DNA from: Armatimonadota bacterium
GTDB taxonomy: Bacteria > Armatimonadota > UBA5829 > DSUL01
Assembly (NCBI GenBank): GCA_052033935.1
Contig: JBPOJE010000073.1
Coordinates: 2,159-66,158 of the forward strand
Direction: 5' to 3'
Length of the DNA: 64,000 bases
How positions within the stretch are numbered: position 1 is the stretch's first letter; each line of letters begins with the position of its first letter. Below the pieces are notes generated by a model. It searched no databases. It saw only the letters and a program-made list of their open reading frames with translations, and was not told where the DNA came from. A program made the position numbers and the translations under genes. Shown here in pieces: positions 1 through 64,000 of the stretch.

Positions 1-757
1 CTCACGATGACGTGTGAGATCAGCATGCGCCAGAGCGGGTCGAAATCGGGAATGGCATCCATAGCCCGGTTGACGAGCAGGAGCCCCTGGCTGATGTGCC
101 CGACAAGCTGCCCGCAGTCGCTCTGACGGAAGCCGCGCTGCCACTCGTACTCCTCGATCTTGCCGAAATCGTGCAGGATGGCGCCGGCCAGAAGAAGGTC
201 GCGGTTCAGGCGCGGGTAGTGGGCGGCGACGGTGTCCGCGAGTGAAATCACCGACACCGTGTGCTCGATGAGACCGCCCAGATAGGCGTGGTGTACCATG
301 GTTGCCGCGGGGGCCTGCGCGAACTTCTGCCCTGTGTCCCCCTCGATGACCAGGCTCTCGAGCAGCCTGCGCACCTGCGGATGCCGGATCGTGCCGATGC
401 ACTCCTTCAGCTCACGCTGAAGCTCCTCGATGTCCCGCTGCGACTGCGGCAGAAAGTCTGCCGGGTCCGGCTCGGAAAGTGGCGGTTCGATCTTGTCAAC
501 AGTGATCTGGAGCCGCCCCTGGTAGATGTCCACCTTGCCCTTTATCAGCACATAGCTGCCGCCGCGCCCCATCTGCTGCTCGGCCTCCGTCGCGCGCCAC
601 TTCAGCCCGTCAATGACGCCCGTGCGGTCCTGAAGCTTCATTCTCAGGTAGGGCGAGTCGTCCCTCGCCGCGCGGACTTCGCTCTCCGCCACCAGAAAGA
701 CGCCGCGAACAGCGCCGACGTCCTGCAACTCGTTGACCCATGGTGATTTCACGTGTG
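1..757 (-). CDS. YhaM-like 3'-5' exoribonuclease (OB-fold + HD phosphohydrolase domain); N-terminal ~252 aa present, 3' end lies beyond window start
   Basis: Minus-strand translation from GTG at 757-755 reads VKSPWVNELQDV...YVLIKGKVDIYQGRLQITVDKIEP (OB-fold-like), then HHAYLGGLIEHT...ILHDFGKIEEY (H..HD motif of HD domain). A GGAGAAAAC RBS-like stretch lies upstream. Absent from the ORF track because the stop is outside the window. Confidence 0.75.
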
Positions 758-898
758 TTTTCTCCGGGTGCCATGGTAGCCGAACAGCCGTCCGCGGTCA
801 ACGAGAAGTGGTCACAGCGGGCCGCCATGTGGTTTCATCAGGGTTACCCGGACAGGGGCTCCGGAAACAGGAATTGATCAAGGAGACTGAATTCATCA

Positions 899-1285
899 AT
901 GGAGTCAACCGAAAAGACATTTGTGGAAAGTGAATACCGCGCGGCCATCAACGAGGACCATCGCCCGTGGGGCAAGTTCCGCGAGTTCCCCATTGAAGGC
1001 GTCGGCGCGGCCAAAATCATCACGGTCAACCCCGGCGGAGAGTTGTCGCTTCAGTACCACAGCCGCCGGGCGGAGTTCTGGGTGGCGCTTGACGAAGGGC
1101 TCGAGATCACCCTGGGCGGCCGCGTGTGGGTGGCGGAACCGAACGAGGAGATATTCATACCGCAGGGCGCGAAGCACCGCCTGCGCGGAGTGGGCGAAAA
1201 TCCGGGGCGCATAATGGAGTTCTGGCTTGGCAACTCAGCGGAGGATGATATCGTGCGCCTGGAGGATGCTTACGGTCGGGAATAA
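899..1285 (+). CDS. cupin-fold protein, mannose-6-phosphate isomerase (type II PMI) C-terminal-like
   Basis: 128-aa ORF. PWGKFREF...AKIITVNPGGELSLQYHSRRAEFWVAL...EIFIPQGAKHRL matches the cupin_2 / PMI C-terminal signature. A 6-nt gap to the next ORF suggests an operon. Confidence 0.75.
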   Translation: MESTEKTFVESEYRAAINEDHRPWGKFREFPIEGVGAAKIITVNPGGELSLQYHSRRAEFWVALDEGLEITLGGRVWVAEPNEEIFIPQGAKHRLRGVGENPGRIMEFWLGNSAEDDIVRLEDAYGRE

Positions 1286-1291
1286 AGTGCG

Positions 1292-3685
1292 GTGATACAG
1301 GTCGGCACGCTGGCCGAACTGATTGAGAGGGCCGCCGGCCGCCACCTCCGGAATGTGGCCTATATCTGGCGGCCGCTCTACCACGCCCGCCGGTTCACGT
1401 ACGCCGAGGTGTACAGCATGGCGCGGGGCGCGGTGGCCGTGCCGCTGATGGCGCAGAGCCAGCCCGATTTCATTTCGCGCATCGCAGGCATCACGGGCGC
1501 TTCCGCTGTCTTCAAATCGTCCGCGCTGAAAGCGGACATGGGGGGAATCCCTGTCTTCGATGTCGAGCAGGCCGTTCCGCGAGACCCCACGGAGCCTGTC
1601 GAGCCTCCGCCCAGGCTGGAACCCGATGACATTGCCCAGATTCTGTTCACATCTGGCACCACGGACAACCCCAGGGGTGTGCCTCTCACGCACCGGAACT
1701 TGCTCTCGAACGTCCGGGACATCAACCGGCTGGAGCTTGTTCGTCCCCGCGACCACCTGATGTCCATCCTCCCGCTCGCGCATTCGTTCGAGCAGGTGGC
1801 ATTGCTGTTCACCTCCATCGCGCTGGGTCTCACGGTGACGCAGGCGGCGTCGCTGTCCGGCCCGCACGTGCGGATGAACATGGTTGAGGACCGGCCGAGC
1901 GTGCTGGTGAGCGTCCCCGAGTTTCTGAAGCTGGCTCTGGGTCAGATCGAGGCCAGAGCCTCCGATACGGGTGGCACGGCGAAGCTGGAGCGGCTCTTCC
2001 GCATCGGCCCGAAGCTTCCGTTCTGGCTGCGCAGGGCGCTTGCGCGGCCGGTGCTGCGCAACTTTGGCGGCCGCCTGCGGCTCGCGATTTCCGGCGGCTC
2101 GGCGCTCGACGCACGCGTGGGGCAGAAATGGGAGGCGCTCGGTGTTATTCAGGGCTACGGTGCCACCGAATGCTTGCCCGTCATAACAGCCAACAGCCTG
2201 AAAGACAACCTGCTGAGTTCGGTCGGCAAGCCGTTGCCGAGCGTGGAGGTGAAGCTTGCGGACGATGGCGAGATCCTCGTGCGCGGGCCGAATGTGGCCG
2301 CTGGCTACTGGAACCGTTCCGGCGAGACACCCGAGCGCTTTCGCGATGGGTGGTATTACACGGACGATCTGGGTGAGCGGGACGGCGGCGGCCGCCTGCA
2401 CATCCGGGGTCGCAAGAAGTTCCTGATCGTGACCCCGGCGGGCGAGAACGTCTATCCGGAGGATATCGAAAGCGAGCTGTGCGAGGAGCACGAAGTCCGG
2501 GACGCCACCGTTCTCGCCTGGAAGCCGGGCGGGGTGTTCGAGATCCACACTGTTCTGCTTCTCAACCCCGAGCACGTGGGCGTCGATGCCCGCGCCATCG
2601 CCGAGCGGGTCAACGCAAGGCTTCAGCCTCACCAGCGTGTGCAGGGGGCGTCCGTGTGGGACACCGAGGATTTCCCCCGCACGGTCACGCGCAAAGTCAA
2701 GAAGAACGGCGTCCGCGCCTGGCTCGAGACCCGCGCCTCCGGTGCCGCTGCGGTCTCGACCGTTCCGGCGGGGGCCGTCGAGCGTGCTATCGCGCGGATT
2801 GCGGGCGTCCCGGCGGAACAGGTGTTGCCGGATATGCGGCTTGAGGCCGGCCTGAAGCTGGATTTTCTGGCAAGGGTCACACTCGCGGGCACCATCGAGG
2901 AATCCACGGGCCTTGTGCTGGACGAAGGCCAGGTCGGGCCGGAAACAACCGTCGCCGAACTCCGTGAGCACCTGAGCAAGAGAGAGCAAAAGCAGGAGCG
3001 GCACGTGTTCAACGAAGCCCCGCTGACACCCTGTGGCGTCGCGCAGCGGGCAATCTGTCAGAAGGCGCTCATCTGGCCCATCGCCTCGTACTTTGCGCCA
3101 ACAACCGTGACGGGCCTCCAGCATCTGGATGGGCTGAACGGGCCGGTTCTGTTCTGTCCCAACCATATTTCGCCCATAGACGCAGCCGTTGTGCTCAGAG
3201 CGCTTCCCGCGCGTTTCCACGCCACAACCGCTGTCGCGGCGGCGTCGGATGTCGTCTTCGACAATCCGGTGTACGGGTGGTATTTGGGGCTGCTGGAGTG
3301 CAGCATGAATGTGTTCCCCTTCGAGCGCGAAGGGCAGATCAAGTCGTCGCTTCAGTACACGGCCAGGCTGATGGACCGTGGGTTCTTGGTGCTTCTGTAC
3401 CCTGAAGGGCGCATCTCGACGGACGGGAAGCTGGGGGAGATTCGCCCCGGCGTTGGTCCGATCGCCGTTGAGATGGGCGCGCCGGTCGTGCCGGTCTGGC
3501 AGTCTGGGACGGACGGGGTGGTGCCCGCAAGCGCGGTGACGTTCGTCCGGCCGAAACGCCATCCGGTGCGCATCAGCATCAGCGAGCCGCTGCGGTTCCT
3601 CCCGGGGTGTCCGTACGATGCGGCCGCGCGCCAGATACGCGGCGCGCTCGATTCGTTGTCCGGCGGCCAGAAGCCGCCCGCTTAG
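1292..3685 (+). CDS. fused AMP-dependent acyl-CoA/acyl-ACP synthetase - ACP-like linker - 1-acyl-sn-glycerol-3-phosphate (PlsC/LPLAT) acyltransferase
   Basis: 797-aa ORF. FTSGTTDNPRGVPLTHRNL (AMP-binding P-loop), GYGATE motif, then a helical PP-binding-like segment (EAGLKLDFLARV; conserved Ser replaced by Phe). C-terminal NHISPIDAAVV (HX4D) and LYPEGRIS (FPEGTR) are acyltransferase motifs. Domain order is the reverse of E. coli Aas. Confidence 0.7.
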   Translation: MIQVGTLAELIERAAGRHLRNVAYIWRPLYHARRFTYAEVYSMARGAVAVPLMAQSQPDFISRIAGITGASAVFKSSALKADMGGIPVFDVEQAVPRDPTEPVEPPPRLEPDDIAQILFTSGTTDNPRGVPLTHRNLLSNVRDINRLELVRPRDHLMSILPLAHSFEQVALLFTSIALGLTVTQAASLSGPHVRMNMVEDRPSVLVSVPEFLKLALGQIEARASDTGGTAKLERLFRIGPKLPFWLRRALARPVLRNFGGRLRLAISGGSALDARVGQKWEALGVIQGYGATECLPVITANSLKDNLLSSVGKPLPSVEVKLADDGEILVRGPNVAAGYWNRSGETPERFRDGWYYTDDLGERDGGGRLHIRGRKKFLIVTPAGENVYPEDIESELCEEHEVRDATVLAWKPGGVFEIHTVLLLNPEHVGVDARAIAERVNARLQPHQRVQGASVWDTEDFPRTVTRKVKKNGVRAWLETRASGAAAVSTVPAGAVERAIARIAGVPAEQVLPDMRLEAGLKLDFLARVTLAGTIEESTGLVLDEGQVGPETTVAELREHLSKREQKQERHVFNEAPLTPCGVAQRAICQKALIWPIASYFAPTTVTGLQHLDGLNGPVLFCPNHISPIDAAVVLRALPARFHATTAVAAASDVVFDNPVYGWYLGLLECSMNVFPFEREGQIKSSLQYTARLMDRGFLVLLYPEGRISTDGKLGEIRPGVGPIAVEMGAPVVPVWQSGTDGVVPASAVTFVRPKRHPVRISISEPLRFLPGCPYDAAARQIRGALDSLSGGQKPPA

Positions 3686-3929
3686 TGCGGCAGCTTCTCA
3701 AGTGCTGTTCGTTTTGTGAATAATCTATATTGTGCTTGGAATTCTAAGTAGAAAATGGTATGATAACACGCTCTCAACCCGGAAAGCGGCTTTTCAGCGG
3801 CAATGCCGGCGCCGCACTCACGGGCGGCAGGATATTCCTATGACAACAGCCGTAGTTCTCTCGAACGGTAGGAGGCGTGTCGCCAGGGCTTGCGTCCCCA
3901 GACCGTCATCTGAAAGGTGCACGATCGCT

Positions 3930-6900
3930 ATGACACATCCACAGGCTTATCATGGCTTTAGCTCCGTCAGGTCCCTAGACCTTACCGCCTGCCTCGCAGT
4001 GCTGGCATTCGTGGTCGTGCTGGCCTCCGGCAGTGCGTACGGAGCGCCCCTCGACCGGGAGGCCCACGTCAAGCTCACGGACGGCATCCACGCGTCCGCG
4101 GGCGCGGAGGACCCGGCCTATCTCACCTTCTACGGTGACGCGACGCAGCTTCCCCGCAGGCAGTACAACCTCGGAGATTACTGTTTCTGGGGCAGCGGCT
4201 ACAAGACCAGTGATCTGCACGATGAGAAGCTCAAGGAAGCCGCTATACTCGGCGTGGGGATGGAAATCGCCTGGAACGCGATGCAGGGCGACCGGCCGGT
4301 GAACGAGCGGGCGCCGACGGACCTCACAAGATACGGCGTGGAAGATCGGGTCAACGACTACTTTGGCGACGGCTGCACGATTTCCGCGCAGGTCGGCTAC
4401 ACGCCCGGCTGGGCGAACGGGCTCATGGGCAAGAACTATCCGCCTAATATCGCGGTTGAGCAGGAGGCCCACGTCATGGCCGGGGGGAACACGTCGGTCA
4501 CCCTGGCTCATTCGCCGGTCGTCGTGAACATCCCGCTCTGGTTTCCGCTTATCGTGACACCCTCTCCAGTGCCAAAGACCCGGGTCGAGGATGAGGTCAT
4601 CACGACGAACTTCCAGCCCGACCCGGACCTGCAGGTTGACCTGCCAGGCAGGGTTCTCATCCGCACTTCCAGGAAGCCGATCATTGTCGGGACCGAGCAA
4701 GTCTGGGTGGACGAAGGCGACGGCTGGGTGCTCTGGAACAGGGTGGACAACATTTTCGATGCGCCCCTCGGCGATGCGGTTTACCAGGTGAACCGTCTCG
4801 GCGTCGTCCGGTTCAAACCAATGAACATTGAGCATGGCAGGACACCCGCGACCGGCTCCAGAGTCAAAATCTCGTATGACGCCATTGACGTTCAGTACAC
4901 CGCCGGGGCAGATTACCTGTTCGACAACCTGACGGGCACACTCACGCGAAGGATAGGCGACCTCTCCGGCTTTATCGCCTCTGAAACCTTTGACAGCACA
5001 ACGCTCGACAGCCGATGGCAGTGGATGAACCCGCCCGGGGCCTGGGATGTGAACACCACCCTGGCCGGACACCTGCACTACACCGTCAACTCGACCCCCC
5101 CGGACGGGGTGGGGCACTTCATCTACCAGAGTCTCAGCGGTGCGGGCGACTTCCGGATGTCCGCCAAAATCACAAACGCAGCGTGTTGGGAACCCGGGGT
5201 GCAGAAACCGCTGACCCAGACGGGGCTGATGGTCTATCAGGATGCGCAGAACTGGTTCCGCTACGGCCTGACAACCGACCAGGGCCGCCCGTACCTCACC
5301 CGGTGCGTCAACGGTGTCACAACGACAGCCGGCGGGGGCGGGGAGTACGGGTGGCAGGTCACGGCTCCGCGCTACATCACCGCCATGAAGCACGGAAACA
5401 CCTATACCGTGTACACGCACTACAGGCCCGGCGCCACTGCGCCTGACGGCGATTACCAGTTCGTCTGCACGTTCGACCAGACCCTGACGTACCCGCTCAA
5501 GGTTGGAGTCTCCAGCACCGGTCTGGATACGGCTGGCGTTGACGTGGACGAGGTGACCGTGGAGGTCCCGAGGATTCCCTCCAACGGCAAGGTCGCTGTC
5601 TTCTACAACTACCTCAACCCGGACCCGTGGCTGAGATATGTCCGGGAGACGGTAGGGTATTTCAAGGACAGAATCAAGTACTGGCAGTCGTGGAACGAGC
5701 CTGATCTGTGGATGTGCTGGGCGGGCGGACAGGACCTGCACGCCGTGATGCAAGGCTTGTTTGCTCAGGCGGTCCGCGAGGCCGACCCCGAAGCGCACGT
5801 GATCGGCGGTGGGTATGCCAACGGCTCCAACCATCAGATCGAGACGGTCTATAACATCGCCGGGGCCAACTCGTTCGACTATGCATCCTGGCACCCGTAC
5901 CTGTTCAGCAACCAGGCCCCCGACTCCATCGGCTGGGAGACCGTCGCCCACCAGCGCGCGCGCGACATCATGGCCAGCCACGGGGACGCTGACAAAGAGG
6001 TCTTCTTCGGTGAGATTTCGGCTGGCAGCGGTGTTCTGCAGAGCGGAGGCGGGCTGAACGACCGGAAACAGGCCGACTATGGCGCGCGGCTTCTTCTGCT
6101 GTCGCGCAAGCTTGGCTGGGTAAAGTCGGTTCAGTGGTGGCCGGGAGAGGGCGATCTCGCGGATGTTGGTATGGTTGAGGACAACGAGCACGGCTACCAC
6201 GGGGGCCTCTTCTACCGCATCACCGGGCGACAGCGCGACATATCGAAGCTGGCACGAGTGAATGGCCGCGTCTCGATCGAGGCGGCGCACCATATTGACC
6301 TGACCTACCGGGTTGGAGACCGTATTGTGGTGTCGGGCGTCACCGAACCGGACGTCTGGTTCAATGGGACATTCACTATCGAAGCTCTGGAGAGCGTTTA
6401 CAACCCGCTGTTCGGAACCTCGAAGATCATCCGGATTATTACCAGCCAGAGCGGCAAACCGGACGCCGCGGCAGAAGCGCCGTACGAGGGCAAGCTGGGC
6501 ATTGTGCGGCCGTATGTCGAGCCGAAGCCGATCTTCTACGCCTTCCGCAATCTCGCCTCGAACAGGGGCATCCTCATGGACCTGTGCGACTACGGCGCGG
6601 ACACCCAGATAATCCCGCCCGAGGGGAGCCACCTTCTGAACAGCGTCCGGCTGGGAGTCCGCGACAGGTCGGAGATTGCCGAGGTGACGGTGCGCGCCTC
6701 GCTCACCTGCACGGATGAGAGTGCGAAGCCGTCGCGAGTGGCGGCGGTTTACACGGGGTATGCCGGGCAGAAGGTGACTGTTGTGCACCTCAACCCCGCT
6801 GCACCGGCGCTCTGCTCCGAGCACTGGTCCATGCTGGCGCTCACCCCCTGGTACTTCGGGGTGGTTGGCTCGGTTTCGGGCTTCCAGGGCATTGCCGTGG

Positions 6901-7751
6901 CCGGCGAGCCGTTCACCTCTCTGAACGGGGTAGTTCAGTCGGTCACGATTCCCGAATCCAGCCTGCTGTATGCGCCGGGTGAGGAGTTCACGTTCGAGAC
7001 GTTTGCGGGTGACGGGCTGCATCAGGTGGCCAGGTGGAGTGCGCCCGTGGGCCTGTCAGGCCCGGGCGACATCTCGGTGGACCTGCTCGAGCCGGTCCGT
7101 GCGCGGTATGTGGAGATACAGATCCGAAGGTCCGGCGGCGCCGACAGCGTCGGGATTGACGAGATCGAGGTTCTCGATACTAGCGGTACCAATGTCGCCG
7201 AAGGCAAGCTGTACACGGTGGAGGGCTATCAGGACTGGTTCGCCACCCCCGAGGCTTCGGAGTACGAACTGGGCGAAGCGCGCCATCTGCCCGACAGCAC
7301 GAACGTGCGGCTTCCCGCCGCGGTTCTGTATCTGAAGGGCCAGGGCTTCGGCTACCTCGAGACCACGGACCGGGCCGCCGGTCTGCGTTTCGAAGGCGAG
7401 GTGGATGCGCAGCCGGGCGACCTCGTGACGCTGACGGGTTCGATGGGGACCACTCCGGGCGGCGAGAAGTACGTGCAGGTCCGGTCAATGACCGTCGTGG
7501 GCACCGGCCAGATCGGCTCGCTCGGAATGAACGGGGGCAACCTGCTCGAGCCGATGGTGGACGCGCTTCTCGTGCGAGTCTGGGGGCAGCTGGTGCCGGG
7601 TTCCGTGACCGACAACTCGTTCAGGATCACCACCTTCAACGGGGAGGTCGAGGTGCGGACGAACGCACCGACGAGTCTGCCGGAAGGGGAGATCATCACC
7701 GTGACGGGCGCGGCCGGTTACGATAACGGCCGGGTGATCTACGCTCAGTAG
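3930..7751 (+). CDS. large secreted multidomain glycoside hydrolase (clan GH-A-like catalytic domain with WNEP motif, discoidin/F5-8 type C-like domain, C-terminal beta-rich modules)
   Basis: ORF 3732..7751. Likely start ATG 3930 (MTHPQAYHGFSSVRSLDLTACLAVLAFVVVLASGSAYG signal peptide, GAAAGG upstream). YWQSWNEPDLW (acid/base Glu motif) and FFGEIS (candidate nucleophile) are present. ARYVEIQIRRSGGADSVGIDEIEV is discoidin-like. The C-terminus carries the recurrent module (see findings). Confidence 0.6.
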   Translation: MTHPQAYHGFSSVRSLDLTACLAVLAFVVVLASGSAYGAPLDREAHVKLTDGIHASAGAEDPAYLTFYGDATQLPRRQYNLGDYCFWGSGYKTSDLHDEKLKEAAILGVGMEIAWNAMQGDRPVNERAPTDLTRYGVEDRVNDYFGDGCTISAQVGYTPGWANGLMGKNYPPNIAVEQEAHVMAGGNTSVTLAHSPVVVNIPLWFPLIVTPSPVPKTRVEDEVITTNFQPDPDLQVDLPGRVLIRTSRKPIIVGTEQVWVDEGDGWVLWNRVDNIFDAPLGDAVYQVNRLGVVRFKPMNIEHGRTPATGSRVKISYDAIDVQYTAGADYLFDNLTGTLTRRIGDLSGFIASETFDSTTLDSRWQWMNPPGAWDVNTTLAGHLHYTVNSTPPDGVGHFIYQSLSGAGDFRMSAKITNAACWEPGVQKPLTQTGLMVYQDAQNWFRYGLTTDQGRPYLTRCVNGVTTTAGGGGEYGWQVTAPRYITAMKHGNTYTVYTHYRPGATAPDGDYQFVCTFDQTLTYPLKVGVSSTGLDTAGVDVDEVTVEVPRIPSNGKVAVFYNYLNPDPWLRYVRETVGYFKDRIKYWQSWNEPDLWMCWAGGQDLHAVMQGLFAQAVREADPEAHVIGGGYANGSNHQIETVYNIAGANSFDYASWHPYLFSNQAPDSIGWETVAHQRARDIMASHGDADKEVFFGEISAGSGVLQSGGGLNDRKQADYGARLLLLSRKLGWVKSVQWWPGEGDLADVGMVEDNEHGYHGGLFYRITGRQRDISKLARVNGRVSIEAAHHIDLTYRVGDRIVVSGVTEPDVWFNGTFTIEALESVYNPLFGTSKIIRIITSQSGKPDAAAEAPYEGKLGIVRPYVEPKPIFYAFRNLASNRGILMDLCDYGADTQIIPPEGSHLLNSVRLGVRDRSEIAEVTVRASLTCTDESAKPSRVAAVYTGYAGQKVTVVHLNPAAPALCSEHWSMLALTPWYFGVVGSVSGFQGIAVAGEPFTSLNGVVQSVTIPESSLLYAPGEEFTFETFAGDGLHQVARWSAPVGLSGPGDISVDLLEPVRARYVEIQIRRSGGADSVGIDEIEVLDTSGTNVAEGKLYTVEGYQDWFATPEASEYELGEARHLPDSTNVRLPAAVLYLKGQGFGYLETTDRAAGLRFEGEVDAQPGDLVTLTGSMGTTPGGEKYVQVRSMTVVGTGQIGSLGMNGGNLLEPMVDALLVRVWGQLVPGSVTDNSFRITTFNGEVEVRTNAPTSLPEGEIITVTGAAGYDNGRVIYAQ

Positions 7752-7922
7752 GGTTTTCGGAGAACTCAAAGTCTGCTATGCAGGGGCGCTCCGCCTACGG
7801 GAGGGGCGCCCGCATGGTATCATGAACCTGTCAGCGTGATGCCGGGCAGACGATACCCAGCCACGGCCTGTCGAGGGCCAACGGGTTGTCTGAGCCGGCA
7901 TCGAGTCACAAAGGTTCCTGCT

Positions 7923-10900
7923 ATGTCACGCCTGCCGTTCATTGCTACAGTCATTCTTGCGCTATCCGCCGCTGCGGCGCTGGCTGCTTCGCAGCCGCCC
8001 GTCGCGGGGACAATCAGCCCGGCCTCGGGAGATCTTGAGGCCGGAGCGGTTTACACGTTCACGGCCACCTTCGAAGACCCCGACGGCTATGCGGATATCG
8101 CGGACTGCCGCGTTCTGCTGAACACCGCCATCTCCGGCGCGAACGGCATTTTCGTCTTCTACAATGCTGTGAGCAACAAGCTCTACCTGCGCAACGACAA
8201 CAACACGGCGTGGCTGGGCGGGTATGCGCCCGGGTCGGCTGGCACGATAGACAACTCACAGTGCGCCGTCCACTGCTCCGGAAGCAGTGTGAGCGGATCG
8301 GGCAACAGGCTGACTGTGAACCTCTGCATTCTCCTTAAGGGCAGCCTCAGCGGAATCACACTTTCCGAGTGGCTGTATGCGGGAGACAGGTCGAAGCTGG
8401 GCGACGGCTGGAATCAGGCGGGCTCGATTCGCGTGGAGGCGTCGCCCGCTCCGCCCGTGACCGGAACCATCAGCCCCGCCGCCGGGCACCGCTTCGCGGG
8501 CGTCACGCACACGTTCACCGCGACGTTCGATGATCCGGAGGGATTCGAGGACATCCGCGACTGCCGCATCCTGCTCAATACCGCGATTTCCGGCGCGAAC
8601 GGCATATTCGTTTACTTTGACATCGCGAAGAACAGGGTCTATCTTCGCAGCGACAACAACACGGCGTGGCTGGGCGGATATGCTCCCGGCACCCCGAACA
8701 CAATCGAGAACGGGCGCTGCAGGGTCTATTGCGCCGGGACCAGCCTGCGCGGATCGGGAACCAGGCTGACCGTCACCCTGCAGGCTTACGTGAAGCCGGG
8801 AGTGGCCGGGAAGATTCTCAAAGAGTGGCTCTATGCGGGCGACAAGGCGGGCGCGGGCGACGGATGGAATCAGGCGGGCGCTCTCTACTTCGTTCCCCCC
8901 GCGCCGATGAACACCAGCGTCAGCCCGTCCAGCGGGCGGGTGTCGGCGCCGGGGTGGACGACCATCACCACGGCGCAGTACGACCCCAACGGGTTCGCTG
9001 ACATCAGAAGCTCCTACCTGCTCATCAACAGCAACTTCACGGGGCTCGGAGCGGTTTACGTGTGGTACGACGCGGTGGAGGACCTGCTCTATCTGCGCAA
9101 CGATGCCAACACGGGCTGGCTGGGCGGGTTCGCGCCTGGTTCGGAGAACATCATCTCGAACGGCCGCGCCGATCTGGACTGCGCCGCCACAACGGTTAAG
9201 GGCAGCGCCCAGACGCTGACGGTGGGCTGGCGCGTCAACATACGGCCGCCGCAGCCTGAGTGGGAGTGCGGGGCCTGGATGTATGCGGCCGACACGGCCG
9301 GGCTAAACTCAGGCTTCGAGAAGAAAGGTGACATCGTCTTCGACCAGGCACCCACGAATGCATCGCTCGAGCCGGCGTCGGGCGGCGCACTCTCGGTGGG
9401 GCAAACGTCTGTCCTGAGCGCAAAGTACACAGACCCGAGCGGCGCAGCCGACCTTCGCGGGGCGTACCTCGTGCTCAACACTACGCTGTCAAGCTTCCGC
9501 GGCGTTTCGCTCTGGTACGACGCCGGCGCGGACAGGCTGTGGCTGCGCAACGACCTGAACACGGCGTGGCTGGGCGGCATAGCGCCCGGAACCTCTGGCG
9601 TCATCGAGAACGGCTACTGCAAGATTGACTGCGCCGGAACGGCCGTCGAGCGCTCGGGCACGGATCTGGTGGTGAACTGGAAGATCGAGCCGAAGGCCTC
9701 GCTCAGGGGGAAAGCGCTCGGATCGTGGATGTACTGCGTTGACGCCGCCGGGCTGTCGGATGGCTGGGACCAGATGACAACCTACACCATCGGGAGCTAT
9801 CTCAATGTATCGCTCACGCCGTCATCCGGCGAAGTCCCCGCGCTGCAGCCGTTGTCGCTGACCACCGAATGCCTGGCACCTAACGGCGCGGCCGCGACGA
9901 GCACCTATCTGCTTCTGAACACGGCGGTCAACGCGGCGAACGGGGTGTATCTGTATTATGATGGGCCGGGCAACCGGCTCTATCTTCGCAACGACACCGG
10001 CTCGGCCTGGCTCGGCGGCTTCGCGCCGGGCAGCGCCAACACCATCGCCAACAGCCTGGTGACGGTGAACTGCGCGGGCACCACGGTTCAATCAGCCGAG
10101 GGGCGGATGCGGGTCGCCTGGTCGGTCGAGTTCAAGGCGTCGGACCGGCAGTTCACAGCCTGGATGTACACAGCCGACACCGCCAGGTTCACCGACGGCT
10201 GGGATACGATGGGCGTTCTGCAGGTCGTGAACCCAGACGGCATGGTTTACATACCGGCGGGTCCGGCCCTGATCGGCAGCGTTGGGGACGAGCCGTACGC
10301 CGAGAGCGACGAGCTTCCCCGGCACGAGGTATATCTGGCGGCATACTGGATAGGGCGCACCGAGGTGACACGCGCGCAGTACCGGGCGTTCATGGACTCG
10401 GGCGGATACCACAACCCCGCGTACTGGTCGGGCGAGGGCTGGACCTGGAAGATGGCCAACGACCGCACCGAGCCCGACTACTGGGCCGCGCAGCAGGACT
10501 GGGGCGGCTCCTCGTTCACGCAGACAGAGGCTCATCCGGTGGTCGGCGTTACGTACTACGAGGCCGAGGCTTACTGCGCCTGGGCGGGCGGGTATCTCCC
10601 CACAGAAGCGCAGTGGGAGAAGGCCGCGCGCTGGACGGGCAGCACGGCGAACGCGTACCCGTGGGGCGATGTGTGGGATCCGGAGAAGTGCAACAACTTC
10701 CACGACCGGAACCTGGCCGGGGGCGGGTATCAGGGCTATCAGACGGCGGCGGTGGGCAGCTACCCTGCCGGGGCAAGCCCGTACGGATGCCACGACATGG
10801 CCGGGAATGCGTGGGAATGGTGTCAGGACTGGTACGTTTCGTATCCGGGCAGCAGCGCTCCGTTTGACTTCACCGGTGCCTACCGCGTGGTGCGCGGCGG

Positions 10901-11000
10901 CGGGTGGGACTACGGACTGGACGGCGCGCGCTCGGCGAACCGGGCCTACTACGCCCCCGTCAACCGCTGGCACGACTGCGGATTCCGCCTGGCCAGGTAG
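7923..11000 (+). CDS. secreted protein with five tandem ~150-aa repeats and a C-terminal FGE-sulfatase (SUMF1/DUF323) fold domain
   Basis: ORF 7836..11000. Probable start ATG 7923 (MSRLPFIATVILALSAAAALAAS signal, AAAGG RBS). The C-terminus reads YLAAYWIGRTEVTRAQYRAFMDSGGY...GCHDMAGNAWEWCQDWY...YRVVRGGGWDY...WHDCGFRLAR, typical of the FGE-sulfatase fold. The canonical catalytic Cys pair of true FGEs is not evident. Confidence 0.75.
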   Translation: MSRLPFIATVILALSAAAALAASQPPVAGTISPASGDLEAGAVYTFTATFEDPDGYADIADCRVLLNTAISGANGIFVFYNAVSNKLYLRNDNNTAWLGGYAPGSAGTIDNSQCAVHCSGSSVSGSGNRLTVNLCILLKGSLSGITLSEWLYAGDRSKLGDGWNQAGSIRVEASPAPPVTGTISPAAGHRFAGVTHTFTATFDDPEGFEDIRDCRILLNTAISGANGIFVYFDIAKNRVYLRSDNNTAWLGGYAPGTPNTIENGRCRVYCAGTSLRGSGTRLTVTLQAYVKPGVAGKILKEWLYAGDKAGAGDGWNQAGALYFVPPAPMNTSVSPSSGRVSAPGWTTITTAQYDPNGFADIRSSYLLINSNFTGLGAVYVWYDAVEDLLYLRNDANTGWLGGFAPGSENIISNGRADLDCAATTVKGSAQTLTVGWRVNIRPPQPEWECGAWMYAADTAGLNSGFEKKGDIVFDQAPTNASLEPASGGALSVGQTSVLSAKYTDPSGAADLRGAYLVLNTTLSSFRGVSLWYDAGADRLWLRNDLNTAWLGGIAPGTSGVIENGYCKIDCAGTAVERSGTDLVVNWKIEPKASLRGKALGSWMYCVDAAGLSDGWDQMTTYTIGSYLNVSLTPSSGEVPALQPLSLTTECLAPNGAAATSTYLLLNTAVNAANGVYLYYDGPGNRLYLRNDTGSAWLGGFAPGSANTIANSLVTVNCAGTTVQSAEGRMRVAWSVEFKASDRQFTAWMYTADTARFTDGWDTMGVLQVVNPDGMVYIPAGPALIGSVGDEPYAESDELPRHEVYLAAYWIGRTEVTRAQYRAFMDSGGYHNPAYWSGEGWTWKMANDRTEPDYWAAQQDWGGSSFTQTEAHPVVGVTYYEAEAYCAWAGGYLPTEAQWEKAARWTGSTANAYPWGDVWDPEKCNNFHDRNLAGGGYQGYQTAAVGSYPAGASPYGCHDMAGNAWEWCQDWYVSYPGSSAPFDFTGAYRVVRGGGWDYGLDGARSANRAYYAPVNRWHDCGFRLAR
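7992..10233 (+). repeat. five in-frame tandem repeats (~440-456 bp each) inside the FGE-domain gene
   Basis: Protein repeats share TISPASG...YTFTATF(E/D)DP(D/E)G(F/Y)(A/E)DI(R/A)DCR(V/I)LLNTAISGANGIFV...LYLRNDNNTAWLGGYAPG...C.G...GSG.RLTV...EWLYAGD..G.GDGWNQAG. Copies 1 and 2 are also highly similar at the nucleotide level. Unit starts are near 7992, 8449, 8894, 9341 and 9796. Confidence 0.8.
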
Positions 11001-11009
11001 CGCTCTCGC

Positions 11010-11660
11010 TCAGGGCAAGCAGATACTGACGCCCTCCGAGTGCAGGTAGGCCTGCGCCATCAGCCCGAGCAGCATCACCAGCCAGAAGAACTGGTGGGCC
11101 ATCTCCTTGTTGCGGAGCAGCCTCATCAGCGAGAAATCGCCGCGCAGCGCGTCCGCGTTCCATCGCATCGGCAGGAAGCTTGGCACCCGGCGGACGTATT
11201 CCGGAAACGCCTGCGGATGAATCCGCGTGAGGTAGTCCTCTTCCCATCGTATCTGGGCCCGGTACGTTATCGCGAACGAGACCACGAACAGCAGTAGAAG
11301 CGGCAGGCTGTGGACGAAAGCGCACAGCCCAACACCCGCGACGAACGATCCGAGATACAGCGGGTTGCGAGAGAGTGCGTACGGCCCGTCCGTGGCAAGT
11401 TCGGTGATCTTTAGCAGCGTCCCGGCGGACCAGAGCCGGATCAGCATGCCGGCCGCCATCAGCGCCAGCGCCCACCACGCGAACGCCTTGCGGAGTGTCT
11501 CCGCCAGGCTCAGGTCCGGGGGAAGCGCCGCCAGTGTGCGGGCGTTCACGACGAACGCCAGCAGAAAGACGAGATAGCCGAACACCAGGCGCAGCCGGGC
11601 CGTGCGCGGCACCGGCGGCCTGTTCTTGTGCGAAGTGATATCGGGCTCGGGGGGATTCAA
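11010..11660 (-). CDS. isoprenylcysteine carboxyl methyltransferase (ICMT) / phospholipid methyltransferase family membrane protein
   Basis: 216-aa ORF, polytopic. GPYALSRNPLYLGSFV matches the ICMT/PEMT family signature. Confidence 0.7.
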   Translation of the reverse strand: MNPPEPDITSHKNRPPVPRTARLRLVFGYLVFLLAFVVNARTLAALPPDLSLAETLRKAFAWWALALMAAGMLIRLWSAGTLLKITELATDGPYALSRNPLYLGSFVAGVGLCAFVHSLPLLLLFVVSFAITYRAQIRWEEDYLTRIHPQAFPEYVRRVPSFLPMRWNADALRGDFSLMRLLRNKEMAHQFFWLVMLLGLMAQAYLHSEGVSICLP

Positions 11661-11675
11661 GACAGTCTGGATGCT

Positions 11676-12258
11676 CTACTCCTTCTGCTTCTCGGGAGCG
11701 GCGGCGGCATTGAAGCCCTGGTTTCTCAGTGTCTCAGCCTGCTTCTCCGCCTCGGCGCGCTCTTTGAAGGAACCCGCCTCGACCCGCCAGACATTCACAC
11801 CGCCGCTCGGCACCCTGGCGACTCGCGCCGTCAGCCCTTCCGCCCTGATCTCATCGGCGGCTTTCCGCGCGCCGGACTCATCCGGATAGTCGCCCACAAC
11901 CACGCAGTACGATCGGCGCGGCGTGGCGGGCCTGTCTTCGCTTATGTCCACATTCACCCCGCCCGGGGCGAGCGATGGGGGGTTCTGGACGCTATCTTGA
12001 GGGGAAGCAACCGGGCGCGCGGGGTCCACCCGGGGAGCGGGCGGCCTTGCGCCCCCGGGGAGCATCGGCCCGACGAAGTAGTACCCGATCAGCCCGCTCG
12101 CGACGAACGCGGTGAGGACTGCGAGAAACATGCCGAGCGCCCGTCCGGCGCGCCTGCGATCCACTGACCTGCGACTTTCCAATGTCCTCTGCTGCTGTGT
12201 GAAAAGTGGAGACAGACGCGTCCACGCCTCGCCTCCGTAGTGACTAGTGCACATCATA
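11676..12258 (-). CDS. SPOR domain protein (peptidoglycan-binding, division-associated)
   Basis: C-terminus RRSYCVVVGDYPDESGARKAADEIRAEGLTARV...WRVEAGSFKERAEAEKQAE is a SPOR repeat, preceded by a TM helix (MFLAVLTAFVASGLIGYYFV). The track ORF 11676..13523 is an artefactual N-terminal extension overlapping icd. Start is ambiguous (ATG 12258 or ATG 12131). Confidence 0.6.
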
Positions 12259-12518
12259 TCATGCCGTTGCGGCGGCACGAAACTCAGGCGGCAAAGCACG
12301 CGCACACAAGCGGCGCGTTCTCGTAAACTCCACGAGAGGAAACCAGCAAGTCCCGCCGCCGCCCCGTCCCTCCTGTCATTCCAGACCGATCCGGAATCCA
12401 AGCGGTTGTGCGTCCTAGGAACAGGATTCCCTGCAGACCGCAGTACGTTGGCGCAGGCTCCTGCTGGCGTGCTATAGTTCCAACAACCCGGCAACGGGAA
12501 CTGCTGGAGGTCAGAGTT

Positions 12519-13598
12519 TTGAGCCACAAAGTAACCCTCATCCGCGGAGACGGCACTGGTCCGGAGCTTGTCGAGGCTGCGCGCCGCGTGATAGACGCCC
12601 TCGGCGCGGGCGTTGACTGGGAAGTGATGGATGCTGGCGTTGACGTGATGGAGGCGAAGGGAACGCCGCTTCCGCCCGAGGTCATCGAAAGCATCCGCCG
12701 CAATGGGGTTGCGCTGAAGGGCCCCATCACGACGCCAATCGGCAAGGGGTTCCGGAGCGTCAACGTGGCTCTCCGGCAGGAACTGGGACTCTACGCCTGC
12801 CTGCGCCCCTGCAAGTATTATCCGGGCATCCGCTCCAAGTACGAGAACGTGGACATTGTCATCGTCCGCGAAAACACCGAGGACCTGTACGCGGGGGTGG
12901 AGTGGGACCGCGGCACGGACGAGGCAAACGCGATCATCAAAATGGGCGGCGGCAAGGTCGCCCCGAACTCGGCCATCTCGATCAAGCCGATCAGCTACGA
13001 GGGCAGCGCCCGCATCGTCAAGTTCGCGTTCGAATACGCCGTGAAGAACGGGCGCAGGAAAGTCACCGCCATCGCGAAAGCGAACATCATGAAGTTCACG
13101 GACGGGCTGTTCTACGAGGCCGCCCGCGACATTGCGAAGCTCTACGACGGGCAGATTGAGTACGAAGAGCGCCTGATAGACAACATGTGCATGCAGCTCG
13201 TCCAGAAGCCCGAGCTGTATGATGTTCTCGTAACCGAGAACCTGTACGGAGACATCATCTCCGACCTTGCCGCGGGGCTGGTGGGCGGACTCGGCATGGC
13301 GCCGGGGGCGAACATCGGCGCTGGCGGCGCGGTCTTCGAGCCGACGCACGGCAGCGCGCCGCGCTACAAGGGGCAGAACAAGGTGAACCCCACGGCACTC
13401 ATTCTGTCGGGCGTGCTGATGCTGCGGCATATCGGAGAGGAACACGCCGCGCTTCGTCTCGAAAAAGCAGTTGCAGCCGTGATTGCCGAAGGCAAGAGCG
13501 TAACCTACGACATGAAGCCGCATCGCGACGACCCGGCGGCGGCCGGGACGTCTCAGATGGCGGACGCGATCATTGAGAAGTTGAGGGAAACCCCATAA
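12519..13598 (+). CDS. icd: NADP-dependent isocitrate dehydrogenase (homodimeric type)
   Basis: [24 protein letters not shown]...[28 protein letters not shown]...ENTEDLYAG...NLYGDIISD match the IDH/IMDH family. Probable start is TTG 12519 with a GGAGG RBS 8 nt upstream. The track ORF from 12408 adds a non-homologous leader. Confidence 0.9.
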
Positions 13599-13645
13599 GA
13601 GAAGCGCCTCGCCTGCGCGGCGGGACTGGAGACGGGAGTCAGGAA

Positions 13646-14728
13646 ATGAGCAGAGTGTACAATTTCAGCGCGGGGCCGGCTGTTCTGCCGGAGGAAGTCC
13701 TGCGAATTGCCGGCGAGGAGATTCTCGACTGGCGTGGCAGCGGAATGTCGGTGATGGAAATGAGCCATCGTGGCAAGGAGTTCATTGGCATCGCGGCGGA
13801 GGCGGAAGCCGACCTGTGCGAGCTTCTGAAGATTCCGGACAACTACAAGGTGCTGTTCCTGCAGGGCGGCGCGACGGGGCAGTTCGCGGCCGTGCCGATG
13901 AACCTGCTCCGGGGCAAGACCTCAGCCGACTACGTTCACACCGGGCAGTGGGCCAAGAAGGCCATCGCCGAGGCGAAGAAGTACTGCGCGGTGAACGTCG
14001 CCGCGTCGAGCGAGGACGAGAGCTTCACCTACGCTCCGCCGATGGACACCTGGCAGCTCTCGAAGGATGCCGCCTACGTCCATTACACCGCCAACGAGAC
14101 GATCGGCGGCGTGGAGTATCACTGGGTTCCGGAGACGGGCGGTGTGCCGCTTGCGTGCGACATGAGTTCGGATTTCCTGTCGCGCCCGGTGGATGTTTCG
14201 AAGTTCGGCGTCATCTACGCGGGAGCGCAAAAGAACGTGGCGCCGGCGGGGCTGACCATCGTGATCGTCCGCGAGGACCTGATGGGCGATCCGATTCCGT
14301 GCACGCCCACACTCTTCTGCTACAAGACGCAGGCAGACAACGACTCGATGTACAACACCCCTCCTTGCTGGACGATCTACGTGGCGGGGCTAGTGTTCAA
14401 GCGGCTCAAGACGCTCGGTGGGCTGGCGGAGATGGAGAAGGTCAACATCCGCAAGTCGCAGGCGCTCTACGATCTCATTGATGCGAGCGCGCTGTACCGC
14501 TCGCCGGTCCGCAAGTCCGACCGCTCGCGCATGAACATCCCGTTCACGCTTTCCAAAGACGGGCTCGACGAGCAGTTCCTGAAGGAAGCGAAGGAGAACG
14601 GGCTGATCCAGCTCAAGGGCCACCGTTCGGTCGGCGGCATGCGCGCGTCGCTGTACAACGCGATGTCGGAGGCCGGGGTCAAGGCGCTCTGCGATTTCAT
14701 GCGCGATTTCGAGAAGCGCAACGGCTAG
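13646..14728 (+). CDS. serC: phosphoserine aminotransferase
   Basis: MSRVYNFSAGPAVLPEEVLRIAGEEILDWRGSGMSVMEMSHRGKEF...LFLQGGATGQFAAVPMNLL is the SerC class V aminotransferase signature. 360 aa. Confidence 0.92.
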   Translation: MSRVYNFSAGPAVLPEEVLRIAGEEILDWRGSGMSVMEMSHRGKEFIGIAAEAEADLCELLKIPDNYKVLFLQGGATGQFAAVPMNLLRGKTSADYVHTGQWAKKAIAEAKKYCAVNVAASSEDESFTYAPPMDTWQLSKDAAYVHYTANETIGGVEYHWVPETGGVPLACDMSSDFLSRPVDVSKFGVIYAGAQKNVAPAGLTIVIVREDLMGDPIPCTPTLFCYKTQADNDSMYNTPPCWTIYVAGLVFKRLKTLGGLAEMEKVNIRKSQALYDLIDASALYRSPVRKSDRSRMNIPFTLSKDGLDEQFLKEAKENGLIQLKGHRSVGGMRASLYNAMSEAGVKALCDFMRDFEKRNG

Positions 14729-14729
14729 G

Positions 14730-14918
14730 GAGCGGCTCTACACCAACCCGAAGCAGCCGTTCGGCCAGACCGAGGCCGACTTCGCCATCATCGTCGTTCC
14801 CCCAGCGTTTCATGAAAAGATGGTGGATATGGCTGTCGAACACGGCGGCCATATTCTCTCCGGGAAGCCGATCGCTGATTCGGTGGAGGCCTGCTGCCGC
14901 ATTTGTTGCCGCGGGTGA
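14730..14918 (+). pseudogene. relic fragment of a Gfo/Idh/MocA-family oxidoreductase (internal ~60-aa Rossmann segment only)
   Basis: Translation ERLYTNPKQPFGQTEADFAIIVVPPAFHEKMVDMAVEHGGHILSGKPIADSVEACCRICCRG* matches the conserved D-A-V-x-I-x-T-P...H.......G-K-H-V-L-x-E-K-P-[IML]-A region of Gfo/Idh/MocA enzymes. It has no N-terminal GxGxxG or C-terminal domain, and lies in the serC-FDP intergenic gap. Confidence 0.5.
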
Positions 14919-15017
14919 TTCCACTTGCGGACATGGGGTATATTCCAGAGGATTAACATTCTGCCCGCGCTCAGGAGGGAGCCGGGCGGGTTTTTGACAG
15001 GCGCTAACGATAACACG

Positions 15018-16196
15018 ATGCAGAAGCGAAAGATTGCTGACGGAATCTACTGGCTGGGCGCGCTCGATTGGGACAGGAGGCTGTTCGACTCGCTGGTTCC
15101 GCTACCGGACGGCACGTCGTACAACGCCTATCTCGTGCAGGGCAGAGACAAGACCGCTCTGCTCGATACCGTTGATTCGATCATGGCGGGCAAACTCCTG
15201 GCGCAGCTCGAAGACGTGCCCAAAGTTGACTGCATCGTCTCGCATCACGCGGAGCAGGATCACTCGGGCACGATTCCTCTAGTTATGGAGAGGTATCCCG
15301 AAGCGAAGGTCATCGGCACCTCCAAGAACAAAGCCATGCTCTACGACCTGCTCAGGGTGCCGGAAGAGCGGTATGTGGCTGTCGAGGACGGCGAGACGCT
15401 GCCGCTAGGCGGCAGGACGCTGAAGTTCATCCACACGCCGTGGGTGCACTGGCCGGAGACGATGGTGAGCTATCTGGAAGAGGAGCGCATTCTGTTCAGT
15501 TGCGACTTCTTCGGATCGCACATGGCCGCAAGCGATCTGTTCGTGACCGACCAGTCGCGCGTTTACGAAGCGGCGAAGCGCTATTACGCGGAGATCATGA
15601 TGCCGTATGGCAACATGATCGCGAAGAACATCAAGAAAATCGAGCCGTACGATATCCGGATGATCGCCCCCAGCCACGGGCAGCTCTATGACGATCCAGC
15701 ATGGATCCGCGACGCGTACCGCGACTGGGTGACGGGGCCGCCGCGCAATCTGGTTGCCCTGCCTTACGTATCCATGCACGGCAGCACGCAGCAGATGGTG
15801 GAGCATCTGACGAACGCCCTGGTGGGGCACGGAGTACGGGTGGAGCCCTTCAACCTTGACGTCACGGACATCGGGAAGCTGGCGATGGCGCTGGTGGACG
15901 CCGCGACGATTGTGGTGGGCACCCCGACCGTGCTGGCCGGCCCGCATCCGCTGTCGGCTTACGCGGTGTTCCTCGCCAACGCTTTGAGGCCGAAGGCTCA
16001 GTTTCTTGCCATTATCGGCTCCTATCAATGGGGCGGCAAGGCGGTGGACACGCTTGCGGGGATGGCTTCGAACATCAGAGCGGAGGTGCTCGGTTCGGTC
16101 ATGAGCCGGGGACTGCCACTCGAGAGTGACTTCGGGGCGCTGGACGAGCTCGCGGCGCTCATCGCGGAGAAGCACAGACAACTCAATCTCCCCTAG
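15018..16196 (+). CDS. flavodiiron protein (type A flavoprotein; metallo-beta-lactamase-like di-iron domain + flavodoxin domain), NO/O2 reductase family
   Basis: MQKRKIADGIYWLGALDWDRRLFDSL...YNAYLV...VDCIVSHHAEQDHSG...FIHTPWVHWPETMVSYL...LFSCDFFGSH is characteristic of FprA/FDP. Start ATG 15018 is preferred over the track start 14925. Confidence 0.85.
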   Translation: MQKRKIADGIYWLGALDWDRRLFDSLVPLPDGTSYNAYLVQGRDKTALLDTVDSIMAGKLLAQLEDVPKVDCIVSHHAEQDHSGTIPLVMERYPEAKVIGTSKNKAMLYDLLRVPEERYVAVEDGETLPLGGRTLKFIHTPWVHWPETMVSYLEEERILFSCDFFGSHMAASDLFVTDQSRVYEAAKRYYAEIMMPYGNMIAKNIKKIEPYDIRMIAPSHGQLYDDPAWIRDAYRDWVTGPPRNLVALPYVSMHGSTQQMVEHLTNALVGHGVRVEPFNLDVTDIGKLAMALVDAATIVVGTPTVLAGPHPLSAYAVFLANALRPKAQFLAIIGSYQWGGKAVDTLAGMASNIRAEVLGSVMSRGLPLESDFGALDELAALIAEKHRQLNLP

Positions 16197-16278
16197 AAGT
16201 GGGGGCACACGGACCGGCGGCCTGTCAGCCGTCACAGCGCCCCTGACCCCGGGCAATCCACGGGAAAGGGCATCAGCA

Positions 16279-17948
16279 GTGTATTGTTTTCAGTGCTAGG
16301 AGACAGCCAAGAACGAGGGCTGCAGCATCAGGGGAATATGCGGCAAGGCACCGGAGACCGCCGATCTTCAGTATCTGCTTATCTACGTGTGCAAGGGGAT
16401 ATCTGTTTTTGCCAGCAGGCTCGGCCAGTTCGGCCCGGTTGACAAGAAGTACGGGCGCGCGGTCTATCAGGGCCTATTCGTAACCGTCACAAACGTCGCG
16501 TGGGACAATGGCACCATTGTGGAGCACATCCGCGAGGCGCTCGCCGTGCGAGACGCGATCAAGGCGGAGTTTCTGGCGGCCTACAAGGAAAAGAACGGCA
16601 GCGGCTTCGCCGAAGCGCTGCCCGATTGCGCCGCCTGGAGCCCGGCCGATGACGCCGAAATCCTCGCAAAGGCCGGATCCGGCGAAGTGCGCATCACCGC
16701 TCAGGAGAACGAGGACGTCCGGTCGCTGCGCGATCTGCTGACTATCGGCTGCAAGGGGATCGCCGCCTACGCCTGGCACGCCGCCGTGCTGGGACACGAG
16801 AAGGCCGAGATCTACGCCTTCATCATGGAAGCCCTCGATTCGACGACGAAGGACCTCTCGGTTGACGAGATGGTGAGGCTGGTGATGAAGGCCGGCGAGA
16901 TGTCCGTCGCGGCCCTGGCGCTCTTGAACGAGGCGAACACCTCCGCCTACGGCAGCCCCGAGATCACCGAAGTGAACCTCGGAGTTCGGAACAATCCGGG
17001 TATCCTCATCCCCGGGCACGATCTGAAGGACATGGAAGAGCTGCTGAAGCAGACCGAGGGCATGGGCGTGGACGTTTACACGCACGGCGAGATGCTTCCG
17101 GCGAGCTACTACCCGGCGTTCAAGAAGTACGGGCACTTCGTGGGCAACTACGGCGGGTCGTGGTGGCATCAGACACGGGATTTCGAGGCGTTCAACGGGC
17201 CGATTCTGATGACGGCCAACTGCCTGGTTCCGCTCAAGCTCGAGAACACCTATCTCGACCGGCTGTTCACCACCGGCGTGGTCAGCTACCCGGGCGCCAC
17301 CCACGTTCCGGATAGGGCGGATGGCGGCGCGAAGGACTTCTCGAAGCTGATCGAGCGGGCGAAGGACTGCAAGCCGCCCACCGGGCTGGAGACAGGCAAG
17401 CTCGTGGGAGGGTTCGCGCACAATCAGGTGCTGGCCCTCGCGGACAAGGTTGTGGATGCCGTCAAGTCAGGCTCCATCAAGCGCTTCGTTGTGATGGCTG
17501 GCTGCGACGGCAGGAAGAAGGAGCGGCAGTACTTCACGGATGTCGCCGCCGCTCTGCCGAAGGACACCAGATCCTTACGGCCGGCTGCGCGAAGTACCGC
17601 TACAACAAGCTGGAACTCGGCGACATCGGCGGCATTCCGCGCGTGTTGGACGCCGGCCAGTGCAACGACTCGTACTCGCTGGTGGTGATCGCCCTCAAGC
17701 TGAAGGAAGTCTTCGGGCTCGAGGACATCAACGATCTGCCGATCTCATACAACATCGCCTGGTACGAGCAGAATGCCGTGGCCGTTCTACTGGCGCTGCT
17801 CTATTTGGGTGTCAAGGGAATCCGGCTGGGCCCGACCCTGCCCGCGTTCCTTTCGCCGAACGTGGCGAAGGTACTTGTGGGGAAATTCGACATCAAGCCG
17901 ATCGGAATGGTCGGGGACGATGTCGCGGCGATGATGGCCGGGAAGTAG
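16279..17948 (+). pseudogene. hcp: hybrid-cluster protein / hydroxylamine reductase (Hcp), disrupted by an in-frame TAG at codon 7 and a 1-nt deletion frameshift near 17567
   Basis: GTG 16279 (GGGAAAGGG RBS) gives VYCFQC*ETAKNEGCSIRGICGKAPETADLQYLL, the Hcp N-terminal Cys cluster, with TAG at 16297-16299 where Hcp has Glu. The frame continues into track ORF 16387..17688. At ...ALPKDT|RSLR the frame slips, and the C-terminus [36 protein letters not shown]...[16 protein letters not shown] continues in the +2 frame to 17948 (track ORF 17643..17948). Confidence 0.8.
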
Positions 17949-17985
17949 CACCAGACCCGGCGCTGTTGTTGTCCGGCCGGGTTCG

Positions 17986-19495
17986 TCAGTGGGAGTCCTG
18001 AAAAACGGAGTAAGACTCGCCGGGGCCGACAGGTGCCAGCCTGATGTCCTTCTCGCAGACCCAGCCCGCGCCTTCGGCAACCTCCACCTTCCACCAATGT
18101 CCGCCCAGCCCCAGGATGCCGTTCAGCCCGTGGGCGGATACTCTGCCAGCGGAACCTGCCTCGGCTGTTGCTGCCGCCGCATAGTTCATGCCGGGTCCAA
18201 GCCGCAGTTCCACAGCGTTCTTGAGCGCGATTCGCACGCTTTGCGCGAGTCGGTGGCTGCGGACCTCCGGAAGCAGATTGACCATGACGCTGCCGTTCGC
18301 GACCGGGCGCTCCGGGCCGTCCGAAGTCTTGTTGACCACCTTCCCGTTGATCCACAGGGTCGAGGAGCCGCCGCCGTCCTGGTTCGTGCCCCATGTGGCC
18401 TTTAGCTCGTCCCGGCAGAACGCGCCAAGCTCGGCCATGTTCATCCCCACGCTCACGCCCGGGTCGCGCCCGTCGCAGACGATGAAGAACACGTAGTGGG
18501 CGTTGTATGCGATGGCGGTGCGGGGGGTGCGGATGAGCAGGCCCTTGTTGTCCGTCTCCACAATCCGGCCGTCGCGCAGAAAGGTGAAGTTGCCGCCCAC
18601 GCACGAGTATGACCGCCGCCAGTCGAGCGGACGCCGCGTTTCGCAGTCCTTCTCCCAAGTGCTCAGAACCTGCGAAAACGTGACTCTGCCTCCGGGCGAG
18701 GCTGCTTTCGCGAGCGCATCGGCGTCGCGTCCCTCGGCCGAGAGCACCACGCAGTCGAACGGGATGGGTGTGGAGCCTTTGCCGCTGCGGACATCGAGCA
18801 CGGTTCCCCGCGCGGCTCTAGGCCGGGCACCGTGAGGCCGACCGGGCCGTTCACCTGCACGAGCACTTCCACGCCGTTGCCCGAAGTCATCGTCGTGGCG
18901 TCGAAGTGGGGAGTGTAGAGCACGAGTTCGTTTGTCTGGCGGGGTTCGTTGACGCGGCTGATCCCCAGTTCCGGGCCGCCGTCACACCGAACCGCGCGGC
19001 CTGCTCCTCGCGCTTGTGGCTCACGCAGTCGCCGATGAACGTCTCCCTGTCCAGCGTCCACACGAATCCGCTCATGCCGCCATACTCGAAGAACCGGTGC
19101 GCGTACCACCCGCCAAGAATCTGCCCGCCCGTCTGAACGCCGGTGCGTGGGTTGAAGAAGTCGCCGTTGATGGCGGCGACGGCCTTGTTTCGCCGCTTCC
19201 AGCGTCCGCCCCAGGTATTGATCGCGCCGTCGTAGCGCTTCACCTGGTCGCGCACGGTCTCGCGCGCGCCGGACACCGTGCCGCCCGCCACCATGCTGTC
19301 GATCGTGCAGTTCGGATTCGCCCGGTCCATCCGCACGACGAACACGTTGTTCGGGTGCGGCAGGGTGAACTTCTGATACTCGAAGCCGTCGCCTACCGGC
19401 GTCCACGCAAGGGCGCGGCCGTCGGCGATGGCCAGCGCGGCGAAGAGCCCGAGCGCCCACCTCAGACGAGACGAAGGAGACTTCCAGCCATTCAT
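17986..19495 (-). pseudogene. phosphodiester glycosidase (DUF2233 / NAGPA-like) family secreted protein, interrupted by two frameshifts as assembled
   Basis: N-terminal ORF 18887..19495 has a signal peptide plus AINGDFF...GMSGFVWTLDRE. The middle segment (...CDGGPELGISRVNEPRQTNELVLYTPHFDATTMTSGNGVEVLVQVNGP) is in a second frame. The C-terminal ORF 17986..18801 (YNAHYVFFIVCDGR...NQDGGGSSTLWINGKVVN) is in a third. Shifts are near 18990 and near 18805 (at a GGGG run). Confidence 0.65.
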
Positions 19496-19505
19496 CCTGC
19501 GCGGG

Positions 19506-20513
19506 TCACGGTTCGGAAATACCCTCCTGCTCGGGAATGAGCGGCCCTGGGCTTTCGCCCTGCCAGTACGAGCCGGTTGTGACGATGTTCAAGCCGCCGT
19601 CGCCGCGCCGCAAGGCAACAAGGCAGCTCACGCCCCCGCTGCATAGCTCGGGTAGCTCCAAGCCTTCCTCTCCCAGCACGATGAGCGCTGTCGAGTACGC
19701 ATCGCAGAACGTGGCGTCCCGCGCGGCAACGGCCACCAGCACGGCACCCTGGGCGGGCCGGCCGGTTCGCGGGTCAATAATGTGGCCCACAACCTCGCCG
19801 TCTCGCATAACGGTCTTCCCGGCGGTGCACGAGACGCCCAGGCTGCTGTCGTAAAGCCAGGTCTCGGCGAGCACCCGGCCGGGTTCGTGCGGGTCCGGGT
19901 CCGCGACCGCCACGCGCCAGCCCCGGCTGTCGCTGTGAGTCCCGATTGCCGTCACGCTGCTCGTTCCGCCGTGAATAAGGGCCGACCGGACACCGCACTG
20001 CCTGAGAGCGGCCGCCGCGTTGTCGAGGGCTACCCCCTTGCCGACAGCCCCGAAGTCGAGTTCCACGCCGGGCCTGTCGAACGAGACCGTCCAGTCGTCC
20101 CCCCCGAGCTTGATGTGATGCGTCCCGGTGAGCGTGCGCGCCTCCTCAATCTCGGCGTCGGTACCCGGCTCGCGTTCGCCCGTCAGCCCCCAGGCGCGCA
20201 GAAGCGGGCGAACGGTGATGTCGAACGCGCCACCCGTGGCCATGCACATGGCGACAATGCGCTCCAAACGCAGCAGAGCCTCGTGACCGACCTTCACAGG
20301 ACGCAGTCCCGCGTGCTCGTTGATGTGGTAGGTCAGGCTGGAGGGGAGGTAGGCGCTGAACATCTCCTCGGCGCGCGATATTTCGTCCAACGCTTCTTCC
20401 CCGGCCGCGCGCAGGCGGTGGGGTTCAGCGCCGGTGAGTGCAATCTCAAAGCGCGTCGCCATCGCGTGCCGCGAAACCATAACCAGACTGCGGTCGTCCA
20501 TAGCTCGCATCAT
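19506..20513 (-). CDS. FAD:protein FMN transferase (ApbE family), no signal peptide
   Basis: 335 aa. DFGAVGKGVALD (DxGxxxKG motif) and overall ApbE-like sequence are present. The N-terminus is not signal-like, so it is probably cytoplasmic. Confidence 0.8.
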   Translation of the reverse strand: MMRAMDDRSLVMVSRHAMATRFEIALTGAEPHRLRAAGEEALDEISRAEEMFSAYLPSSLTYHINEHAGLRPVKVGHEALLRLERIVAMCMATGGAFDITVRPLLRAWGLTGEREPGTDAEIEEARTLTGTHHIKLGGDDWTVSFDRPGVELDFGAVGKGVALDNAAAALRQCGVRSALIHGGTSSVTAIGTHSDSRGWRVAVADPDPHEPGRVLAETWLYDSSLGVSCTAGKTVMRDGEVVGHIIDPRTGRPAQGAVLVAVAARDATFCDAYSTALIVLGEEGLELPELCSGGVSCLVALRRGDGGLNIVTTGSYWQGESPGPLIPEQEGISEP

Positions 20514-20604
20514 ACCAGAATGGCGCGGCGGGGCGCGAAAAAAGCCGGGGACACGGCCACGCCGTGCCCCCGGCTCCTGTCAGATATCTCTTTTCTGCCT
20601 GCGG

Positions 20605-21891
20605 CTAGACGATCTTCTTCTTGACCGGGTCGAAGTTCATCGTCTTGCCCTGTAGCCAGGCCATCTCGGCCAGGCAAACCACCGTCTGAACCTTGGCCGC
20701 GAGGTCAATGTTGCAGTTCGGGGTCTCACCGGTGCGGATGCAGTGGAACCAGTTGCGCTGATGCTCGCTCTGGCTCTCGCCGGGGCCTACGATCTCGACG
20801 TCTTCTTGATCAATCTCGTCCACGAACGGGCGCTGCGGCCTGATCTGAACCTTGCCGCCGCCGAAGTAGATGTCCGCCTTCGTTCCGCGGATAAGATCCT
20901 CGGGGCCGGTCTCGTTGACGGTGGATCCGATCAGGATCATCTGCGAGCCGTTAGGGAACTGCACGAGGCACTGAGTCGTGTCGGCCACGTCGCGGTCCGG
21001 GGTCGCAATGATCGAGCCGACGGTCATAACCTGCGTCGGATAGTCCGCGCCGCAGGCGATCATCAGCGGGTGCAGCCTGTGCGGGAACAGGTCCGACAGG
21101 ATGCCGGCGGAATACCGGCGATACTTGCGCCAGCGGAAGTAGTGCTCCGGATTCCACGGAATCTTCTTGCCCGTCTTGCCGAGCCACGCGTCCCAGTCGA
21201 GGTTCACGCCCGGCTTCGCGTCATCGTCAAAGCCGTAGTTCCACTCGCCGCCCGGATTGTTGCGGCAGTACCCGCCCTGACTCAGAACGACCTTGCCGAT
21301 CTTGCCCTTCTTGATCTGCTCGCCAGCGGTGCGCCACTTCGCGTCGCTGCAGCCCTGCGACCCGATCTGCACAACGCACTTTGTCCGCTTCGCGGTCTCG
21401 AGGAGCTGCTCGGTCTCTTTGAGGGTGCGGCACATCGGCTTCTCGATGTAGCAGTGAATGCCCTGCTCCATTGCGGCCAGCGCGATGGGTGCGTGCCAGT
21501 GCTCGGGGGTGCCGATGATGATGGCGTCCAAGCCCTTGATCTCGAGGACTTTCCTATAGTCGCGAAACGCCATGCTGGCGGGGAGGCCGGCGTTGTTACC
21601 ATTCGCCAGGGCGCGCTTGTCGAAGACATCGCAGACCGCGATGGACTTGACGTTCACCTCGGCGGGCTGCTCCTTGACCATGTTCACATGGCCGCCGCCC
21701 ATGCCTCCGACACCGATATGCCCGATGTTGATGCGGTCGTTCGCGCCGATCACGCGCGCGGGCGCGACCGCGTAAACGGGGCTCTTCGCCACCGACGTAA
21801 CCGCCAGGCCCGCCGCCGTAGCTCCGGCGGCCTTCAGAAAGTCCCTGCGCGAAAGATTCTTCGCGTCTGTGCTCTTCGTTTCCAGATCCAT
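20605..21891 (-). CDS. Gfo/Idh/MocA family oxidoreductase with twin-arginine (Tat) signal
   Basis: MDLETKSTDAKNLSRRDFLKAAGATAAGLAVTSVA (RRDFLK Tat motif), then NIGHIGVGGMGGGH (Rossmann) and ...YIEKPMC. Confidence 0.85.
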   Translation of the reverse strand: MDLETKSTDAKNLSRRDFLKAAGATAAGLAVTSVAKSPVYAVAPARVIGANDRINIGHIGVGGMGGGHVNMVKEQPAEVNVKSIAVCDVFDKRALANGNNAGLPASMAFRDYRKVLEIKGLDAIIIGTPEHWHAPIALAAMEQGIHCYIEKPMCRTLKETEQLLETAKRTKCVVQIGSQGCSDAKWRTAGEQIKKGKIGKVVLSQGGYCRNNPGGEWNYGFDDDAKPGVNLDWDAWLGKTGKKIPWNPEHYFRWRKYRRYSAGILSDLFPHRLHPLMIACGADYPTQVMTVGSIIATPDRDVADTTQCLVQFPNGSQMILIGSTVNETGPEDLIRGTKADIYFGGGKVQIRPQRPFVDEIDQEDVEIVGPGESQSEHQRNWFHCIRTGETPNCNIDLAAKVQTVVCLAEMAWLQGKTMNFDPVKKKIV

Positions 21892-21967
21892 TACCTATTA
21901 CCTTCCACAACACATGTCATTACTGCCGTCCGCCGGCGCTGCCGGCCAAACGTCACTACCTATGTAA

Positions 21968-23227
21968 TCAGGCGAGGTCGAACCACTCCTTCTGGAATGT
22001 GACCTTTGCGCCGTTCAGCAAGGCCTCATTCGCCTTGATTGCGCACACTGCGGCCGTGTAGCCCGCCTGAGGGCCGGCCTCTGGTTTCGCTCCGCCCCGG
22101 ACCGCGGCAGCGAACTCCTCCATGGCATAGTAGAGCGCATCCTTCCCCGCGTCAGCGGCCTCTTCGCCCGGCTCCTTGCCCTTCGCGATGATCTTGGTCG
22201 CGTTCGCGACGAGCGCGATGCCCGTCTCGTCGCCCACTTTCTCCTTGTGAGCGTACGGTTCCCACCCGAGCATGGCCGAGTCCACTTCCTTGACCATCCA
22301 GCCGCGCTCGCCTTTCAGCATGATCGCCGCCTCGCTTCCGTACAGGCACTCGTACGCGCCTTCGAACGAATTCGCGAGGGTTGCGTCGTAGAGGAAGTTC
22401 GTCTGCTCAGGATACTCGAACACAGCCTGCACTGTGTCGGCCATCTCCCGGCCGTCCGTCCACTTGCGGATGCCGCCGAACGACGTAACCGCCACGGGCA
22501 ACTGGTTGAGATACCAGTTCATGACATCCACCTGATGCACGCCAACCTCGGCCAACAGCCCGGCGCTCGTCGCTTTCGACAGCCGCCAGTTCAGTTCGGC
22601 CTCGCGCTCGGGCGTCGGCGCCATTCTGCGCCAACTCTGCTTCTTGTGCCACTGCGCCCGGCATTCGGCGATGGCACCCGGAACTCCGGCCTTCACGAAC
22701 GAAAACACATGCTTGTGCAGCGGGCTCGACCTCATCTGCAGCCCCGACTGAAACACCTGCTTCGCCGCCAATCCCGCCTTTGCGATCTCCTTCGCCTCTT
22801 CGAGGGTGCTGGCGATCGGCGACTCGCAGTAAACGTGCTTTCCAGCCGCAAGCGCGTCCAGAACAATCTGCTTGTGCCGATGGCTCGGCGTGGCGACGAT
22901 GACGGCCTCCACGCCCTGATGCTCCAGAAGCTGCTTGTAGTCCGTGAAGGACGTAGCCTTGGCGGCCGTCTCCAGAGCCCGCTTGGCGTAGGGCTCGTAG
23001 GTGTCGCAGATGGCGACAACGGACGCGGACGGCAGCTTCGCCAGCGCGGTCAGAATATCCCTGCCCTGCAGCCCGAGTCCGATGACCCCGATGCCCACCG
23101 GTGGGCCGGCCGGAGCGGGGGCCGCCGCCGCGTCCGCCAGAATTTCCTGATTCAGCAGAAAAACGCCGGCCGAAATCGCGCCCGCCCCGATAAGAAAATC
23201 GCGGCGCGAAATAGTGTCAGTGCTCAA
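21968..23227 (-). CDS. Gfo/Idh/MocA family oxidoreductase with Tat signal
   Basis: MSTDTISRRDFLIGAGAISAGVFLL (Tat), GIGVIGLGLQGRD (Rossmann), HVYCESP. Confidence 0.85.
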   Translation of the reverse strand: MSTDTISRRDFLIGAGAISAGVFLLNQEILADAAAAPAPAGPPVGIGVIGLGLQGRDILTALAKLPSASVVAICDTYEPYAKRALETAAKATSFTDYKQLLEHQGVEAVIVATPSHRHKQIVLDALAAGKHVYCESPIASTLEEAKEIAKAGLAAKQVFQSGLQMRSSPLHKHVFSFVKAGVPGAIAECRAQWHKKQSWRRMAPTPEREAELNWRLSKATSAGLLAEVGVHQVDVMNWYLNQLPVAVTSFGGIRKWTDGREMADTVQAVFEYPEQTNFLYDATLANSFEGAYECLYGSEAAIMLKGERGWMVKEVDSAMLGWEPYAHKEKVGDETGIALVANATKIIAKGKEPGEEAADAGKDALYYAMEEFAAAVRGGAKPEAGPQAGYTAAVCAIKANEALLNGAKVTFQKEWFDLA

Positions 23228-23422
23228 ATGTGCCTCCAGTTGTTATCTGCCGCACCCCCCGTGAACGCGAGGCACCGCGCCCCGCGCAACTATTATACTT
23301 CGCGGAACGAGGAGTTCATCCCTGCTGCAATGCGTGACCGATTGGCCCGCCGGCGCTCGCCGCCGCACTTAAGACCGCCGGCGAGCGCAAAACGGGACGC
23401 CGCCTTCGGTCCGCCTTGCCCG

Positions 23423-24583
23423 TCAGTACTTCACTTCCTCCCACTGCTTCGACTTGTTGGACTCGAGCACCGCCTCGACGATGGCAATCTCGTTGTGTCC
23501 GTCCACAAAGGTCGGGAAGGGGACCTTGCCGCCGTTCGGATCGCTGCCCTCGGCTACGAACGTATAGAACGCCTGCATGAAGTTCTTGAGCCCGTCTGGG
23601 TAGCCTTCCGGGTGCCCGCCGGGGTAGCCGGCGCAGGCCTTCGCCTCGGCCGACAGCAGCGAGGCGTCGCGCATCAGCACTTGGTTCGCGCTGTCCCTGC
23701 GGCCGATCCACAGCCGCTCCACGTCCTCCTGGTCGAAGGCGAACGCGGCGTTCTCGCAGTCAATCTCGTAGTACAGCCGGTTCTTGCGGCCCGCCGCAAC
23801 CTGGCAGACCGTAAACGTCCCGCGCGTGCCGCCGTCCATCTCGAACAGCACCGTTCCATAGTCTTCGGTCGTCACGGGCACCGGCTCGTAGTCTTCGGGC
23901 GTCAGTTCTTTGCCGGCGTAGGTCTCGATGGCCTTCTTCGGCTTCATGCGGGTCTTGTGGATCACCGCCAGGTCTGCATACACCCGCGTGATCTTCTGAT
24001 CCGTGATGTACATCAGCAAATCGCACCAGTGGCTGCCGACGTCGGCCACCGCGCGGCTTTCGCCGCCAGCCTCGGGCTCGATGCGCCAGTTGTAGTCGGT
24101 CGCCAGAAGCAGCCAGTCCTGCAGGTAGCTGCCGGTAATCACCAGCGGGCGGCCATACTCTCCCGACTGCACCCGCTGTCGGGTCTCCTGGTTCAGCGGA
24201 TAGAAACGGTAGTTGAAATCAACGGCGTTGATCTTGCCCGTCTCTTTTGCAAGCCGCACCAGCTCGGCCGACTCCTTCGAGTTCATCGCGAGCGGCTTCT
24301 CGCTGAAAACATGCTTGCCCGCCTTCAGCGCCTCCACCGCCAGCGGGTAGTGCAGCGTGTTCGGGGTACACAGGTGCACGACCTCGATGGAGGGGTCGGC
24401 GAGCAGCTTCTTGTAATCGCCGTACGCCTGGGCGACCGAAAGCTGCTTTGCCTTCGCGTCCGCCGTCACCTGGTCCATCTCCGCCAAAGCGGCGACCTCG
24501 ACGAAACCCAGCCGCCGCGCGGCCTCGATGTGCGCCGGGCCGATGAACCCGGTCCCGATGATGCCTGATCTGATCTTTCTCAT
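23423..24583 (-). CDS. Gfo/Idh/MocA family oxidoreductase (cytoplasmic)
   Basis: MRKIRSGIIGTGFIGPAHIEAARRL...GKHVFSEKPLA, with no signal peptide. Confidence 0.85.
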   Translation of the reverse strand: MRKIRSGIIGTGFIGPAHIEAARRLGFVEVAALAEMDQVTADAKAKQLSVAQAYGDYKKLLADPSIEVVHLCTPNTLHYPLAVEALKAGKHVFSEKPLAMNSKESAELVRLAKETGKINAVDFNYRFYPLNQETRQRVQSGEYGRPLVITGSYLQDWLLLATDYNWRIEPEAGGESRAVADVGSHWCDLLMYITDQKITRVYADLAVIHKTRMKPKKAIETYAGKELTPEDYEPVPVTTEDYGTVLFEMDGGTRGTFTVCQVAAGRKNRLYYEIDCENAAFAFDQEDVERLWIGRRDSANQVLMRDASLLSAEAKACAGYPGGHPEGYPDGLKNFMQAFYTFVAEGSDPNGGKVPFPTFVDGHNEIAIVEAVLESNKSKQWEEVKY

Positions 24584-24661
24584 CTTTGCTTCTCCTCAGA
24601 GTACGTTATTTGACGAATCTGAACTTCTCTTGCGGGGGCGCGTTGCCCTGCCCCGCGCCCG

Positions 24662-25753
24662 TTAGGCCGTCTGCTCCGTCCTGCGCCTGTTTCTGGCGTT
24701 TTCGATGATGCGCTCGATATCCGCGTCGTCAACGGCGCGCTCGAAGCTGCGGAAGCCCGACAGCCGGAACCCTTGCGACTCCGCCATCGCCGTTATCTCG
24801 TCCACCTGCTCCACCGACACGTCCTTGCCGAGCGTGAAGCTCTCGTAGCGCTCCGCCAGCGCGAGCGCCATCGTCTCGGACATGCAGGCGTACGCCTTGC
24901 CGGGCGGAAAACCGAAGTCGAAGTGGAAGTCCACTTCGCCGGGTGGGTCCACGATGCCGCCCTCGATCACCAGCACGTCGTCGCGCTCCCTCGCCACGCG
25001 GACAGACACATCCCTCGGCCGCGCGACGTCGCAGACGACCGCCCCAGGCTTCAGGTGGCCGGGCAGCACGATTGCGTCCACAGCGCTCGACACCGTCACG
25101 ACGATGTCCGCCGAAGGCAGGCTGTCCGCCACCGATGTGCTGATGCTCACGTGGGCCGCCGAGCCTTCGCGTATCTCGGCCGCGAGCGCTTCCAGCTTGT
25201 CCGGGCTGCGTCCCACAAGCACGATCTCGGGATAGTCCCGCGCTAGCAGCTTCGCGCAGGTCTTTCCGATGGAGCCGGTCGCCCCCACAATCGCCACGCG
25301 CGCTTCGTGCTGGGGAACCTCGAGCATCTCCGCGGCGCGCCTGGCGCCCTGAACCGCGGCCGCCACAGTGTAGCTGTTGCCGGTCGTAATGGCGATGTTC
25401 ACCCTCTTGCTGAGCGTCACGCCGCCGTCGCCCACCACCGACGTGAACGCGCCGAGCCCCATAATCTTCGCGCCCCGCTCCTCGGCCAGCCGCGCCGCAA
25501 TCACAAGCCGCTTCCACACCTCCTCCTCGGGCAGCGAAAGGAGCTGGCGTGGCGTCAGCGGACAGGCGATGAACCAGCCCTCGGCCTCGGTCCCGCCGGC
25601 CGCGCGAACGCCTGTGATGTGGCTTACGACAAACGGATCCTTGTGCTTGATGGCCCATTCGACCAAGCGGTCGGGCAGGTACTTCGCGACCGGGTACTGC
25701 CGCGCGACGTCCTTCGCGTTCAGGGGGTGTATGATGAAGGCAAATCGTTCCAT
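24662..25753 (-). CDS. acyl-ACP reductase (AAR)-like NAD(P)-binding protein (shikimate-DH-like N-domain + Rossmann domain)
   Basis: MERFAFIIHPLNAKDV...GLGAFTSVV...ITTGNSYTVAAAV...VAIVGATGSIGKTCAKLLA. These parallel the cyanobacterial acyl-ACP reductase segments as I recall them (FGLIGHL..., ALGGFTSI, FTTGNTHTAYV, VAVVGATGDIGSAV). The assignment rests on recalled family similarity only. Confidence 0.55.
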   Translation of the reverse strand: MERFAFIIHPLNAKDVARQYPVAKYLPDRLVEWAIKHKDPFVVSHITGVRAAGGTEAEGWFIACPLTPRQLLSLPEEEVWKRLVIAARLAEERGAKIMGLGAFTSVVGDGGVTLSKRVNIAITTGNSYTVAAAVQGARRAAEMLEVPQHEARVAIVGATGSIGKTCAKLLARDYPEIVLVGRSPDKLEALAAEIREGSAAHVSISTSVADSLPSADIVVTVSSAVDAIVLPGHLKPGAVVCDVARPRDVSVRVARERDDVLVIEGGIVDPPGEVDFHFDFGFPPGKAYACMSETMALALAERYESFTLGKDVSVEQVDEITAMAESQGFRLSGFRSFERAVDDADIERIIENARNRRRTEQTA

Positions 25754-25775
25754 AGGGTAAGCGGGTGGCGTCTTT

Positions 25776-26579
25776 CTACTCTGACGCCTCCGGGGCCTTT
25801 GCAGGTTCGGCAGGCTTGCGCTTGTGCGCCAGGAACCAGTCGTACAGCTCCTGATTGTTGTACGCCTCGGTCCACGAGTCGTGCCCGGCCTCGGGATACA
25901 CGGTGAACTTCACCTCTGGCGCGCCCGCATTCTTCAGCGCCGCCACCATGTCCTCGGAACGCTTGATCGGCACGGTGGTGTCCTTCGCGCCGTGGAACAC
26001 CCAGACGGGCATATCCTTGATAGCCCCAACGGTGAACGCGTTCCCGCCGCCGCAGATGGGCGCGATGGCGGCGAAGCGCTGAGGATCCGCGATGGCCAGA
26101 GCCCATGTGCCGAATCCGCCCATGCTCAGCCCGGTCAAATAGACGCGGTCCTTATCAATCCGGTAGTTGTCCGCAAGCTCATCGAGCAGCGCAAAGAGCG
26201 TGTCCAGCTTGCTGTCCCACCAGACTCCTTCCGGGCACTGCGGAGCGGCGACTATAAACGGGAAGTCACCCTTTGCCTCCGCCACCTTGATGGGGCCGTG
26301 GATCTTCACCTTCTGCACGTCGTTTCCACGCTCGCCCGCTCCGTGCAGAAAGAGAATCAGCGGCCAGCGCTTGTCGCTGTCCGCAGTGTAGTCTTTCGGC
26401 AGAAACAGGAGGTAGTTCGCGCCCACCGACAGCGTAATCCTGCGCTCGAAGCTCTTTGCGCTGACACCGGTGGCGCCGGAGTCCTGCGCCCGGGAAGGCA
26501 GCGCCGCCAGAACGAGAACCAGAATCATCAATGCGAGAACCATGCCCGCGCCCTTTCCATATCCGTGCATCATATTCAT
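25776..26579 (-). CDS. secreted alpha/beta-hydrolase (phospholipase/carboxylesterase-like, GLSMGG nucleophile elbow)
   Basis: Start ATG 26579 (MNMMHGYGKGAGMVLALMILVLVLAALPSRA signal) overlaps the upstream stop by 4 nt (ATGA). LILFLHGAGERG, YLTGLSMGGFGTW, HGAKDTTVP are present. The track ORF 25776..27182 is an artefactual extension. Confidence 0.8.
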   Translation of the reverse strand: MNMMHGYGKGAGMVLALMILVLVLAALPSRAQDSGATGVSAKSFERRITLSVGANYLLFLPKDYTADSDKRWPLILFLHGAGERGNDVQKVKIHGPIKVAEAKGDFPFIVAAPQCPEGVWWDSKLDTLFALLDELADNYRIDKDRVYLTGLSMGGFGTWALAIADPQRFAAIAPICGGGNAFTVGAIKDMPVWVFHGAKDTTVPIKRSEDMVAALKNAGAPEVKFTVYPEAGHDSWTEAYNNQELYDWFLAHKRKPAEPAKAPEASE

Positions 26580-27484
26580 AAATCGGTAACCTCCGGTTTC
26601 CAGCGGAGTTCTTTCAGCATGCGGCTGAAGTCGTCCGGCGTCAAGCCACGCGCGTCTTTGCCTGAGGCCGCCACGATCGCCGCTTCCATTACGTTTGTGC
26701 CCGGTGAGCGCCCCCCGAAGGCGGGGGTTGTCGTGATGAGCCGCTTCGCGCCGCGGCTTGCAATCTCGTCCCGGAACTCCGCCGTGGTCGTGTTGGTGAT
26801 AATCGTCTTGCCCGCGAGCGACCCTTCGCCCTCCGGCATGCGCCGGCGGATCATGTGCCGGTCCCCCGCGATGACATCCGCCCACGAGTATGCCCACCCG
26901 AACCGCGGGCGCGCCACATCCTGTTTCGCTCCTGTCGGATAGAGCCACCGGAACGGCAGCCTCACCGCCACCGGTAGGATGAGCGCGGCGAGCGGCCTGA
27001 CTAGGCGAAACGACCGGATCGGAATCGGCAGCCCTAGCGCAAACATCAGGTCGCCGTAGATGGCCGGGCCGCCGCAGGCGGCGATCTCCTCGGCCATCCC
27101 GAACCTGTCCACCGCACACACCATCAGCGTGTTCACCTCGCCGAAATGCACAATGCCGCGCGCGTTGAGATAGCGGACGCACTCGCGCTCCAGCGTGTTC
27201 TTAAGCCCGCTTCCGTCCACGACCGGCGTCTGCTTCACCAGAGCCGCGAGCTTGCTGATCTCGCGGAACGTATAGCGCCGCCCGTCTGCGTAAACGTACA
27301 TATCGGCACCGCCAAGCCCGATAGCATCCGCCTTGCCATCCAGCTCGCGGAGCTTTGCGGCGTAATCGGTGAGGCTGCCGTTCGTGCCGGCGCGGCTGAT
27401 CTCAATGTCCTGCCCTAGATAGCGGACCGTCGTCTGAAAGTCACCCTTCGCGCTTCCGAGACTTACGCTCACGACCTTCTTCAT
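26576..27484 (-). CDS. conserved hypothetical protein (family not confidently recognised)
   Basis: 302-aa ORF MKKVVSVSLGSAKGDFQTTVRYLGQDIEISRAGTNG...DAIGLGGADMYVYADGRRYTF. It is translationally coupled (4-nt overlap) to the downstream esterase. Confidence 0.5.
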   Translation of the reverse strand: MKKVVSVSLGSAKGDFQTTVRYLGQDIEISRAGTNGSLTDYAAKLRELDGKADAIGLGGADMYVYADGRRYTFREISKLAALVKQTPVVDGSGLKNTLERECVRYLNARGIVHFGEVNTLMVCAVDRFGMAEEIAACGGPAIYGDLMFALGLPIPIRSFRLVRPLAALILPVAVRLPFRWLYPTGAKQDVARPRFGWAYSWADVIAGDRHMIRRRMPEGEGSLAGKTIITNTTTAEFRDEIASRGAKRLITTTPAFGGRSPGTNVMEAAIVAASGKDARGLTPDDFSRMLKELRWKPEVTDL

Positions 27485-27652
27485 GTCAGCAGGTATTATA
27501 CAGGTTTACCGCCGCGAAAGGGAGTGGTGTGCGATCCGCCTCACGCTCCATCGCCGTTGGGGTTGAGCTGTTCTTGCGCGGCAGGGGCGACCACATGCCG
27601 CCATGAATCCACGTCGTGGCTTATCTCCTGAGTCCGCCTCTCTCAGCCGGTC

Positions 27653-28720
27653 TTAGCGCGCGAACCGGAACCCGAACGATTTGGTCCAGTAGTTCTCCGG
27701 GCGGTTGTTGCTGCGGGCCGAGACGCGGGCACAGTAGTCCGTGCCGTTCCAGCCGCAGCCCCGGATGGCGCGATATGTGCCGGTGGCCGGCCCTTGCGGG
27801 TCCTGGGTGGGCGAGACACTGTAGTAGCTGCTGCTGAACCAGTCCAGGCACCATTCGGCGACGTTGCCGGCCATGTCATGGCATCCGTACGGGCTCACTC
27901 CGGAGGGGTAGCACCCCACCGGCGCCGTCTGATAACCCGGGTACAGCGTGTCGTTGGTGTTGTTTGACCTCTGGGCATCATACACACTGCCCCAGGGATA
28001 GATGTTCGGGTAGCTGCCGGTCCAGCGGCCGGCCTTCTCCCACTGCGCTTCCGTGGGCAACCGTCCGCCTGCCCACGCGCAGTATGCCTCGGCCTCGTAG
28101 TAGCTTACGGCAACCACAGGATGAGCGTCAGTCTGTGTAAAGGGCCCCGTGCCCCAGTCCTGCTGCTCGGCCCAGGAATCGGGCTCGGTGCGGTCGCGGC
28201 CTTCCTTCCACGTCCAGCCCGCGCTCGACCAGTACGCGGGATTGCTGTAGCCGCCCGCCTGCATAAAGGCGCGGTAGTCGCCCCGAGTCACTTCGTACTT
28301 GCCGATCCAGTAGCCGGAGAGGGTCACCTGGTGCTGCGGCAGTTCGCTTGTCGCCGAGTATGGCTCGCTGCCATTGTTGCCCATCAGAAAAGCCCCGGCT
28401 GGGACATACACCATCTCAGTCCGGCAGGGACCGGCGTAGAGAGTTGACTTGCAGGGCGCCTGTGATGCCGCCAGAACGCCCTCGGCATAGTCGCCCTCGA
28501 CGATCAGAAAATCGCCCGGCTTGCCGGTGATTCCCGTAACCGTTATCTCCCCCCTGCCGTCCGACAGCACCAGCGGCGACTCAGAGGTCACACACCCGTA
28601 CACGACGACCGGGTTGGGAGGGTTCGGGGCGTACCCCAGATCGGAGATGCGGACGGTGTACGCCGCCCATCCAGGTGCGGACGATGCGAGCAGCACAAGA
28701 GCGCAGAACAGCTTTTTCAT
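27653..28720 (-). CDS. secreted FGE-sulfatase-fold (SUMF1/DUF323) domain protein, paralog of the C-terminus of 7923..11000
   Basis: Probable start MKKLFCALVLLASSAPGWA (28720). YWIGKYEVTRGDYRAFMQAGGYSNPAYWSSAGWTWK...GCHDMAGNVAEWCLDW...FGFRFAR is near-identical in motif order to the 7923 gene C-terminus. Confidence 0.75.
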   Translation of the reverse strand: MKKLFCALVLLASSAPGWAAYTVRISDLGYAPNPPNPVVVYGCVTSESPLVLSDGRGEITVTGITGKPGDFLIVEGDYAEGVLAASQAPCKSTLYAGPCRTEMVYVPAGAFLMGNNGSEPYSATSELPQHQVTLSGYWIGKYEVTRGDYRAFMQAGGYSNPAYWSSAGWTWKEGRDRTEPDSWAEQQDWGTGPFTQTDAHPVVAVSYYEAEAYCAWAGGRLPTEAQWEKAGRWTGSYPNIYPWGSVYDAQRSNNTNDTLYPGYQTAPVGCYPSGVSPYGCHDMAGNVAEWCLDWFSSSYYSVSPTQDPQGPATGTYRAIRGCGWNGTDYCARVSARSNNRPENYWTKSFGFRFAR

Positions 28721-28780
28721 CTGAGTCCTCATGCCTATGGTGCGACAGGAGGGCCGGGCTGTCAAGGCCGAAAGCGCGGT

Positions 28781-29611
28781 TTAGGCTTTCAGGCCGGTGA
28801 GGGTGATCCCTTCGATAAACTGCTTCTGGGCGAGGAGAAACAGAACAAGAATCGGCAGCGCGGCCATCACCGCACCCGCCATGAGCACCGGCCAGTTCGC
28901 GTCGCCATAGAACCCCTGCAGCGACTGCAGCCCGATGGGGATGGTCTTCATCGTGGGGCGGTTGATGACGATAAGCGGCCAGATAAAGCTGTTCCAGCTT
29001 CCGAGAAACGCGATCAGCCCGAACGCCGTCAGCGCCGGACGTGAGAGCGGCAGCATGATCCGCAGATAGATAGTCCAGTGACTCGCGCCATCAATATGCG
29101 CGGCCTCCTCCAGCTCCTTCGGGATGGTCATGAAGAACTGTCTTAGCAGGAAGCAGCCATAGGCGCTCGCGACGAAGGGCACGATGAGCGCCGCGAACGA
29201 GTCAATCCAGCGCAACTTCACCATCAGAATGAACAGCGGAATCATCGTCACCTGCGTGGGCACCATCATGGTGGCGAGATAGGCGATAAAGAGCGCGTCG
29301 CGGCCCCGGAAGTTGAGGCGCGAGAACGCGTACGCGGCGAACGTGGATGTGACGAGCTGCGCCAGGGTCACGACGACCGCCACGATGAGGCTGTTGAGAA
29401 AGAAGTTGGCGAAGGGCACGGTCTTCCACGCCTGCAGGTAGTTGTTCCAGTGAGCGCCGCTCGGCAGAAGCTGCTCGAGCGGCAGGAAGAACTCCGTCGT
29501 GCTGCGCAGGCTCCCGATGATCATCCACACAAACGGCACGATCATGCTCAGGCTGAGAAGCCCGAGGACGATGTAAGTGCACAGGTTGCCGAAGCGCTCG
29601 CGGTTCTTCAT
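28781..29611 (-). CDS. carbohydrate ABC transporter permease (MalG-like)
   Basis: MKNRERFGNLCTYIVLGLLSLSMIVPFVWMII...EAAHIDGASHWTIYLRIMLP contains the EAA loop. Start 29611 shares 1 nt with the upstream stop. The track ORF is extended artefactually to 29878. Confidence 0.8.
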   Translation of the reverse strand: MKNRERFGNLCTYIVLGLLSLSMIVPFVWMIIGSLRSTTEFFLPLEQLLPSGAHWNNYLQAWKTVPFANFFLNSLIVAVVVTLAQLVTSTFAAYAFSRLNFRGRDALFIAYLATMMVPTQVTMIPLFILMVKLRWIDSFAALIVPFVASAYGCFLLRQFFMTIPKELEEAAHIDGASHWTIYLRIMLPLSRPALTAFGLIAFLGSWNSFIWPLIVINRPTMKTIPIGLQSLQGFYGDANWPVLMAGAVMAALPILVLFLLAQKQFIEGITLTGLKA

Positions 29612-30495
29612 CAGCTTCCGTAGTGAATCCATCTGCGCGTGACGGAGAGCTGCAGCAGCGTCACGGAAAGGATGATCAGAAACAGCACAAAGGCAAGCGC
29701 GGACGCGTAGCCCATGTGGAACATCGTGAACGCCTCGGTGTACACGTGGTACACATAGACGCTTGTCTGCGGCGTCGGCTTGCCGCCGGTCATCATGTAG
29801 ATCTGCGTGAACACCTGAAACCCGCTGATGACCGACATCGTGAAAATGAACAGCGTTGTCGGCGACAGCAGCGGCCAAGTGACATGCCGGAACATCTGCC
29901 AGGGGTTCGCCCCGTCAATGCGCGCCGCCTCGTAATAGCTCGCGCCGATGCCCTGCAACCCCGCAAGGTAGAGAATGGCGTTGTACCCCAGCCCCGCCCA
30001 TACGCTCATAATGATGATCGCGGGCATGGCCCAGTACGGGTCGGCGAGCCATCCGGGCGGGTTGGCGATGACCGTGGAGAGGAGCTTGTTGATGAGGCCC
30101 GACTCCGGGTTGTACAAGGAGCGCCACACTATGGACAGTGCGACGATGCTGGTGACCGCCGGCAGGAAGAAGATCACACGGAACGCAGCCACGCCCATAA
30201 GCTTGCGGTTCATCAGCAGGGCGATGCCGAGTGAGACGGCCATGGCGAGCGGCACTGTGGCGGCGGTGAAATAGAGTGTGTTCACAAGCACCTGCCGGAA
30301 GGCCTCGCCGTGCGTCAGGTCTCTCCAGATGGCGGCATAATTGGCGAGCCCGACGAAGCGCGGTGGGGTCAGGATGTCCCATTCCAGGAGGCTGATGCCC
30401 AGCGCTCCGAAGATGGGCAGCACCGCGAACACCTGCAGCCCCACAAAGCTCGGGCTCAGGAAACCGATGGCTGCAAGAGTGTCGCGGCGGCTCAC
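29611..30495 (-). CDS. carbohydrate ABC transporter permease (MalF-like)
   Basis: 294 aa. YEAARIDGANPWQMFRHVTWPLL is the EAA motif, with 6 TM helices. Confidence 0.85.
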   Translation of the reverse strand: MSRRDTLAAIGFLSPSFVGLQVFAVLPIFGALGISLLEWDILTPPRFVGLANYAAIWRDLTHGEAFRQVLVNTLYFTAATVPLAMAVSLGIALLMNRKLMGVAAFRVIFFLPAVTSIVALSIVWRSLYNPESGLINKLLSTVIANPPGWLADPYWAMPAIIIMSVWAGLGYNAILYLAGLQGIGASYYEAARIDGANPWQMFRHVTWPLLSPTTLFIFTMSVISGFQVFTQIYMMTGGKPTPQTSVYVYHVYTEAFTMFHMGYASALAFVLFLIILSVTLLQLSVTRRWIHYGS

Positions 30496-31841
30496 TGCAC
30501 GTTCCCGTCCTTTCCGGCGCTTAGGATGGCGTTCACGCGGTGGGTGAGCGCACGCATGCTCTCGGCCACATCTTTGCGCGCTGTGAAAATCTGGGTCAGC
30601 TCCGATCTGGCAAGCTCTTCAAAGGTGCCAGTGTTGGGGTCCACCTCGAGCGGACGGGCATAGCGCGCGGCCCTCAGAAACTCCCAGTCGTTTTCGGGCG
30701 GCGTATTGGGGTCGAGGAACACCGGCGACTCGGCGACGGACACGAACGAAGGCATGTCGCGCCCGGTGGCGGCCTGGTGCTTCTGACCCTCCTTGCCGCA
30801 AAGCCACTGCATCAGCTTCCACGCTTCTTCCAGATTTGGGCCATCCTTGCGCAGGACGTAGCAATTCGCGAAGAGCACTGTGGCGGTCTCTTTCTTCATC
30901 GGGACCGGCCCCACGTCCCAGTTGAGCGGGCGTCCGTCGGCGTATTTCGCGTCGCGGAAGCTCTGGCATCCCCAGCGCCCCTGAATGAACATCGCCTGCC
31001 GCCCGGCGCGGAACATCTCGCCGCCGCCGCCCAGGTCCTGTGCCTGTTCGGGGGACGGGAAGACTTTGTGCTTGTACTGGCAATCGGCAAGAAACTGGAC
31101 GGCCTCAATCGCGGCCGGCTCGTCGAGCAGGCAGCAGCTCATGTCGGGCGTGAACAGCCGCCCTCCGTTCTGCCAAATCCAGAACGCTATTCCGTCGGAC
31201 TGCAGCGGCGCGTCGCAGGCGAACTGATCGGGTTTGCCGTCGCCGTTTCGGTCGGCGGCGATCTTCTTGCTCGCGTCAAGAAAATCAGCCCACGTCCAGC
31301 CTTCGCGCGGGTACGGCACGCACGCCTGGTCGAACATGTCCTTGTTGTAGTACAGCACGAACGTCGTCCACCCGCGCGGGAGTCCGTAGAAGCGGCCCTG
31401 GTATTTCAGGGCGGGGAGGAGCTCGGCGAACATCTCGTCCACGGGAAAGCCGTCGCGTTCGATCAGCTCGTCGAGAGGCTGCAGCGTGTTGCGGGCAGCG
31501 AATGTCGGAAGCTGGTTGTAAGCGAGCTGCATGATGTCGGGCGCGACGCCCGCGGCAAACTGAATCTTGATACGCTGGTAATACTGCGACCCCGGTACCT
31601 GCTGGATTTCGATGTCCACGTTCGGGTGAGCAGCCTTGTAGCGGTCAAGCAGGCGGGTAAGAGACGCCAGCCCTTCCGGGCCCTCCCAGCAGGCGAGCAC
31701 CAGACGCACACGTCCGGGATCCTTCTTCGCTTTTCCGGTGCATCCGCAAACGCACAAGCAGGCGGCAAGAACAATCAGCAGGGCGACAGCGCAGCGCGCC
31801 AGGCCGGATTCCCAGATTGCAGCAGACCCGAGAGCGCGCAC
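30492..31841 (-). CDS. ABC transporter extracellular solute-binding lipoprotein (family 1, sugar)
   Basis: Probable GTG start 31841 (VRALGSAAIWESGLARCAVALLIVLAACLCVCGCTGKA lipobox), which avoids overlap with the 5'-nucleotidase stop at 31846. SBP_bac_1-like. Confidence 0.7.
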   Translation of the reverse strand: MRALGSAAIWESGLARCAVALLIVLAACLCVCGCTGKAKKDPGRVRLVLACWEGPEGLASLTRLLDRYKAAHPNVDIEIQQVPGSQYYQRIKIQFAAGVAPDIMQLAYNQLPTFAARNTLQPLDELIERDGFPVDEMFAELLPALKYQGRFYGLPRGWTTFVLYYNKDMFDQACVPYPREGWTWADFLDASKKIAADRNGDGKPDQFACDAPLQSDGIAFWIWQNGGRLFTPDMSCCLLDEPAAIEAVQFLADCQYKHKVFPSPEQAQDLGGGGEMFRAGRQAMFIQGRWGCQSFRDAKYADGRPLNWDVGPVPMKKETATVLFANCYVLRKDGPNLEEAWKLMQWLCGKEGQKHQAATGRDMPSFVSVAESPVFLDPNTPPENDWEFLRAARYARPLEVDPNTGTFEELARSELTQIFTARKDVAESMRALTHRVNAILSAGKDGNVQ

Positions 31842-31845
31842 TGTC

Positions 31846-33474
31846 TTACGGCTGCTCCACCCGCCTGACTCTGTCAAGGGCGGGAGGCGAGACGGTCTTC
31901 CGCTCCTTGATATAGGAGATAACCGCCTCGCGGGTGGTGTCCCAGGTCTCCCATGTGACCTCGACACCCGGGGCTGCTTCCATCATCTCCATCATCACGT
32001 ACGCCTGTGTGGTGACGGTGTAGAGCTTCTCCGGGCCGGCCGTCTGCCCGCCGATGGTCAGACGCTTCACGACGGGGGTATCGCCGCTTATCTCCCACTC
32101 GGTCGAAGCGCCCGATATGGCGGTCGTAATCTGCTTCTTGCGGCCGGCGCGGGCGTTCAGGCCTCCAATGATCTCATCGCCGGTCATCTTCGCGGTCACA
32201 AGGTGCTGGCGCGTGTATCCTCCGATGAGCCCGAATGCCTGCCCTGCGGTGACCGGGCCGGCGGCAAGCTCACCCTTCACCGAGTTCGCGTCCACGACGC
32301 CCAAATCCGACCCGCCCGCGGCGCGGACGGCATCGGCGACGAGACTGGCGGCGGCGCTCTCCTGCCCTGCCGGCGCCGGCAGGATGGCGGCCGAGGCGCT
32401 ACCGATCACCTCCTGCGCCAGCGCGGCGGCCCGGTCGCGATAGGGCTGATACGCTTTCAGCACATCCGGGTCTTCCGGCACGTCGTCTCCGATGGCGATG
32501 AGCGGCCCTTCCGGATACGAAGCGTCGAGCGGCACGTTCCGCAGCCTGTTCCAGAGCTTGTGCCTGCCGTTGACCGATGTGATCTCAGCAGCGCCGCTGT
32601 CCTTGCGGACGATGAAGTCAATGCGCCCTAGGTTGCGGGCCCCGTAGCCCGTCTGCGTGACGAGCGTATCGCCGATCCAAGTCCACTCCCGAATGGCCGT
32701 ATGCGTGTGACCGCCGACGATAAAATCTATGCCCGGCACCTCGGCGGCCATCTGTTTGTCCGGGTTCACCCCCATATGCGACAGGGCGATCACGACGTCC
32801 GCCTGCTTTCGCAGTTCGGGCACGATGCGTTTGGCGGTCACGATGGGATCGTCAATGATGATGTCGCGGATGCTGGGCGGCCAGTGCAGCGATATGGTGT
32901 CCAGCGATGCCAGCCCGAAAATCGCAATGCGCACCCCCTGGATTTCCTTGATGATGTGCGGCTGCAGCCTGTCCCACTGCCCGCCGGAAGCTGCGCGGAT
33001 GTTTGCCGCTAGGAACGGGAAGGTGGCGTGGCGCATCGCGTCCCGCGTGACCTGCAGCCCGAAGTCGAACTCGTGGTTGCCCGCGGTCATAACGTCATAG
33101 CCCACGGCGTTCATTGCGCTGATGGTGGCGGCTCCGCCGGAGATGTAGTCCTCCGGCTGCCCGTGGATCACGTCGCCACCTTCGAGCAGAAGCACGTTGG
33201 GCATCTCCGCGCGAATTTGCCTGACAACGGTGGCCGCGCGCGCGAGCCCGCCCGGGCCTTCACCCGGCACGATACTGCCGTGCAGGTCGTTCGTGTGCAG
33301 AATGGTGATGAGGACGTAAGCCGGGTCGGCACCAGCCACACCCGACAGCGACGCAAACGCCACGCTGGCCGCCAGCCACGCCGTGCGCGAATGCAGCTTC
33401 AAACCAGGCCTGACCAGGCGGCGGAACAGCCATGCAACGCCGCCGATCGCGGTAAGCCACTTCAGGTTAAGCAA
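31846..33474 (-). CDS. bifunctional metallophosphatase / 5'-nucleotidase (UshA-like)
   Basis: ILHTNDLHGSI, LLLEGGDVIHG, GNHEFDFG are calcineurin-like metallophosphoesterase motifs. A C-terminal 5'-nucleotidase domain follows, and there is an N-terminal signal/TM. Confidence 0.85.
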   Translation of the reverse strand: MLNLKWLTAIGGVAWLFRRLVRPGLKLHSRTAWLAASVAFASLSGVAGADPAYVLITILHTNDLHGSIVPGEGPGGLARAATVVRQIRAEMPNVLLLEGGDVIHGQPEDYISGGAATISAMNAVGYDVMTAGNHEFDFGLQVTRDAMRHATFPFLAANIRAASGGQWDRLQPHIIKEIQGVRIAIFGLASLDTISLHWPPSIRDIIIDDPIVTAKRIVPELRKQADVVIALSHMGVNPDKQMAAEVPGIDFIVGGHTHTAIREWTWIGDTLVTQTGYGARNLGRIDFIVRKDSGAAEITSVNGRHKLWNRLRNVPLDASYPEGPLIAIGDDVPEDPDVLKAYQPYRDRAAALAQEVIGSASAAILPAPAGQESAAASLVADAVRAAGGSDLGVVDANSVKGELAAGPVTAGQAFGLIGGYTRQHLVTAKMTGDEIIGGLNARAGRKKQITTAISGASTEWEISGDTPVVKRLTIGGQTAGPEKLYTVTTQAYVMMEMMEAAPGVEVTWETWDTTREAVISYIKERKTVSPPALDRVRRVEQP

Positions 33475-33486
33475 ACGAAGGCCTTT

Positions 33487-34200
33487 CTAGTATTCGCCCA
33501 TAACGTAGCGGTCGTTGGCGTGACACTCGGGGAAGTCCCAGTGGGCGTACTTCAGTTGACCGCGCGAGTCCTTCCATTCCGGGCTGTAGGGCTTGACGTT
33601 CGTTACCACGTGCCCGTCCATCATCACCATCAGCATCACCCAGCCCGAAGTGGGGCTGTTGACACCCGAGCGCTCGTAGTGATGCCTGCTGTGCCGGTCA
33701 CTCAGGAGATAGAACTGGGCAGGCCGCGTGCACTGGTCGAACTTCCGCGGCCGGTACACCCTGCCCGGCGCGTAGGCGTACCCCAGACACTCGTTGAAGC
33801 GGTAGTCTATCTCGTTGCGCACGAAGTTGTTCCAGCAGGAGTCGCAAGGGTCGGGACACTGCCACATGGTGTCGCCTTTGAGATAGGAGTTCAGGTCGCG
33901 GTACGGGCCGCTCGTGTTTCTGAGGAAGGAGTCCTGCGCGCTGATGTTGGGGTTACCGTTGCCATACACATTGCAGACCCGTGGGCCGTAGCCGTTGTGG
34001 TCATCCACATACATCCGCACAGCCGTGGCGATCTGCTTGAGATTGTTGATGCATTGCGTTGTCTTGGCCTTACGCTTAGCACGCGCGAAAACAGGGAACA
34101 GGATTGCTCCCAGAATGGCGATGATCGCAATGACGACAAGCAGTTCGATCAGCGTGAAGCCCACACGGTTGGACCTGTCCGAGAGCCGTCTCATAACCAT
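33487..34200 (-). CDS. prepilin-type N-terminal cleavage/methylation domain protein (DUF1559 / H-X9-DG family)
   Basis: [32 protein letters not shown] is the class III signal. C-terminal ...MDGHVV is the H-X9-DG tail. Start is probably ATG 34200. Confidence 0.8.
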
Positions 34201-34304
34201 TGTAATGTCTCCCGAATAATGATTCGCGAAAGCACCCTTACGAAGCATTTTGCGCCTTCCGAAGAGCGCCTGTCAACCAGCCCGCCGGAACTGGTACGCA
34301 GGTA

Positions 34305-36155
34305 CTAGTTGAGCGTGACAATGTCGGCCGCGGAGCGGACTCTCAGCCGTCTCTGTACCTTGCCCGCGATGGTGGCGGTGGAGATGATGCCCGTCACTTG
34401 CACAGGGCGGCCCACGGCCGGAGCGCTCCAGCCGGACAGGCCTGACACATCCACCCGCAGCCCTGTGTAGCCGTAGCCGTCAACGAGCGTGCTCCCGTCG
34501 TCAATGTACAGGTAAAAGCCGCTGATCGAGGCCTTCACCCTGCCCCACGTCCGCACAAGCAGTCCGATGTTGTTGAGTCCCACTCCCCCCTGCACGCCCG
34601 GAGTGTAAGTGCCGAGCGCCTCACCGCCCAGCCGCTCGTTCGACAGCCCGAGCGGCACGGGCAGACTTCCGGTTCCGGACACAGTAACGCTCGACGCCGA
34701 AATCTCCCGTTCGCCGTTGAGCATGCTGAGCGTGCCGACGACGTTTACCCTGTCGCCAACCGCAACAATCGCGCCGCTGTTGACTTTGATTGCCGCCGAT
34801 CGGTCGTCTTCAGAAACGTAAAACGCGCCGGAAAACACGGATGTTACTGTCTTGCCGGACAGGACAACGGCCGTCCCGTTCGGCTCAAGGCGCGCATCGC
34901 CGATTCGCGGAGACGAACCATCGGGGCCGTAGTGAACGGCCACTGGCGGCGAGACCGACTTAAGGCGGTTGCTGGAGGCATCGGTGGCTCGCGCTATGAT
35001 CGTGTGGACGCCGATAGCTTGCCCGGCCGGATCCCAGGTGAAGCTGTATGGCGCGGCGGTATCTGTCCAGAGAAGCTGGCCGTCCACATAGAACTCGACA
35101 TTGTAAATGCCGCTCGCGTCCGATGCGTCCGCCGTCACCGTAACAGGCCCTGTGACGAGTGCTCCCGCAGCTGGAGCGGTGACCGAGACGGCCGGTGGGG
35201 TCAGGTCCACGGCGTGGATGTTGATGGTGGCATAGACGGCGCGGTGATCGCTGCCGAAGTGCGAGCTGCGGGTGGGGTTGAAGGCGAACCCTCCCGGCTG
35301 CTTGACGCCCGAGTCGCGGTCCCACCAGATATAGTCCAGCCGCTTGCCGAACAAGTCCATCATCGTCTGCCCGCTGAACGAGTTGTGTGTGTGCTGGCTG
35401 CTGGGGTCGGTGAATTCGATGTCTATCTCGTTCCAGGTGGACGTGCCTGTATCGGTGTTGAGATCGTTGGTGATAATGCGCGCGGTTCCGGGGAATCCCG
35501 ACATGCCGGGCGAGCCCGTCTGTCCGTTGACGATCCACTCCTTCAGCCGGATGGCTTCTTGGCGGCGTTCTTCCTCGGTCACTTCGTGTCCGTTGAGGAT
35601 CGCCCCGCCCCAGAGCAGCTTGCCCGTAAACAGCCCGAACGCTTCGTCCGTGCCGAGCTTCCGGAATAGCCTGCCGGCGTACTTGAGCACGTAGCCGTTG
35701 TCTATTGTCTCCAGCACCTTCTCGCCGAGATACCACTCGCTGAGCCGGTGCTCCACGAGACCCGTTCTCCAGAAGAAGCCGATGCCGCTTGTGTTGTTGA
35801 CGCCCTGCGGGGTGCGCGAGCTTGCCCAATCCGCCCCGGTGTACTGCTCCAAGAACTGCTCGACCTTCACGCGGTCGGTCTCGCTGAGGAGTTCCTGCAT
35901 CCCGATGACGGCGATGGGAGGATGTGTTGATCCCGAAGGGTTGATGCTGGCCACCCACTGCGCGAAACGCTTCGCGGTATCGTAGGTGACGGCGGAGGTG
36001 TCCTGCTCGGTGTAGCGCCCGCCGGAGTAGATGTTGCACTGGCAGACGGTGATGGTTCCGGCGCATGCAGGAATGAAAACCGTGAGCGCAAGAAAAGCAG
36101 CGCAAATCAACCAGTGATGAAGTTTGTGCATTGCGGCGAGCGAGACGACAGGCAA
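34305..36155 (-). CDS. secreted endonuclease/exonuclease/phosphatase (EEP) family hydrolase with Ig-like domain and recurrent C-terminal module
   Basis: Signal MHKLHHWLICAAFLALTVFIPACAG. RLDYIWWD...GSDHRAV is the EEP C-terminal catalytic motif. APYSFTWDPAG is Ig-like. The C-terminal FYLYIDDGS...GLRV...VQVTG module is shared with other secreted proteins. Confidence 0.65.
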   Translation of the reverse strand: MPVVSLAAMHKLHHWLICAAFLALTVFIPACAGTITVCQCNIYSGGRYTEQDTSAVTYDTAKRFAQWVASINPSGSTHPPIAVIGMQELLSETDRVKVEQFLEQYTGADWASSRTPQGVNNTSGIGFFWRTGLVEHRLSEWYLGEKVLETIDNGYVLKYAGRLFRKLGTDEAFGLFTGKLLWGGAILNGHEVTEEERRQEAIRLKEWIVNGQTGSPGMSGFPGTARIITNDLNTDTGTSTWNEIDIEFTDPSSQHTHNSFSGQTMMDLFGKRLDYIWWDRDSGVKQPGGFAFNPTRSSHFGSDHRAVYATINIHAVDLTPPAVSVTAPAAGALVTGPVTVTADASDASGIYNVEFYVDGQLLWTDTAAPYSFTWDPAGQAIGVHTIIARATDASSNRLKSVSPPVAVHYGPDGSSPRIGDARLEPNGTAVVLSGKTVTSVFSGAFYVSEDDRSAAIKVNSGAIVAVGDRVNVVGTLSMLNGEREISASSVTVSGTGSLPVPLGLSNERLGGEALGTYTPGVQGGVGLNNIGLLVRTWGRVKASISGFYLYIDDGSTLVDGYGYTGLRVDVSGLSGWSAPAVGRPVQVTGIISTATIAGKVQRRLRVRSAADIVTLN

Positions 36156-36205
36156 GACTGCCGCCCGCCGGGTGGCAGGGCGGCAGTCAGAAGCGAAGCA
36201 GGGGT

Positions 36206-36916
36206 TTACTTGCGGCGAAGCACACCGGAGAATCCGGCGAGGCCCATCGCCAGCGCAACCAGCGACGCAGGCTCGGGGACGACGTTGAGGTCGTCCGCGA
36301 TTGCGTAGTTGGCATACGAGGGAAGGTCGGTAAGGCTCAAGTAGCCCCTGTAGAAGTTGATCGTGGTCGGTTTAACGGCATTAGCGCTGTAGAGCGCCAC
36401 ATCCGTCGCGGCGGCAGTGCCGTCCACCCACAACGACCAGGTCTGGGCCGCCCAGTCGAGCACGGCCTTGAACTGATAGACCTGAGCGCCGTTGAAGCTG
36501 GACTGATAGACCCGCCACGCGCCTCCCGAGTAGTACTGGATGGCCCCACCGGTGAAGCCGAATGCCAGGCTGCGATCGGCAGCGCCTGCGTCCTGGAGAG
36601 AAACCCACCACTGTCCGGTGTTGTACATCGCCTTCGCCAGCTTGACCTCCACAGTCACGAGGTCGCCAACCTGGCCGATGGAATGCCTTGCGGCACGCCC
36701 GGCATTACCGGACACCATGTACGACTGCGCCCCGGCAATCACGTACGTCGGATCGTTGGTCACACGGTAGTTGGTGCTGGCCGGGTCAACGACCCAGTCG
36801 TTCTGGCCCGTCAGCCCGCCGGCAACATACTCCGGTGCCTCGAAGCCGGTGGCGAAGTTCGCGCTGGCCGGCAACGCAACTGCCAGAAACGCCATGAGCA
36901 CAAAGACTGTCCTCAT
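36206..36916 (-). CDS. PEP-CTERM sorting-domain secreted protein
   Basis: Signal peptide MRTVFVLMAFLAVALPASA. The C-terminus VPEPASLVALAMGLAGFSGVLRRK is a PEP-CTERM motif plus TM helix plus basic tail. Confidence 0.85.
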   Translation of the reverse strand: MRTVFVLMAFLAVALPASANFATGFEAPEYVAGGLTGQNDWVVDPASTNYRVTNDPTYVIAGAQSYMVSGNAGRAARHSIGQVGDLVTVEVKLAKAMYNTGQWWVSLQDAGAADRSLAFGFTGGAIQYYSGGAWRVYQSSFNGAQVYQFKAVLDWAAQTWSLWVDGTAAATDVALYSANAVKPTTINFYRGYLSLTDLPSYANYAIADDLNVVPEPASLVALAMGLAGFSGVLRRK

Positions 36917-37243
36917 CCTATTCTCGTTCTCCTTTCCCGTCTCCAGAGGAGACGAACACTTCCCTTACCTCCGTACGAAGGGGCAGGGAAACTCAAAAAC
37001 CAGGTTCTTGAGGACTATATTACCATTCTAGCGTGCAAAAAACGTGCCAACCCGGGCTTTTGACGAACTTATGCGCGCAAAAGCGCCTGTGTCAGTTGTC
37101 TTGAAGAGGCAGGGTAGCGCTTGATTTCGCGCATTATTCGTGGTAGTTTCGGAGGTACTCAGCCGGGCGGACGCGCTCTGGGGGGAAGCGCGGCACGTGT
37201 CTGGAACAAGCGTTGACTCGAGTGTGAAAGGAGACCGCGCACA

Positions 37244-40090
37244 ATGCGACCCTTCTATCTGCTGATTCTGGCTCTTGCCATTGCAGGGCTCCCGTCCGCT
37301 GCGGGCGCCCAGATGACCATTGACGACTTCGAGAGCGGTACGACAAGCGGCTGGCGCGTGCAGGATCTCCCGTATGCTGCAATCAGCCTGGTGTCGCCAG
37401 GCGCGGGCGGCTCCGGGAAAGCCATAGCCATTCAGGAGATTGCCGGATCGCTTGGTGGTCACAGCGCATATGCCTACGCCTCCCGGGAGTTCTCGCCCGC
37501 TGGCAACTGGAGCGGCTACACCACGCTCGAGATGGACGCCGCGATAAGCGCGGGCGAGTGGAACGGCTACTCCATCCGGGTGTACAACAACAACAAGAGT
37601 GTGTGGGTGCACGGGTTGCAGAGCGACTCGGCGATTCCGGGCTTCCGTACCCTCAAGTTCGACGTATCCGGCATCGTCCGCGACCAGATTACGAGCTTTC
37701 TGATCTACGTGAACCGGACGTCGCAGAACGCCGAGCAGACGCTGACGCTCGACAATATCAGGCTGACTAACAACCCGGTCACGATTGATCCGGTGCGGGT
37801 GATCGAAAACTTCGCCTCCGGGGACATCTCGGCGTGGACTCCCGGCGGGACATCACCGAACTTCCACTGCAGCCTCACGTCCGTGTCTGAGAACGCGCCG
37901 GGCGACACCTCGACGCCCGCGCGAGCAATCGCGGCCACCCTCATCGGCAAATCCAACTCGTCGCTTTTCCGGTGGCGGCCGACAAAAACGATGGACTGGA
38001 CGGACTACAAGACGCTGGAATTCGAGGCGAAGCTGGCGGAGGGCACTGCGACCGACGGCTTCTCGGTGCGCATCTACAACGCGTTGCTGCCGGCGCGCAT
38101 CAAGAAGTTCGTGCCGGGTGCCGCTGGATATGCGACCTGGCAGGTTGACGTCTCTGGAATCGAGCGCGACCAGATCAATGAGGTGATCTTCTACCTGAAC
38201 CGCACGCTTGCCTACGACACCACCGCTTCGCCCGCCCGCAACTGCATGCTGCGCATTGACAACCTGCGCCTCACGCAGAACACCGTCCCGGCAGGGCCCA
38301 ACGTCGTTTACGTGCAGGATTTCGATCCGGGCCTCTTCGACGAGTGGAACTGGTCCCACTATGTTTACCCATCGCTCAATTCGGACGCGGTCACGGCTCC
38401 GTGGGCACTCGACCTGATGCTCACCAGTGCGTCTTCAACATCAGCCTACAGCCGGGAGACGCTCGTGTTCAACGACACCCCGACGCAGGACTGGGAGGAC
38501 TACAACTCGCTGATGTTCGAGGTGAAGGTGGTGCCGGGGCCAAACCAGCCGAACTACCCCGTCGGCTTCAGCGTGAACGTTGTGAACGGCGGAACCTTCC
38601 AGACCGGAAGCGGCACAGCCGGTCCAGGCGGCGGCAATCTCTGGTTCTATCCGTCAGGCTACGACGTCTGGGAGACATTCACGCTCGACCTCAAAGCGCC
38701 CGGCGTGATGAGCGACGTGGATCAGGTGTCGGCGTTGCGATGGTACGTCAACCGCTGCAATCGCGGGGACTACAGCATCATGACCGGCACCGGCCAGATT
38801 CTGCGGCTGGACAACATCCGGGTTTCAAAGGAGCCGGCGCCGAAGTACGACGTCAGCAACCCGAACGTGGACGACTTCGAGGACGGGGACATCGCGGACT
38901 GGTACTATGTCAGCCAGCACACCAACCCCGACACCGGTGACGTTCTGCCGGGTGTATCGCGGGAACTCACCAGCGATGCGGCGAGCGGCGGCAAGGCGCT
39001 GGTCATAACCTGCCTGACCCCTCCGGGCAGCTCGTCGGCGTACACGCGCAAGACTCTGCACGCTGACTGGAGGGGCTACAAGACCCTCGAGTTCGACGCG
39101 AAGGTGGCGGACTCGCGCACAAGCCAGGGCTTCTCGGTGCTGTTGAGGCACCTGTCGGGCTATGCCGCCAACCGGCACGAGTTCTACCCGACAAACGAGT
39201 GGCAGACCTTCAGGGTGGACATATCGAAGGATAAGGTGGGCACAACCGCCACGGACGCTCGCGCCGAGGTTATCGGCCTGCTGTTCTACGTGAACCAGAT
39301 CACTGGCTGGGGTTCAGAGCAGGGCGGCGCGCAGAAGCTGTACCTCGACAACATCCGGCTCACGAACGACGACCCCATCACGACCTCGTTCACGGCGGTG
39401 GGCGGGGTCAAGAGCGCCGACACGGGCACGATCGTTACTCTGACCGGCGCGGTCAGCACGGGCAGCTTCCAGAACAAGGCACCGGACAAGAACGCCCCCG
39501 CGACGCTTCGGGCGGTCTTCTTCGTTGAGGACCTCGACCGCAGTTCGGCCATCCCTGTTGTGATCGGGGGTGCTGTAACGGGCGTCACCGACGTCCCTTC
39601 GGGCTCGAAGGTGGATATCACGGGTATCCTGACCGCCGGGCCGGGCTTGCGCTACATCTATGCGACCAGCATCAGCACGCCGGTTCCGGGATTCGCGATA
39701 CCCGACCCGGTGGTTCTGCTCAACAAGAACACCGGCGCGGAAGCCATCGGCATTGACCAGCCCATTCCGGGGTTCGCCGGGGCCGATACGACCGGCATGC
39801 TGGCCGAGGTGACGGGCAAGATTCTGGCCGTGGGCACGGACGCGATCGGCCGCACCTACATGTACATTGACGACGGGTCGGCTGTGGTGGCCGACAACGG
39901 CGCGATGGGCCTGAAAGTCTATGACTGGACGGCAACAACGGCCGTGGCAGGAAACGTGGGCAAGCATGTCCGCGTGACGGGGTTCGTGATGACCGAGAGC
40001 GAGTTGAACGGCACGACCTCCACATGGAAGCCCTACCGCACCTTCTGGCCGAAGGCCGATCTGCCAAACCCGATCATACTGGTCAACTAG
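37244..40090 (+). CDS. large secreted protein with four tandem carbohydrate-binding-module-like (jelly-roll) repeats and recurrent C-terminal module
   Basis: Signal MRPFYLLILALAIAGLPSAAGA. Four units each begin (I/V)DDFE.G....W and end ..LDNIR(L/V)(T/S): MTIDDFESG...TLDNIRLTN, VIENFASGD...LRIDNLRLTQ, YVQDFDPG...ILRLDNIRVSK, NVDDFEDGD...KLYLDNIRLTND. The C-terminus reads MYIDDGSAVVADNGAMGLKV...VRVTG. Confidence 0.6.
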   Translation: MRPFYLLILALAIAGLPSAAGAQMTIDDFESGTTSGWRVQDLPYAAISLVSPGAGGSGKAIAIQEIAGSLGGHSAYAYASREFSPAGNWSGYTTLEMDAAISAGEWNGYSIRVYNNNKSVWVHGLQSDSAIPGFRTLKFDVSGIVRDQITSFLIYVNRTSQNAEQTLTLDNIRLTNNPVTIDPVRVIENFASGDISAWTPGGTSPNFHCSLTSVSENAPGDTSTPARAIAATLIGKSNSSLFRWRPTKTMDWTDYKTLEFEAKLAEGTATDGFSVRIYNALLPARIKKFVPGAAGYATWQVDVSGIERDQINEVIFYLNRTLAYDTTASPARNCMLRIDNLRLTQNTVPAGPNVVYVQDFDPGLFDEWNWSHYVYPSLNSDAVTAPWALDLMLTSASSTSAYSRETLVFNDTPTQDWEDYNSLMFEVKVVPGPNQPNYPVGFSVNVVNGGTFQTGSGTAGPGGGNLWFYPSGYDVWETFTLDLKAPGVMSDVDQVSALRWYVNRCNRGDYSIMTGTGQILRLDNIRVSKEPAPKYDVSNPNVDDFEDGDIADWYYVSQHTNPDTGDVLPGVSRELTSDAASGGKALVITCLTPPGSSSAYTRKTLHADWRGYKTLEFDAKVADSRTSQGFSVLLRHLSGYAANRHEFYPTNEWQTFRVDISKDKVGTTATDARAEVIGLLFYVNQITGWGSEQGGAQKLYLDNIRLTNDDPITTSFTAVGGVKSADTGTIVTLTGAVSTGSFQNKAPDKNAPATLRAVFFVEDLDRSSAIPVVIGGAVTGVTDVPSGSKVDITGILTAGPGLRYIYATSISTPVPGFAIPDPVVLLNKNTGAEAIGIDQPIPGFAGADTTGMLAEVTGKILAVGTDAIGRTYMYIDDGSAVVADNGAMGLKVYDWTATTAVAGNVGKHVRVTGFVMTESELNGTTSTWKPYRTFWPKADLPNPIILVN

Positions 40091-40135
40091 CCGGAGCTTT
40101 CCTCCTTGCGGCCTCCGGGCTGCAAGCTCCGGGCA

Positions 40136-40173
40136 TCCCCCCGGCCGATTTCGGCCGGGGGGGATGTTTTTTT
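40136..40173. terminator. bidirectional rho-independent terminator between convergent genes
   Basis: CCCCCGGCCGA-TTT-CGGCCGGGGGGG perfect GC hairpin is followed by ATGTTTTTTT on the + strand and preceded by A/U-rich sequence on the - strand. It lies between the stops at 40090 (+) and 40184 (-). A second hairpin CCGGAGC...GCTCCGG sits at 40091-40132. Confidence 0.75.
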
Positions 40174-40183
40174 GCGTACGGGG

Positions 40184-40795
40184 TCAGAGGCCCCGCAGGT
40201 GCGAGGTGTCGTTCAGGACGTGCAGGGCGGCCGCAGCGCCGGCTTCGAGGATGCTCAGGCTGGCGTTGGCCGCGTGGAACTTGAGGGCTGCCGGGACAGG
40301 AAGGTCGAGGGCGGCGCAGATCAGCCCGCTAAGCGACCCGTAGTGCACGGTGGCAAGCACCGTATCGTCCGGGCCATGGGCCTCGACAGCCTCACAGATG
40401 AACTGCCCGCACCGCTCGATCACCTCTTCGAACCGCTCCGCGCCGGGCGGGCGATGCGCGATCGGGTCGGCCTCCCAGCGCGCGCAGAGGTCCGGATAGC
40501 GCTCGCGGAACTCGTCGCGCGTCCAGCCCTGTACGTTGCCGATGTGGCACTCGCGCAGAAGCGGGGTCGGATGCACGGGCAGGCGGCCGAGCGCCTCCGC
40601 TATCGGCGCGGCGGTGTCACGCGCCCGGCTGAGGTCGCTGGAGTAAAGCGCGGCGATGGGTTCGCGTTTCAGCCGCTCCGCCGCAGCCCGCGCCTGCCTG
40701 CGTCCAAGTTCCGTGAGGGGCGAGTCCACCTGCCCCTGAAAGCGGTTGCCAAGGTTGGATTCGCACTGTCCGTGCCGCACGAGCAGCAGCTTCAT
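40184..40795 (-). CDS. histidine phosphatase family protein (phosphoglycerate mutase-like)
   Basis: MKLLLVRHGQCESNLGNRFQGQVDSPLTELGRRQA is the RHG catalytic motif. The track ORF start 40930 adds a non-homologous leader. Confidence 0.8.
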   Translation of the reverse strand: MKLLLVRHGQCESNLGNRFQGQVDSPLTELGRRQARAAAERLKREPIAALYSSDLSRARDTAAPIAEALGRLPVHPTPLLRECHIGNVQGWTRDEFRERYPDLCARWEADPIAHRPPGAERFEEVIERCGQFICEAVEAHGPDDTVLATVHYGSLSGLICAALDLPVPAALKFHAANASLSILEAGAAAALHVLNDTSHLRGL

Positions 40796-41004
40796 AGCGA
40801 TGGTTTCCGGGTTGGTGTCATTTTGGTGTCTCCGCCGGGATGATAGCAGATATCGCAGGCGGGAGTAAGGGGCCGCCGTGGTATAATAGCGACGCGAGAG
40901 ATTCCTGCAGACAGGCTCCTTCATGGGCACGGTGTGCTGGGGTGGAGAAACAGCAAGAAGTTCGGTTCACAACAGGAGTGGTTGGTGTTGCCTGAAGGCT
41001 CAAA

Positions 41005-41208
41005 ATGAAATACATCGAGTGCGACACAACGGACGGAGGCAAGGTGATTCGCTGCCTTGCGGAAACAGATGAGGACCGAGCGTTCCTTCACGCCGAGGCG
41101 ATGGCTGGAAGGATCGAGATCGGTGATGTCTGGGACAGGAAGGACCGCGAGCGGGCGCATCTGAAGGAAGAGGCGGAGGACAGGAAGGCCGCCAAAAAGC
41201 AGCGATAG
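41005..41208 (+). CDS. small hypothetical protein (67 aa, charged C-terminus)
   Basis: This ORF is the only support, and the sequence is of low complexity. A TATAAT box lies at 40882-40887 upstream. Confidence 0.3.
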   Translation: MKYIECDTTDGGKVIRCLAETDEDRAFLHAEAMAGRIEIGDVWDRKDRERAHLKEEAEDRKAAKKQR

Positions 41209-41234
41209 CGGCACATTCAACAGAGTTTGACGAG

Positions 41235-41267
41235 AAGCCCCACAGGGAGGCCGGGCGGGGCTTTTTT
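41235..41267 (+). terminator. putative intrinsic terminator
   Basis: AGCCCC...GGGGCT stem (6 bp, long GC-rich loop) is followed by TTTTTT at 41262-41267. Confidence 0.4.
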
Positions 41268-41396
41268 GATGCCTGGGACGGACGGGCACAAGGCCCTATC
41301 CTACGCGGATGCGGGCGTTGCCCGGGTTTAGGGGAACAAGATTCCCGAAATGCCGGTGCCAACCGCGTTACGCTGAACTTGATTCAGGGCCTAGGT

Positions 41397-41470
41397 CCGG
41401 ATGGATTCCGGATCGAGTCCGGCATGACGTTGTGTGGCCGGATGGGTGCCGGATCAAGGCCGGCATAACG
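41397..41470. repeat. REP-like palindromic intergenic repeat cluster (two adjacent related units)
   Basis: tCCGGAtggatTCCGGATCGAGTCCGGCATGACGt then gCCGGATgggtgCCGGATCAAGGCCGGCATAACG. The core CCGGATCGAGTCCGG is a hairpin (CCGGA/TCCGG). Confidence 0.6.
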
Positions 41471-41486
41471 CGAAGTCGGCACCCCG

Positions 41487-42565
41487 CTACGGCGTGTCCA
41501 CAATCCGCCCGTCAACGGCCCAGACGCCGCCGTTGCACTGGGAGAAGGCTGCGATGGTGCGCTCGTCCTTCACGAACAGCGAGTTCCACCAGCCGCCTTC
41601 GTCCTCCGGCACCTCGAACGGGACGGAGCGCCCTTCGAAATTGCGCGCGTTCTCGTCGCCGACGTAAACAACGATCTGCGGTTGCTTGCGCCCCACGCTG
41701 GACTGGAACGAGAGCACCGTCTCGCCGCCTGGCATCTGGCGGATGCACGGCGCCCCGCCCCATTCACTGCCGGGCGGCTTCCGGACCGCCCTCCACCGCC
41801 TCGGGCTTGCTCCGCTTGCCGCAAGCGGCTTCCAGTTGTCCTCCATGTTCGAATGGACGATCACCGGGTGGAACATGACCGAGTAACCGTTGTCCTCGAT
41901 GGCGACGACGATCCCCTTGCCGCCCCGCAGTATCAGGGGCGAGGGCATCCCGTCGTGGTGGTTCGGCCGGAAACTGATCGCCTTCGCACTGCTCCATGTG
42001 CGCCCGTTGTCAAACGACCGCACGAGCGAAATCTCCTGCTCGCTCGTGTTTCGGTAAGGGTTCTCGTTGGCGAAAAAGAGCTGAATCTCCCCGAAGGAAG
42101 CTGGATGGCCGCTGGCTCCCAGCATCCGTTGTCCCACACCGTGTCGGCCTCATACGCCAGCGAGTGCGGCTTCCATGTGCGGCCGCCATCTTCGCTTACG
42201 CTGAGGTGGATTGAGAACCGGTGCACGCCGTCCTTCGGGCGCTCGTTGTACATCAGCAGCGCCCAGCCGTTTGCGAGCTGCAGCAGTTCGGGGTTCGACG
42301 CGGTCCCGGATGGAACGCCGGCCACTTCCGCGAAGCCGTCCCACGTCTTGCCGTCGTCCGCGCTGCGCTTCACGCACACTTTGCCGCGCAGCGCGAAGCT
42401 GGCGAGGATATCGCCTCCTTTGAGCCGGATCATCCGCGGGTATCCGCCCCCGCGTTGGACTTCGACGAGCGTGCTCCTGTCCCAGACGATGGTCTTACCG
42501 GAGAAGGCTGCCTGGGCGGCCACTGTCAGAAGAGCGGCCATGAGCGGAAGCGCAAGGATCTTCAT
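41487..42565 (-). CDS. BNR/Asp-box repeat exo-alpha-sialidase-like glycosyl hydrolase, frameshifted as assembled
   Basis: Start MKILALPLMAALLTVAAQA (signal). Asp-boxes KRSADDGKTW, SVSEDGGRTW, RSFDNGRTW are present. The N-terminal part is in track ORF 41933..42724 and the C-terminal part in 41487..42137. The junction ...AIQLPSG|EIQLFFANE is at a GGGG run near 42095. Confidence 0.65.
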
Positions 42566-42623
42566 GCTAATTGCTTCGGCACAGCGGTGCCGGTCTCCTT
42601 GACAGGACGAGGGGTGAATCTTC

Positions 42624-43585
42624 ATGCTTGGCGCAACGATGAACACCGAGAGGATACACATGCCGCGACTGTGCCTGTTCGCCTTTGCTCTCGTCGTGCT
42701 GGCGGCCGCCGCCCCGGCCTTCACTGAGCCAGCCTACCCGGAGTCGCCGGAGGGCGTGACGCTGATTGCCGATGTGGCTTATCTCGCGCAGGGCCGTGAG
42801 GAGAAGTTGGACATCTACCTGCCTGTGGGGCGCAAGGCCGGCCAGCACTCGCCCGCCATGGTGATGATTCACGGAGGCGGTTGGGCGAGGGGCGACAAGA
42901 CGGGCGCGAGGGAATACGAGACGGGTGCGATTCTGGCGCGGGCGGGCTATGTGGCCGTCAGCATCAACTACCAGATGGCTCCCGGAAGGCGCTGGCCAAC
43001 GAACCTGCTCGATTGCAAGAACGCGGTGCGGTTCCTGCGCGTCAACGCGGAATATTACAGCGTGGACCGGCGCGCATCGGTGTGATGGGCGGTTCGGCGG
43101 GCGGGCATCTGGCGCTGATGACCGCCTACACTACCGGTGCGCCGGGACTCGAACCAGCAAGCCCCTACCCCGGCGTGTCGAGCCGGGTGAGCTGCGTCCT
43201 TGATCTTTACGGCCCCACCAGCCTGCTGACGCGGGAGAAGACCGACGCGAAGGGCAACCTGACGGGGGTCCCTGTGAATACCCTTGGCCTCTTCAGCCCC
43301 ACCCGCCAGCAGGACCCGGGGTTGTGGAGGTTGGCGTCGCCGGTCAGCTACGTGCGGAAGAACTCCCCGCCCACGCTGATTCTGCACGGTCTGGCGGATA
43401 CCACGGTGGACCGCGGTCAGGCCGAAGCGCTTGCGGCGAAGTTGGCGGAGCACGGCGTGGAGCACAGGCTGGTGCTGCTTGAGGGCGTCGGTCACTCGTT
43501 CTACCTGAAGACGTGGAAGAACAAGCCGCTGCCTTTGGACGTCGAGGGCATTGCTCTGGAGTTCTTGGCAAGGCATCTGAAGTGA
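42624..43585 (+). CDS. secreted alpha/beta-hydrolase fold-3 esterase/lipase (HGGG + GxSxG), frameshifted as assembled
   Basis: MPRLCLFAFALVVLAAAAPAFT is the signal. MIHGGGWARGDK is the oxyanion HGGG motif. After ...NAEYYSVD the frame shifts (CC run near 43068) into IGVMGGSAGGHLA (nucleophile) ...LILHGLADTTV (track ORFs 42624..43085 and 42881..43585). Confidence 0.65.
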
Positions 43586-45414
43586 GACGCGTGGGGGCGG
43601 GGATTGCGGCGATTGTCATCGCGCCGCTGGTGTGTGTCTGGGTCTTTCGCACCGAGATTCTGCGCAACTCCACCGACCTTGCATCGAGCGCGCTGACGTT
43701 CGCGGGAGTGGGTGTGCTGCTGGCGCTCGCGGCTTTGCGGGCGGTGGCTGGCCGACCCGGGACGCGGGCGATCATCCTCATCTACTCGGCTGTCGCCTGC
43801 ACGGCGGGCATCGCGACGATGGGCATGGTGCAGTTCCTCATCACGACGCTGCTTGCGCCGTTCTACTTCGCCACCCCCGAAAACCGCTGGGCGGAGTTCT
43901 GGGCGTCCATTCCGGCGTGGGCGGCGCCGAGATCGCCGAAGGTGGTGGAGGGGTTCTTTCTGGGCGGGTCGAGCCTGTACGACCCGGCGATCTGGAAGAC
44001 GTGGCTTGTGCCTGTCGCGGCGTGGAGCCTCTTTCTGGCGGCTCTCCTGGGAGCGCAGTACTGCATCGCGCTTCTGATGTACGAGCGCTGGGCGAAAGAA
44101 GAGAAGCTTGCCTTCCCGATAGTTCAGCTTCCGCTGGCGCTTACATCCGAGCGGCACTCCCGGGTGCCGCTGATTGCCGGGGCGGCCCTCGCCATCGCCG
44201 TGCAGACTCTGAACGCGGCGCACTATATAGCGCCGTCGGTGCCGCGGATCAACGTGCTGCCGAGAGAGTTCGGCTCGCTTCTTCCGCCGCCCTGGAACGG
44301 CGTCGGGCAGCTCTGGGTCACGAACTACCCTTGCATCATCGGGTTGTCGGCGCTGATCCCGACGAACATCCTGTTCTCGTGCGTCATCTTCTTTTGGCTC
44401 GGCAAGGCGGAGGGAGTGTACGGCCGGGCGTTCGGACTGACGGCGGTGGGCGGCGCGACGGGGTTTCCGTACGCGACTGAACAGGCGCAGGGGGCGCTTC
44501 TGGCGCTCTCGCTCGCTGTTGTCTGGTCGGCGAGGAGGTCGCTGGCGCGTTCGCTCCGGAACCCGGCGGACCGCGCTGTGTGGCTTACGCTCGCGGCCTG
44601 CTGCGCGGCGCTCTGGTGGTTCGCGGTGGCGCTGGGTCTGCGCCCCGTTTTCGCGGCGGCGTTCTTTGGGCTGTTCTTGCTCTTCATGACGGCCATCGGC
44701 TGGCTGCGCGCGGCGATCGGCCCGGCGTGGCCTCCGGGAGTTGACGTCTCGTGGTGGCTGCGGGGTCTGGGCGCTGGCGTGCCGCTCGGCGAAGGGGTGG
44801 GCCTGGCATACCTGCGCTGGTTCTCGTTCGGCGACTCCCGGGCGCACGCGCTGCCGAACTACGTGGACGCGATGCGGCTGACCGAGACTTCGGGCATTTC
44901 GCGCAGGACGCTGACGTTCGTCCTGGGTGCGGCGTCTGTGCTCGCTATCGCGGCAAGCCTGTGGGCGGCGCTTGACGTGTATTACACGAGTGGCGCGGCC
45001 ACGGCGCTGACGCACAACTGGCGGACGTATCAGGGGCGCGTCGCGTTTGAGGTTCTACGCTCGCATCAGGATGGCCTCACGGTGCGGCCCGGGACAGCGC
45101 AGTTCGGTGCGGCGGGGTTCGGGTTCGGTCTGGTGCTGGCTCTGCAGTGGTTGGGGACGCGCATCACCGGCTGGCCGCTGCACCCGGCGGGGTTCGCGCT
45201 GGCGCAGAGCGGCGCGCTGGAGTGGCTCTGGTGCCCAATGCTGATTGCGGGGGCGGCGAAGGTTCTGCTGTTGCGCGGCGGGCTGAAGACGTACCGGCGG
45301 TCGGTGCCGTTCTTTATCGGGCTGGTCCTCGGCGACTACGCGTTGGGGATCATCCTTGCTCTTCTGAGCTCGGCGCTCGGCGTGAGCCTCTACAAGACGT
45401 TTCCGATTGAGTGA
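43582..45414 (+). CDS. uncharacterised polytopic membrane protein (~610 aa, >12 predicted TM segments)
   Basis: GTG 43582 overlaps the upstream TGA (GTGA). The sequence is highly hydrophobic with repeated helical segments and has no recognised family motif. Confidence 0.55.
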   Translation: MRRVGAGIAAIVIAPLVCVWVFRTEILRNSTDLASSALTFAGVGVLLALAALRAVAGRPGTRAIILIYSAVACTAGIATMGMVQFLITTLLAPFYFATPENRWAEFWASIPAWAAPRSPKVVEGFFLGGSSLYDPAIWKTWLVPVAAWSLFLAALLGAQYCIALLMYERWAKEEKLAFPIVQLPLALTSERHSRVPLIAGAALAIAVQTLNAAHYIAPSVPRINVLPREFGSLLPPPWNGVGQLWVTNYPCIIGLSALIPTNILFSCVIFFWLGKAEGVYGRAFGLTAVGGATGFPYATEQAQGALLALSLAVVWSARRSLARSLRNPADRAVWLTLAACCAALWWFAVALGLRPVFAAAFFGLFLLFMTAIGWLRAAIGPAWPPGVDVSWWLRGLGAGVPLGEGVGLAYLRWFSFGDSRAHALPNYVDAMRLTETSGISRRTLTFVLGAASVLAIAASLWAALDVYYTSGAATALTHNWRTYQGRVAFEVLRSHQDGLTVRPGTAQFGAAGFGFGLVLALQWLGTRITGWPLHPAGFALAQSGALEWLWCPMLIAGAAKVLLLRGGLKTYRRSVPFFIGLVLGDYALGIILALLSSALGVSLYKTFPIE

Positions 45415-45437
45415 GAGCGGGGGCATTGTGCCGTCGC

Positions 45438-45460
45438 TCTCTGGATGCCGGATCGAGTCC
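45438..45460. repeat. REP-like palindromic repeat, second locus
   Basis: CCGGATCGAGTCCGGCATGACGT is identical over 23 nt to 41408-41430. It sits 24 nt after the stop of the membrane-protein gene. Confidence 0.6.
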
Positions 45461-45569
45461 GGCATGACGTGGGGGCGGAGGCGGAGGTTATTCGGCCCGG
45501 CGTGCTGAAGAATGCTCCGGGAGCCAGGTGACAGCACCCGGGCAGATCTAGAAATGGCGGAATAGGCAA

Positions 45570-47099
45570 ATGATCAGAACTGTGAACCTTGCGGTAACCC
45601 TGTTTGTTTGCGTGCTGGCATCCTGCTCTGCACAGGCGGAGCAGGGCCCCATAATCACCTTCAACGAGGCGGATTTCCGCGACAAAGTGTACGCCTGCTG
45701 GTTGGGCAAGAGCATAAGCGGCACCCTCGGCATGCCGTTTGAAGGCCGCCGGGAGACACACTCGCTGACGTTCTACGACTCCGTGCCCGACAAGCCGTCC
45801 GCGAACGATGACCTGGACCTTCAGCTTCTCTGGCTCAAGGCGATCGAGGAGCGGGGCACGCAGATTAACGCGCGCATTCTCGGCGATTACTGGCTGAAGT
45901 ACGTTCCCGTCAACTGGAACGAATACGGCATCGGCAAGGCCAACATGCGCGACGGATTCCTGCCGTCGCTGTCGGGGCACTTCCGGAATGAGAAGTGGCG
46001 GAACAGCAACGGCGCGTGGATCCGCTCGGAGATCTGGACATGTCTGGCGCCGGGGTGTCCCTCGCTCGCCGCGCGCTATGCGTGGCAGGACGCCTGCGTT
46101 GACCACGGAACTGCAGAGGGAACCTACGCCGAGATGTTCACCGCGGCTGTGGAGAGCGCGGCTTTCGTTGAGAAGGACCGCGACCGGCTGATTGAAATCG
46201 GGCTCAGCTACATCCCGCCGCAGTGCGGCGTGGCAGCGGCCATTCGAACTGCCATGACCGCGAAAGATCAGGGGCTCGATCTGGCCGCCGCTCGCGAAGC
46301 CGTTGTGAAGGTCTCGGAGCCGACGGGATGGTTCCAGGCGCCGCGCAATGTCGGGTTCGTGATCCTCGGCTGGCTCTACGGCGGCGACGACTTCGGTAAG
46401 GCGATTTGCGGCACGGTCAACTGCGGCGACGACACGGACTGCACCGGAGCGACCCTGGGCTCGATTCTGGGCATCATCCACGGGGGGAAGGTGATTCCCG
46501 AGAAGTGGCGGCGTCCGGTGGGCGAGACGATTCTTAACGTCGCCGTCAGCGGATTTCAGGGTCTGGCGACACTCTCCGAACTGACGGATCGCACCATCAT
46601 TGCCGCGAAGAAGGTGCTGGAAGACAACGGCATGCCGGTAGCAATCGTCCCGGATGCCCCCACCAATCTTTCGCGCAAGAGCGAACTCAAGCTGACGGAC
46701 GCAAAGGTCGCGCAGGGGCTCTGGTCGCGCTCCCCCTACAGGCTGGTGTACGAAATGGGCCCGGCCCGGGCGACCTTCGACTACGTCAGAGACCCGGACC
46801 TGCGGCCGGGTGAACCGCGGCACGTCACACTGTTGCTGGAGAATCTCACGCCTGCCGCCCTGGAAGCCGAAGTGCGCTGGAAGACGGACGCGGGTCTGAG
46901 CGCAGACGCGGAAGCGGGCAGCTTTACGTTGACACCGAGGGGACAGCACAGGATCACCTGCACGGTCACGCAGAGCGAAGTTCCGGATTCGGAGCGCGTG
47001 ATACGCGGCTCGGTGAGCGTGTCCGTTTCGCCGCGCGGCAAGTCAGTCGAAATACCGTTCGCGTTCCTGTGCCACGCCCGCAACACCGCGAATCCCTGA
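45570..47099 (+). CDS. secreted (lipoprotein) ADP-ribosylglycohydrolase family protein with extra C-terminal beta-domain
   Basis: MIRTVNLAVTLFVCVLASCSA is a lipobox-like signal. ...GTVNCGDDTDCTGATLGSILGI is the ADP-ribosylglycohydrolase metal-binding motif. Confidence 0.65.
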   Translation: MIRTVNLAVTLFVCVLASCSAQAEQGPIITFNEADFRDKVYACWLGKSISGTLGMPFEGRRETHSLTFYDSVPDKPSANDDLDLQLLWLKAIEERGTQINARILGDYWLKYVPVNWNEYGIGKANMRDGFLPSLSGHFRNEKWRNSNGAWIRSEIWTCLAPGCPSLAARYAWQDACVDHGTAEGTYAEMFTAAVESAAFVEKDRDRLIEIGLSYIPPQCGVAAAIRTAMTAKDQGLDLAAAREAVVKVSEPTGWFQAPRNVGFVILGWLYGGDDFGKAICGTVNCGDDTDCTGATLGSILGIIHGGKVIPEKWRRPVGETILNVAVSGFQGLATLSELTDRTIIAAKKVLEDNGMPVAIVPDAPTNLSRKSELKLTDAKVAQGLWSRSPYRLVYEMGPARATFDYVRDPDLRPGEPRHVTLLLENLTPAALEAEVRWKTDAGLSADAEAGSFTLTPRGQHRITCTVTQSEVPDSERVIRGSVSVSVSPRGKSVEIPFAFLCHARNTANP

Positions 47100-47193
47100 T
47101 GTCCGGTCGCCTCGACGCGGGGCGGCCGGGTGTGGTACAGTCTGGGAACGAACGGAGGGGAGCGGGACGCGCTTTACTGGCGAGAGTTACCCT

Positions 47194-48066
47194 ATGAGTC
47201 CAAAGCTTACGAGAAGGCAGTTCATCGCGGGCGCGGTTGCGGCGGGGGCGGCAATGCGCTCGGGCGAGATCCTCGGCGCCGGTGAGCGAAAGCTCAAATC
47301 GCTGACGGACCGCGTCGAGATCGGCAAGACCGGCATCAAGGCCTCGTATCTCGGCATCGGAACGGGCACAGTCGGCAATGGAGGAGCGTCGAACCAGACG
47401 CGCCTGGGGCCGGTCAAGTTCGCGCGGTTGATCAATCACGCGTACGATCAGGGCATCAACTACTTCGACTGCGCCGACACGTACGGCTCGCACAACTACG
47501 TGCGCCGCTCTCTGGCGCGCATCCCGCGCGAGAAGTACGTGTTGGAGACCAAGATGTGGTTTCGCACCGACAAGGATGCGAAGGCGCAGCTCGAGCGCTT
47601 CCTGAAGGAGCTGAACACCGACTACCTCGACATCGTCTTTTTGCACTGCGTGAGCGACTCAACCTGGGCGGCGGACCTCCGGCCGATGATGGACGTGCTG
47701 GAAGAAGCCAAACAGAAGAAGATCATCCGCGCGCGTGGCATCTCGATCCACAGCCTGGACGTGCTGAAGGGCGTTGCAGAAAACAGGTGGGCGGACACCG
47801 TCCTCGCCCGGATCAACCCGGCGGGCGTGGCGATGGACGGAAAGCCCGAAGAGGTTGTGCCCGTGCTCAATAAGATCCACGCCGCCGGCAAGGGCATCGC
47901 AGGGATGAAGATCCTCGGTGAGGGGCGGATAGCGGATCGGCGCGAGGAATCGCTGAAGTACGTGACCGGGCTGGACTGCGTGGACGCCATCGTCATCGGC
48001 TTCGAGTCAATCGCGCAGATTGACGAGATTCTGGCGATGGGCAGCAAGGCGCTGGCGGCAAAGTAG
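47194..48066 (+). CDS. aldo/keto reductase with Tat signal peptide
   Basis: MSPKLTRRQFIAGAVAAGAAM is the Tat motif. ...GINYFDCADTYGSHN...LDIVFLHC is the AKR signature. Confidence 0.8.
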   Translation: MSPKLTRRQFIAGAVAAGAAMRSGEILGAGERKLKSLTDRVEIGKTGIKASYLGIGTGTVGNGGASNQTRLGPVKFARLINHAYDQGINYFDCADTYGSHNYVRRSLARIPREKYVLETKMWFRTDKDAKAQLERFLKELNTDYLDIVFLHCVSDSTWAADLRPMMDVLEEAKQKKIIRARGISIHSLDVLKGVAENRWADTVLARINPAGVAMDGKPEEVVPVLNKIHAAGKGIAGMKILGEGRIADRREESLKYVTGLDCVDAIVIGFESIAQIDEILAMGSKALAAK

Positions 48067-48123
48067 CCGGTGAACGCCCCCGAACAATCACTGGCAGAGT
48101 CTTCTGAGGAGAGAACGGACGAG

Positions 48124-49869
48124 ATGAATAGTTTCCCATTGCTGAATGTCTGCGTCGCGGCATGCGCCGCGGCGGCGCTGTCCGCCGCATCGGCGGCGGA
48201 GCCCGTCTGGAACATCCGGCAGATTCCGATCGAACGGGTGTCGGTGGTAGCGCATCGCGGAGCCGGCTTTCTGGCACCCGAGAACACCATGAGCGCGCTC
48301 GAGCTTTCGTGGAGCATGGGCTGTATCCCCGAGGTGGACGTGCGCACTACGAAAGACGGCCACGTGATGATGTTCCACGACGGCAACTTCGCGCGGATAC
48401 TTCCGAACGCTTCCGAGGAGATGAAAAAGAAGCGCCTAGAAGACCTGACGTATGACGAGGCGAAAAAGCTGGACATCGGGGCGTTCCGCGGCCCCGAGCA
48501 TGCCGGGCAGCGTATCGTGAGCCTGGCGGATATCTGCGCCGCGCTAAAGAAGGACCCGAAGCGGCGGGTGTATCTGGACGTCAAGAACGTGGACTTCTCG
48601 CAGATGGCGCGTGAGACGGAAGGCGTGCACGAGCAGGTGATCCTGGCGACCGGCTCGGAGGAGGACTGCACGCGCTGGAAGAAAGTGGCCCCGCGCAGCG
48701 ACACCTTCCTGTGGGTGGGCACCTGGGACGACAAGGACGACACGAACGTCGAGAAGCGGTTCGAGAAGCTGCGCGCGGCGGGCTTCGCGAACATCAACCG
48801 GTTGCAGGTGCACTGCCATTTCACGGGTGGAGGTGGCGGCACGATGATCCCGAGCGATGCGTTCATCCGCCGCGCCGCCGATGAGGTTCGCGGTCACGGC
48901 ATCGAGTTCCAGACGATGCCCTGGAACATCCCGGAGAGCCCCGAGGCGTACGTGAGGCTGATGGACCTCGGCAGCGCCGGGTTTGGCACCGACCGGCCGG
49001 ATGTGGCCGTGAAGGCGATCCGCGACTACTACCGCAACGGGCCGAAGAACTGGAACGTGCGCGACCACATCCCGCTCAAGAGCGTCACCGTGCAGGCGCA
49101 TCGGGGCGCGGGCGATCTGGCGCCGGAGGGCTCGCAGGAGGCGTTCGAGCTGGGGTGGAGCCTCGGCTGCATTCCCGAGGCCGACCTGCGGGTGACGAAG
49201 GACGGCGTCATCGTCTCGTTCCACGACAACAACTTCGCGCGCATCGTGCCGGACGCTTCCGAGTATCTCAAGAAGAAGGGTGTCGCCGACCTCACTTTCG
49301 AGGAAGCGCGAAAGCTGGACGTCGGCAGCTTCCGGAACAAGAAGTTCGCCGGGCAGAAAATGCTGAGCCTTGCCGAGATGGTCGCGACGCTCAAGGCGCA
49401 CCCGAAGCGTTCGCTCTACATTGACATCAAGAAGGTGGACTTCGCTCAGCTCGCCAGGGAGACGGTGGAAGTGCATCCTCAGTTGATTCTCGCGAGCACG
49501 CGTTACGAGGAGATCAAACAGTGGCGGAAGCTCGCGCCGAGGTCGAGGACTCTGCACTGGATGGGCGGCCCGCAGGAGGAACTGGCGAAACGGCTGGTGG
49601 CCCTTCGGGCAGAGAACTTCGCCTTCATTGACCAGCTTCAGATTCACGTCAACACGAGCAAGGACGGCGTCTTTTCTCCGGACGAGGAGTTCCTGCGGAG
49701 CGCGGGAAACGAACTTCGCGCCCATGGTATTCTGTTCCAGATCCTGCCGTGGGGCCGGAAGGACGCGAAAACGTATCACCGGCTGATGGACCTGGGGTGC
49801 GCCAGCTTCGCGACCGATTACCCGGACACGGTGATGGAAGCGATCCGCGACTACTACAAGCGAGGCTGA
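48124..49869 (+). CDS. secreted protein with two tandem glycerophosphodiester-phosphodiesterase (GDPD)-like domains
   Basis: Signal MNSFPLLNVCVAACAAAALSAASA. Domain 1 is VVAHRGAGFLAPENT...EVDVRTTKDGHVMMFHD. Domain 2 is VQAHRGAGDLAPEGS...EADLRVTKDGVIVSFHD. Both carry the HRG...PEN...E.D...HD GDPD motifs, about 290 aa each. Confidence 0.75.
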   Translation: MNSFPLLNVCVAACAAAALSAASAAEPVWNIRQIPIERVSVVAHRGAGFLAPENTMSALELSWSMGCIPEVDVRTTKDGHVMMFHDGNFARILPNASEEMKKKRLEDLTYDEAKKLDIGAFRGPEHAGQRIVSLADICAALKKDPKRRVYLDVKNVDFSQMARETEGVHEQVILATGSEEDCTRWKKVAPRSDTFLWVGTWDDKDDTNVEKRFEKLRAAGFANINRLQVHCHFTGGGGGTMIPSDAFIRRAADEVRGHGIEFQTMPWNIPESPEAYVRLMDLGSAGFGTDRPDVAVKAIRDYYRNGPKNWNVRDHIPLKSVTVQAHRGAGDLAPEGSQEAFELGWSLGCIPEADLRVTKDGVIVSFHDNNFARIVPDASEYLKKKGVADLTFEEARKLDVGSFRNKKFAGQKMLSLAEMVATLKAHPKRSLYIDIKKVDFAQLARETVEVHPQLILASTRYEEIKQWRKLAPRSRTLHWMGGPQEELAKRLVALRAENFAFIDQLQIHVNTSKDGVFSPDEEFLRSAGNELRAHGILFQILPWGRKDAKTYHRLMDLGCASFATDYPDTVMEAIRDYYKRG

Positions 49870-50090
49870 GCGGGCAGGCCGCCCGTCTCAGGCTTCACCG
49901 TCACTGCCCGCGATTTCAGGCGCCACAAGCTCGTCGTCCGGCCCGCGCCAGGCGCGCACGCCATGCGGCGAACCAGGGCGAACAGGTTCACCACGCTGAA
50001 CACCACGAACCAGGTGGTATTTCAGGCGGCAAGCGCGAGCTCGATCAGCACACGGCGGAACCGTCCAGCCGGGGTGTTCGAAGATTGTCG

Positions 50091-50489
50091 TCAGGATTCC
50101 CCGGCCGGATGCTTCCGGCAATCAGCGCACAGCCCACCCATCTCAACGCGCGCCGTCTCAATCGAGAACCCGCTGCCCGCCTCCACCTCTCGCTCTACCC
50201 GCGCCCACGCCTCCGGACGCATCTCGGCTACCTTGCCGCAACCTGTGCAGACGATGTGCAGATGCATCTTGTCGGGCAGGGGCTCGTAGAAGTGCCCGTC
50301 GTGCTTGTAGTGGAGCAGGTCGAGCTCGTCAAGCAGGCCGAGGTCCTGCAGTCTGCGGATGGTGCGGTACACGGTTGTCTTGTCAATGCCGGGCACGCGG
50401 CGCCTTGCCTCGGCAAGCAGCCTGCGTGCGTCCAGGTGTTCGGCCGACGAGTCGAGGATGTCAACGATGGCGGCGCGCTGACGAGTCAT
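50091..50489 (-). CDS. fur: Fur family transcriptional regulator
   Basis: MTRQRAAIVDILDSSAEHLDARRL...HLHIVCTGCGKVAEM...CADCRKH combines a winged helix with an HxH...CxxC metal site. The track start 50618 is probably too long. Confidence 0.8.
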   Translation of the reverse strand: MTRQRAAIVDILDSSAEHLDARRLLAEARRRVPGIDKTTVYRTIRRLQDLGLLDELDLLHYKHDGHFYEPLPDKMHLHIVCTGCGKVAEMRPEAWARVEREVEAGSGFSIETARVEMGGLCADCRKHPAGES

Positions 50490-50636
50490 GCGCACCCCTC
50501 TGGCGCGGCAGGCTTCGCGAAGCGAACCGCCCCCGCCCGCGCGGCGATCTTCGTGTCCATGCTCTGATACGTGATGTGTCACGGAACACATAGTGATTTC
50601 CCGCTGCCCCCCTGTCAAGCACGGCGGCGCAGAGGG

Positions 50637-50662
50637 TTTGCGGTCGCCGGGCGCGAAGGTAT
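50637..50662 (+). promoter_or_regulatory. putative sigma70-type promoter for the 50717 gene (divergent from fur)
   Basis: TTGCGG - 16 nt - TATAAT at 50637-50662, about 55 nt upstream of GTG 50717. Confidence 0.3.
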
Positions 50663-50716
50663 AATGGAGTCGAGGCGGGCGCGACAGCCCGCCGGAGCAT
50701 CAACTATGAAAAGGCG

Positions 50717-52111
50717 GTGTCCCTGATTACTATGGATTTGATTAAGCCTCAGGTTGTCCCCCCACTCGATCCGAGCTTCCGCCCGGCCGTTCTGGCAAAC
50801 CGGGCATTTCTTGCCCAGGTGGACAGTTCGGGCGCGGCGGTGCCTCTCAAGATCGTCGTGGAGCGCGGAGAAGGGGCGACCTCCATTTTCGAGACCCGGG
50901 TGTTTGCCAGTGGTCACCCGAAGTTTTCCGCAAACCTGCGCTACGTTGAGCGCCTGGTCAAGTTCCTGCTCTGGCAGAGGGGCGGCTGGAAGGTGACAAT
51001 AGCGGGTCCGGCCGAGATCGCCGAGCACATCAAGAGCGTGTATTCGCCGAACGGCGAGCGCAAGTTCGACTACGATTTCATGGGCGGTGTTTACGAGAAG
51101 ACGTTCACTGTTGAGCATTGCGCCTACGAGGATTGCCCTGCCGCGCGTGAGACGGCCGCTCCCATCGGACGTCACCTGAAAGGCTGCCGCATCGGATTCG
51201 ACGCGGGCGCCAGCGACTGGAAGGTGTCGGCGGTGATTGACGGCGAGCCGGTCTTCACCACGGAGACCCCTTGGGATCCGCGCAACAACACCGACCCGCA
51301 GTACCACTACGACCAGATCAACAGCGCGATCGAACTCGCGGCATCGAAAATGCCGCGTGTGGACGCCATCGGCGTGAGCTCCGCCGGAGTCTATATTGAC
51401 AACAAGGTGCGCGTAGCTTCGCTGTTCCGGGGCATCCCGAAGGACCTGTTCGAGGAGAGGATCCGGCCGCTCTACATGAACATCGGCAACAAGTGGGGCG
51501 TTCCGCTGGAAGTGGCGAACGACGGCGATGTCACCGCGCTGGCGGGCTCGATGTCGCTCGGGACGAACCGGATTCTCGGAATCGCGATGGGGTCGAGCGA
51601 GGCTGTCGGGTACGTGGACGGGCACGGCAACATCACGGGTTGGCTGAACGAGCTTGCCTTCGCCCCGGTGGACTACCGGCTGGACGCTCCGGCGGACGAA
51701 TGGTCGGGCGACATCGGGTGCGGTGTGCAGTACTTCTGCCAGCAGGCGGTCATCCGTCTGGCGCCCGCGGCGGGAATCACCCTCAAAGAGGGGAATATGC
51801 CCGGCGACAAGCTGCTGGAAGTGCAGGAGCTGATGAAGAACGGCGACGAGCGCGCGCGCAAGATCTACGAGACGCTCGGCGTGTTCACGGCGTACGGCGT
51901 GGCGCACTATGCGGACTTTTACGATGTGGAGAGCGTTCTGATCCTCGGGCGCGTCACATCCGGAGAGGGCGGCACGATTATCCTTGACACGGCGAACGCC
52001 ATTCTGGCGGAGCATTTCCCGGATCTGAAGGGCGTCAAGGTCAACATGCCCGATGAGGCGAGCAAGCGGGTGGGACAGGCGGTCGCCGCCGCCAGCCTGC
52101 CGCAGGCGTAG
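50717..52111 (+). CDS. ASKHA-superfamily sugar kinase-like protein (ROK / BadF-BcrAD-like) with N-terminal extension
   Basis: GCRIGFDAGASDWKVSAV and LEVANDGDVTALAG resemble ROK/N-acetylglucosamine kinase phosphate-1 and connect motifs. 464 aa. Confidence 0.45.
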   Translation: MSLITMDLIKPQVVPPLDPSFRPAVLANRAFLAQVDSSGAAVPLKIVVERGEGATSIFETRVFASGHPKFSANLRYVERLVKFLLWQRGGWKVTIAGPAEIAEHIKSVYSPNGERKFDYDFMGGVYEKTFTVEHCAYEDCPAARETAAPIGRHLKGCRIGFDAGASDWKVSAVIDGEPVFTTETPWDPRNNTDPQYHYDQINSAIELAASKMPRVDAIGVSSAGVYIDNKVRVASLFRGIPKDLFEERIRPLYMNIGNKWGVPLEVANDGDVTALAGSMSLGTNRILGIAMGSSEAVGYVDGHGNITGWLNELAFAPVDYRLDAPADEWSGDIGCGVQYFCQQAVIRLAPAAGITLKEGNMPGDKLLEVQELMKNGDERARKIYETLGVFTAYGVAHYADFYDVESVLILGRVTSGEGGTIILDTANAILAEHFPDLKGVKVNMPDEASKRVGQAVAAASLPQA

Positions 52112-52221
52112 AACAGTGCTGTCATTGCGAGGCGGCTCCGGCAGCCGTGGTAATCTGGGGCGAGGGGGGTTGCTTCGCTCCAGAGACCTCGCGATGACGG
52201 ATTGAATGAGGACTAACAAAC

Positions 52222-53070
52222 ATGAACTTCAAGAAAAGCAGCGCGGAGCTGTTCATCCCGGACGGTGCGCCGGTTGACGAGGCCTTCGCGAAAACAACCG
52301 ACCTCGGGGTGTGTGCGCATCAGGACGACCTCGAGATACTCGCGTACCCGGGCATTCTGAAGTGCTTCGGGCAGGACGGGCTGGGCTTCACCGGCGTCTG
52401 CGTGACGAACGGCGCGGGCAGCCCGCGCGACGGGCTCTACGAGAAGTACACGGACGATGAGATGCAGTCCGTGCGCCGCCTGGAGCAGAAGAAGGCGGCG
52501 TATGTCGGCGAGTACAAAGCGATGGCTCTGCTCGACTGGTCGTCCAGCGAAGTCAAGAATGCCGCCATCCGGGGCCCCGTGGAAGACCTGAAAGCCCTGA
52601 TTCTGGCATGCAGACCGAAGACCGTGTGGACGCACAACCTTGCGGACAAGCACGACACCCACGTCGCTTCGGCGCTGCGGCTGATTCAGGCGCTGCGGGA
52701 GGTTCCGGAGGACGCCCGGCCGGAGGCTGTGTACGGGCTCGAAGTGTGGCGCGATCTGGACTGGCTGAACGATGGCGACAAGAAGACGTTCGACGTGAAG
52801 GAGCACGAGAATCTGGCATCGGCGCTTCTGGGCGTGTTCGACTCGCAGATTGCGGGAGGCAAGCGCTACGACCTCGCGACGCTCGGCCGCCGCCGCGCGC
52901 ACTCGACGTATTTCGCATCGCACGGCACCGACAACACGACCCAGCTCTCGTTCGGTATGGACCTGACGCCGCTGGTGAACAACCCGTCGCTCGACGTGGC
53001 GGGGTACGTGGATGGGTTCATCCAGCGATTCTCTGAGGAGATACGGGAGCGAATCGGCAAGTTCTTCTGA
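52222..53070 (+). CDS. PIG-L family deacetylase (LmbE-like)
   Basis: LGVCAHQDDLEIL matches the AHPDDE zinc-binding motif of the PIG-L/LmbE family. Confidence 0.7.
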   Translation: MNFKKSSAELFIPDGAPVDEAFAKTTDLGVCAHQDDLEILAYPGILKCFGQDGLGFTGVCVTNGAGSPRDGLYEKYTDDEMQSVRRLEQKKAAYVGEYKAMALLDWSSSEVKNAAIRGPVEDLKALILACRPKTVWTHNLADKHDTHVASALRLIQALREVPEDARPEAVYGLEVWRDLDWLNDGDKKTFDVKEHENLASALLGVFDSQIAGGKRYDLATLGRRRAHSTYFASHGTDNTTQLSFGMDLTPLVNNPSLDVAGYVDGFIQRFSEEIRERIGKFF

Positions 53071-53137
53071 AGCTCGGCAATCGGGCGTTGGACTTCCCCC
53101 GAAAAAGTGGACACCCTAAGGATGAGTTATCGAAAGG

Positions 53138-53407
53138 GTGTCTGAGAGGATGATGAAGTTCAGCGAGGAGTTCCGGGACGAGTCGGTGCGGCTGGTTCTG
53201 GAGAGCGAGAGGACGGTGGCGGAGGTAGCGCGGGATACTGGAATCAGCGTGTGGACCTTGCGGGGTCGGATCCAGAAGAGGTGCGAGGCCGTCAGGTCGT
53301 CTTTGTCCCAGAGGCGTGAGACCCTTGAGCAGGAGATTCGGTGCCTTCGCCGGGAAGTGTTAGTTCTGCGTCAGGAGCGTGAGATCCTAAAAAAAGCGGC
53401 GGCGTAA
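53138..53407 (+). CDS. IS3 family transposase OrfA (HTH + leucine zipper)
   Basis: MSERMMKFSEEFRDESVRLVLESERTVAEVARDTGISVWTLRGRIQK...LRREVLVLRQEREILKKAAA ends in the A-run frameshift site. Confidence 0.8.
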   Translation: MSERMMKFSEEFRDESVRLVLESERTVAEVARDTGISVWTLRGRIQKRCEAVRSSLSQRRETLEQEIRCLRREVLVLRQEREILKKAAA

Positions 53408-54287
53408 TTCGCGAAGGAGCAGCTGTGAGGTATGCCTTTGTTGCTGTACACAGGAAGGAGTTCCCCCTGAGTCTTCTGTGCCGGGTTCTTGGGGTATCCA
53501 GGAGCGGCTACTTTGCGTGGCGCGGCCGTCCTGAGAGCCGCCGGGAGCGTGAGAACCGGATTCTTCTTGAGCGGATCAAGGCGACCCATAGGTCGGGAAG
53601 GAAGATGTATGGTAGCCCTCGGATTCACCGGAAGCTCGTGTCGGAGGGGGTGCTGTGCGGCCGTGTCCGGGTGGAGCGCTTGATGCGCGTGAATGGGATC
53701 CGTGCGCAACGGAAGCGGCGGTTCGTGGTGACGACGGACTCGGGGCACGGCCTGCCGGTTTCTGAGAACATTCTTGGCCGTGAGTTCGCGGTGGGCGAGC
53801 CGAACCGTGTATGGGCATCGGACATCACTTATGTTCCGACGGATGAGGGCCGGCTGTATCTGGCGGGCGTTCTGGACCTGGGGATGAAGGGAGTAGTATG
53901 GGCGAGAGTCTGGACAGGACACTGGCGATGGATGCCTTGACGATGGCGTATCATCGTCGTAGGCCGGGCGAGGGACTGCTCCATCATTCGGATCGGGGTA
54001 GTCAGTATGCGAACCGGGACTACTAGGCTCTGCTGAGCGCGTATGGGATGCGCTCAAGTATGAGCCGGAAGGGGGACTGCTGGGACAATGCACCGATGGA
54101 GAGCTTCTTCGCGACACTGAAGAAAGAGCTGATCCACGGGCGAAGGTTCCGAACCCGGGAACAGGCCCGGCGAGAGATCTTCGAATACATCGAGGTGTTC
54201 TACAACCGGGAGCGGCTGCACTCCAGCTTGGGGTATGTCTCGCCCGCGGACTACGAACGGCAGCTTGCCGTCAAAGAGGCGGCTTAG
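53389..54287 (+). pseudogene. IS3 family transposase OrfB (DDE integrase core), disrupted by a frameshift (~53905) and an in-frame TAG (54024-54026)
   Basis: The -1 frame from the A7G site gives ...RVWASDITYVPTDEGRLYLAGVLDLGMKGVV. After a shift it continues ...[68 protein letters not shown]...[19 protein letters not shown] (track ORFs 53425..53940 and 54048..54287). Confidence 0.75.
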
Positions 54288-54341
54288 GGTGTCCACGAAA
54301 ACATGGGAGGTCCAATTGTGGTCCGAGAGGAGACCTTCAGG

Positions 54342-55256
54342 ATGAAATGTCTATCAGTCCGCGTGGTGCTTGTTCTTGTGTGGTTGCTTTCGGCTTGCTC
54401 CATAGCCTCAGCAGCCACGGTTCCTGATTGGTTGGTGAGGCCGGGAACCATCGGGCACGCTCTGTCCCTTAGCCACGCTCTGTCCCTTAGCGATGGATCC
54501 CAAGTATGCCTTCATGTGGTGGTCGTGGACAAGATCCACTTCAGGCAGAAGCCGGTCTATTTCACAGTCCGCGAATGCTTCGACTGGAAGTCGTGCCTGA
54601 TCGTTTACGGACAACCTTCGCCCCTGCTACGGCACGGGCAGACAATAGACATCGAGGGAACCCTGACAACGCTCCCGAACGGGCATAGGGCGATTGTAAG
54701 GCCGAAAGTATCAGGTTATGTGGACAAAGCGGGTAAGCTCCTCTACCACGGACCGCTCATAAAGTGGCCTTGGTCTCGGACGGAATGGGAGTGGAAGACC
54801 GACCTCACCGTTGTGGAAGCAGTTGACCAGGCTTCCTATACGCTTTCGGATACCGGGACTCCTCCTGATGAGCCGATTACTAACTCCACTTCCGGCCCGG
54901 TCTTCTGTGCGACAATCGCCGATGCGCGAGCACAGTATAGCCCAACCGAGCGGGTGCTTGTGGAGCTTCAGTGCAGGCCGCTTGAGAATCCGGTTTCAGG
55001 CTCTTTCACGTTGAAAGAGGACGGTGGCGCGGATAGCATTACCATCTACTACACGGGTTCCGTAGCGGCTTCCGACAGGATTAACAAGCTCGTCGGTGCC
55101 ATACAGAGAGACGCTGGAACCAACTATTGGATTGAGGTGGACTCCGGCCCAACTGGCAATCGCAAGATCCTATTGGAAGCGTACATACCGCTACAAGCGG
55201 AACCATCGCATGGGCAAAGACATTTGCGGACACCACTACATTGCCTGCGCCACTGA
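54342..55256 (+). CDS. hypothetical secreted protein (lower-GC island)
   Basis: Signal MKCLSVRVVLVLVWLLSACSIASA. It contains an 18-bp perfect tandem duplication (HALSLSHALSLS). It is possibly the N-terminal part of one larger gene continuing in 55241..57121. Confidence 0.5.
   Translation: MKCLSVRVVLVLVWLLSACSIASAATVPDWLVRPGTIGHALSLSHALSLSDGSQVCLHVVVVDKIHFRQKPVYFTVRECFDWKSCLIVYGQPSPLLRHGQTIDIEGTLTTLPNGHRAIVRPKVSGYVDKAGKLLYHGPLIKWPWSRTEWEWKTDLTVVEAVDQASYTLSDTGTPPDEPITNSTSGPVFCATIADARAQYSPTERVLVELQCRPLENPVSGSFTLKEDGGADSITIYYTGSVAASDRINKLVGAIQRDAGTNYWIEVDSGPTGNRKILLEAYIPLQAEPSHGQRHLRTPLHCLRH
54456..54491 (+). repeat. perfect 18-bp tandem duplication (2 copies) inside coding sequence
   Basis: CACGCTCTGTCCCTTAGC at 54456-54473 is repeated exactly at 54474-54491. 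Confidence 0.9.
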
Positions 55257-57121
55257 GCGGAAAAGTAGTATCGCGCACGTTCCCTTGGCTCGGTTACTTC
55301 TACATTCTGGGGATGGCATCGTTCGTGGCCACGGGTGACACTGTCGATGTGGAAGGGGAGTTGGCGACAGACGATGGGGAGCGCGTAGTCGACGCCTCGT
55401 CCACTACGCTTGTTGATATTGCGTCCGTCGCGTCGGTGGGCTTGAATGGCCGTTCGTTGGCAGGTGGGAATTTCAATGTGTTCACCCCCGGAGCCCACGG
55501 TGCGTATGGCCTGAACAATGTTGGTTTGCTTGTTGGTGTTTGGGGCAGAGTGACCGCTGTCGGCTCCGACTATTTCTACCTTGATGACGGCTCTAATTGC
55601 GACGATGGTTCCGGGTCTGGCGGGGTGAGAGTTGTCAACGTGTCTGGTTATATGCCAGGTGCCGATGACTACGTTGCCGTAACAGGCGTCTCAGGTCTTG
55701 CCACGTATGACACTGATCTTGCCAGAACTGTCCGGTTAGCCCGCACCGTCGATCTTTCCGGTATCTGCCCGACTCTTCCGCCGGCTAACTTGACCGTTGC
55801 TCCAACGGGCAGCGGGAAGCTCACTCTATACTGGAGCGGTGTGTGCGGAGCGACAGGCTATAACGTCTATCGAGGCACGATTTCCGGTGGTGAAAACTAC
55901 TATACGCCTGTCAATGGTGGAACTCCGGTAACCACAGAGAGCTACTCCGGTAGTGGTGTCTATACCTATACGGATACCGCGCTGACCGACGGAGTCGAGT
56001 ATTTCTACACGGTAAAGGCTGTGGGTGGGTGTGGCGAGAGTCAAGCGTCGGAAGAGGACAGCTGCATTCCTGATCCAAACGGTGCGCCGTGGGATACTGG
56101 TGATGTTGCAGCAATCTTGGCCTCCATCAGGAATTCGTTCCCCGGGGTTTCAATACCATACGGCTGCATCCGGGCACGAGGGCCGGACGGAAGAGATTAT
56201 CTGGACGGGATTAGCAGTCCAATCATACCTGACGTCACAATCGATCCCACGACGAGAGATGTAGTCTTTTCCGACGGAACCAGAATTGCAGCACCGAATG
56301 ATATTGCCGACATTGACTCATACACGCTTGGGTCAATGCAGATCCTTACAACGATCGAACCGAGAATAAAGAACGCCCAATCCGGGCCATTCAGAAAGGT
56401 CTACACTCACCATAACTATCGTGGAGTAAAAGGTCGTTTCCGGCTTCCTGACTCGAGTGTCGGCATCAGAGTCACGCCTTACACGTACCCTTCCACCGGA
56501 AAGAGCACCAAGGACATACCCTATGTGTATCTTGGCGGGCTTGGCAATCGCTACACCGCCGTTGATGCGGGGCTGTACTGGGGGCCAACGGCTAACGACC
56601 CGCAAAGCCGTTGGAGAATGTTTGGCAAGATCAAGAACTCCAAGAGAGACGAGTGGATTAACACGCCTCCAAATGGGATCTTTGACGATAATCAAGATGT
56701 CAACGCTGAGTACATAGCCTCAAGCATAGTTAATGGCCGGGTGCTGCTGAGAATAACACCAGTTGGCGGAGGTCAGACTGGGGTTATCACGATAGACATA
56801 TCGGATTTCGCAAAGACGGGGCAAGGTGTCCACCTGAAGCGTGTCCATTCGATTGCCCAAAACAATCTCATTGGAACAGACAAGGCCAAGGGATACCGAG
56901 AAACGGGGTCATATTTCCAGTCCAGTGCCTGGTTTGATGGCCAGGTAATGGATCAGAATGGAACATACAGCAACTGGGGCACCTCGCAAACACCCTACTC
57001 GACATATCATGGCAGGTTTCCTAACCTCTCCAGCATCGTCAGTTTCCAACTGCAGTTTCCACAGAACCTCTATCCGTCGAAATGTTTCTCAGGTGATCTC
57101 TATGTGCACATCACCCTGTGA
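55241..57121 (+). CDS. secreted fibronectin-type-III domain protein with recurrent FYLDDGS...GVRV module (lower-GC island)
   Basis: ANLTVAPTGSGKLTLYWSGVCGATGYNVYRGTISGG...YTDTALTDGVEYFYTVKAV is an FN3 domain. GLNNVGLLVGVWGRVTAVGSDYFYLDDGSNCDDGSGSGGVRV is the shared module. The track start TTG 55241 has no signal peptide. The frame is open from 55136 and overlaps the upstream ORF end, so a frameshift fusion is possible. Confidence 0.5.
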   Translation: MPAPLSGKVVSRTFPWLGYFYILGMASFVATGDTVDVEGELATDDGERVVDASSTTLVDIASVASVGLNGRSLAGGNFNVFTPGAHGAYGLNNVGLLVGVWGRVTAVGSDYFYLDDGSNCDDGSGSGGVRVVNVSGYMPGADDYVAVTGVSGLATYDTDLARTVRLARTVDLSGICPTLPPANLTVAPTGSGKLTLYWSGVCGATGYNVYRGTISGGENYYTPVNGGTPVTTESYSGSGVYTYTDTALTDGVEYFYTVKAVGGCGESQASEEDSCIPDPNGAPWDTGDVAAILASIRNSFPGVSIPYGCIRARGPDGRDYLDGISSPIIPDVTIDPTTRDVVFSDGTRIAAPNDIADIDSYTLGSMQILTTIEPRIKNAQSGPFRKVYTHHNYRGVKGRFRLPDSSVGIRVTPYTYPSTGKSTKDIPYVYLGGLGNRYTAVDAGLYWGPTANDPQSRWRMFGKIKNSKRDEWINTPPNGIFDDNQDVNAEYIASSIVNGRVLLRITPVGGGQTGVITIDISDFAKTGQGVHLKRVHSIAQNNLIGTDKAKGYRETGSYFQSSAWFDGQVMDQNGTYSNWGTSQTPYSTYHGRFPNLSSIVSFQLQFPQNLYPSKCFSGDLYVHITL

Positions 57122-57137
57122 TAGGATTGCTGCATCC

Positions 57138-58262
57138 ATGATACTGCTTTCTGCTCTTGCTGCTGCCAGCGTTGCGCACGCCCTGGATTTCCCATCATCC
57201 GCCGTCGTATACTCGACGGCGGCGACGGCCAGAAAACCTTCGCGACTCATAGTCTGCACATACCCGGGGGGGGTGTCAACAGAGGTCAAGATGAAGCAGG
57301 CTGAAGGAGCGCGAATGGGAGATGACATCCGAGCCCCCGTGTTCTCTCCCAACGGCAAAACCGTGTTAGTCACTGCAAACCGCACAAGCGCAGATAGGAA
57401 AACAACCGTGAGCCCCGATTCTACACCGGGTCTTGACCTATGGACCGTTGATTTACAGAGATCGACGGCTGCGCCGCTGACTCACGATGCTTGCGGATAC
57501 GAAAACTACTCCTGGTCGCCAGACGGGAATTACATCTGCTCGATCTCTTGCAACGGCGTTCAGGACGAGCACCCGATGGCTGACACTGGCACAACCGCAT
57601 TCCTCTACCTGTGGAACGCGCACAAACCAGTTAAGAAGCTGATCGGCCTCGAGGCTGTCGATTATGGATGGTCAAGTGACAGCAGGAGAGTATATCACAC
57701 TGGTAGCGCATATAGCGTCAAATTGCCTCATGACAGGAGAGCAAGCTTTATATACGCGGATATCCAACAGGGCAGATCTTTCCTCTACTTCAGTTCAGAT
57801 AATGACTTGTATTCGGGCACATGGTCTTCCAACGGCAAGCTGTTGGCCTACTGCGAGTCTAGCGAGACGGGCTATGGCATCAGCATTCTGCGCAAGGGAG
57901 AGAAGAATCCACGTCGATTCCTGAACACCGAGTTGCCTTTGCATCCGTGGTGGTCGCCTGACGGCAGGAAAGTTGCCTTCTTGGAGAGTGTTCCACATCA
58001 AGAAGGAGGCGAATACCTCAACAAGCTGCGAATCCTGGACGTAGTATCAGGAAAGACTACGGACCTGTGGTCGGTACGCGGCGAAGCAACCATTCTCGGG
58101 TGGACGAGGGACAGCCAATGGGTCGTGGCCAGTCGCTTCCAGTCCCTTGCACCGGACTGGCTAGGGGAAGTTGTTGCATGCTGTATCGGCAGACCGGAAT
58201 TGACTGTGACGTTGTGCTCGCCTGTGGAGAGAGTCACTGCCTTTGACTGGATCCAGCGATAG
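57138..58262 (+). CDS. TolB-like WD40/PD40 beta-propeller repeat protein, secreted (lower-GC island)
   Basis: Signal MILLSALAAASVAHA. PD40 repeats are FSPNGKTV, WSPDGNYI, WSSDSRRVY, WSSNGKLLAY, WSPDGRKVAF. An alternative start is ATG 57102. Confidence 0.65.
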   Translation: MILLSALAAASVAHALDFPSSAVVYSTAATARKPSRLIVCTYPGGVSTEVKMKQAEGARMGDDIRAPVFSPNGKTVLVTANRTSADRKTTVSPDSTPGLDLWTVDLQRSTAAPLTHDACGYENYSWSPDGNYICSISCNGVQDEHPMADTGTTAFLYLWNAHKPVKKLIGLEAVDYGWSSDSRRVYHTGSAYSVKLPHDRRASFIYADIQQGRSFLYFSSDNDLYSGTWSSNGKLLAYCESSETGYGISILRKGEKNPRRFLNTELPLHPWWSPDGRKVAFLESVPHQEGGEYLNKLRILDVVSGKTTDLWSVRGEATILGWTRDSQWVVASRFQSLAPDWLGEVVACCIGRPELTVTLCSPVERVTAFDWIQR

Positions 58263-58602
58263 CAGGGCGGTGTGCGCAATTTTGCTGCCAAGCAGGAGCT
58301 TATGGAGACACTTGCCTACCGTGGCGCAAACCCGTGGATTTTGCGCTGCTCGTTCCACAGCATCGGCAACTGCTTCGTCAGCATCGTCAGCGACAGCCCA
58401 CTCGGCTCCTCGCCCATCAGGATCGACTCAACAATGTCCGGCGCAAGAAACGTGAGCCGCAGCAACCGGGCTGCAAACTGGACGGAACCCCTTCAATCCG
58501 GCCGGGCGCGACCGCACGGCTGCCCGGGCGGCGAAAACTTCTCGCTCTCCAGCGCCGTATTATACGCATGTAGGGTAGAATAGAGTGTGCTTCAATCCAC
58601 GT

Positions 58603-58970
58603 GGGGGCGATAGGTCTCGACAGGGAGCTTTGAAGCGCGGTCTGCGAGTCGAGGCGCCGCTGGCCTCGTAAAAAGCGGCAAAAAACATAAACGCGAACAC
58701 TAACAACTATAGCTACGCGCTCGCTGCCTAACTAAAGGGCAGCCGTCCGGCCCTCCTTAGCTGGAGAGGAGGTCACCGGGCGTTGATAAATCCGGCTTGC
58801 TCCGCCTAGGCGTCCACTGGGGGCGGAGGACTCAAAAAGAGGACTGGCTAGAAGGCGCGAGCCCCGCCCGCGGGGATTGCTTTCGGCGAGATAACAAACG
58901 CGGGAAACACTCGTAGAGGGCCGTGCGTTCGGTTTTCTGGACCCGGGTTCGAATCCCGGCGCCTCCACCA
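58603..58970 (+). ncRNA. ssrA: tmRNA (transfer-messenger RNA)
   Basis: 5' GGGGGCG pairs with the 3' CGCCUCC-ACCA acceptor stem. The T-arm GGGTTCGAATCCCGG precedes the CCA end. The internal reading frame GCGAACACTAACAACTATAGCTACGCGCTCGCTGCCTAA encodes the tag peptide ANTNNYSYALAA*. Confidence 0.9.
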
Positions 58971-59219
58971 TTACGGTGAGCACGAGCAACGCCCAGGCGC
59001 CCAGCGCGCTGGAGGCAAGTGAGTATGCACCTTCGCAAGTCGGAAGTTCAGCGCTGGCTGGCGGGCTAGCGAGCAGCCGAAAGAGTAATCCAGCAGGAAC
59101 GTACGCGGTCTCTGATCAGCCGCACCACCGAAGACGCTTGGCAGGCATATCTTGACCTGTCGGAAATCTCGCCGCTCGCGCGCCCGGTTGCCGGTCAGCC
59201 TTCTTATCTGCTGAAGGCG

Positions 59220-59716
59220 ATGCGCCAAGCACGAAACGCCCGCGCCGTGAGCATCCTCGATGCCGCCGAAGTGACCTCATACCTGGACGAGCAACGGGTG
59301 CCGTATGCCGTCATCGGAGGTATGGCCGTGCAGTACTGGGGCGAGGCACGACAGACCGGCGACGTGGATATCGTGGTGCTGGTCCGCCCTGATGAGACCG
59401 CCAACTTCCTCGAAACCGCTGTCCAGAGGTTCAGGCCTCGCATTGATGACGCTGTCGGGCGAGCCGTCTCTATAGACCTTCCGGGAGGACGAGCCATCCG
59501 CATCATCAGCGCAGAAGACCTCATAATCCACAAGTGCATTGCCGGCCGCGAGACATTGAGGATATCGAACGGGTTTTGGTGCGCCAGAGGCTCTCAGTCG
59601 ATCACGACTATATCGCGCAGTGGTTCCAGGGGATTGTAGAGGATCGTGACGTCACGGGGGTGTACAACAGTGCGCTTCAGCAGGCAACGTCGGCGCTGAC
59701 AGGTGAAGACACCTGA
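59220..59716 (+). pseudogene. minimal nucleotidyltransferase (MNT / AbiEii-like) family protein, frameshifted
   Basis: YAVIGGMAVQYWGEARQTGDVDIVV is the hG[GS]...D.D nucleotidyltransferase motif. The frame breaks at ...LIIHKCIAGRE| and continues in another frame as PRDIEDIERVLVRQRLSVDHDYIAQWF (track ORFs 59220..59639 and 59534..59716). Confidence 0.55.
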
Positions 59717-60047
59717 TCCCGACGTTTCAGATGCGTTGGCAAGTCATCGGGCAGTGTGCGCAAACCTCCTGGCCGGGCTGCCAGAACGATCAGATTGCCT
59801 CGATTTAGGTTCCGGGAACAAGACTCTCGAAACACCACGATTCCCGCGAAGTTCGTTCTCTTTCACATTTCGTGCACACACCAGCCGCACAGGCCGGAAT
59901 GGCACGGTTCTTGCATCTCCATTTGTGTTATGCCACGGCGGCCACCTCATTCCGGCGAGTCCGCGAGGAGGAATCCCTTTGTCAAGTGGACGATGATGGC
60001 GCGTGAGACAGGCAGGAAATCCGGCGGCGCTGCGCCAAATGGTTGCT

Positions 60048-60947
60048 ATGTCCAAAACAATCAAGCTTGCTTCAGTCTTCCTGATAGCCTGCCAGATGGC
60101 GGCGGCCGCCGCCCCGGGAGGAAAAGAGATGGACACCGTACGAGATCGTCTCTGGGTCTGGTGCCACCAGGCCGGCAGCAACAACGGAATGTTCGGGGTG
60201 CCGGGAGAATCGAGGATGACCCCGGCGGAAGCTGCCTTCTATCTGGACGTTCCGAATGCGCTGATGGTCGTGTTCCAGGGGAAGCCCGAGCCGCCGTTCG
60301 ACAGGCTCGCGGTGTCCATGCGCCCGCTGAAGCGCGTGGTCTGGTCCATCATCGGCGACAGCTCCTCCACACGCAACGACAAAGAGACCGACATTGATGA
60401 GGTGATCTCGCTGGCGGGCAGGTTCCCGAACTTCTCAGGCGGGATGATGGACGACTTCTTTCACCCCGCGGACGAAAAGGGGGCGATCAGCCGCTACGGA
60501 ACCGCCGACATCGCGGGCTTCCGCAAGCGTCTCAACGAAGCGCCGCACAAGCTTGATCTCTGGGTGGTGGTTTACACGCACAATCTGGACCTGCCCATCC
60601 GGCCGTACCTAGACAACTGCGACGTTGTAACGTTCTGGACGTGGAACGCAGCGGATCTGCGCGACCTGACGAAGAACTTCGAGCGCTTCGAAGAGGTTGC
60701 CGGTCCGGCCCGCAAGGTTCTCGGCTGCTACATGTGGGATTTCGGGACCGGCAAGCCGATGCCCCTGTATCTGATGAAGCTCCAGTGCGAAAAGGGCCTG
60801 CAGTGGCTGAAGGAAGGCCGCATCGAGGGGATGATCTTCCTATCGAGCGTCGTCTGTGATCTCGACCTCGAAGCGGTGGAGTGGACACGCAGGTGGATCG
60901 CGGAGGTCGGTGGCCAACCGCTGAAAGCCCCAGCCACCAAAAAATGA
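60048..60947 (+). CDS. hypothetical secreted protein
   Basis: Signal MSKTIKLASVFLIACQMAAAAAPG. No confident family assignment, although the content is TIM-barrel-glycosidase-like. Confidence 0.45.
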   Translation: MSKTIKLASVFLIACQMAAAAAPGGKEMDTVRDRLWVWCHQAGSNNGMFGVPGESRMTPAEAAFYLDVPNALMVVFQGKPEPPFDRLAVSMRPLKRVVWSIIGDSSSTRNDKETDIDEVISLAGRFPNFSGGMMDDFFHPADEKGAISRYGTADIAGFRKRLNEAPHKLDLWVVVYTHNLDLPIRPYLDNCDVVTFWTWNAADLRDLTKNFERFEEVAGPARKVLGCYMWDFGTGKPMPLYLMKLQCEKGLQWLKEGRIEGMIFLSSVVCDLDLEAVEWTRRWIAEVGGQPLKAPATKK

Positions 60948-60966
60948 GGGCGCGAGGAGCCTCGCA

Positions 60967-62256
60967 ATGAAGTTTGCTCTGAAATCGCTGTCTGTCGTGC
61001 TCGCCGGGCTGCTGTTTGCTCCGGCGTGCATGGGGGCCGCCCGTCCAGAGCTTGTTCGCGAAGTGCTGGAGGGCAAGCGGCACGAAGCCCGCGCGTCGTG
61101 GTGGGGCTTCGACGCGGAGGACTCCACAGACTGCCTGCAGCAGGCCATCAACTCCAAGGTCAAGAGGCTGATTATTGACCGTCAGAAATCTCCCTGGATG
61201 ACGCGGCCGCTGACGGGGGTGAGCAACCAGGAGATCGTCCTGCAGAAGGGAACAGAACTGGCAGCCCGGAAAGGCGCGTTCAAGCGCAAAGGCGACTGTC
61301 TGCTCACGTTTCCCGGATGCGAGAACATCATTATCCGGGGCAAGAAGAAGGATCGCGGCAAGACGGCGCGCATTCGCATGCGCAAGGAGGACTATCAGTC
61401 CGAGGCATACGAACAATCGGAGTGGCGGCACGGACTGAGCTTCTCCGCATGCCGAAACGTGCTGATACAGGACCTCGCGATCGAGCAGACCGGGGGCGAC
61501 GCCATCTATCTGGGCACCTCGCCCGGACGGGGCCCCAACCGCAACGTCGTCATCCGGCGCGTGGACTGCAACGGCAACCACCGGCAGGGCATCAGCGTCA
61601 TCAGCGCCCAGGACATCCTGATCGAGGACTGCCTCCTTCGCAACACCCGCGGAACGGCCCCGGAGGCCGGCATTGACTTCGAGCCGAACACGCCCGGCGA
61701 GTCGCTTGTCCGCTGCGTGGTGCGCAACTGCGTGGCGGAGAACAACGCAGGAACTGGCTATCAGATCTGCCCGCAGACCATGAATAGCTCGTCGCCGCTG
61801 ATCTCGATTGACATCGAGAACTGCGTCTCGCGCGGCAATATGCAGCACGGTGTCCACCTCTGCAGCGCTCCGAAGGATGCCCCGCGCGGGCTGCTGAGGA
61901 TTTCACGGTTCACCTCCGACCGCGACCGGATGGCCGGGCTTTCGGTGCAGTTCAACCCATGGGATGGGGTGCGCGTCGAGATGAAGGACTCGGAGCTTCG
62001 CGACTGCGCGCGCGACGACACGTTCTTCCCGCCGATCTACGTGCAGGGGTCCGGTGCCGACAGGGGGCCGGCGGGCAACATCCACTTCACGCGCGTCACA
62101 GTCCGGGACGACGTGGATCGTCCATTCTTCCGGATTCGAGTCAACAGCGAGAGCGGCGTGAAGGCGATCACGGGCAAGATTACGCTCAAGCGCCGGGGTG
62201 CGACAGAGGCCATCAAGCTCGACGAAGCACGGCTGCGGGAGTTCTCACGTGGGTAG
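60967..62256 (+). CDS. secreted right-handed parallel beta-helix (pectate-lyase-fold) repeat protein
   Basis: Signal MKFALKSLSVVLAGLLFAPACMG. PbH1-like repeats are VDCNGNHRQGISVISAQDILIED, NCVAENNAGTGYQI and VSRGNMQHGVHL. Confidence 0.55.
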   Translation: MKFALKSLSVVLAGLLFAPACMGAARPELVREVLEGKRHEARASWWGFDAEDSTDCLQQAINSKVKRLIIDRQKSPWMTRPLTGVSNQEIVLQKGTELAARKGAFKRKGDCLLTFPGCENIIIRGKKKDRGKTARIRMRKEDYQSEAYEQSEWRHGLSFSACRNVLIQDLAIEQTGGDAIYLGTSPGRGPNRNVVIRRVDCNGNHRQGISVISAQDILIEDCLLRNTRGTAPEAGIDFEPNTPGESLVRCVVRNCVAENNAGTGYQICPQTMNSSSPLISIDIENCVSRGNMQHGVHLCSAPKDAPRGLLRISRFTSDRDRMAGLSVQFNPWDGVRVEMKDSELRDCARDDTFFPPIYVQGSGADRGPAGNIHFTRVTVRDDVDRPFFRIRVNSESGVKAITGKITLKRRGATEAIKLDEARLREFSRG

Positions 62257-62275
62257 AAGACAGCGAAGTAATCCG

Positions 62276-63220
62276 ATGAGCACGGGCGCCATGAGGACAC
62301 TCATCATCGGCGGGACGGGCCACACCGGGCGGTTCCTTGTCCGACAGCTTCTTGACGAGGGCCACCACGTAACCGTCGTATCCTCGGGGCGGACGGCTTT
62401 CGACGAGGAAGCGGCAGGCAGGGCCGATTTCGCCGTGATGCCCTATGAAGAGATGCTTGCGGACGGTCGTTTCGACGCGCTGCTGGCGGAGAAGAAGCCG
62501 GATGCCGTGGTAGACATTCTGCAGCACGATGCGCGCAAGATGCAGCGAGCGTGCGAGACGGCGGAGGTACGCCACCTGGTATTCTGCGGGTCGCTCTGGA
62601 TGCTGGGGCGCCCGAAGGTTGTGCCGACCCCCGAGGTCAGGCAGACCGAGTGCCCATTCGACGGCTACAGTCAGCGATACGAGCAGTTGAACGAGGCTCT
62701 TGGCAAATCGCGGGTGGACGGGCTTGCGGTAAGCGCTGTGCTGCCGCCCAGCATCTGCGGCCCGGGTAAGGTCCCGCTCGAAGGTCTCGGCGGGCGCTCC
62801 ATCGAAGTCCACCGCGAACACCAGCAGGGAAAGGAAGTGACCCTGCCCTTCCCTGGTACAAACCTCATCGGTCCGTGCGATGCTTGGGACGTCGCCCGCG
62901 GCTTCGCATGCGTGCTCCGGAACCGGGAGGCATCTGCGGGAGAGGCGTTCAACGTGGGATCGGCCTACGCGCTGACGTCGGAGCAGTTCATCAATACGTA
63001 CGCCGCCATCCACGGCACGAAGATTCCCATCCGATACGTCAGTCCCGAAACCTACATCCGCGACGTCTCGCCGGAGATCGGCGCGCACTATCACTTCACC
63101 GAGCACATGTGCCCGGACATCTCGAAGATATCCGAGCGTCTGGGATACAGGCCGGCGCACACGCCCGGAGAGACAATGGCGCGAGCGGTGAGATGGATGA
63201 AGGATGTGAAGCTGCTGTAG
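62276..63220 (+). CDS. NAD-dependent epimerase/dehydratase family (extended SDR) protein
   Basis: MSTGAMRTLIIGGTGHTGRFLVRQLLDEGHHVTVVSSGR is the GxxGxxG Rossmann motif. Start ATG 62276 is preferred over the track start 62198. Confidence 0.75.
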   Translation: MSTGAMRTLIIGGTGHTGRFLVRQLLDEGHHVTVVSSGRTAFDEEAAGRADFAVMPYEEMLADGRFDALLAEKKPDAVVDILQHDARKMQRACETAEVRHLVFCGSLWMLGRPKVVPTPEVRQTECPFDGYSQRYEQLNEALGKSRVDGLAVSAVLPPSICGPGKVPLEGLGGRSIEVHREHQQGKEVTLPFPGTNLIGPCDAWDVARGFACVLRNREASAGEAFNVGSAYALTSEQFINTYAAIHGTKIPIRYVSPETYIRDVSPEIGAHYHFTEHMCPDISKISERLGYRPAHTPGETMARAVRWMKDVKLL

Positions 63221-63364
63221 CCCTGGCGGCGGCATGCAAGCAGCACGATAGCACGGATACCCCTTGACTGCGGCCCGTGCCGGATGATACATTTTAGATT
63301 AGGGAGGTGGGAAGACGACTGATCGGGAGCGGGGCACCGCTCCCACACAAGGAGTACCCGTCAA

Positions 63365-64000
63365 TTGGCTCTGCGAAAGTATCTGACCGTTGCGTTGTTG
63401 TCGGTCGTCCTGACAGTGCTGTCGCTGGGGATGTCCTTCGCCTACGAGTTCTGGTGGCCCACATCTGGCTGGATCAGCAGCATCTGGGGCGAGGACCGGG
63501 GCGATCATTACCATTCCGGCATAGACATCGCCGCCAACAGCGGCACCCCCATCTACGCAGCCTGCAAGGGCACAATCGCCTACCGGGGCTGGTACTCCGG
63601 ATACGGCTACTGCATTGACATCAGGCACGAAGGCAACTGGGTGACGCGCTACGCTCACCAGTCCTCTTTCGCCAGCGGGCTTTCGGTGGGGTCGAGTGTC
63701 GTGCGAGGCCAGGTGATCGGCTACGTCGGCAGCACCGGCAACTCGACGGGGCCGCATCTGCACTTTGAGATTCGCCAGGGGGTGACGTTCGGGTTTACCA
63801 ACTCGTACTACATTCCGGGCAACTACTACAACACTATCACCGCAAAGACGGAGATCGCCCGTACGTACTCAGGCTGCACTTGCACTTCCGCCCCGACGTG
63901 GGCGGCAACGTACCGCGCGCAGTCGTTCCCGTCCTCGATGGAGGCGGGTTCCACGGCTATCGTCTGGGCCGAGTTCAACAACACGGGCACGGGTACCTGG
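63365..64000 (+). CDS. M23 family metallopeptidase (LytM domain), 3' end beyond window
   Basis: The frame is open to the window end. HYHSGIDIAANSGTPIYAACKGTI...GSTGNSTGPHLHFEI are the HxxxD and HxH motifs of M23 peptidases. Putative TTG start 63365 is preceded by AAGGAG (63349-63354) and followed by a TM/signal segment. Not in the ORF track (no stop in window). Confidence 0.65.
   Translation, partial: MALRKYLTVALLSVVLTVLSLGMSFAYEFWWPTSGWISSIWGEDRGDHYHSGIDIAANSGTPIYAACKGTIAYRGWYSGYGYCIDIRHEGNWVTRYAHQSSFASGLSVGSSVVRGQVIGYVGSTGNSTGPHLHFEIRQGVTFGFTNSYYIPGNYYNTITAKTEIARTYSGCTCTSAPTWAATYRAQSFPSSMEAGSTAIVWAEFNNTGTGTW

Follow-up and report, generated by a model that had tools for sequence, protein, structure and literature searches.

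The low-GC block adjoining the tmRNA gene (ssrA) of this Armatimonadota genome is, by its composition, horizontally acquired foreign DNA, and it is most likely the degraded remnant of a tmRNA-targeting type of prophage or integrative element. We propose, with a probability of roughly 0.6, that positions 54315-58515 of the window (the whole stretch of 64,000 nucleotides that was analysed) represent what survives of one end of a temperate-phage or integrative-element insertion that was acquired horizontally, belonging to a family with a DUF2924 protein, a large serine recombinase and a recombinase small subunit. In general terms, it is a genomic island of the ordinary kind. The features of the region are the following.

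52222-53070, + strand: PIG-L family deacetylase gene (Pfam PF02585)
53089-54314, + strand: IS3-family insertion sequence, defective (Pfam HTH_Tnp_1, HTH_21 and partial rve; inverted repeats)
54342-57121, + strand: pseudogene of a secreted multi-domain protein of ~926 aa (the FN3 gene)
54456-54491, + strand: exact 18-bp tandem duplication, 54456-54473 and 54474-54491, HALSLS encoded twice (repeat search, alignment)
55147-55150, + strand: frameshift site, a C-run one base short (GGCCCAACTGG; alignment)
57102-58262, + strand: apparently intact gene for a secreted 386-aa beta-propeller with PD40 repeats, "type A" (Pfam PD40, 42 bits)
58316-58511, - strand: 3' remnant of a phage "site-specific recombinase small subunit" or ParB-HTH-like gene (translation, tblastn, blastn, phrog_14161)
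58512-58602, + strand: right junction at 58512-58515, then the native upstream region of ssrA (blastn, alignment)
58603-58970, + strand: ssrA, one-piece tmRNA with tag ANTNNYSYALAA (ARAGORN; Rfam RF00023)
59019-59710, + strand: two decaying resident genes 3' of ssrA

The GC content of positions 54317-58262 is 54.4%, against 63.7 +/- 1.2% for equal-sized segments elsewhere, whose minimum is 61.0 (z = -8.1), and 300-nt segments within the block drop to 48-58%. Tetranucleotide usage deviates independently of GC (z = +5.5), and GC at third codon positions (GC3) is 57-62% in the island genes as opposed to 77-85% in the neighbouring genes; it is at these positions that the difference is largest, and this is also true of the intact PD40 gene. 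The sliding GC and tetranucleotide analysis suggested in the earlier note on this DNA, which had been made from the letters alone, therefore reveals a composition that is not uniform, and the low-GC island with different codon usage described there is borne out, on a background computed at about 64% and not the ~66% then claimed. Three open reading frames do lie between the IS3 element and ssrA, as that note had it, but they amount to two genes and not three, since the first two form a single split gene.

This split gene encodes a protein with a signal peptide, beta/OB-like domains, one FN3 domain and a C-terminal ConA-like jelly roll. The reading frames at 54342-55256 and 55241-57121, previously taken for a hypothetical gene and an FN3 gene, are its two halves, separated because of a 1-nt deletion at a point where the homologues encode S-G-P-N-W; an independent short-read contig, on record for 5 samples, has the frameshifted sequence too. 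A 13-codon in-frame deletion is found at about 55306/55307, and the 18-bp tandem duplication, which had already been noticed and proves to be exact, is absent from all homologues; the three lesions are all specific to the window's copy. The closest homologues, with 72-48% identity, are located on contigs of 47-51% GC. The protein has no NCBIfam or PHROG match, and a whole-protein AF2 model (pLDDT 68) yielded PDB matches only for FN3; a glutamic-peptidase identity was considered and is not supported, as the family has no invariant Glu. The propeller gene shares 20 nt with the end of the FN3 gene, an arrangement also seen in locus L008, and its product is 57% identical to that of the first propeller gene of L008 (blastp). 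Only PD40 repeats are recognised by Pfam, so that the "TolB-like beta-propeller" of the earlier description stands as a propeller and falls as TolB, the TIGR02800 model giving 36 bits, where its cut-off is 343, in an alignment of just 70 residues.

The right end of the block carries the antisense fragment. It comprises the final ~58-65 codons and the stop of the small-subunit gene, with a stop codon upstream, and has a GC content of 62%. In tblastn it is 72-76% identical to loci L009, L103 and L105 and ~70% identical, over 34 residues, to the gene of the complete module of L137, and in blastn the homology to the complete small-subunit genes of L137 and L255 extends up to 58511. The suspicion that the antisense reading frame near 58.3-58.56 kb is a mobile remnant was thus well founded. 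On the basis of these alignments, the fragment would be what is left of the third gene of a module formed by DUF2924, a large serine recombinase (Resolvase, Recombinase and Zn_ribbon_recom domains) and the small subunit, complete examples of which are present in L009, L137 and L255. The L009 recombinase matches the NCBIfam CcrB model with an E value of 3e-51, well below the cut-off of that model, and the serine recombinase has relatives in 474 IMG/VR stretches. In L255 the genes that continue the module encode an endolysin, an XRE/ImmA switch, an exonuclease and a Sak4-like protein, from which it follows that this element is a temperate phage. Within the window, a tblastn search with the L009 recombinase gave no match, DUF2924 is absent, neither a tyrosine integrase nor a fragment of one was found, in agreement with the earlier statement that no integrase is present, and none of the structural, lysis or regulatory genes of a phage remains. 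Since recombinase, DUF2924, structural genes and att repeat are all missing from the window, the element is reconstructed from ~196 nt and their context. An independent example of the same decay is provided by L103/L105, which are 99.8% identical to L255 over 3.4 kb and carry a truncated small-subunit remnant beside the host gene glnA. A recombination site shared within the small-subunit gene, of which the window and L103/L105 both keep the last ~58-65 codons, was considered and rejected, given that the breakpoints differ: that of L105 lies at L255 3389/3390, and the homology of the window reaches about L255 3426-3439, ~50 nt deeper in the gene.

The FN3 gene and the propeller gene form a conserved operon that is found in about 10 different genomic contexts. 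Among other Armatimonadota, a complete, convergent triad directly follows the pair in L137 and in L255/L176. In L009 the next gene is a partial small-subunit gene, located where the contig ends, and the opposite side of the pair has a second triad, which is complete. In 4 independent lineages pair and triad are immediate neighbours, convergent each time, and the L255/L176 IMG/VR contig has pair and phage together. The GC content of the pair is below that of the adjacent phage module (52 vs 61% in L137, 48 vs 52% in L009). A lower GC than that of the phage module is typical of morons. In L104 and L108 the FN3 gene begins ~380 nt past the CCA terminus of ssrA, and the genes further upstream are those of the host; in L103 the same border of the FN3 block is marked by the final 9 nt of ssrA. 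The DNA preceding the L103 FN3 gene was also searched for a cryptic or split tmRNA, with Rfam in E-value mode, and nothing was found beyond these last 9 nt; the region upstream, considered as possible phage DNA, contains host-like genes (ABC transporter, PadR regulator) and IS66, with no tandem prophage. The geometry is non-canonical, ssrA being upstream of the FN3 gene in L104 and L108, and the only ssrA of the window lying beyond the remnant, on the other side.

The site was compared with that of one close relative, L013, over 21 kb of its genome, so that the pair could exist elsewhere in it. Its flanks are about 90% identical to those of the window at the nucleotide level (94% at the amino-acid level for the neighbouring ROK-like gene) and include the same PIG-L-family gene and ssrA. 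In blastn, L013 11606-12558 corresponds to window 52121-53073 at 91%; synteny stops there, 3 nt past the stop codon of the PIG-L gene, which is the last conserved gene on the left. On the right, homology to the first ssrA copy of L013 begins at 58516. In place of window 53074-58515 (5.4 kb), L013 has 1.57 kb of host-like GC with two MNT/HEPN toxin-antitoxin pairs; the comparison of relatives proposed beforehand accordingly shows the block to be missing from the equivalent site of this genome. The left border is formed by the IS3 element that had been recognised there, which is a family member but a dead copy: its 33-nt imperfect inverted repeats (TGGAC...GTCCA) and its orfA (53138-53407) are preserved, and orfB has a frameshift and an in-frame TAG by three-frame translation. 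No target-site duplication was found, the flanks being CGT and ATT. The element is single-copy in the window, and short-read assemblies break inside both of its ends, Logan contigs ending at 53117 or beginning at 54266. The present borders of the island, a defective IS3 on the left and a deletion endpoint within a phage gene on the right, are secondary and are not integration junctions.

The tmRNA gene itself, reported beforehand as adjoining the block, is confirmed by ARAGORN and by a match to RF00023 of 183.5 bits (gathering score 47) that spans the full model, positions 1-374 of 374; the gene is intact, and the window has a single copy of it. Genes for tmRNA are classical integration sites, usually at their 3' end. 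The island stops 87 nt short of ssrA on the 5' side of the gene, which is an atypical position. The search for a duplicated ssrA 3' end that had been advised (blastn-short with the last 60, 40 and 25 nt) returned only the gene itself in the 64-kb window, apart from a 16/17 match to the T-arm at 43139-43155 on the minus strand, rejected as chance because it falls within coding sequence and what comes after it is unrelated. No att-type direct repeats flank the island in the window, nor was a short (~10 bp) repeat of the kind left by AcaML1-type integration seen at the ssrA 3' end. A 21-nt direct repeat at the junction, D5 (58491-58511 vs 58590-58610, 76%), is also attributed to chance, as it falls within the stretch homologous to the small subunit and L013 does not conserve it. 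The link to tmRNA drawn in the earlier note thus holds through the module to which the remnant belongs, and not through an att repeat.

The closest known parallel is the Acidithiobacillus phage AcaML1, a prophage that is integrated in a tmRNA gene with 10-bp repeats (PMC3826726). Its Gp4-Gp3-Gp2 are DUF2924, the recombinase large subunit and the small subunit, the same triad in the same order at the prophage end; Gp3 is 50% identical to the L137 recombinase, and the L137 small subunit finds Gp2 in tblastn with 44% identity over 69% of the query, so that the remnant in the window is a Gp2 homologue. The window differs in keeping just ~196 nt of the small-subunit gene, in having no 10-bp repeat and in its position 5' of ssrA. 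Beyond the small subunit, the Armatimonadota elements carry the 4-kb FN3-PD40 operon where AcaML1 has one small gene, Gp1. The ssrA-specific islands of Dehalococcoides, with the CcrB-like DsiB and a ParB-domain protein (McMurdie et al. 2011, PMC3146451), are likewise low-GC, strain-specific and located at a single-copy ssrA, with a reverse-strand module at the ssrA-side border, variable cargo, and, as in the element proposed here, a large CcrB-family serine recombinase and a ParB-like protein; decayed or "fixed" islands without integration genes have been described among them (PMC3146451). However, they lie downstream of ssrA with 20-bp ssrA repeats in tandem arrays, neither of which applies to the window, and their module has DsiA, RecF-like and Mom-like proteins and no DUF2924. 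Finally, a lower-GC accessory operon near the integrase end, deletion of the body, IS insertion and pseudogenisation are shared with cryptic prophages carrying morons in general, from which the window differs by the lack of any phage structural, lysis or regulatory gene and by a cargo that matches neither PHROG nor NCBIfam.

We hypothesise that the inserted element was of the family with DUF2924, large serine recombinase and small subunit, a module shared by AcaML1, which integrates at the tmRNA gene, and that it carried an accessory, "moron"-like operon of the FN3/jelly-roll protein and the PD40 propeller, which in related elements is located between this module and the end. All else, including the recombinase and DUF2924, would then have been lost by a deletion that now ends 87 nt upstream of ssrA, leaving the last ~60 codons of the small-subunit gene, while the operon was retained. 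On the left side, the IS3 element, without target-site duplication and now defective, may have replaced former DNA, where L013 has its two toxin-antitoxin pairs. The FN3 gene, too, is in decay, carrying the frameshift, the 13-codon deletion and the 18-bp duplication.

A possible but clearly less probable explanation is that the pair is an older accessory island or host locus at a hotspot and the fragment a separate prophage scar, the two having been inherited or transferred together. The pair occurs without a recombinase within 10 kb and at host-like GC in L010/L011/L012 and L094 (62% in L010, 42% in L094), and is therefore not obligatorily phage-borne; it also adjoins two types of integrase, the serine triad in L137, L255 and L009 and a tyrosine-integrase prophage in L256, the latter being as compatible with a position beside an integration hotspot as with cargo. 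In L009 the pair has a triad facing it on either side, in L104 and L108 it comes immediately after ssrA and the host genes preceding it, and the small-subunit gene of AcaML1 and of many IMG/VR contigs lies within about 0.8 kb of the element or contig end, which suggests an attP just beyond it. Against two unconnected events speak the absence of the pair from the L013 site and its strongly foreign GC3, hence no old resident here, the viral contig L255/L176 in which pair and phage remain together, and the repeated convergent adjacency in 4 lineages, as expected of linked cargo.

It is unlikely that the block was ancestral at this site and lost from L013, its low GC reflecting amino-acid composition or relaxed selection without any transfer. 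Both genomes carry lineage-specific DNA between PIG-L and ssrA, so that either arrangement may be the derived one, the pair is 5-8 points below its flanks in GC in L095 and L009 too, and the FN3 gene is a pseudogene. Nevertheless, the deviation is greatest at third codon positions, even in the intact PD40 gene, tetranucleotide usage departs irrespective of GC, the nearest homologues belong to genomes of 47-51% GC, the block is bounded by a phage-gene remnant and an IS, and the DNA that L013 has instead is of host GC. The model of the earlier note, in which the tmRNA gene acts as the integration hotspot, has very little probability in its original form. The adjacent ssrA is a known hotspot (PMC3146451), and L013 has a 4.3-kb insert between two ssrA copies; yet the block lies 5' of the gene, with no tyrosine integrase and no second ssrA 3' end in 64 kb, and the sole trace of a recombination gene comes from a serine-recombinase module.

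The surviving-end reading connects a 196-nt antisense fragment with a defined phage family whose serine integrases target tmRNA genes, and points to a two-gene secreted-protein operon, of no matched family, that appears to travel with such elements and is repeatedly pseudogenised. As a tentative extension, the FN3/jelly-roll and PD40 operon might be an undescribed mobile "moron" of Armatimonadota on AcaML1-like phages, possibly involved in lysogenic conversion or surface modification, and duplication of ssrA may also remodel the locus; a duplication of the whole tmRNA gene, as in L013, could then account for cargo on the 5' side of the surviving copy. Current concepts are left unchanged by this well-documented case of island acquisition and decay, which nonetheless points the way to a phage-host system in a phylum from which hardly any phages have been characterised.

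The tmRNA locus of this uncultured lineage is a hotspot of gene flux, two genomes of ~90% identity differing on both sides of ssrA. The earlier note had seen remnants of past mobile DNA on either side; this holds on the 5' side, where the antisense fragment lies. On the 3' side, the nucleotidyltransferase gene (59247-59710, DUF2204/DUF6036/AbiEii-like) is indeed broken, by a 33-codon deletion and a frameshift, and the small partner reading frame before it (59019-59246) by a CAG to TAG change, but both are intact and syntenic in L013, and they are therefore decaying residents that give no evidence of insertion.

The block of low GC content that lies between an IS3 element and ssrA, the tmRNA gene, is very probably a horizontally acquired island in decay. 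We propose more narrowly, with a probability of about 0.6, that it represents the cargo end of a temperate phage or integrative element with a serine integrase, similar to the Acidithiobacillus phage AcaML1; this element would have been acquired horizontally and then degraded. The broader claim is much more secure than this one. The earlier note had read the region as a foreign island at ssrA with remnants of mobile DNA on both sides. The finding itself is real, IS3 element and tmRNA gene included, and its core interpretation is partly right. The features concerned are the following:

53089-54314, IS3-family element
54342-55256, ORF1 of the FN3 protein gene
55241-57121, ORF2 of the FN3 protein gene
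57102-58262, PD40-repeat propeller gene
58319-58492, minus strand, antisense fragment
58603-58970, tmRNA gene (ssrA)
59019-59710, small ORF and DUF2204/AbiEii-like nucleotidyltransferase gene

The GC content of the block (54317-58262) is 54.4%, against 62.9% for the window as a whole and 63.7% over 1-53090. Windows of equal length outside 53-60 kb have a mean of 63.7% (sd 1.2, minimum 61.0), which places the block 8 sd lower, and its tetranucleotide profile, normalised for GC, deviates by 5.5 sd relative to the window's own spread. GC3 is 57-62% in the reading frames of the block, whereas the flanking genes (ROK-like, PIG-L, beta-helix and epimerase) have 77-85%. The compositional contrast described earlier is thus real, but the background is ~64% GC and not 66%.

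When GTDB genomes were scanned with the ROK-like protein whose gene lies immediately upstream, a close relative was found (L013; JAXGLP010000002.1, Armatimonadota MAG AnMBR.bin211), in which this protein shows 94% amino acid identity. Synteny (~90% at the nucleotide level) covers the PIG-L-family gene, ends at window position 53073, 3 nt past the stop codon, and picks up again at 58516, 87 nt upstream of ssrA. The interval between holds, in the relative, 1.57 kb of host GC with two toxin-antitoxin pairs of MNT/HEPN type and, in the window, 5.4 kb made up of the IS3 element, the FN3 pseudogene, the PD40 gene and the antisense fragment. Since different DNA occupies one site in the two genomes, the region is strain-variable, and the window version is the compositionally foreign one of the two. 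On the 3' side of ssrA, the small ORF and the nucleotidyltransferase gene are intact and syntenic in the relative and are both pseudogenes in the window, the former through a premature stop (CAG to TAG), the latter through a 33-codon deletion and a frameshift. They are therefore decaying residents and give no evidence of insertion on that side, so that the broken nucleotidyltransferase loses the role of mobile-DNA remnant it had been given. A second synteny break is found ~950 nt downstream of ssrA (window ~59915 onward; L013 20373 onward), past which the window encodes a 314-aa secreted protein of unassigned family and the relative a PEP-CTERM protein; the DNA on either side of ssrA is thus variable.

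The phage reading is anchored by the antisense fragment, which encodes 58 residues (...FAARLLRLTFLAPDIVESILMGEEPSGLSLTMLTKQLPMLWNEQRK...) followed by a stop codon. Its match is the C-terminal end of a 137-aa protein whose gene, at other loci (L009, L137, L255/L176), comes after those for DUF2924 and for a large serine recombinase. The family of this small-subunit protein is phrog_14161 ('recombinase'), and that of its DUF2924 partner phrog_11806. Among GenBank phages, the small-subunit protein has its homologue in AcaML1, where Gp2 bears the annotation 'site specific recombinase small subunit'. As in these triads, Gp2 adjoins the large subunit Gp3 (50% identical to the L137 recombinase) and the DUF2924 protein Gp4, all three at the prophage end. 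AcaML1 is an inducible prophage integrated in a tmRNA gene with 10-bp repeats (PMC3826726). The ssrA islands of Dehalococcoides carry a CcrB-like serine recombinase and a ParB-domain protein on the reverse strand, adjoining ssrA (PMC3146451), and their recombinase is comparable to that of the module described here. The phenomenon is a known one, of which the block is a degraded instance.

Both borders of the block are secondary. DNA homology to complete small-subunit genes reaches 58511 and the native homology upstream of ssrA begins at 58516, a switch which makes the right border a deletion endpoint within the phage gene. On the left, the IS3 copy has an intact orfA and a frameshifted, stop-containing orfB, lacks a target-site duplication (flanks CGT and ATT) and lies just 27 nt from the FN3 start codon, so that this border is also secondary; it is compatible with a presumed IS-mediated deletion or recombination. 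We hypothesise that the phage body was deleted, the left side replaced by IS3 and the FN3 gene pseudogenised. GC skew across the IS3 copy is very strong (+0.25 to +0.35). Six independent short-read contigs stop 29 nt inside its left end and one begins 49 nt inside its right end; these breaks inside both ends (six samples) suggest that the element is probably multi-copy in the genome.

The FN3 gene is represented elsewhere by homologues of 900-973 aa, whose alignment spans ORF1 and ORF2. The split results from one C missing from the C-run at 55147-55150, and its restoration gives a 926-aa protein colinear with the homologues P0002, P0003, P0004 and P0006. Compared with all four, the window copy lacks 13 conserved codons after ...GYFYI and has an extra HALSLS hexapeptide, so that the gene carries three independent lesions. 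The Logan short-read contig L007, recorded for 5 samples, equals window 54266-63917 base for base, so an assembly error in the window does not account for the frameshift. The exact 18-bp tandem duplication noticed previously is present at 54456-54491. Other loci, too, have the FN3-family gene broken into two or three ORFs (L137 77-2921; L256 10004-12866); this points either to repeated pseudogenisation of the cargo gene or to errors in the sequence of these contigs.

The FN3-propeller operon recurs in ~10 different contexts in Armatimonadota metagenomes. In L137 and L255/L176, the pair is immediately followed by a convergent complete triad, beyond which L255 carries an M15 endolysin, an XRE/ImmA switch, a sigma factor, an exonuclease and a Sak4-like protein; this element is a temperate phage. 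L103/L105, 99.8% identical to L255 across 3.4 kb, have lost everything from within the small-subunit gene onward and are joined to host glnA, an independent case of decay like that in the window. In L009, the pair is flanked by a second complete triad before it and, after it at the end of the contig, by a partial small-subunit gene. The GC of the pair is below that of the adjoining phage module in L137 (52 vs 61%) and L009 (48 vs 52%), as it is below the host flanks in L095 (51 vs 59%). In L256/L113, the pair follows the end of a tyrosine-integrase prophage, and no recombinase lies within 10 kb of it in L010-L012, L094 and L095. According to the main rival, the pair would be an older accessory locus situated at a hotspot of integration, and the small-subunit remnant would have come from a separate prophage; we consider this rival rather unlikely.

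The geometry of the AcaML1-like reading is non-canonical: the surviving ssrA lies beyond the remnant instead of preceding the FN3 gene, and the window has no att repeat. In another Armatimonadota lineage (L104, L108), the FN3-family gene starts ~380 nt past the CCA end of ssrA (9130-9483 and 9126-9480, respectively), and the two loci have genes upstream of ssrA that are unrelated to each other. At the same border L103 retains only the last 9 nt of ssrA (CCTCCACCA; 9468-9476), preceded by an IS66 element. The relative L013 has two full-length tmRNA genes (14206-14573 and 18923-19290, within 14126-19290) that differ at 2 nt, in a repeat extending from the -10 box to CCA+AT. The 4.3-kb insert between them encodes Lnt (apolipoprotein N-acyltransferase) and a secreted protein sharing the FN3-family central domain. 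A whole-gene duplication is unusual for ssrA-associated insertion, and that of L013 is possibly an assembly artefact. It may be speculated that the loss of an upstream ssrA copy from such a two-copy state led to the window arrangement.

Two independent small-subunit remnants (window 58316-58511; L105 3216-3364, both compared with L255 3216-3389) each keep only the last ~58-65 codons; their breakpoints lie ~50 nt apart, so a shared site is not implied. This 3' segment is ~77-85% identical in DNA across genomes of 47-63% GC.

Both products of the pair are secreted. The larger has an FN3 domain together with a jelly roll of the lectin/glucanase type; the smaller, of 386 aa, is a PD40-repeat propeller whose gene is apparently intact, and it is not TolB. 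Beyond fn3 and PD40, neither Pfam nor NCBIfam or PHROGs offers a family-level annotation. With low confidence, we would guess that the two proteins form a glycan-binding complex at the envelope or surface, comparable to those encoded by phage conversion genes. The pair tends to reside in defence or mobile islands. Defence-type genes flank several of its loci (L010 4880-9677; L011 276-4907; L094 4805-13183; L256 14364-16865), namely AAA_21/DUF4435, DUF4411, a DEAD/MZB helicase, a DUF4011 helicase with methyltransferase and a Schlafen/AlbA_2 protein. Homology matches place the beta domain from the centre of the FN3 protein in other secreted proteins of Armatimonadota as well, S8 peptidases included, and the window holds a paralogous copy of it (39% identity) at 34503-34862 on the minus strand.
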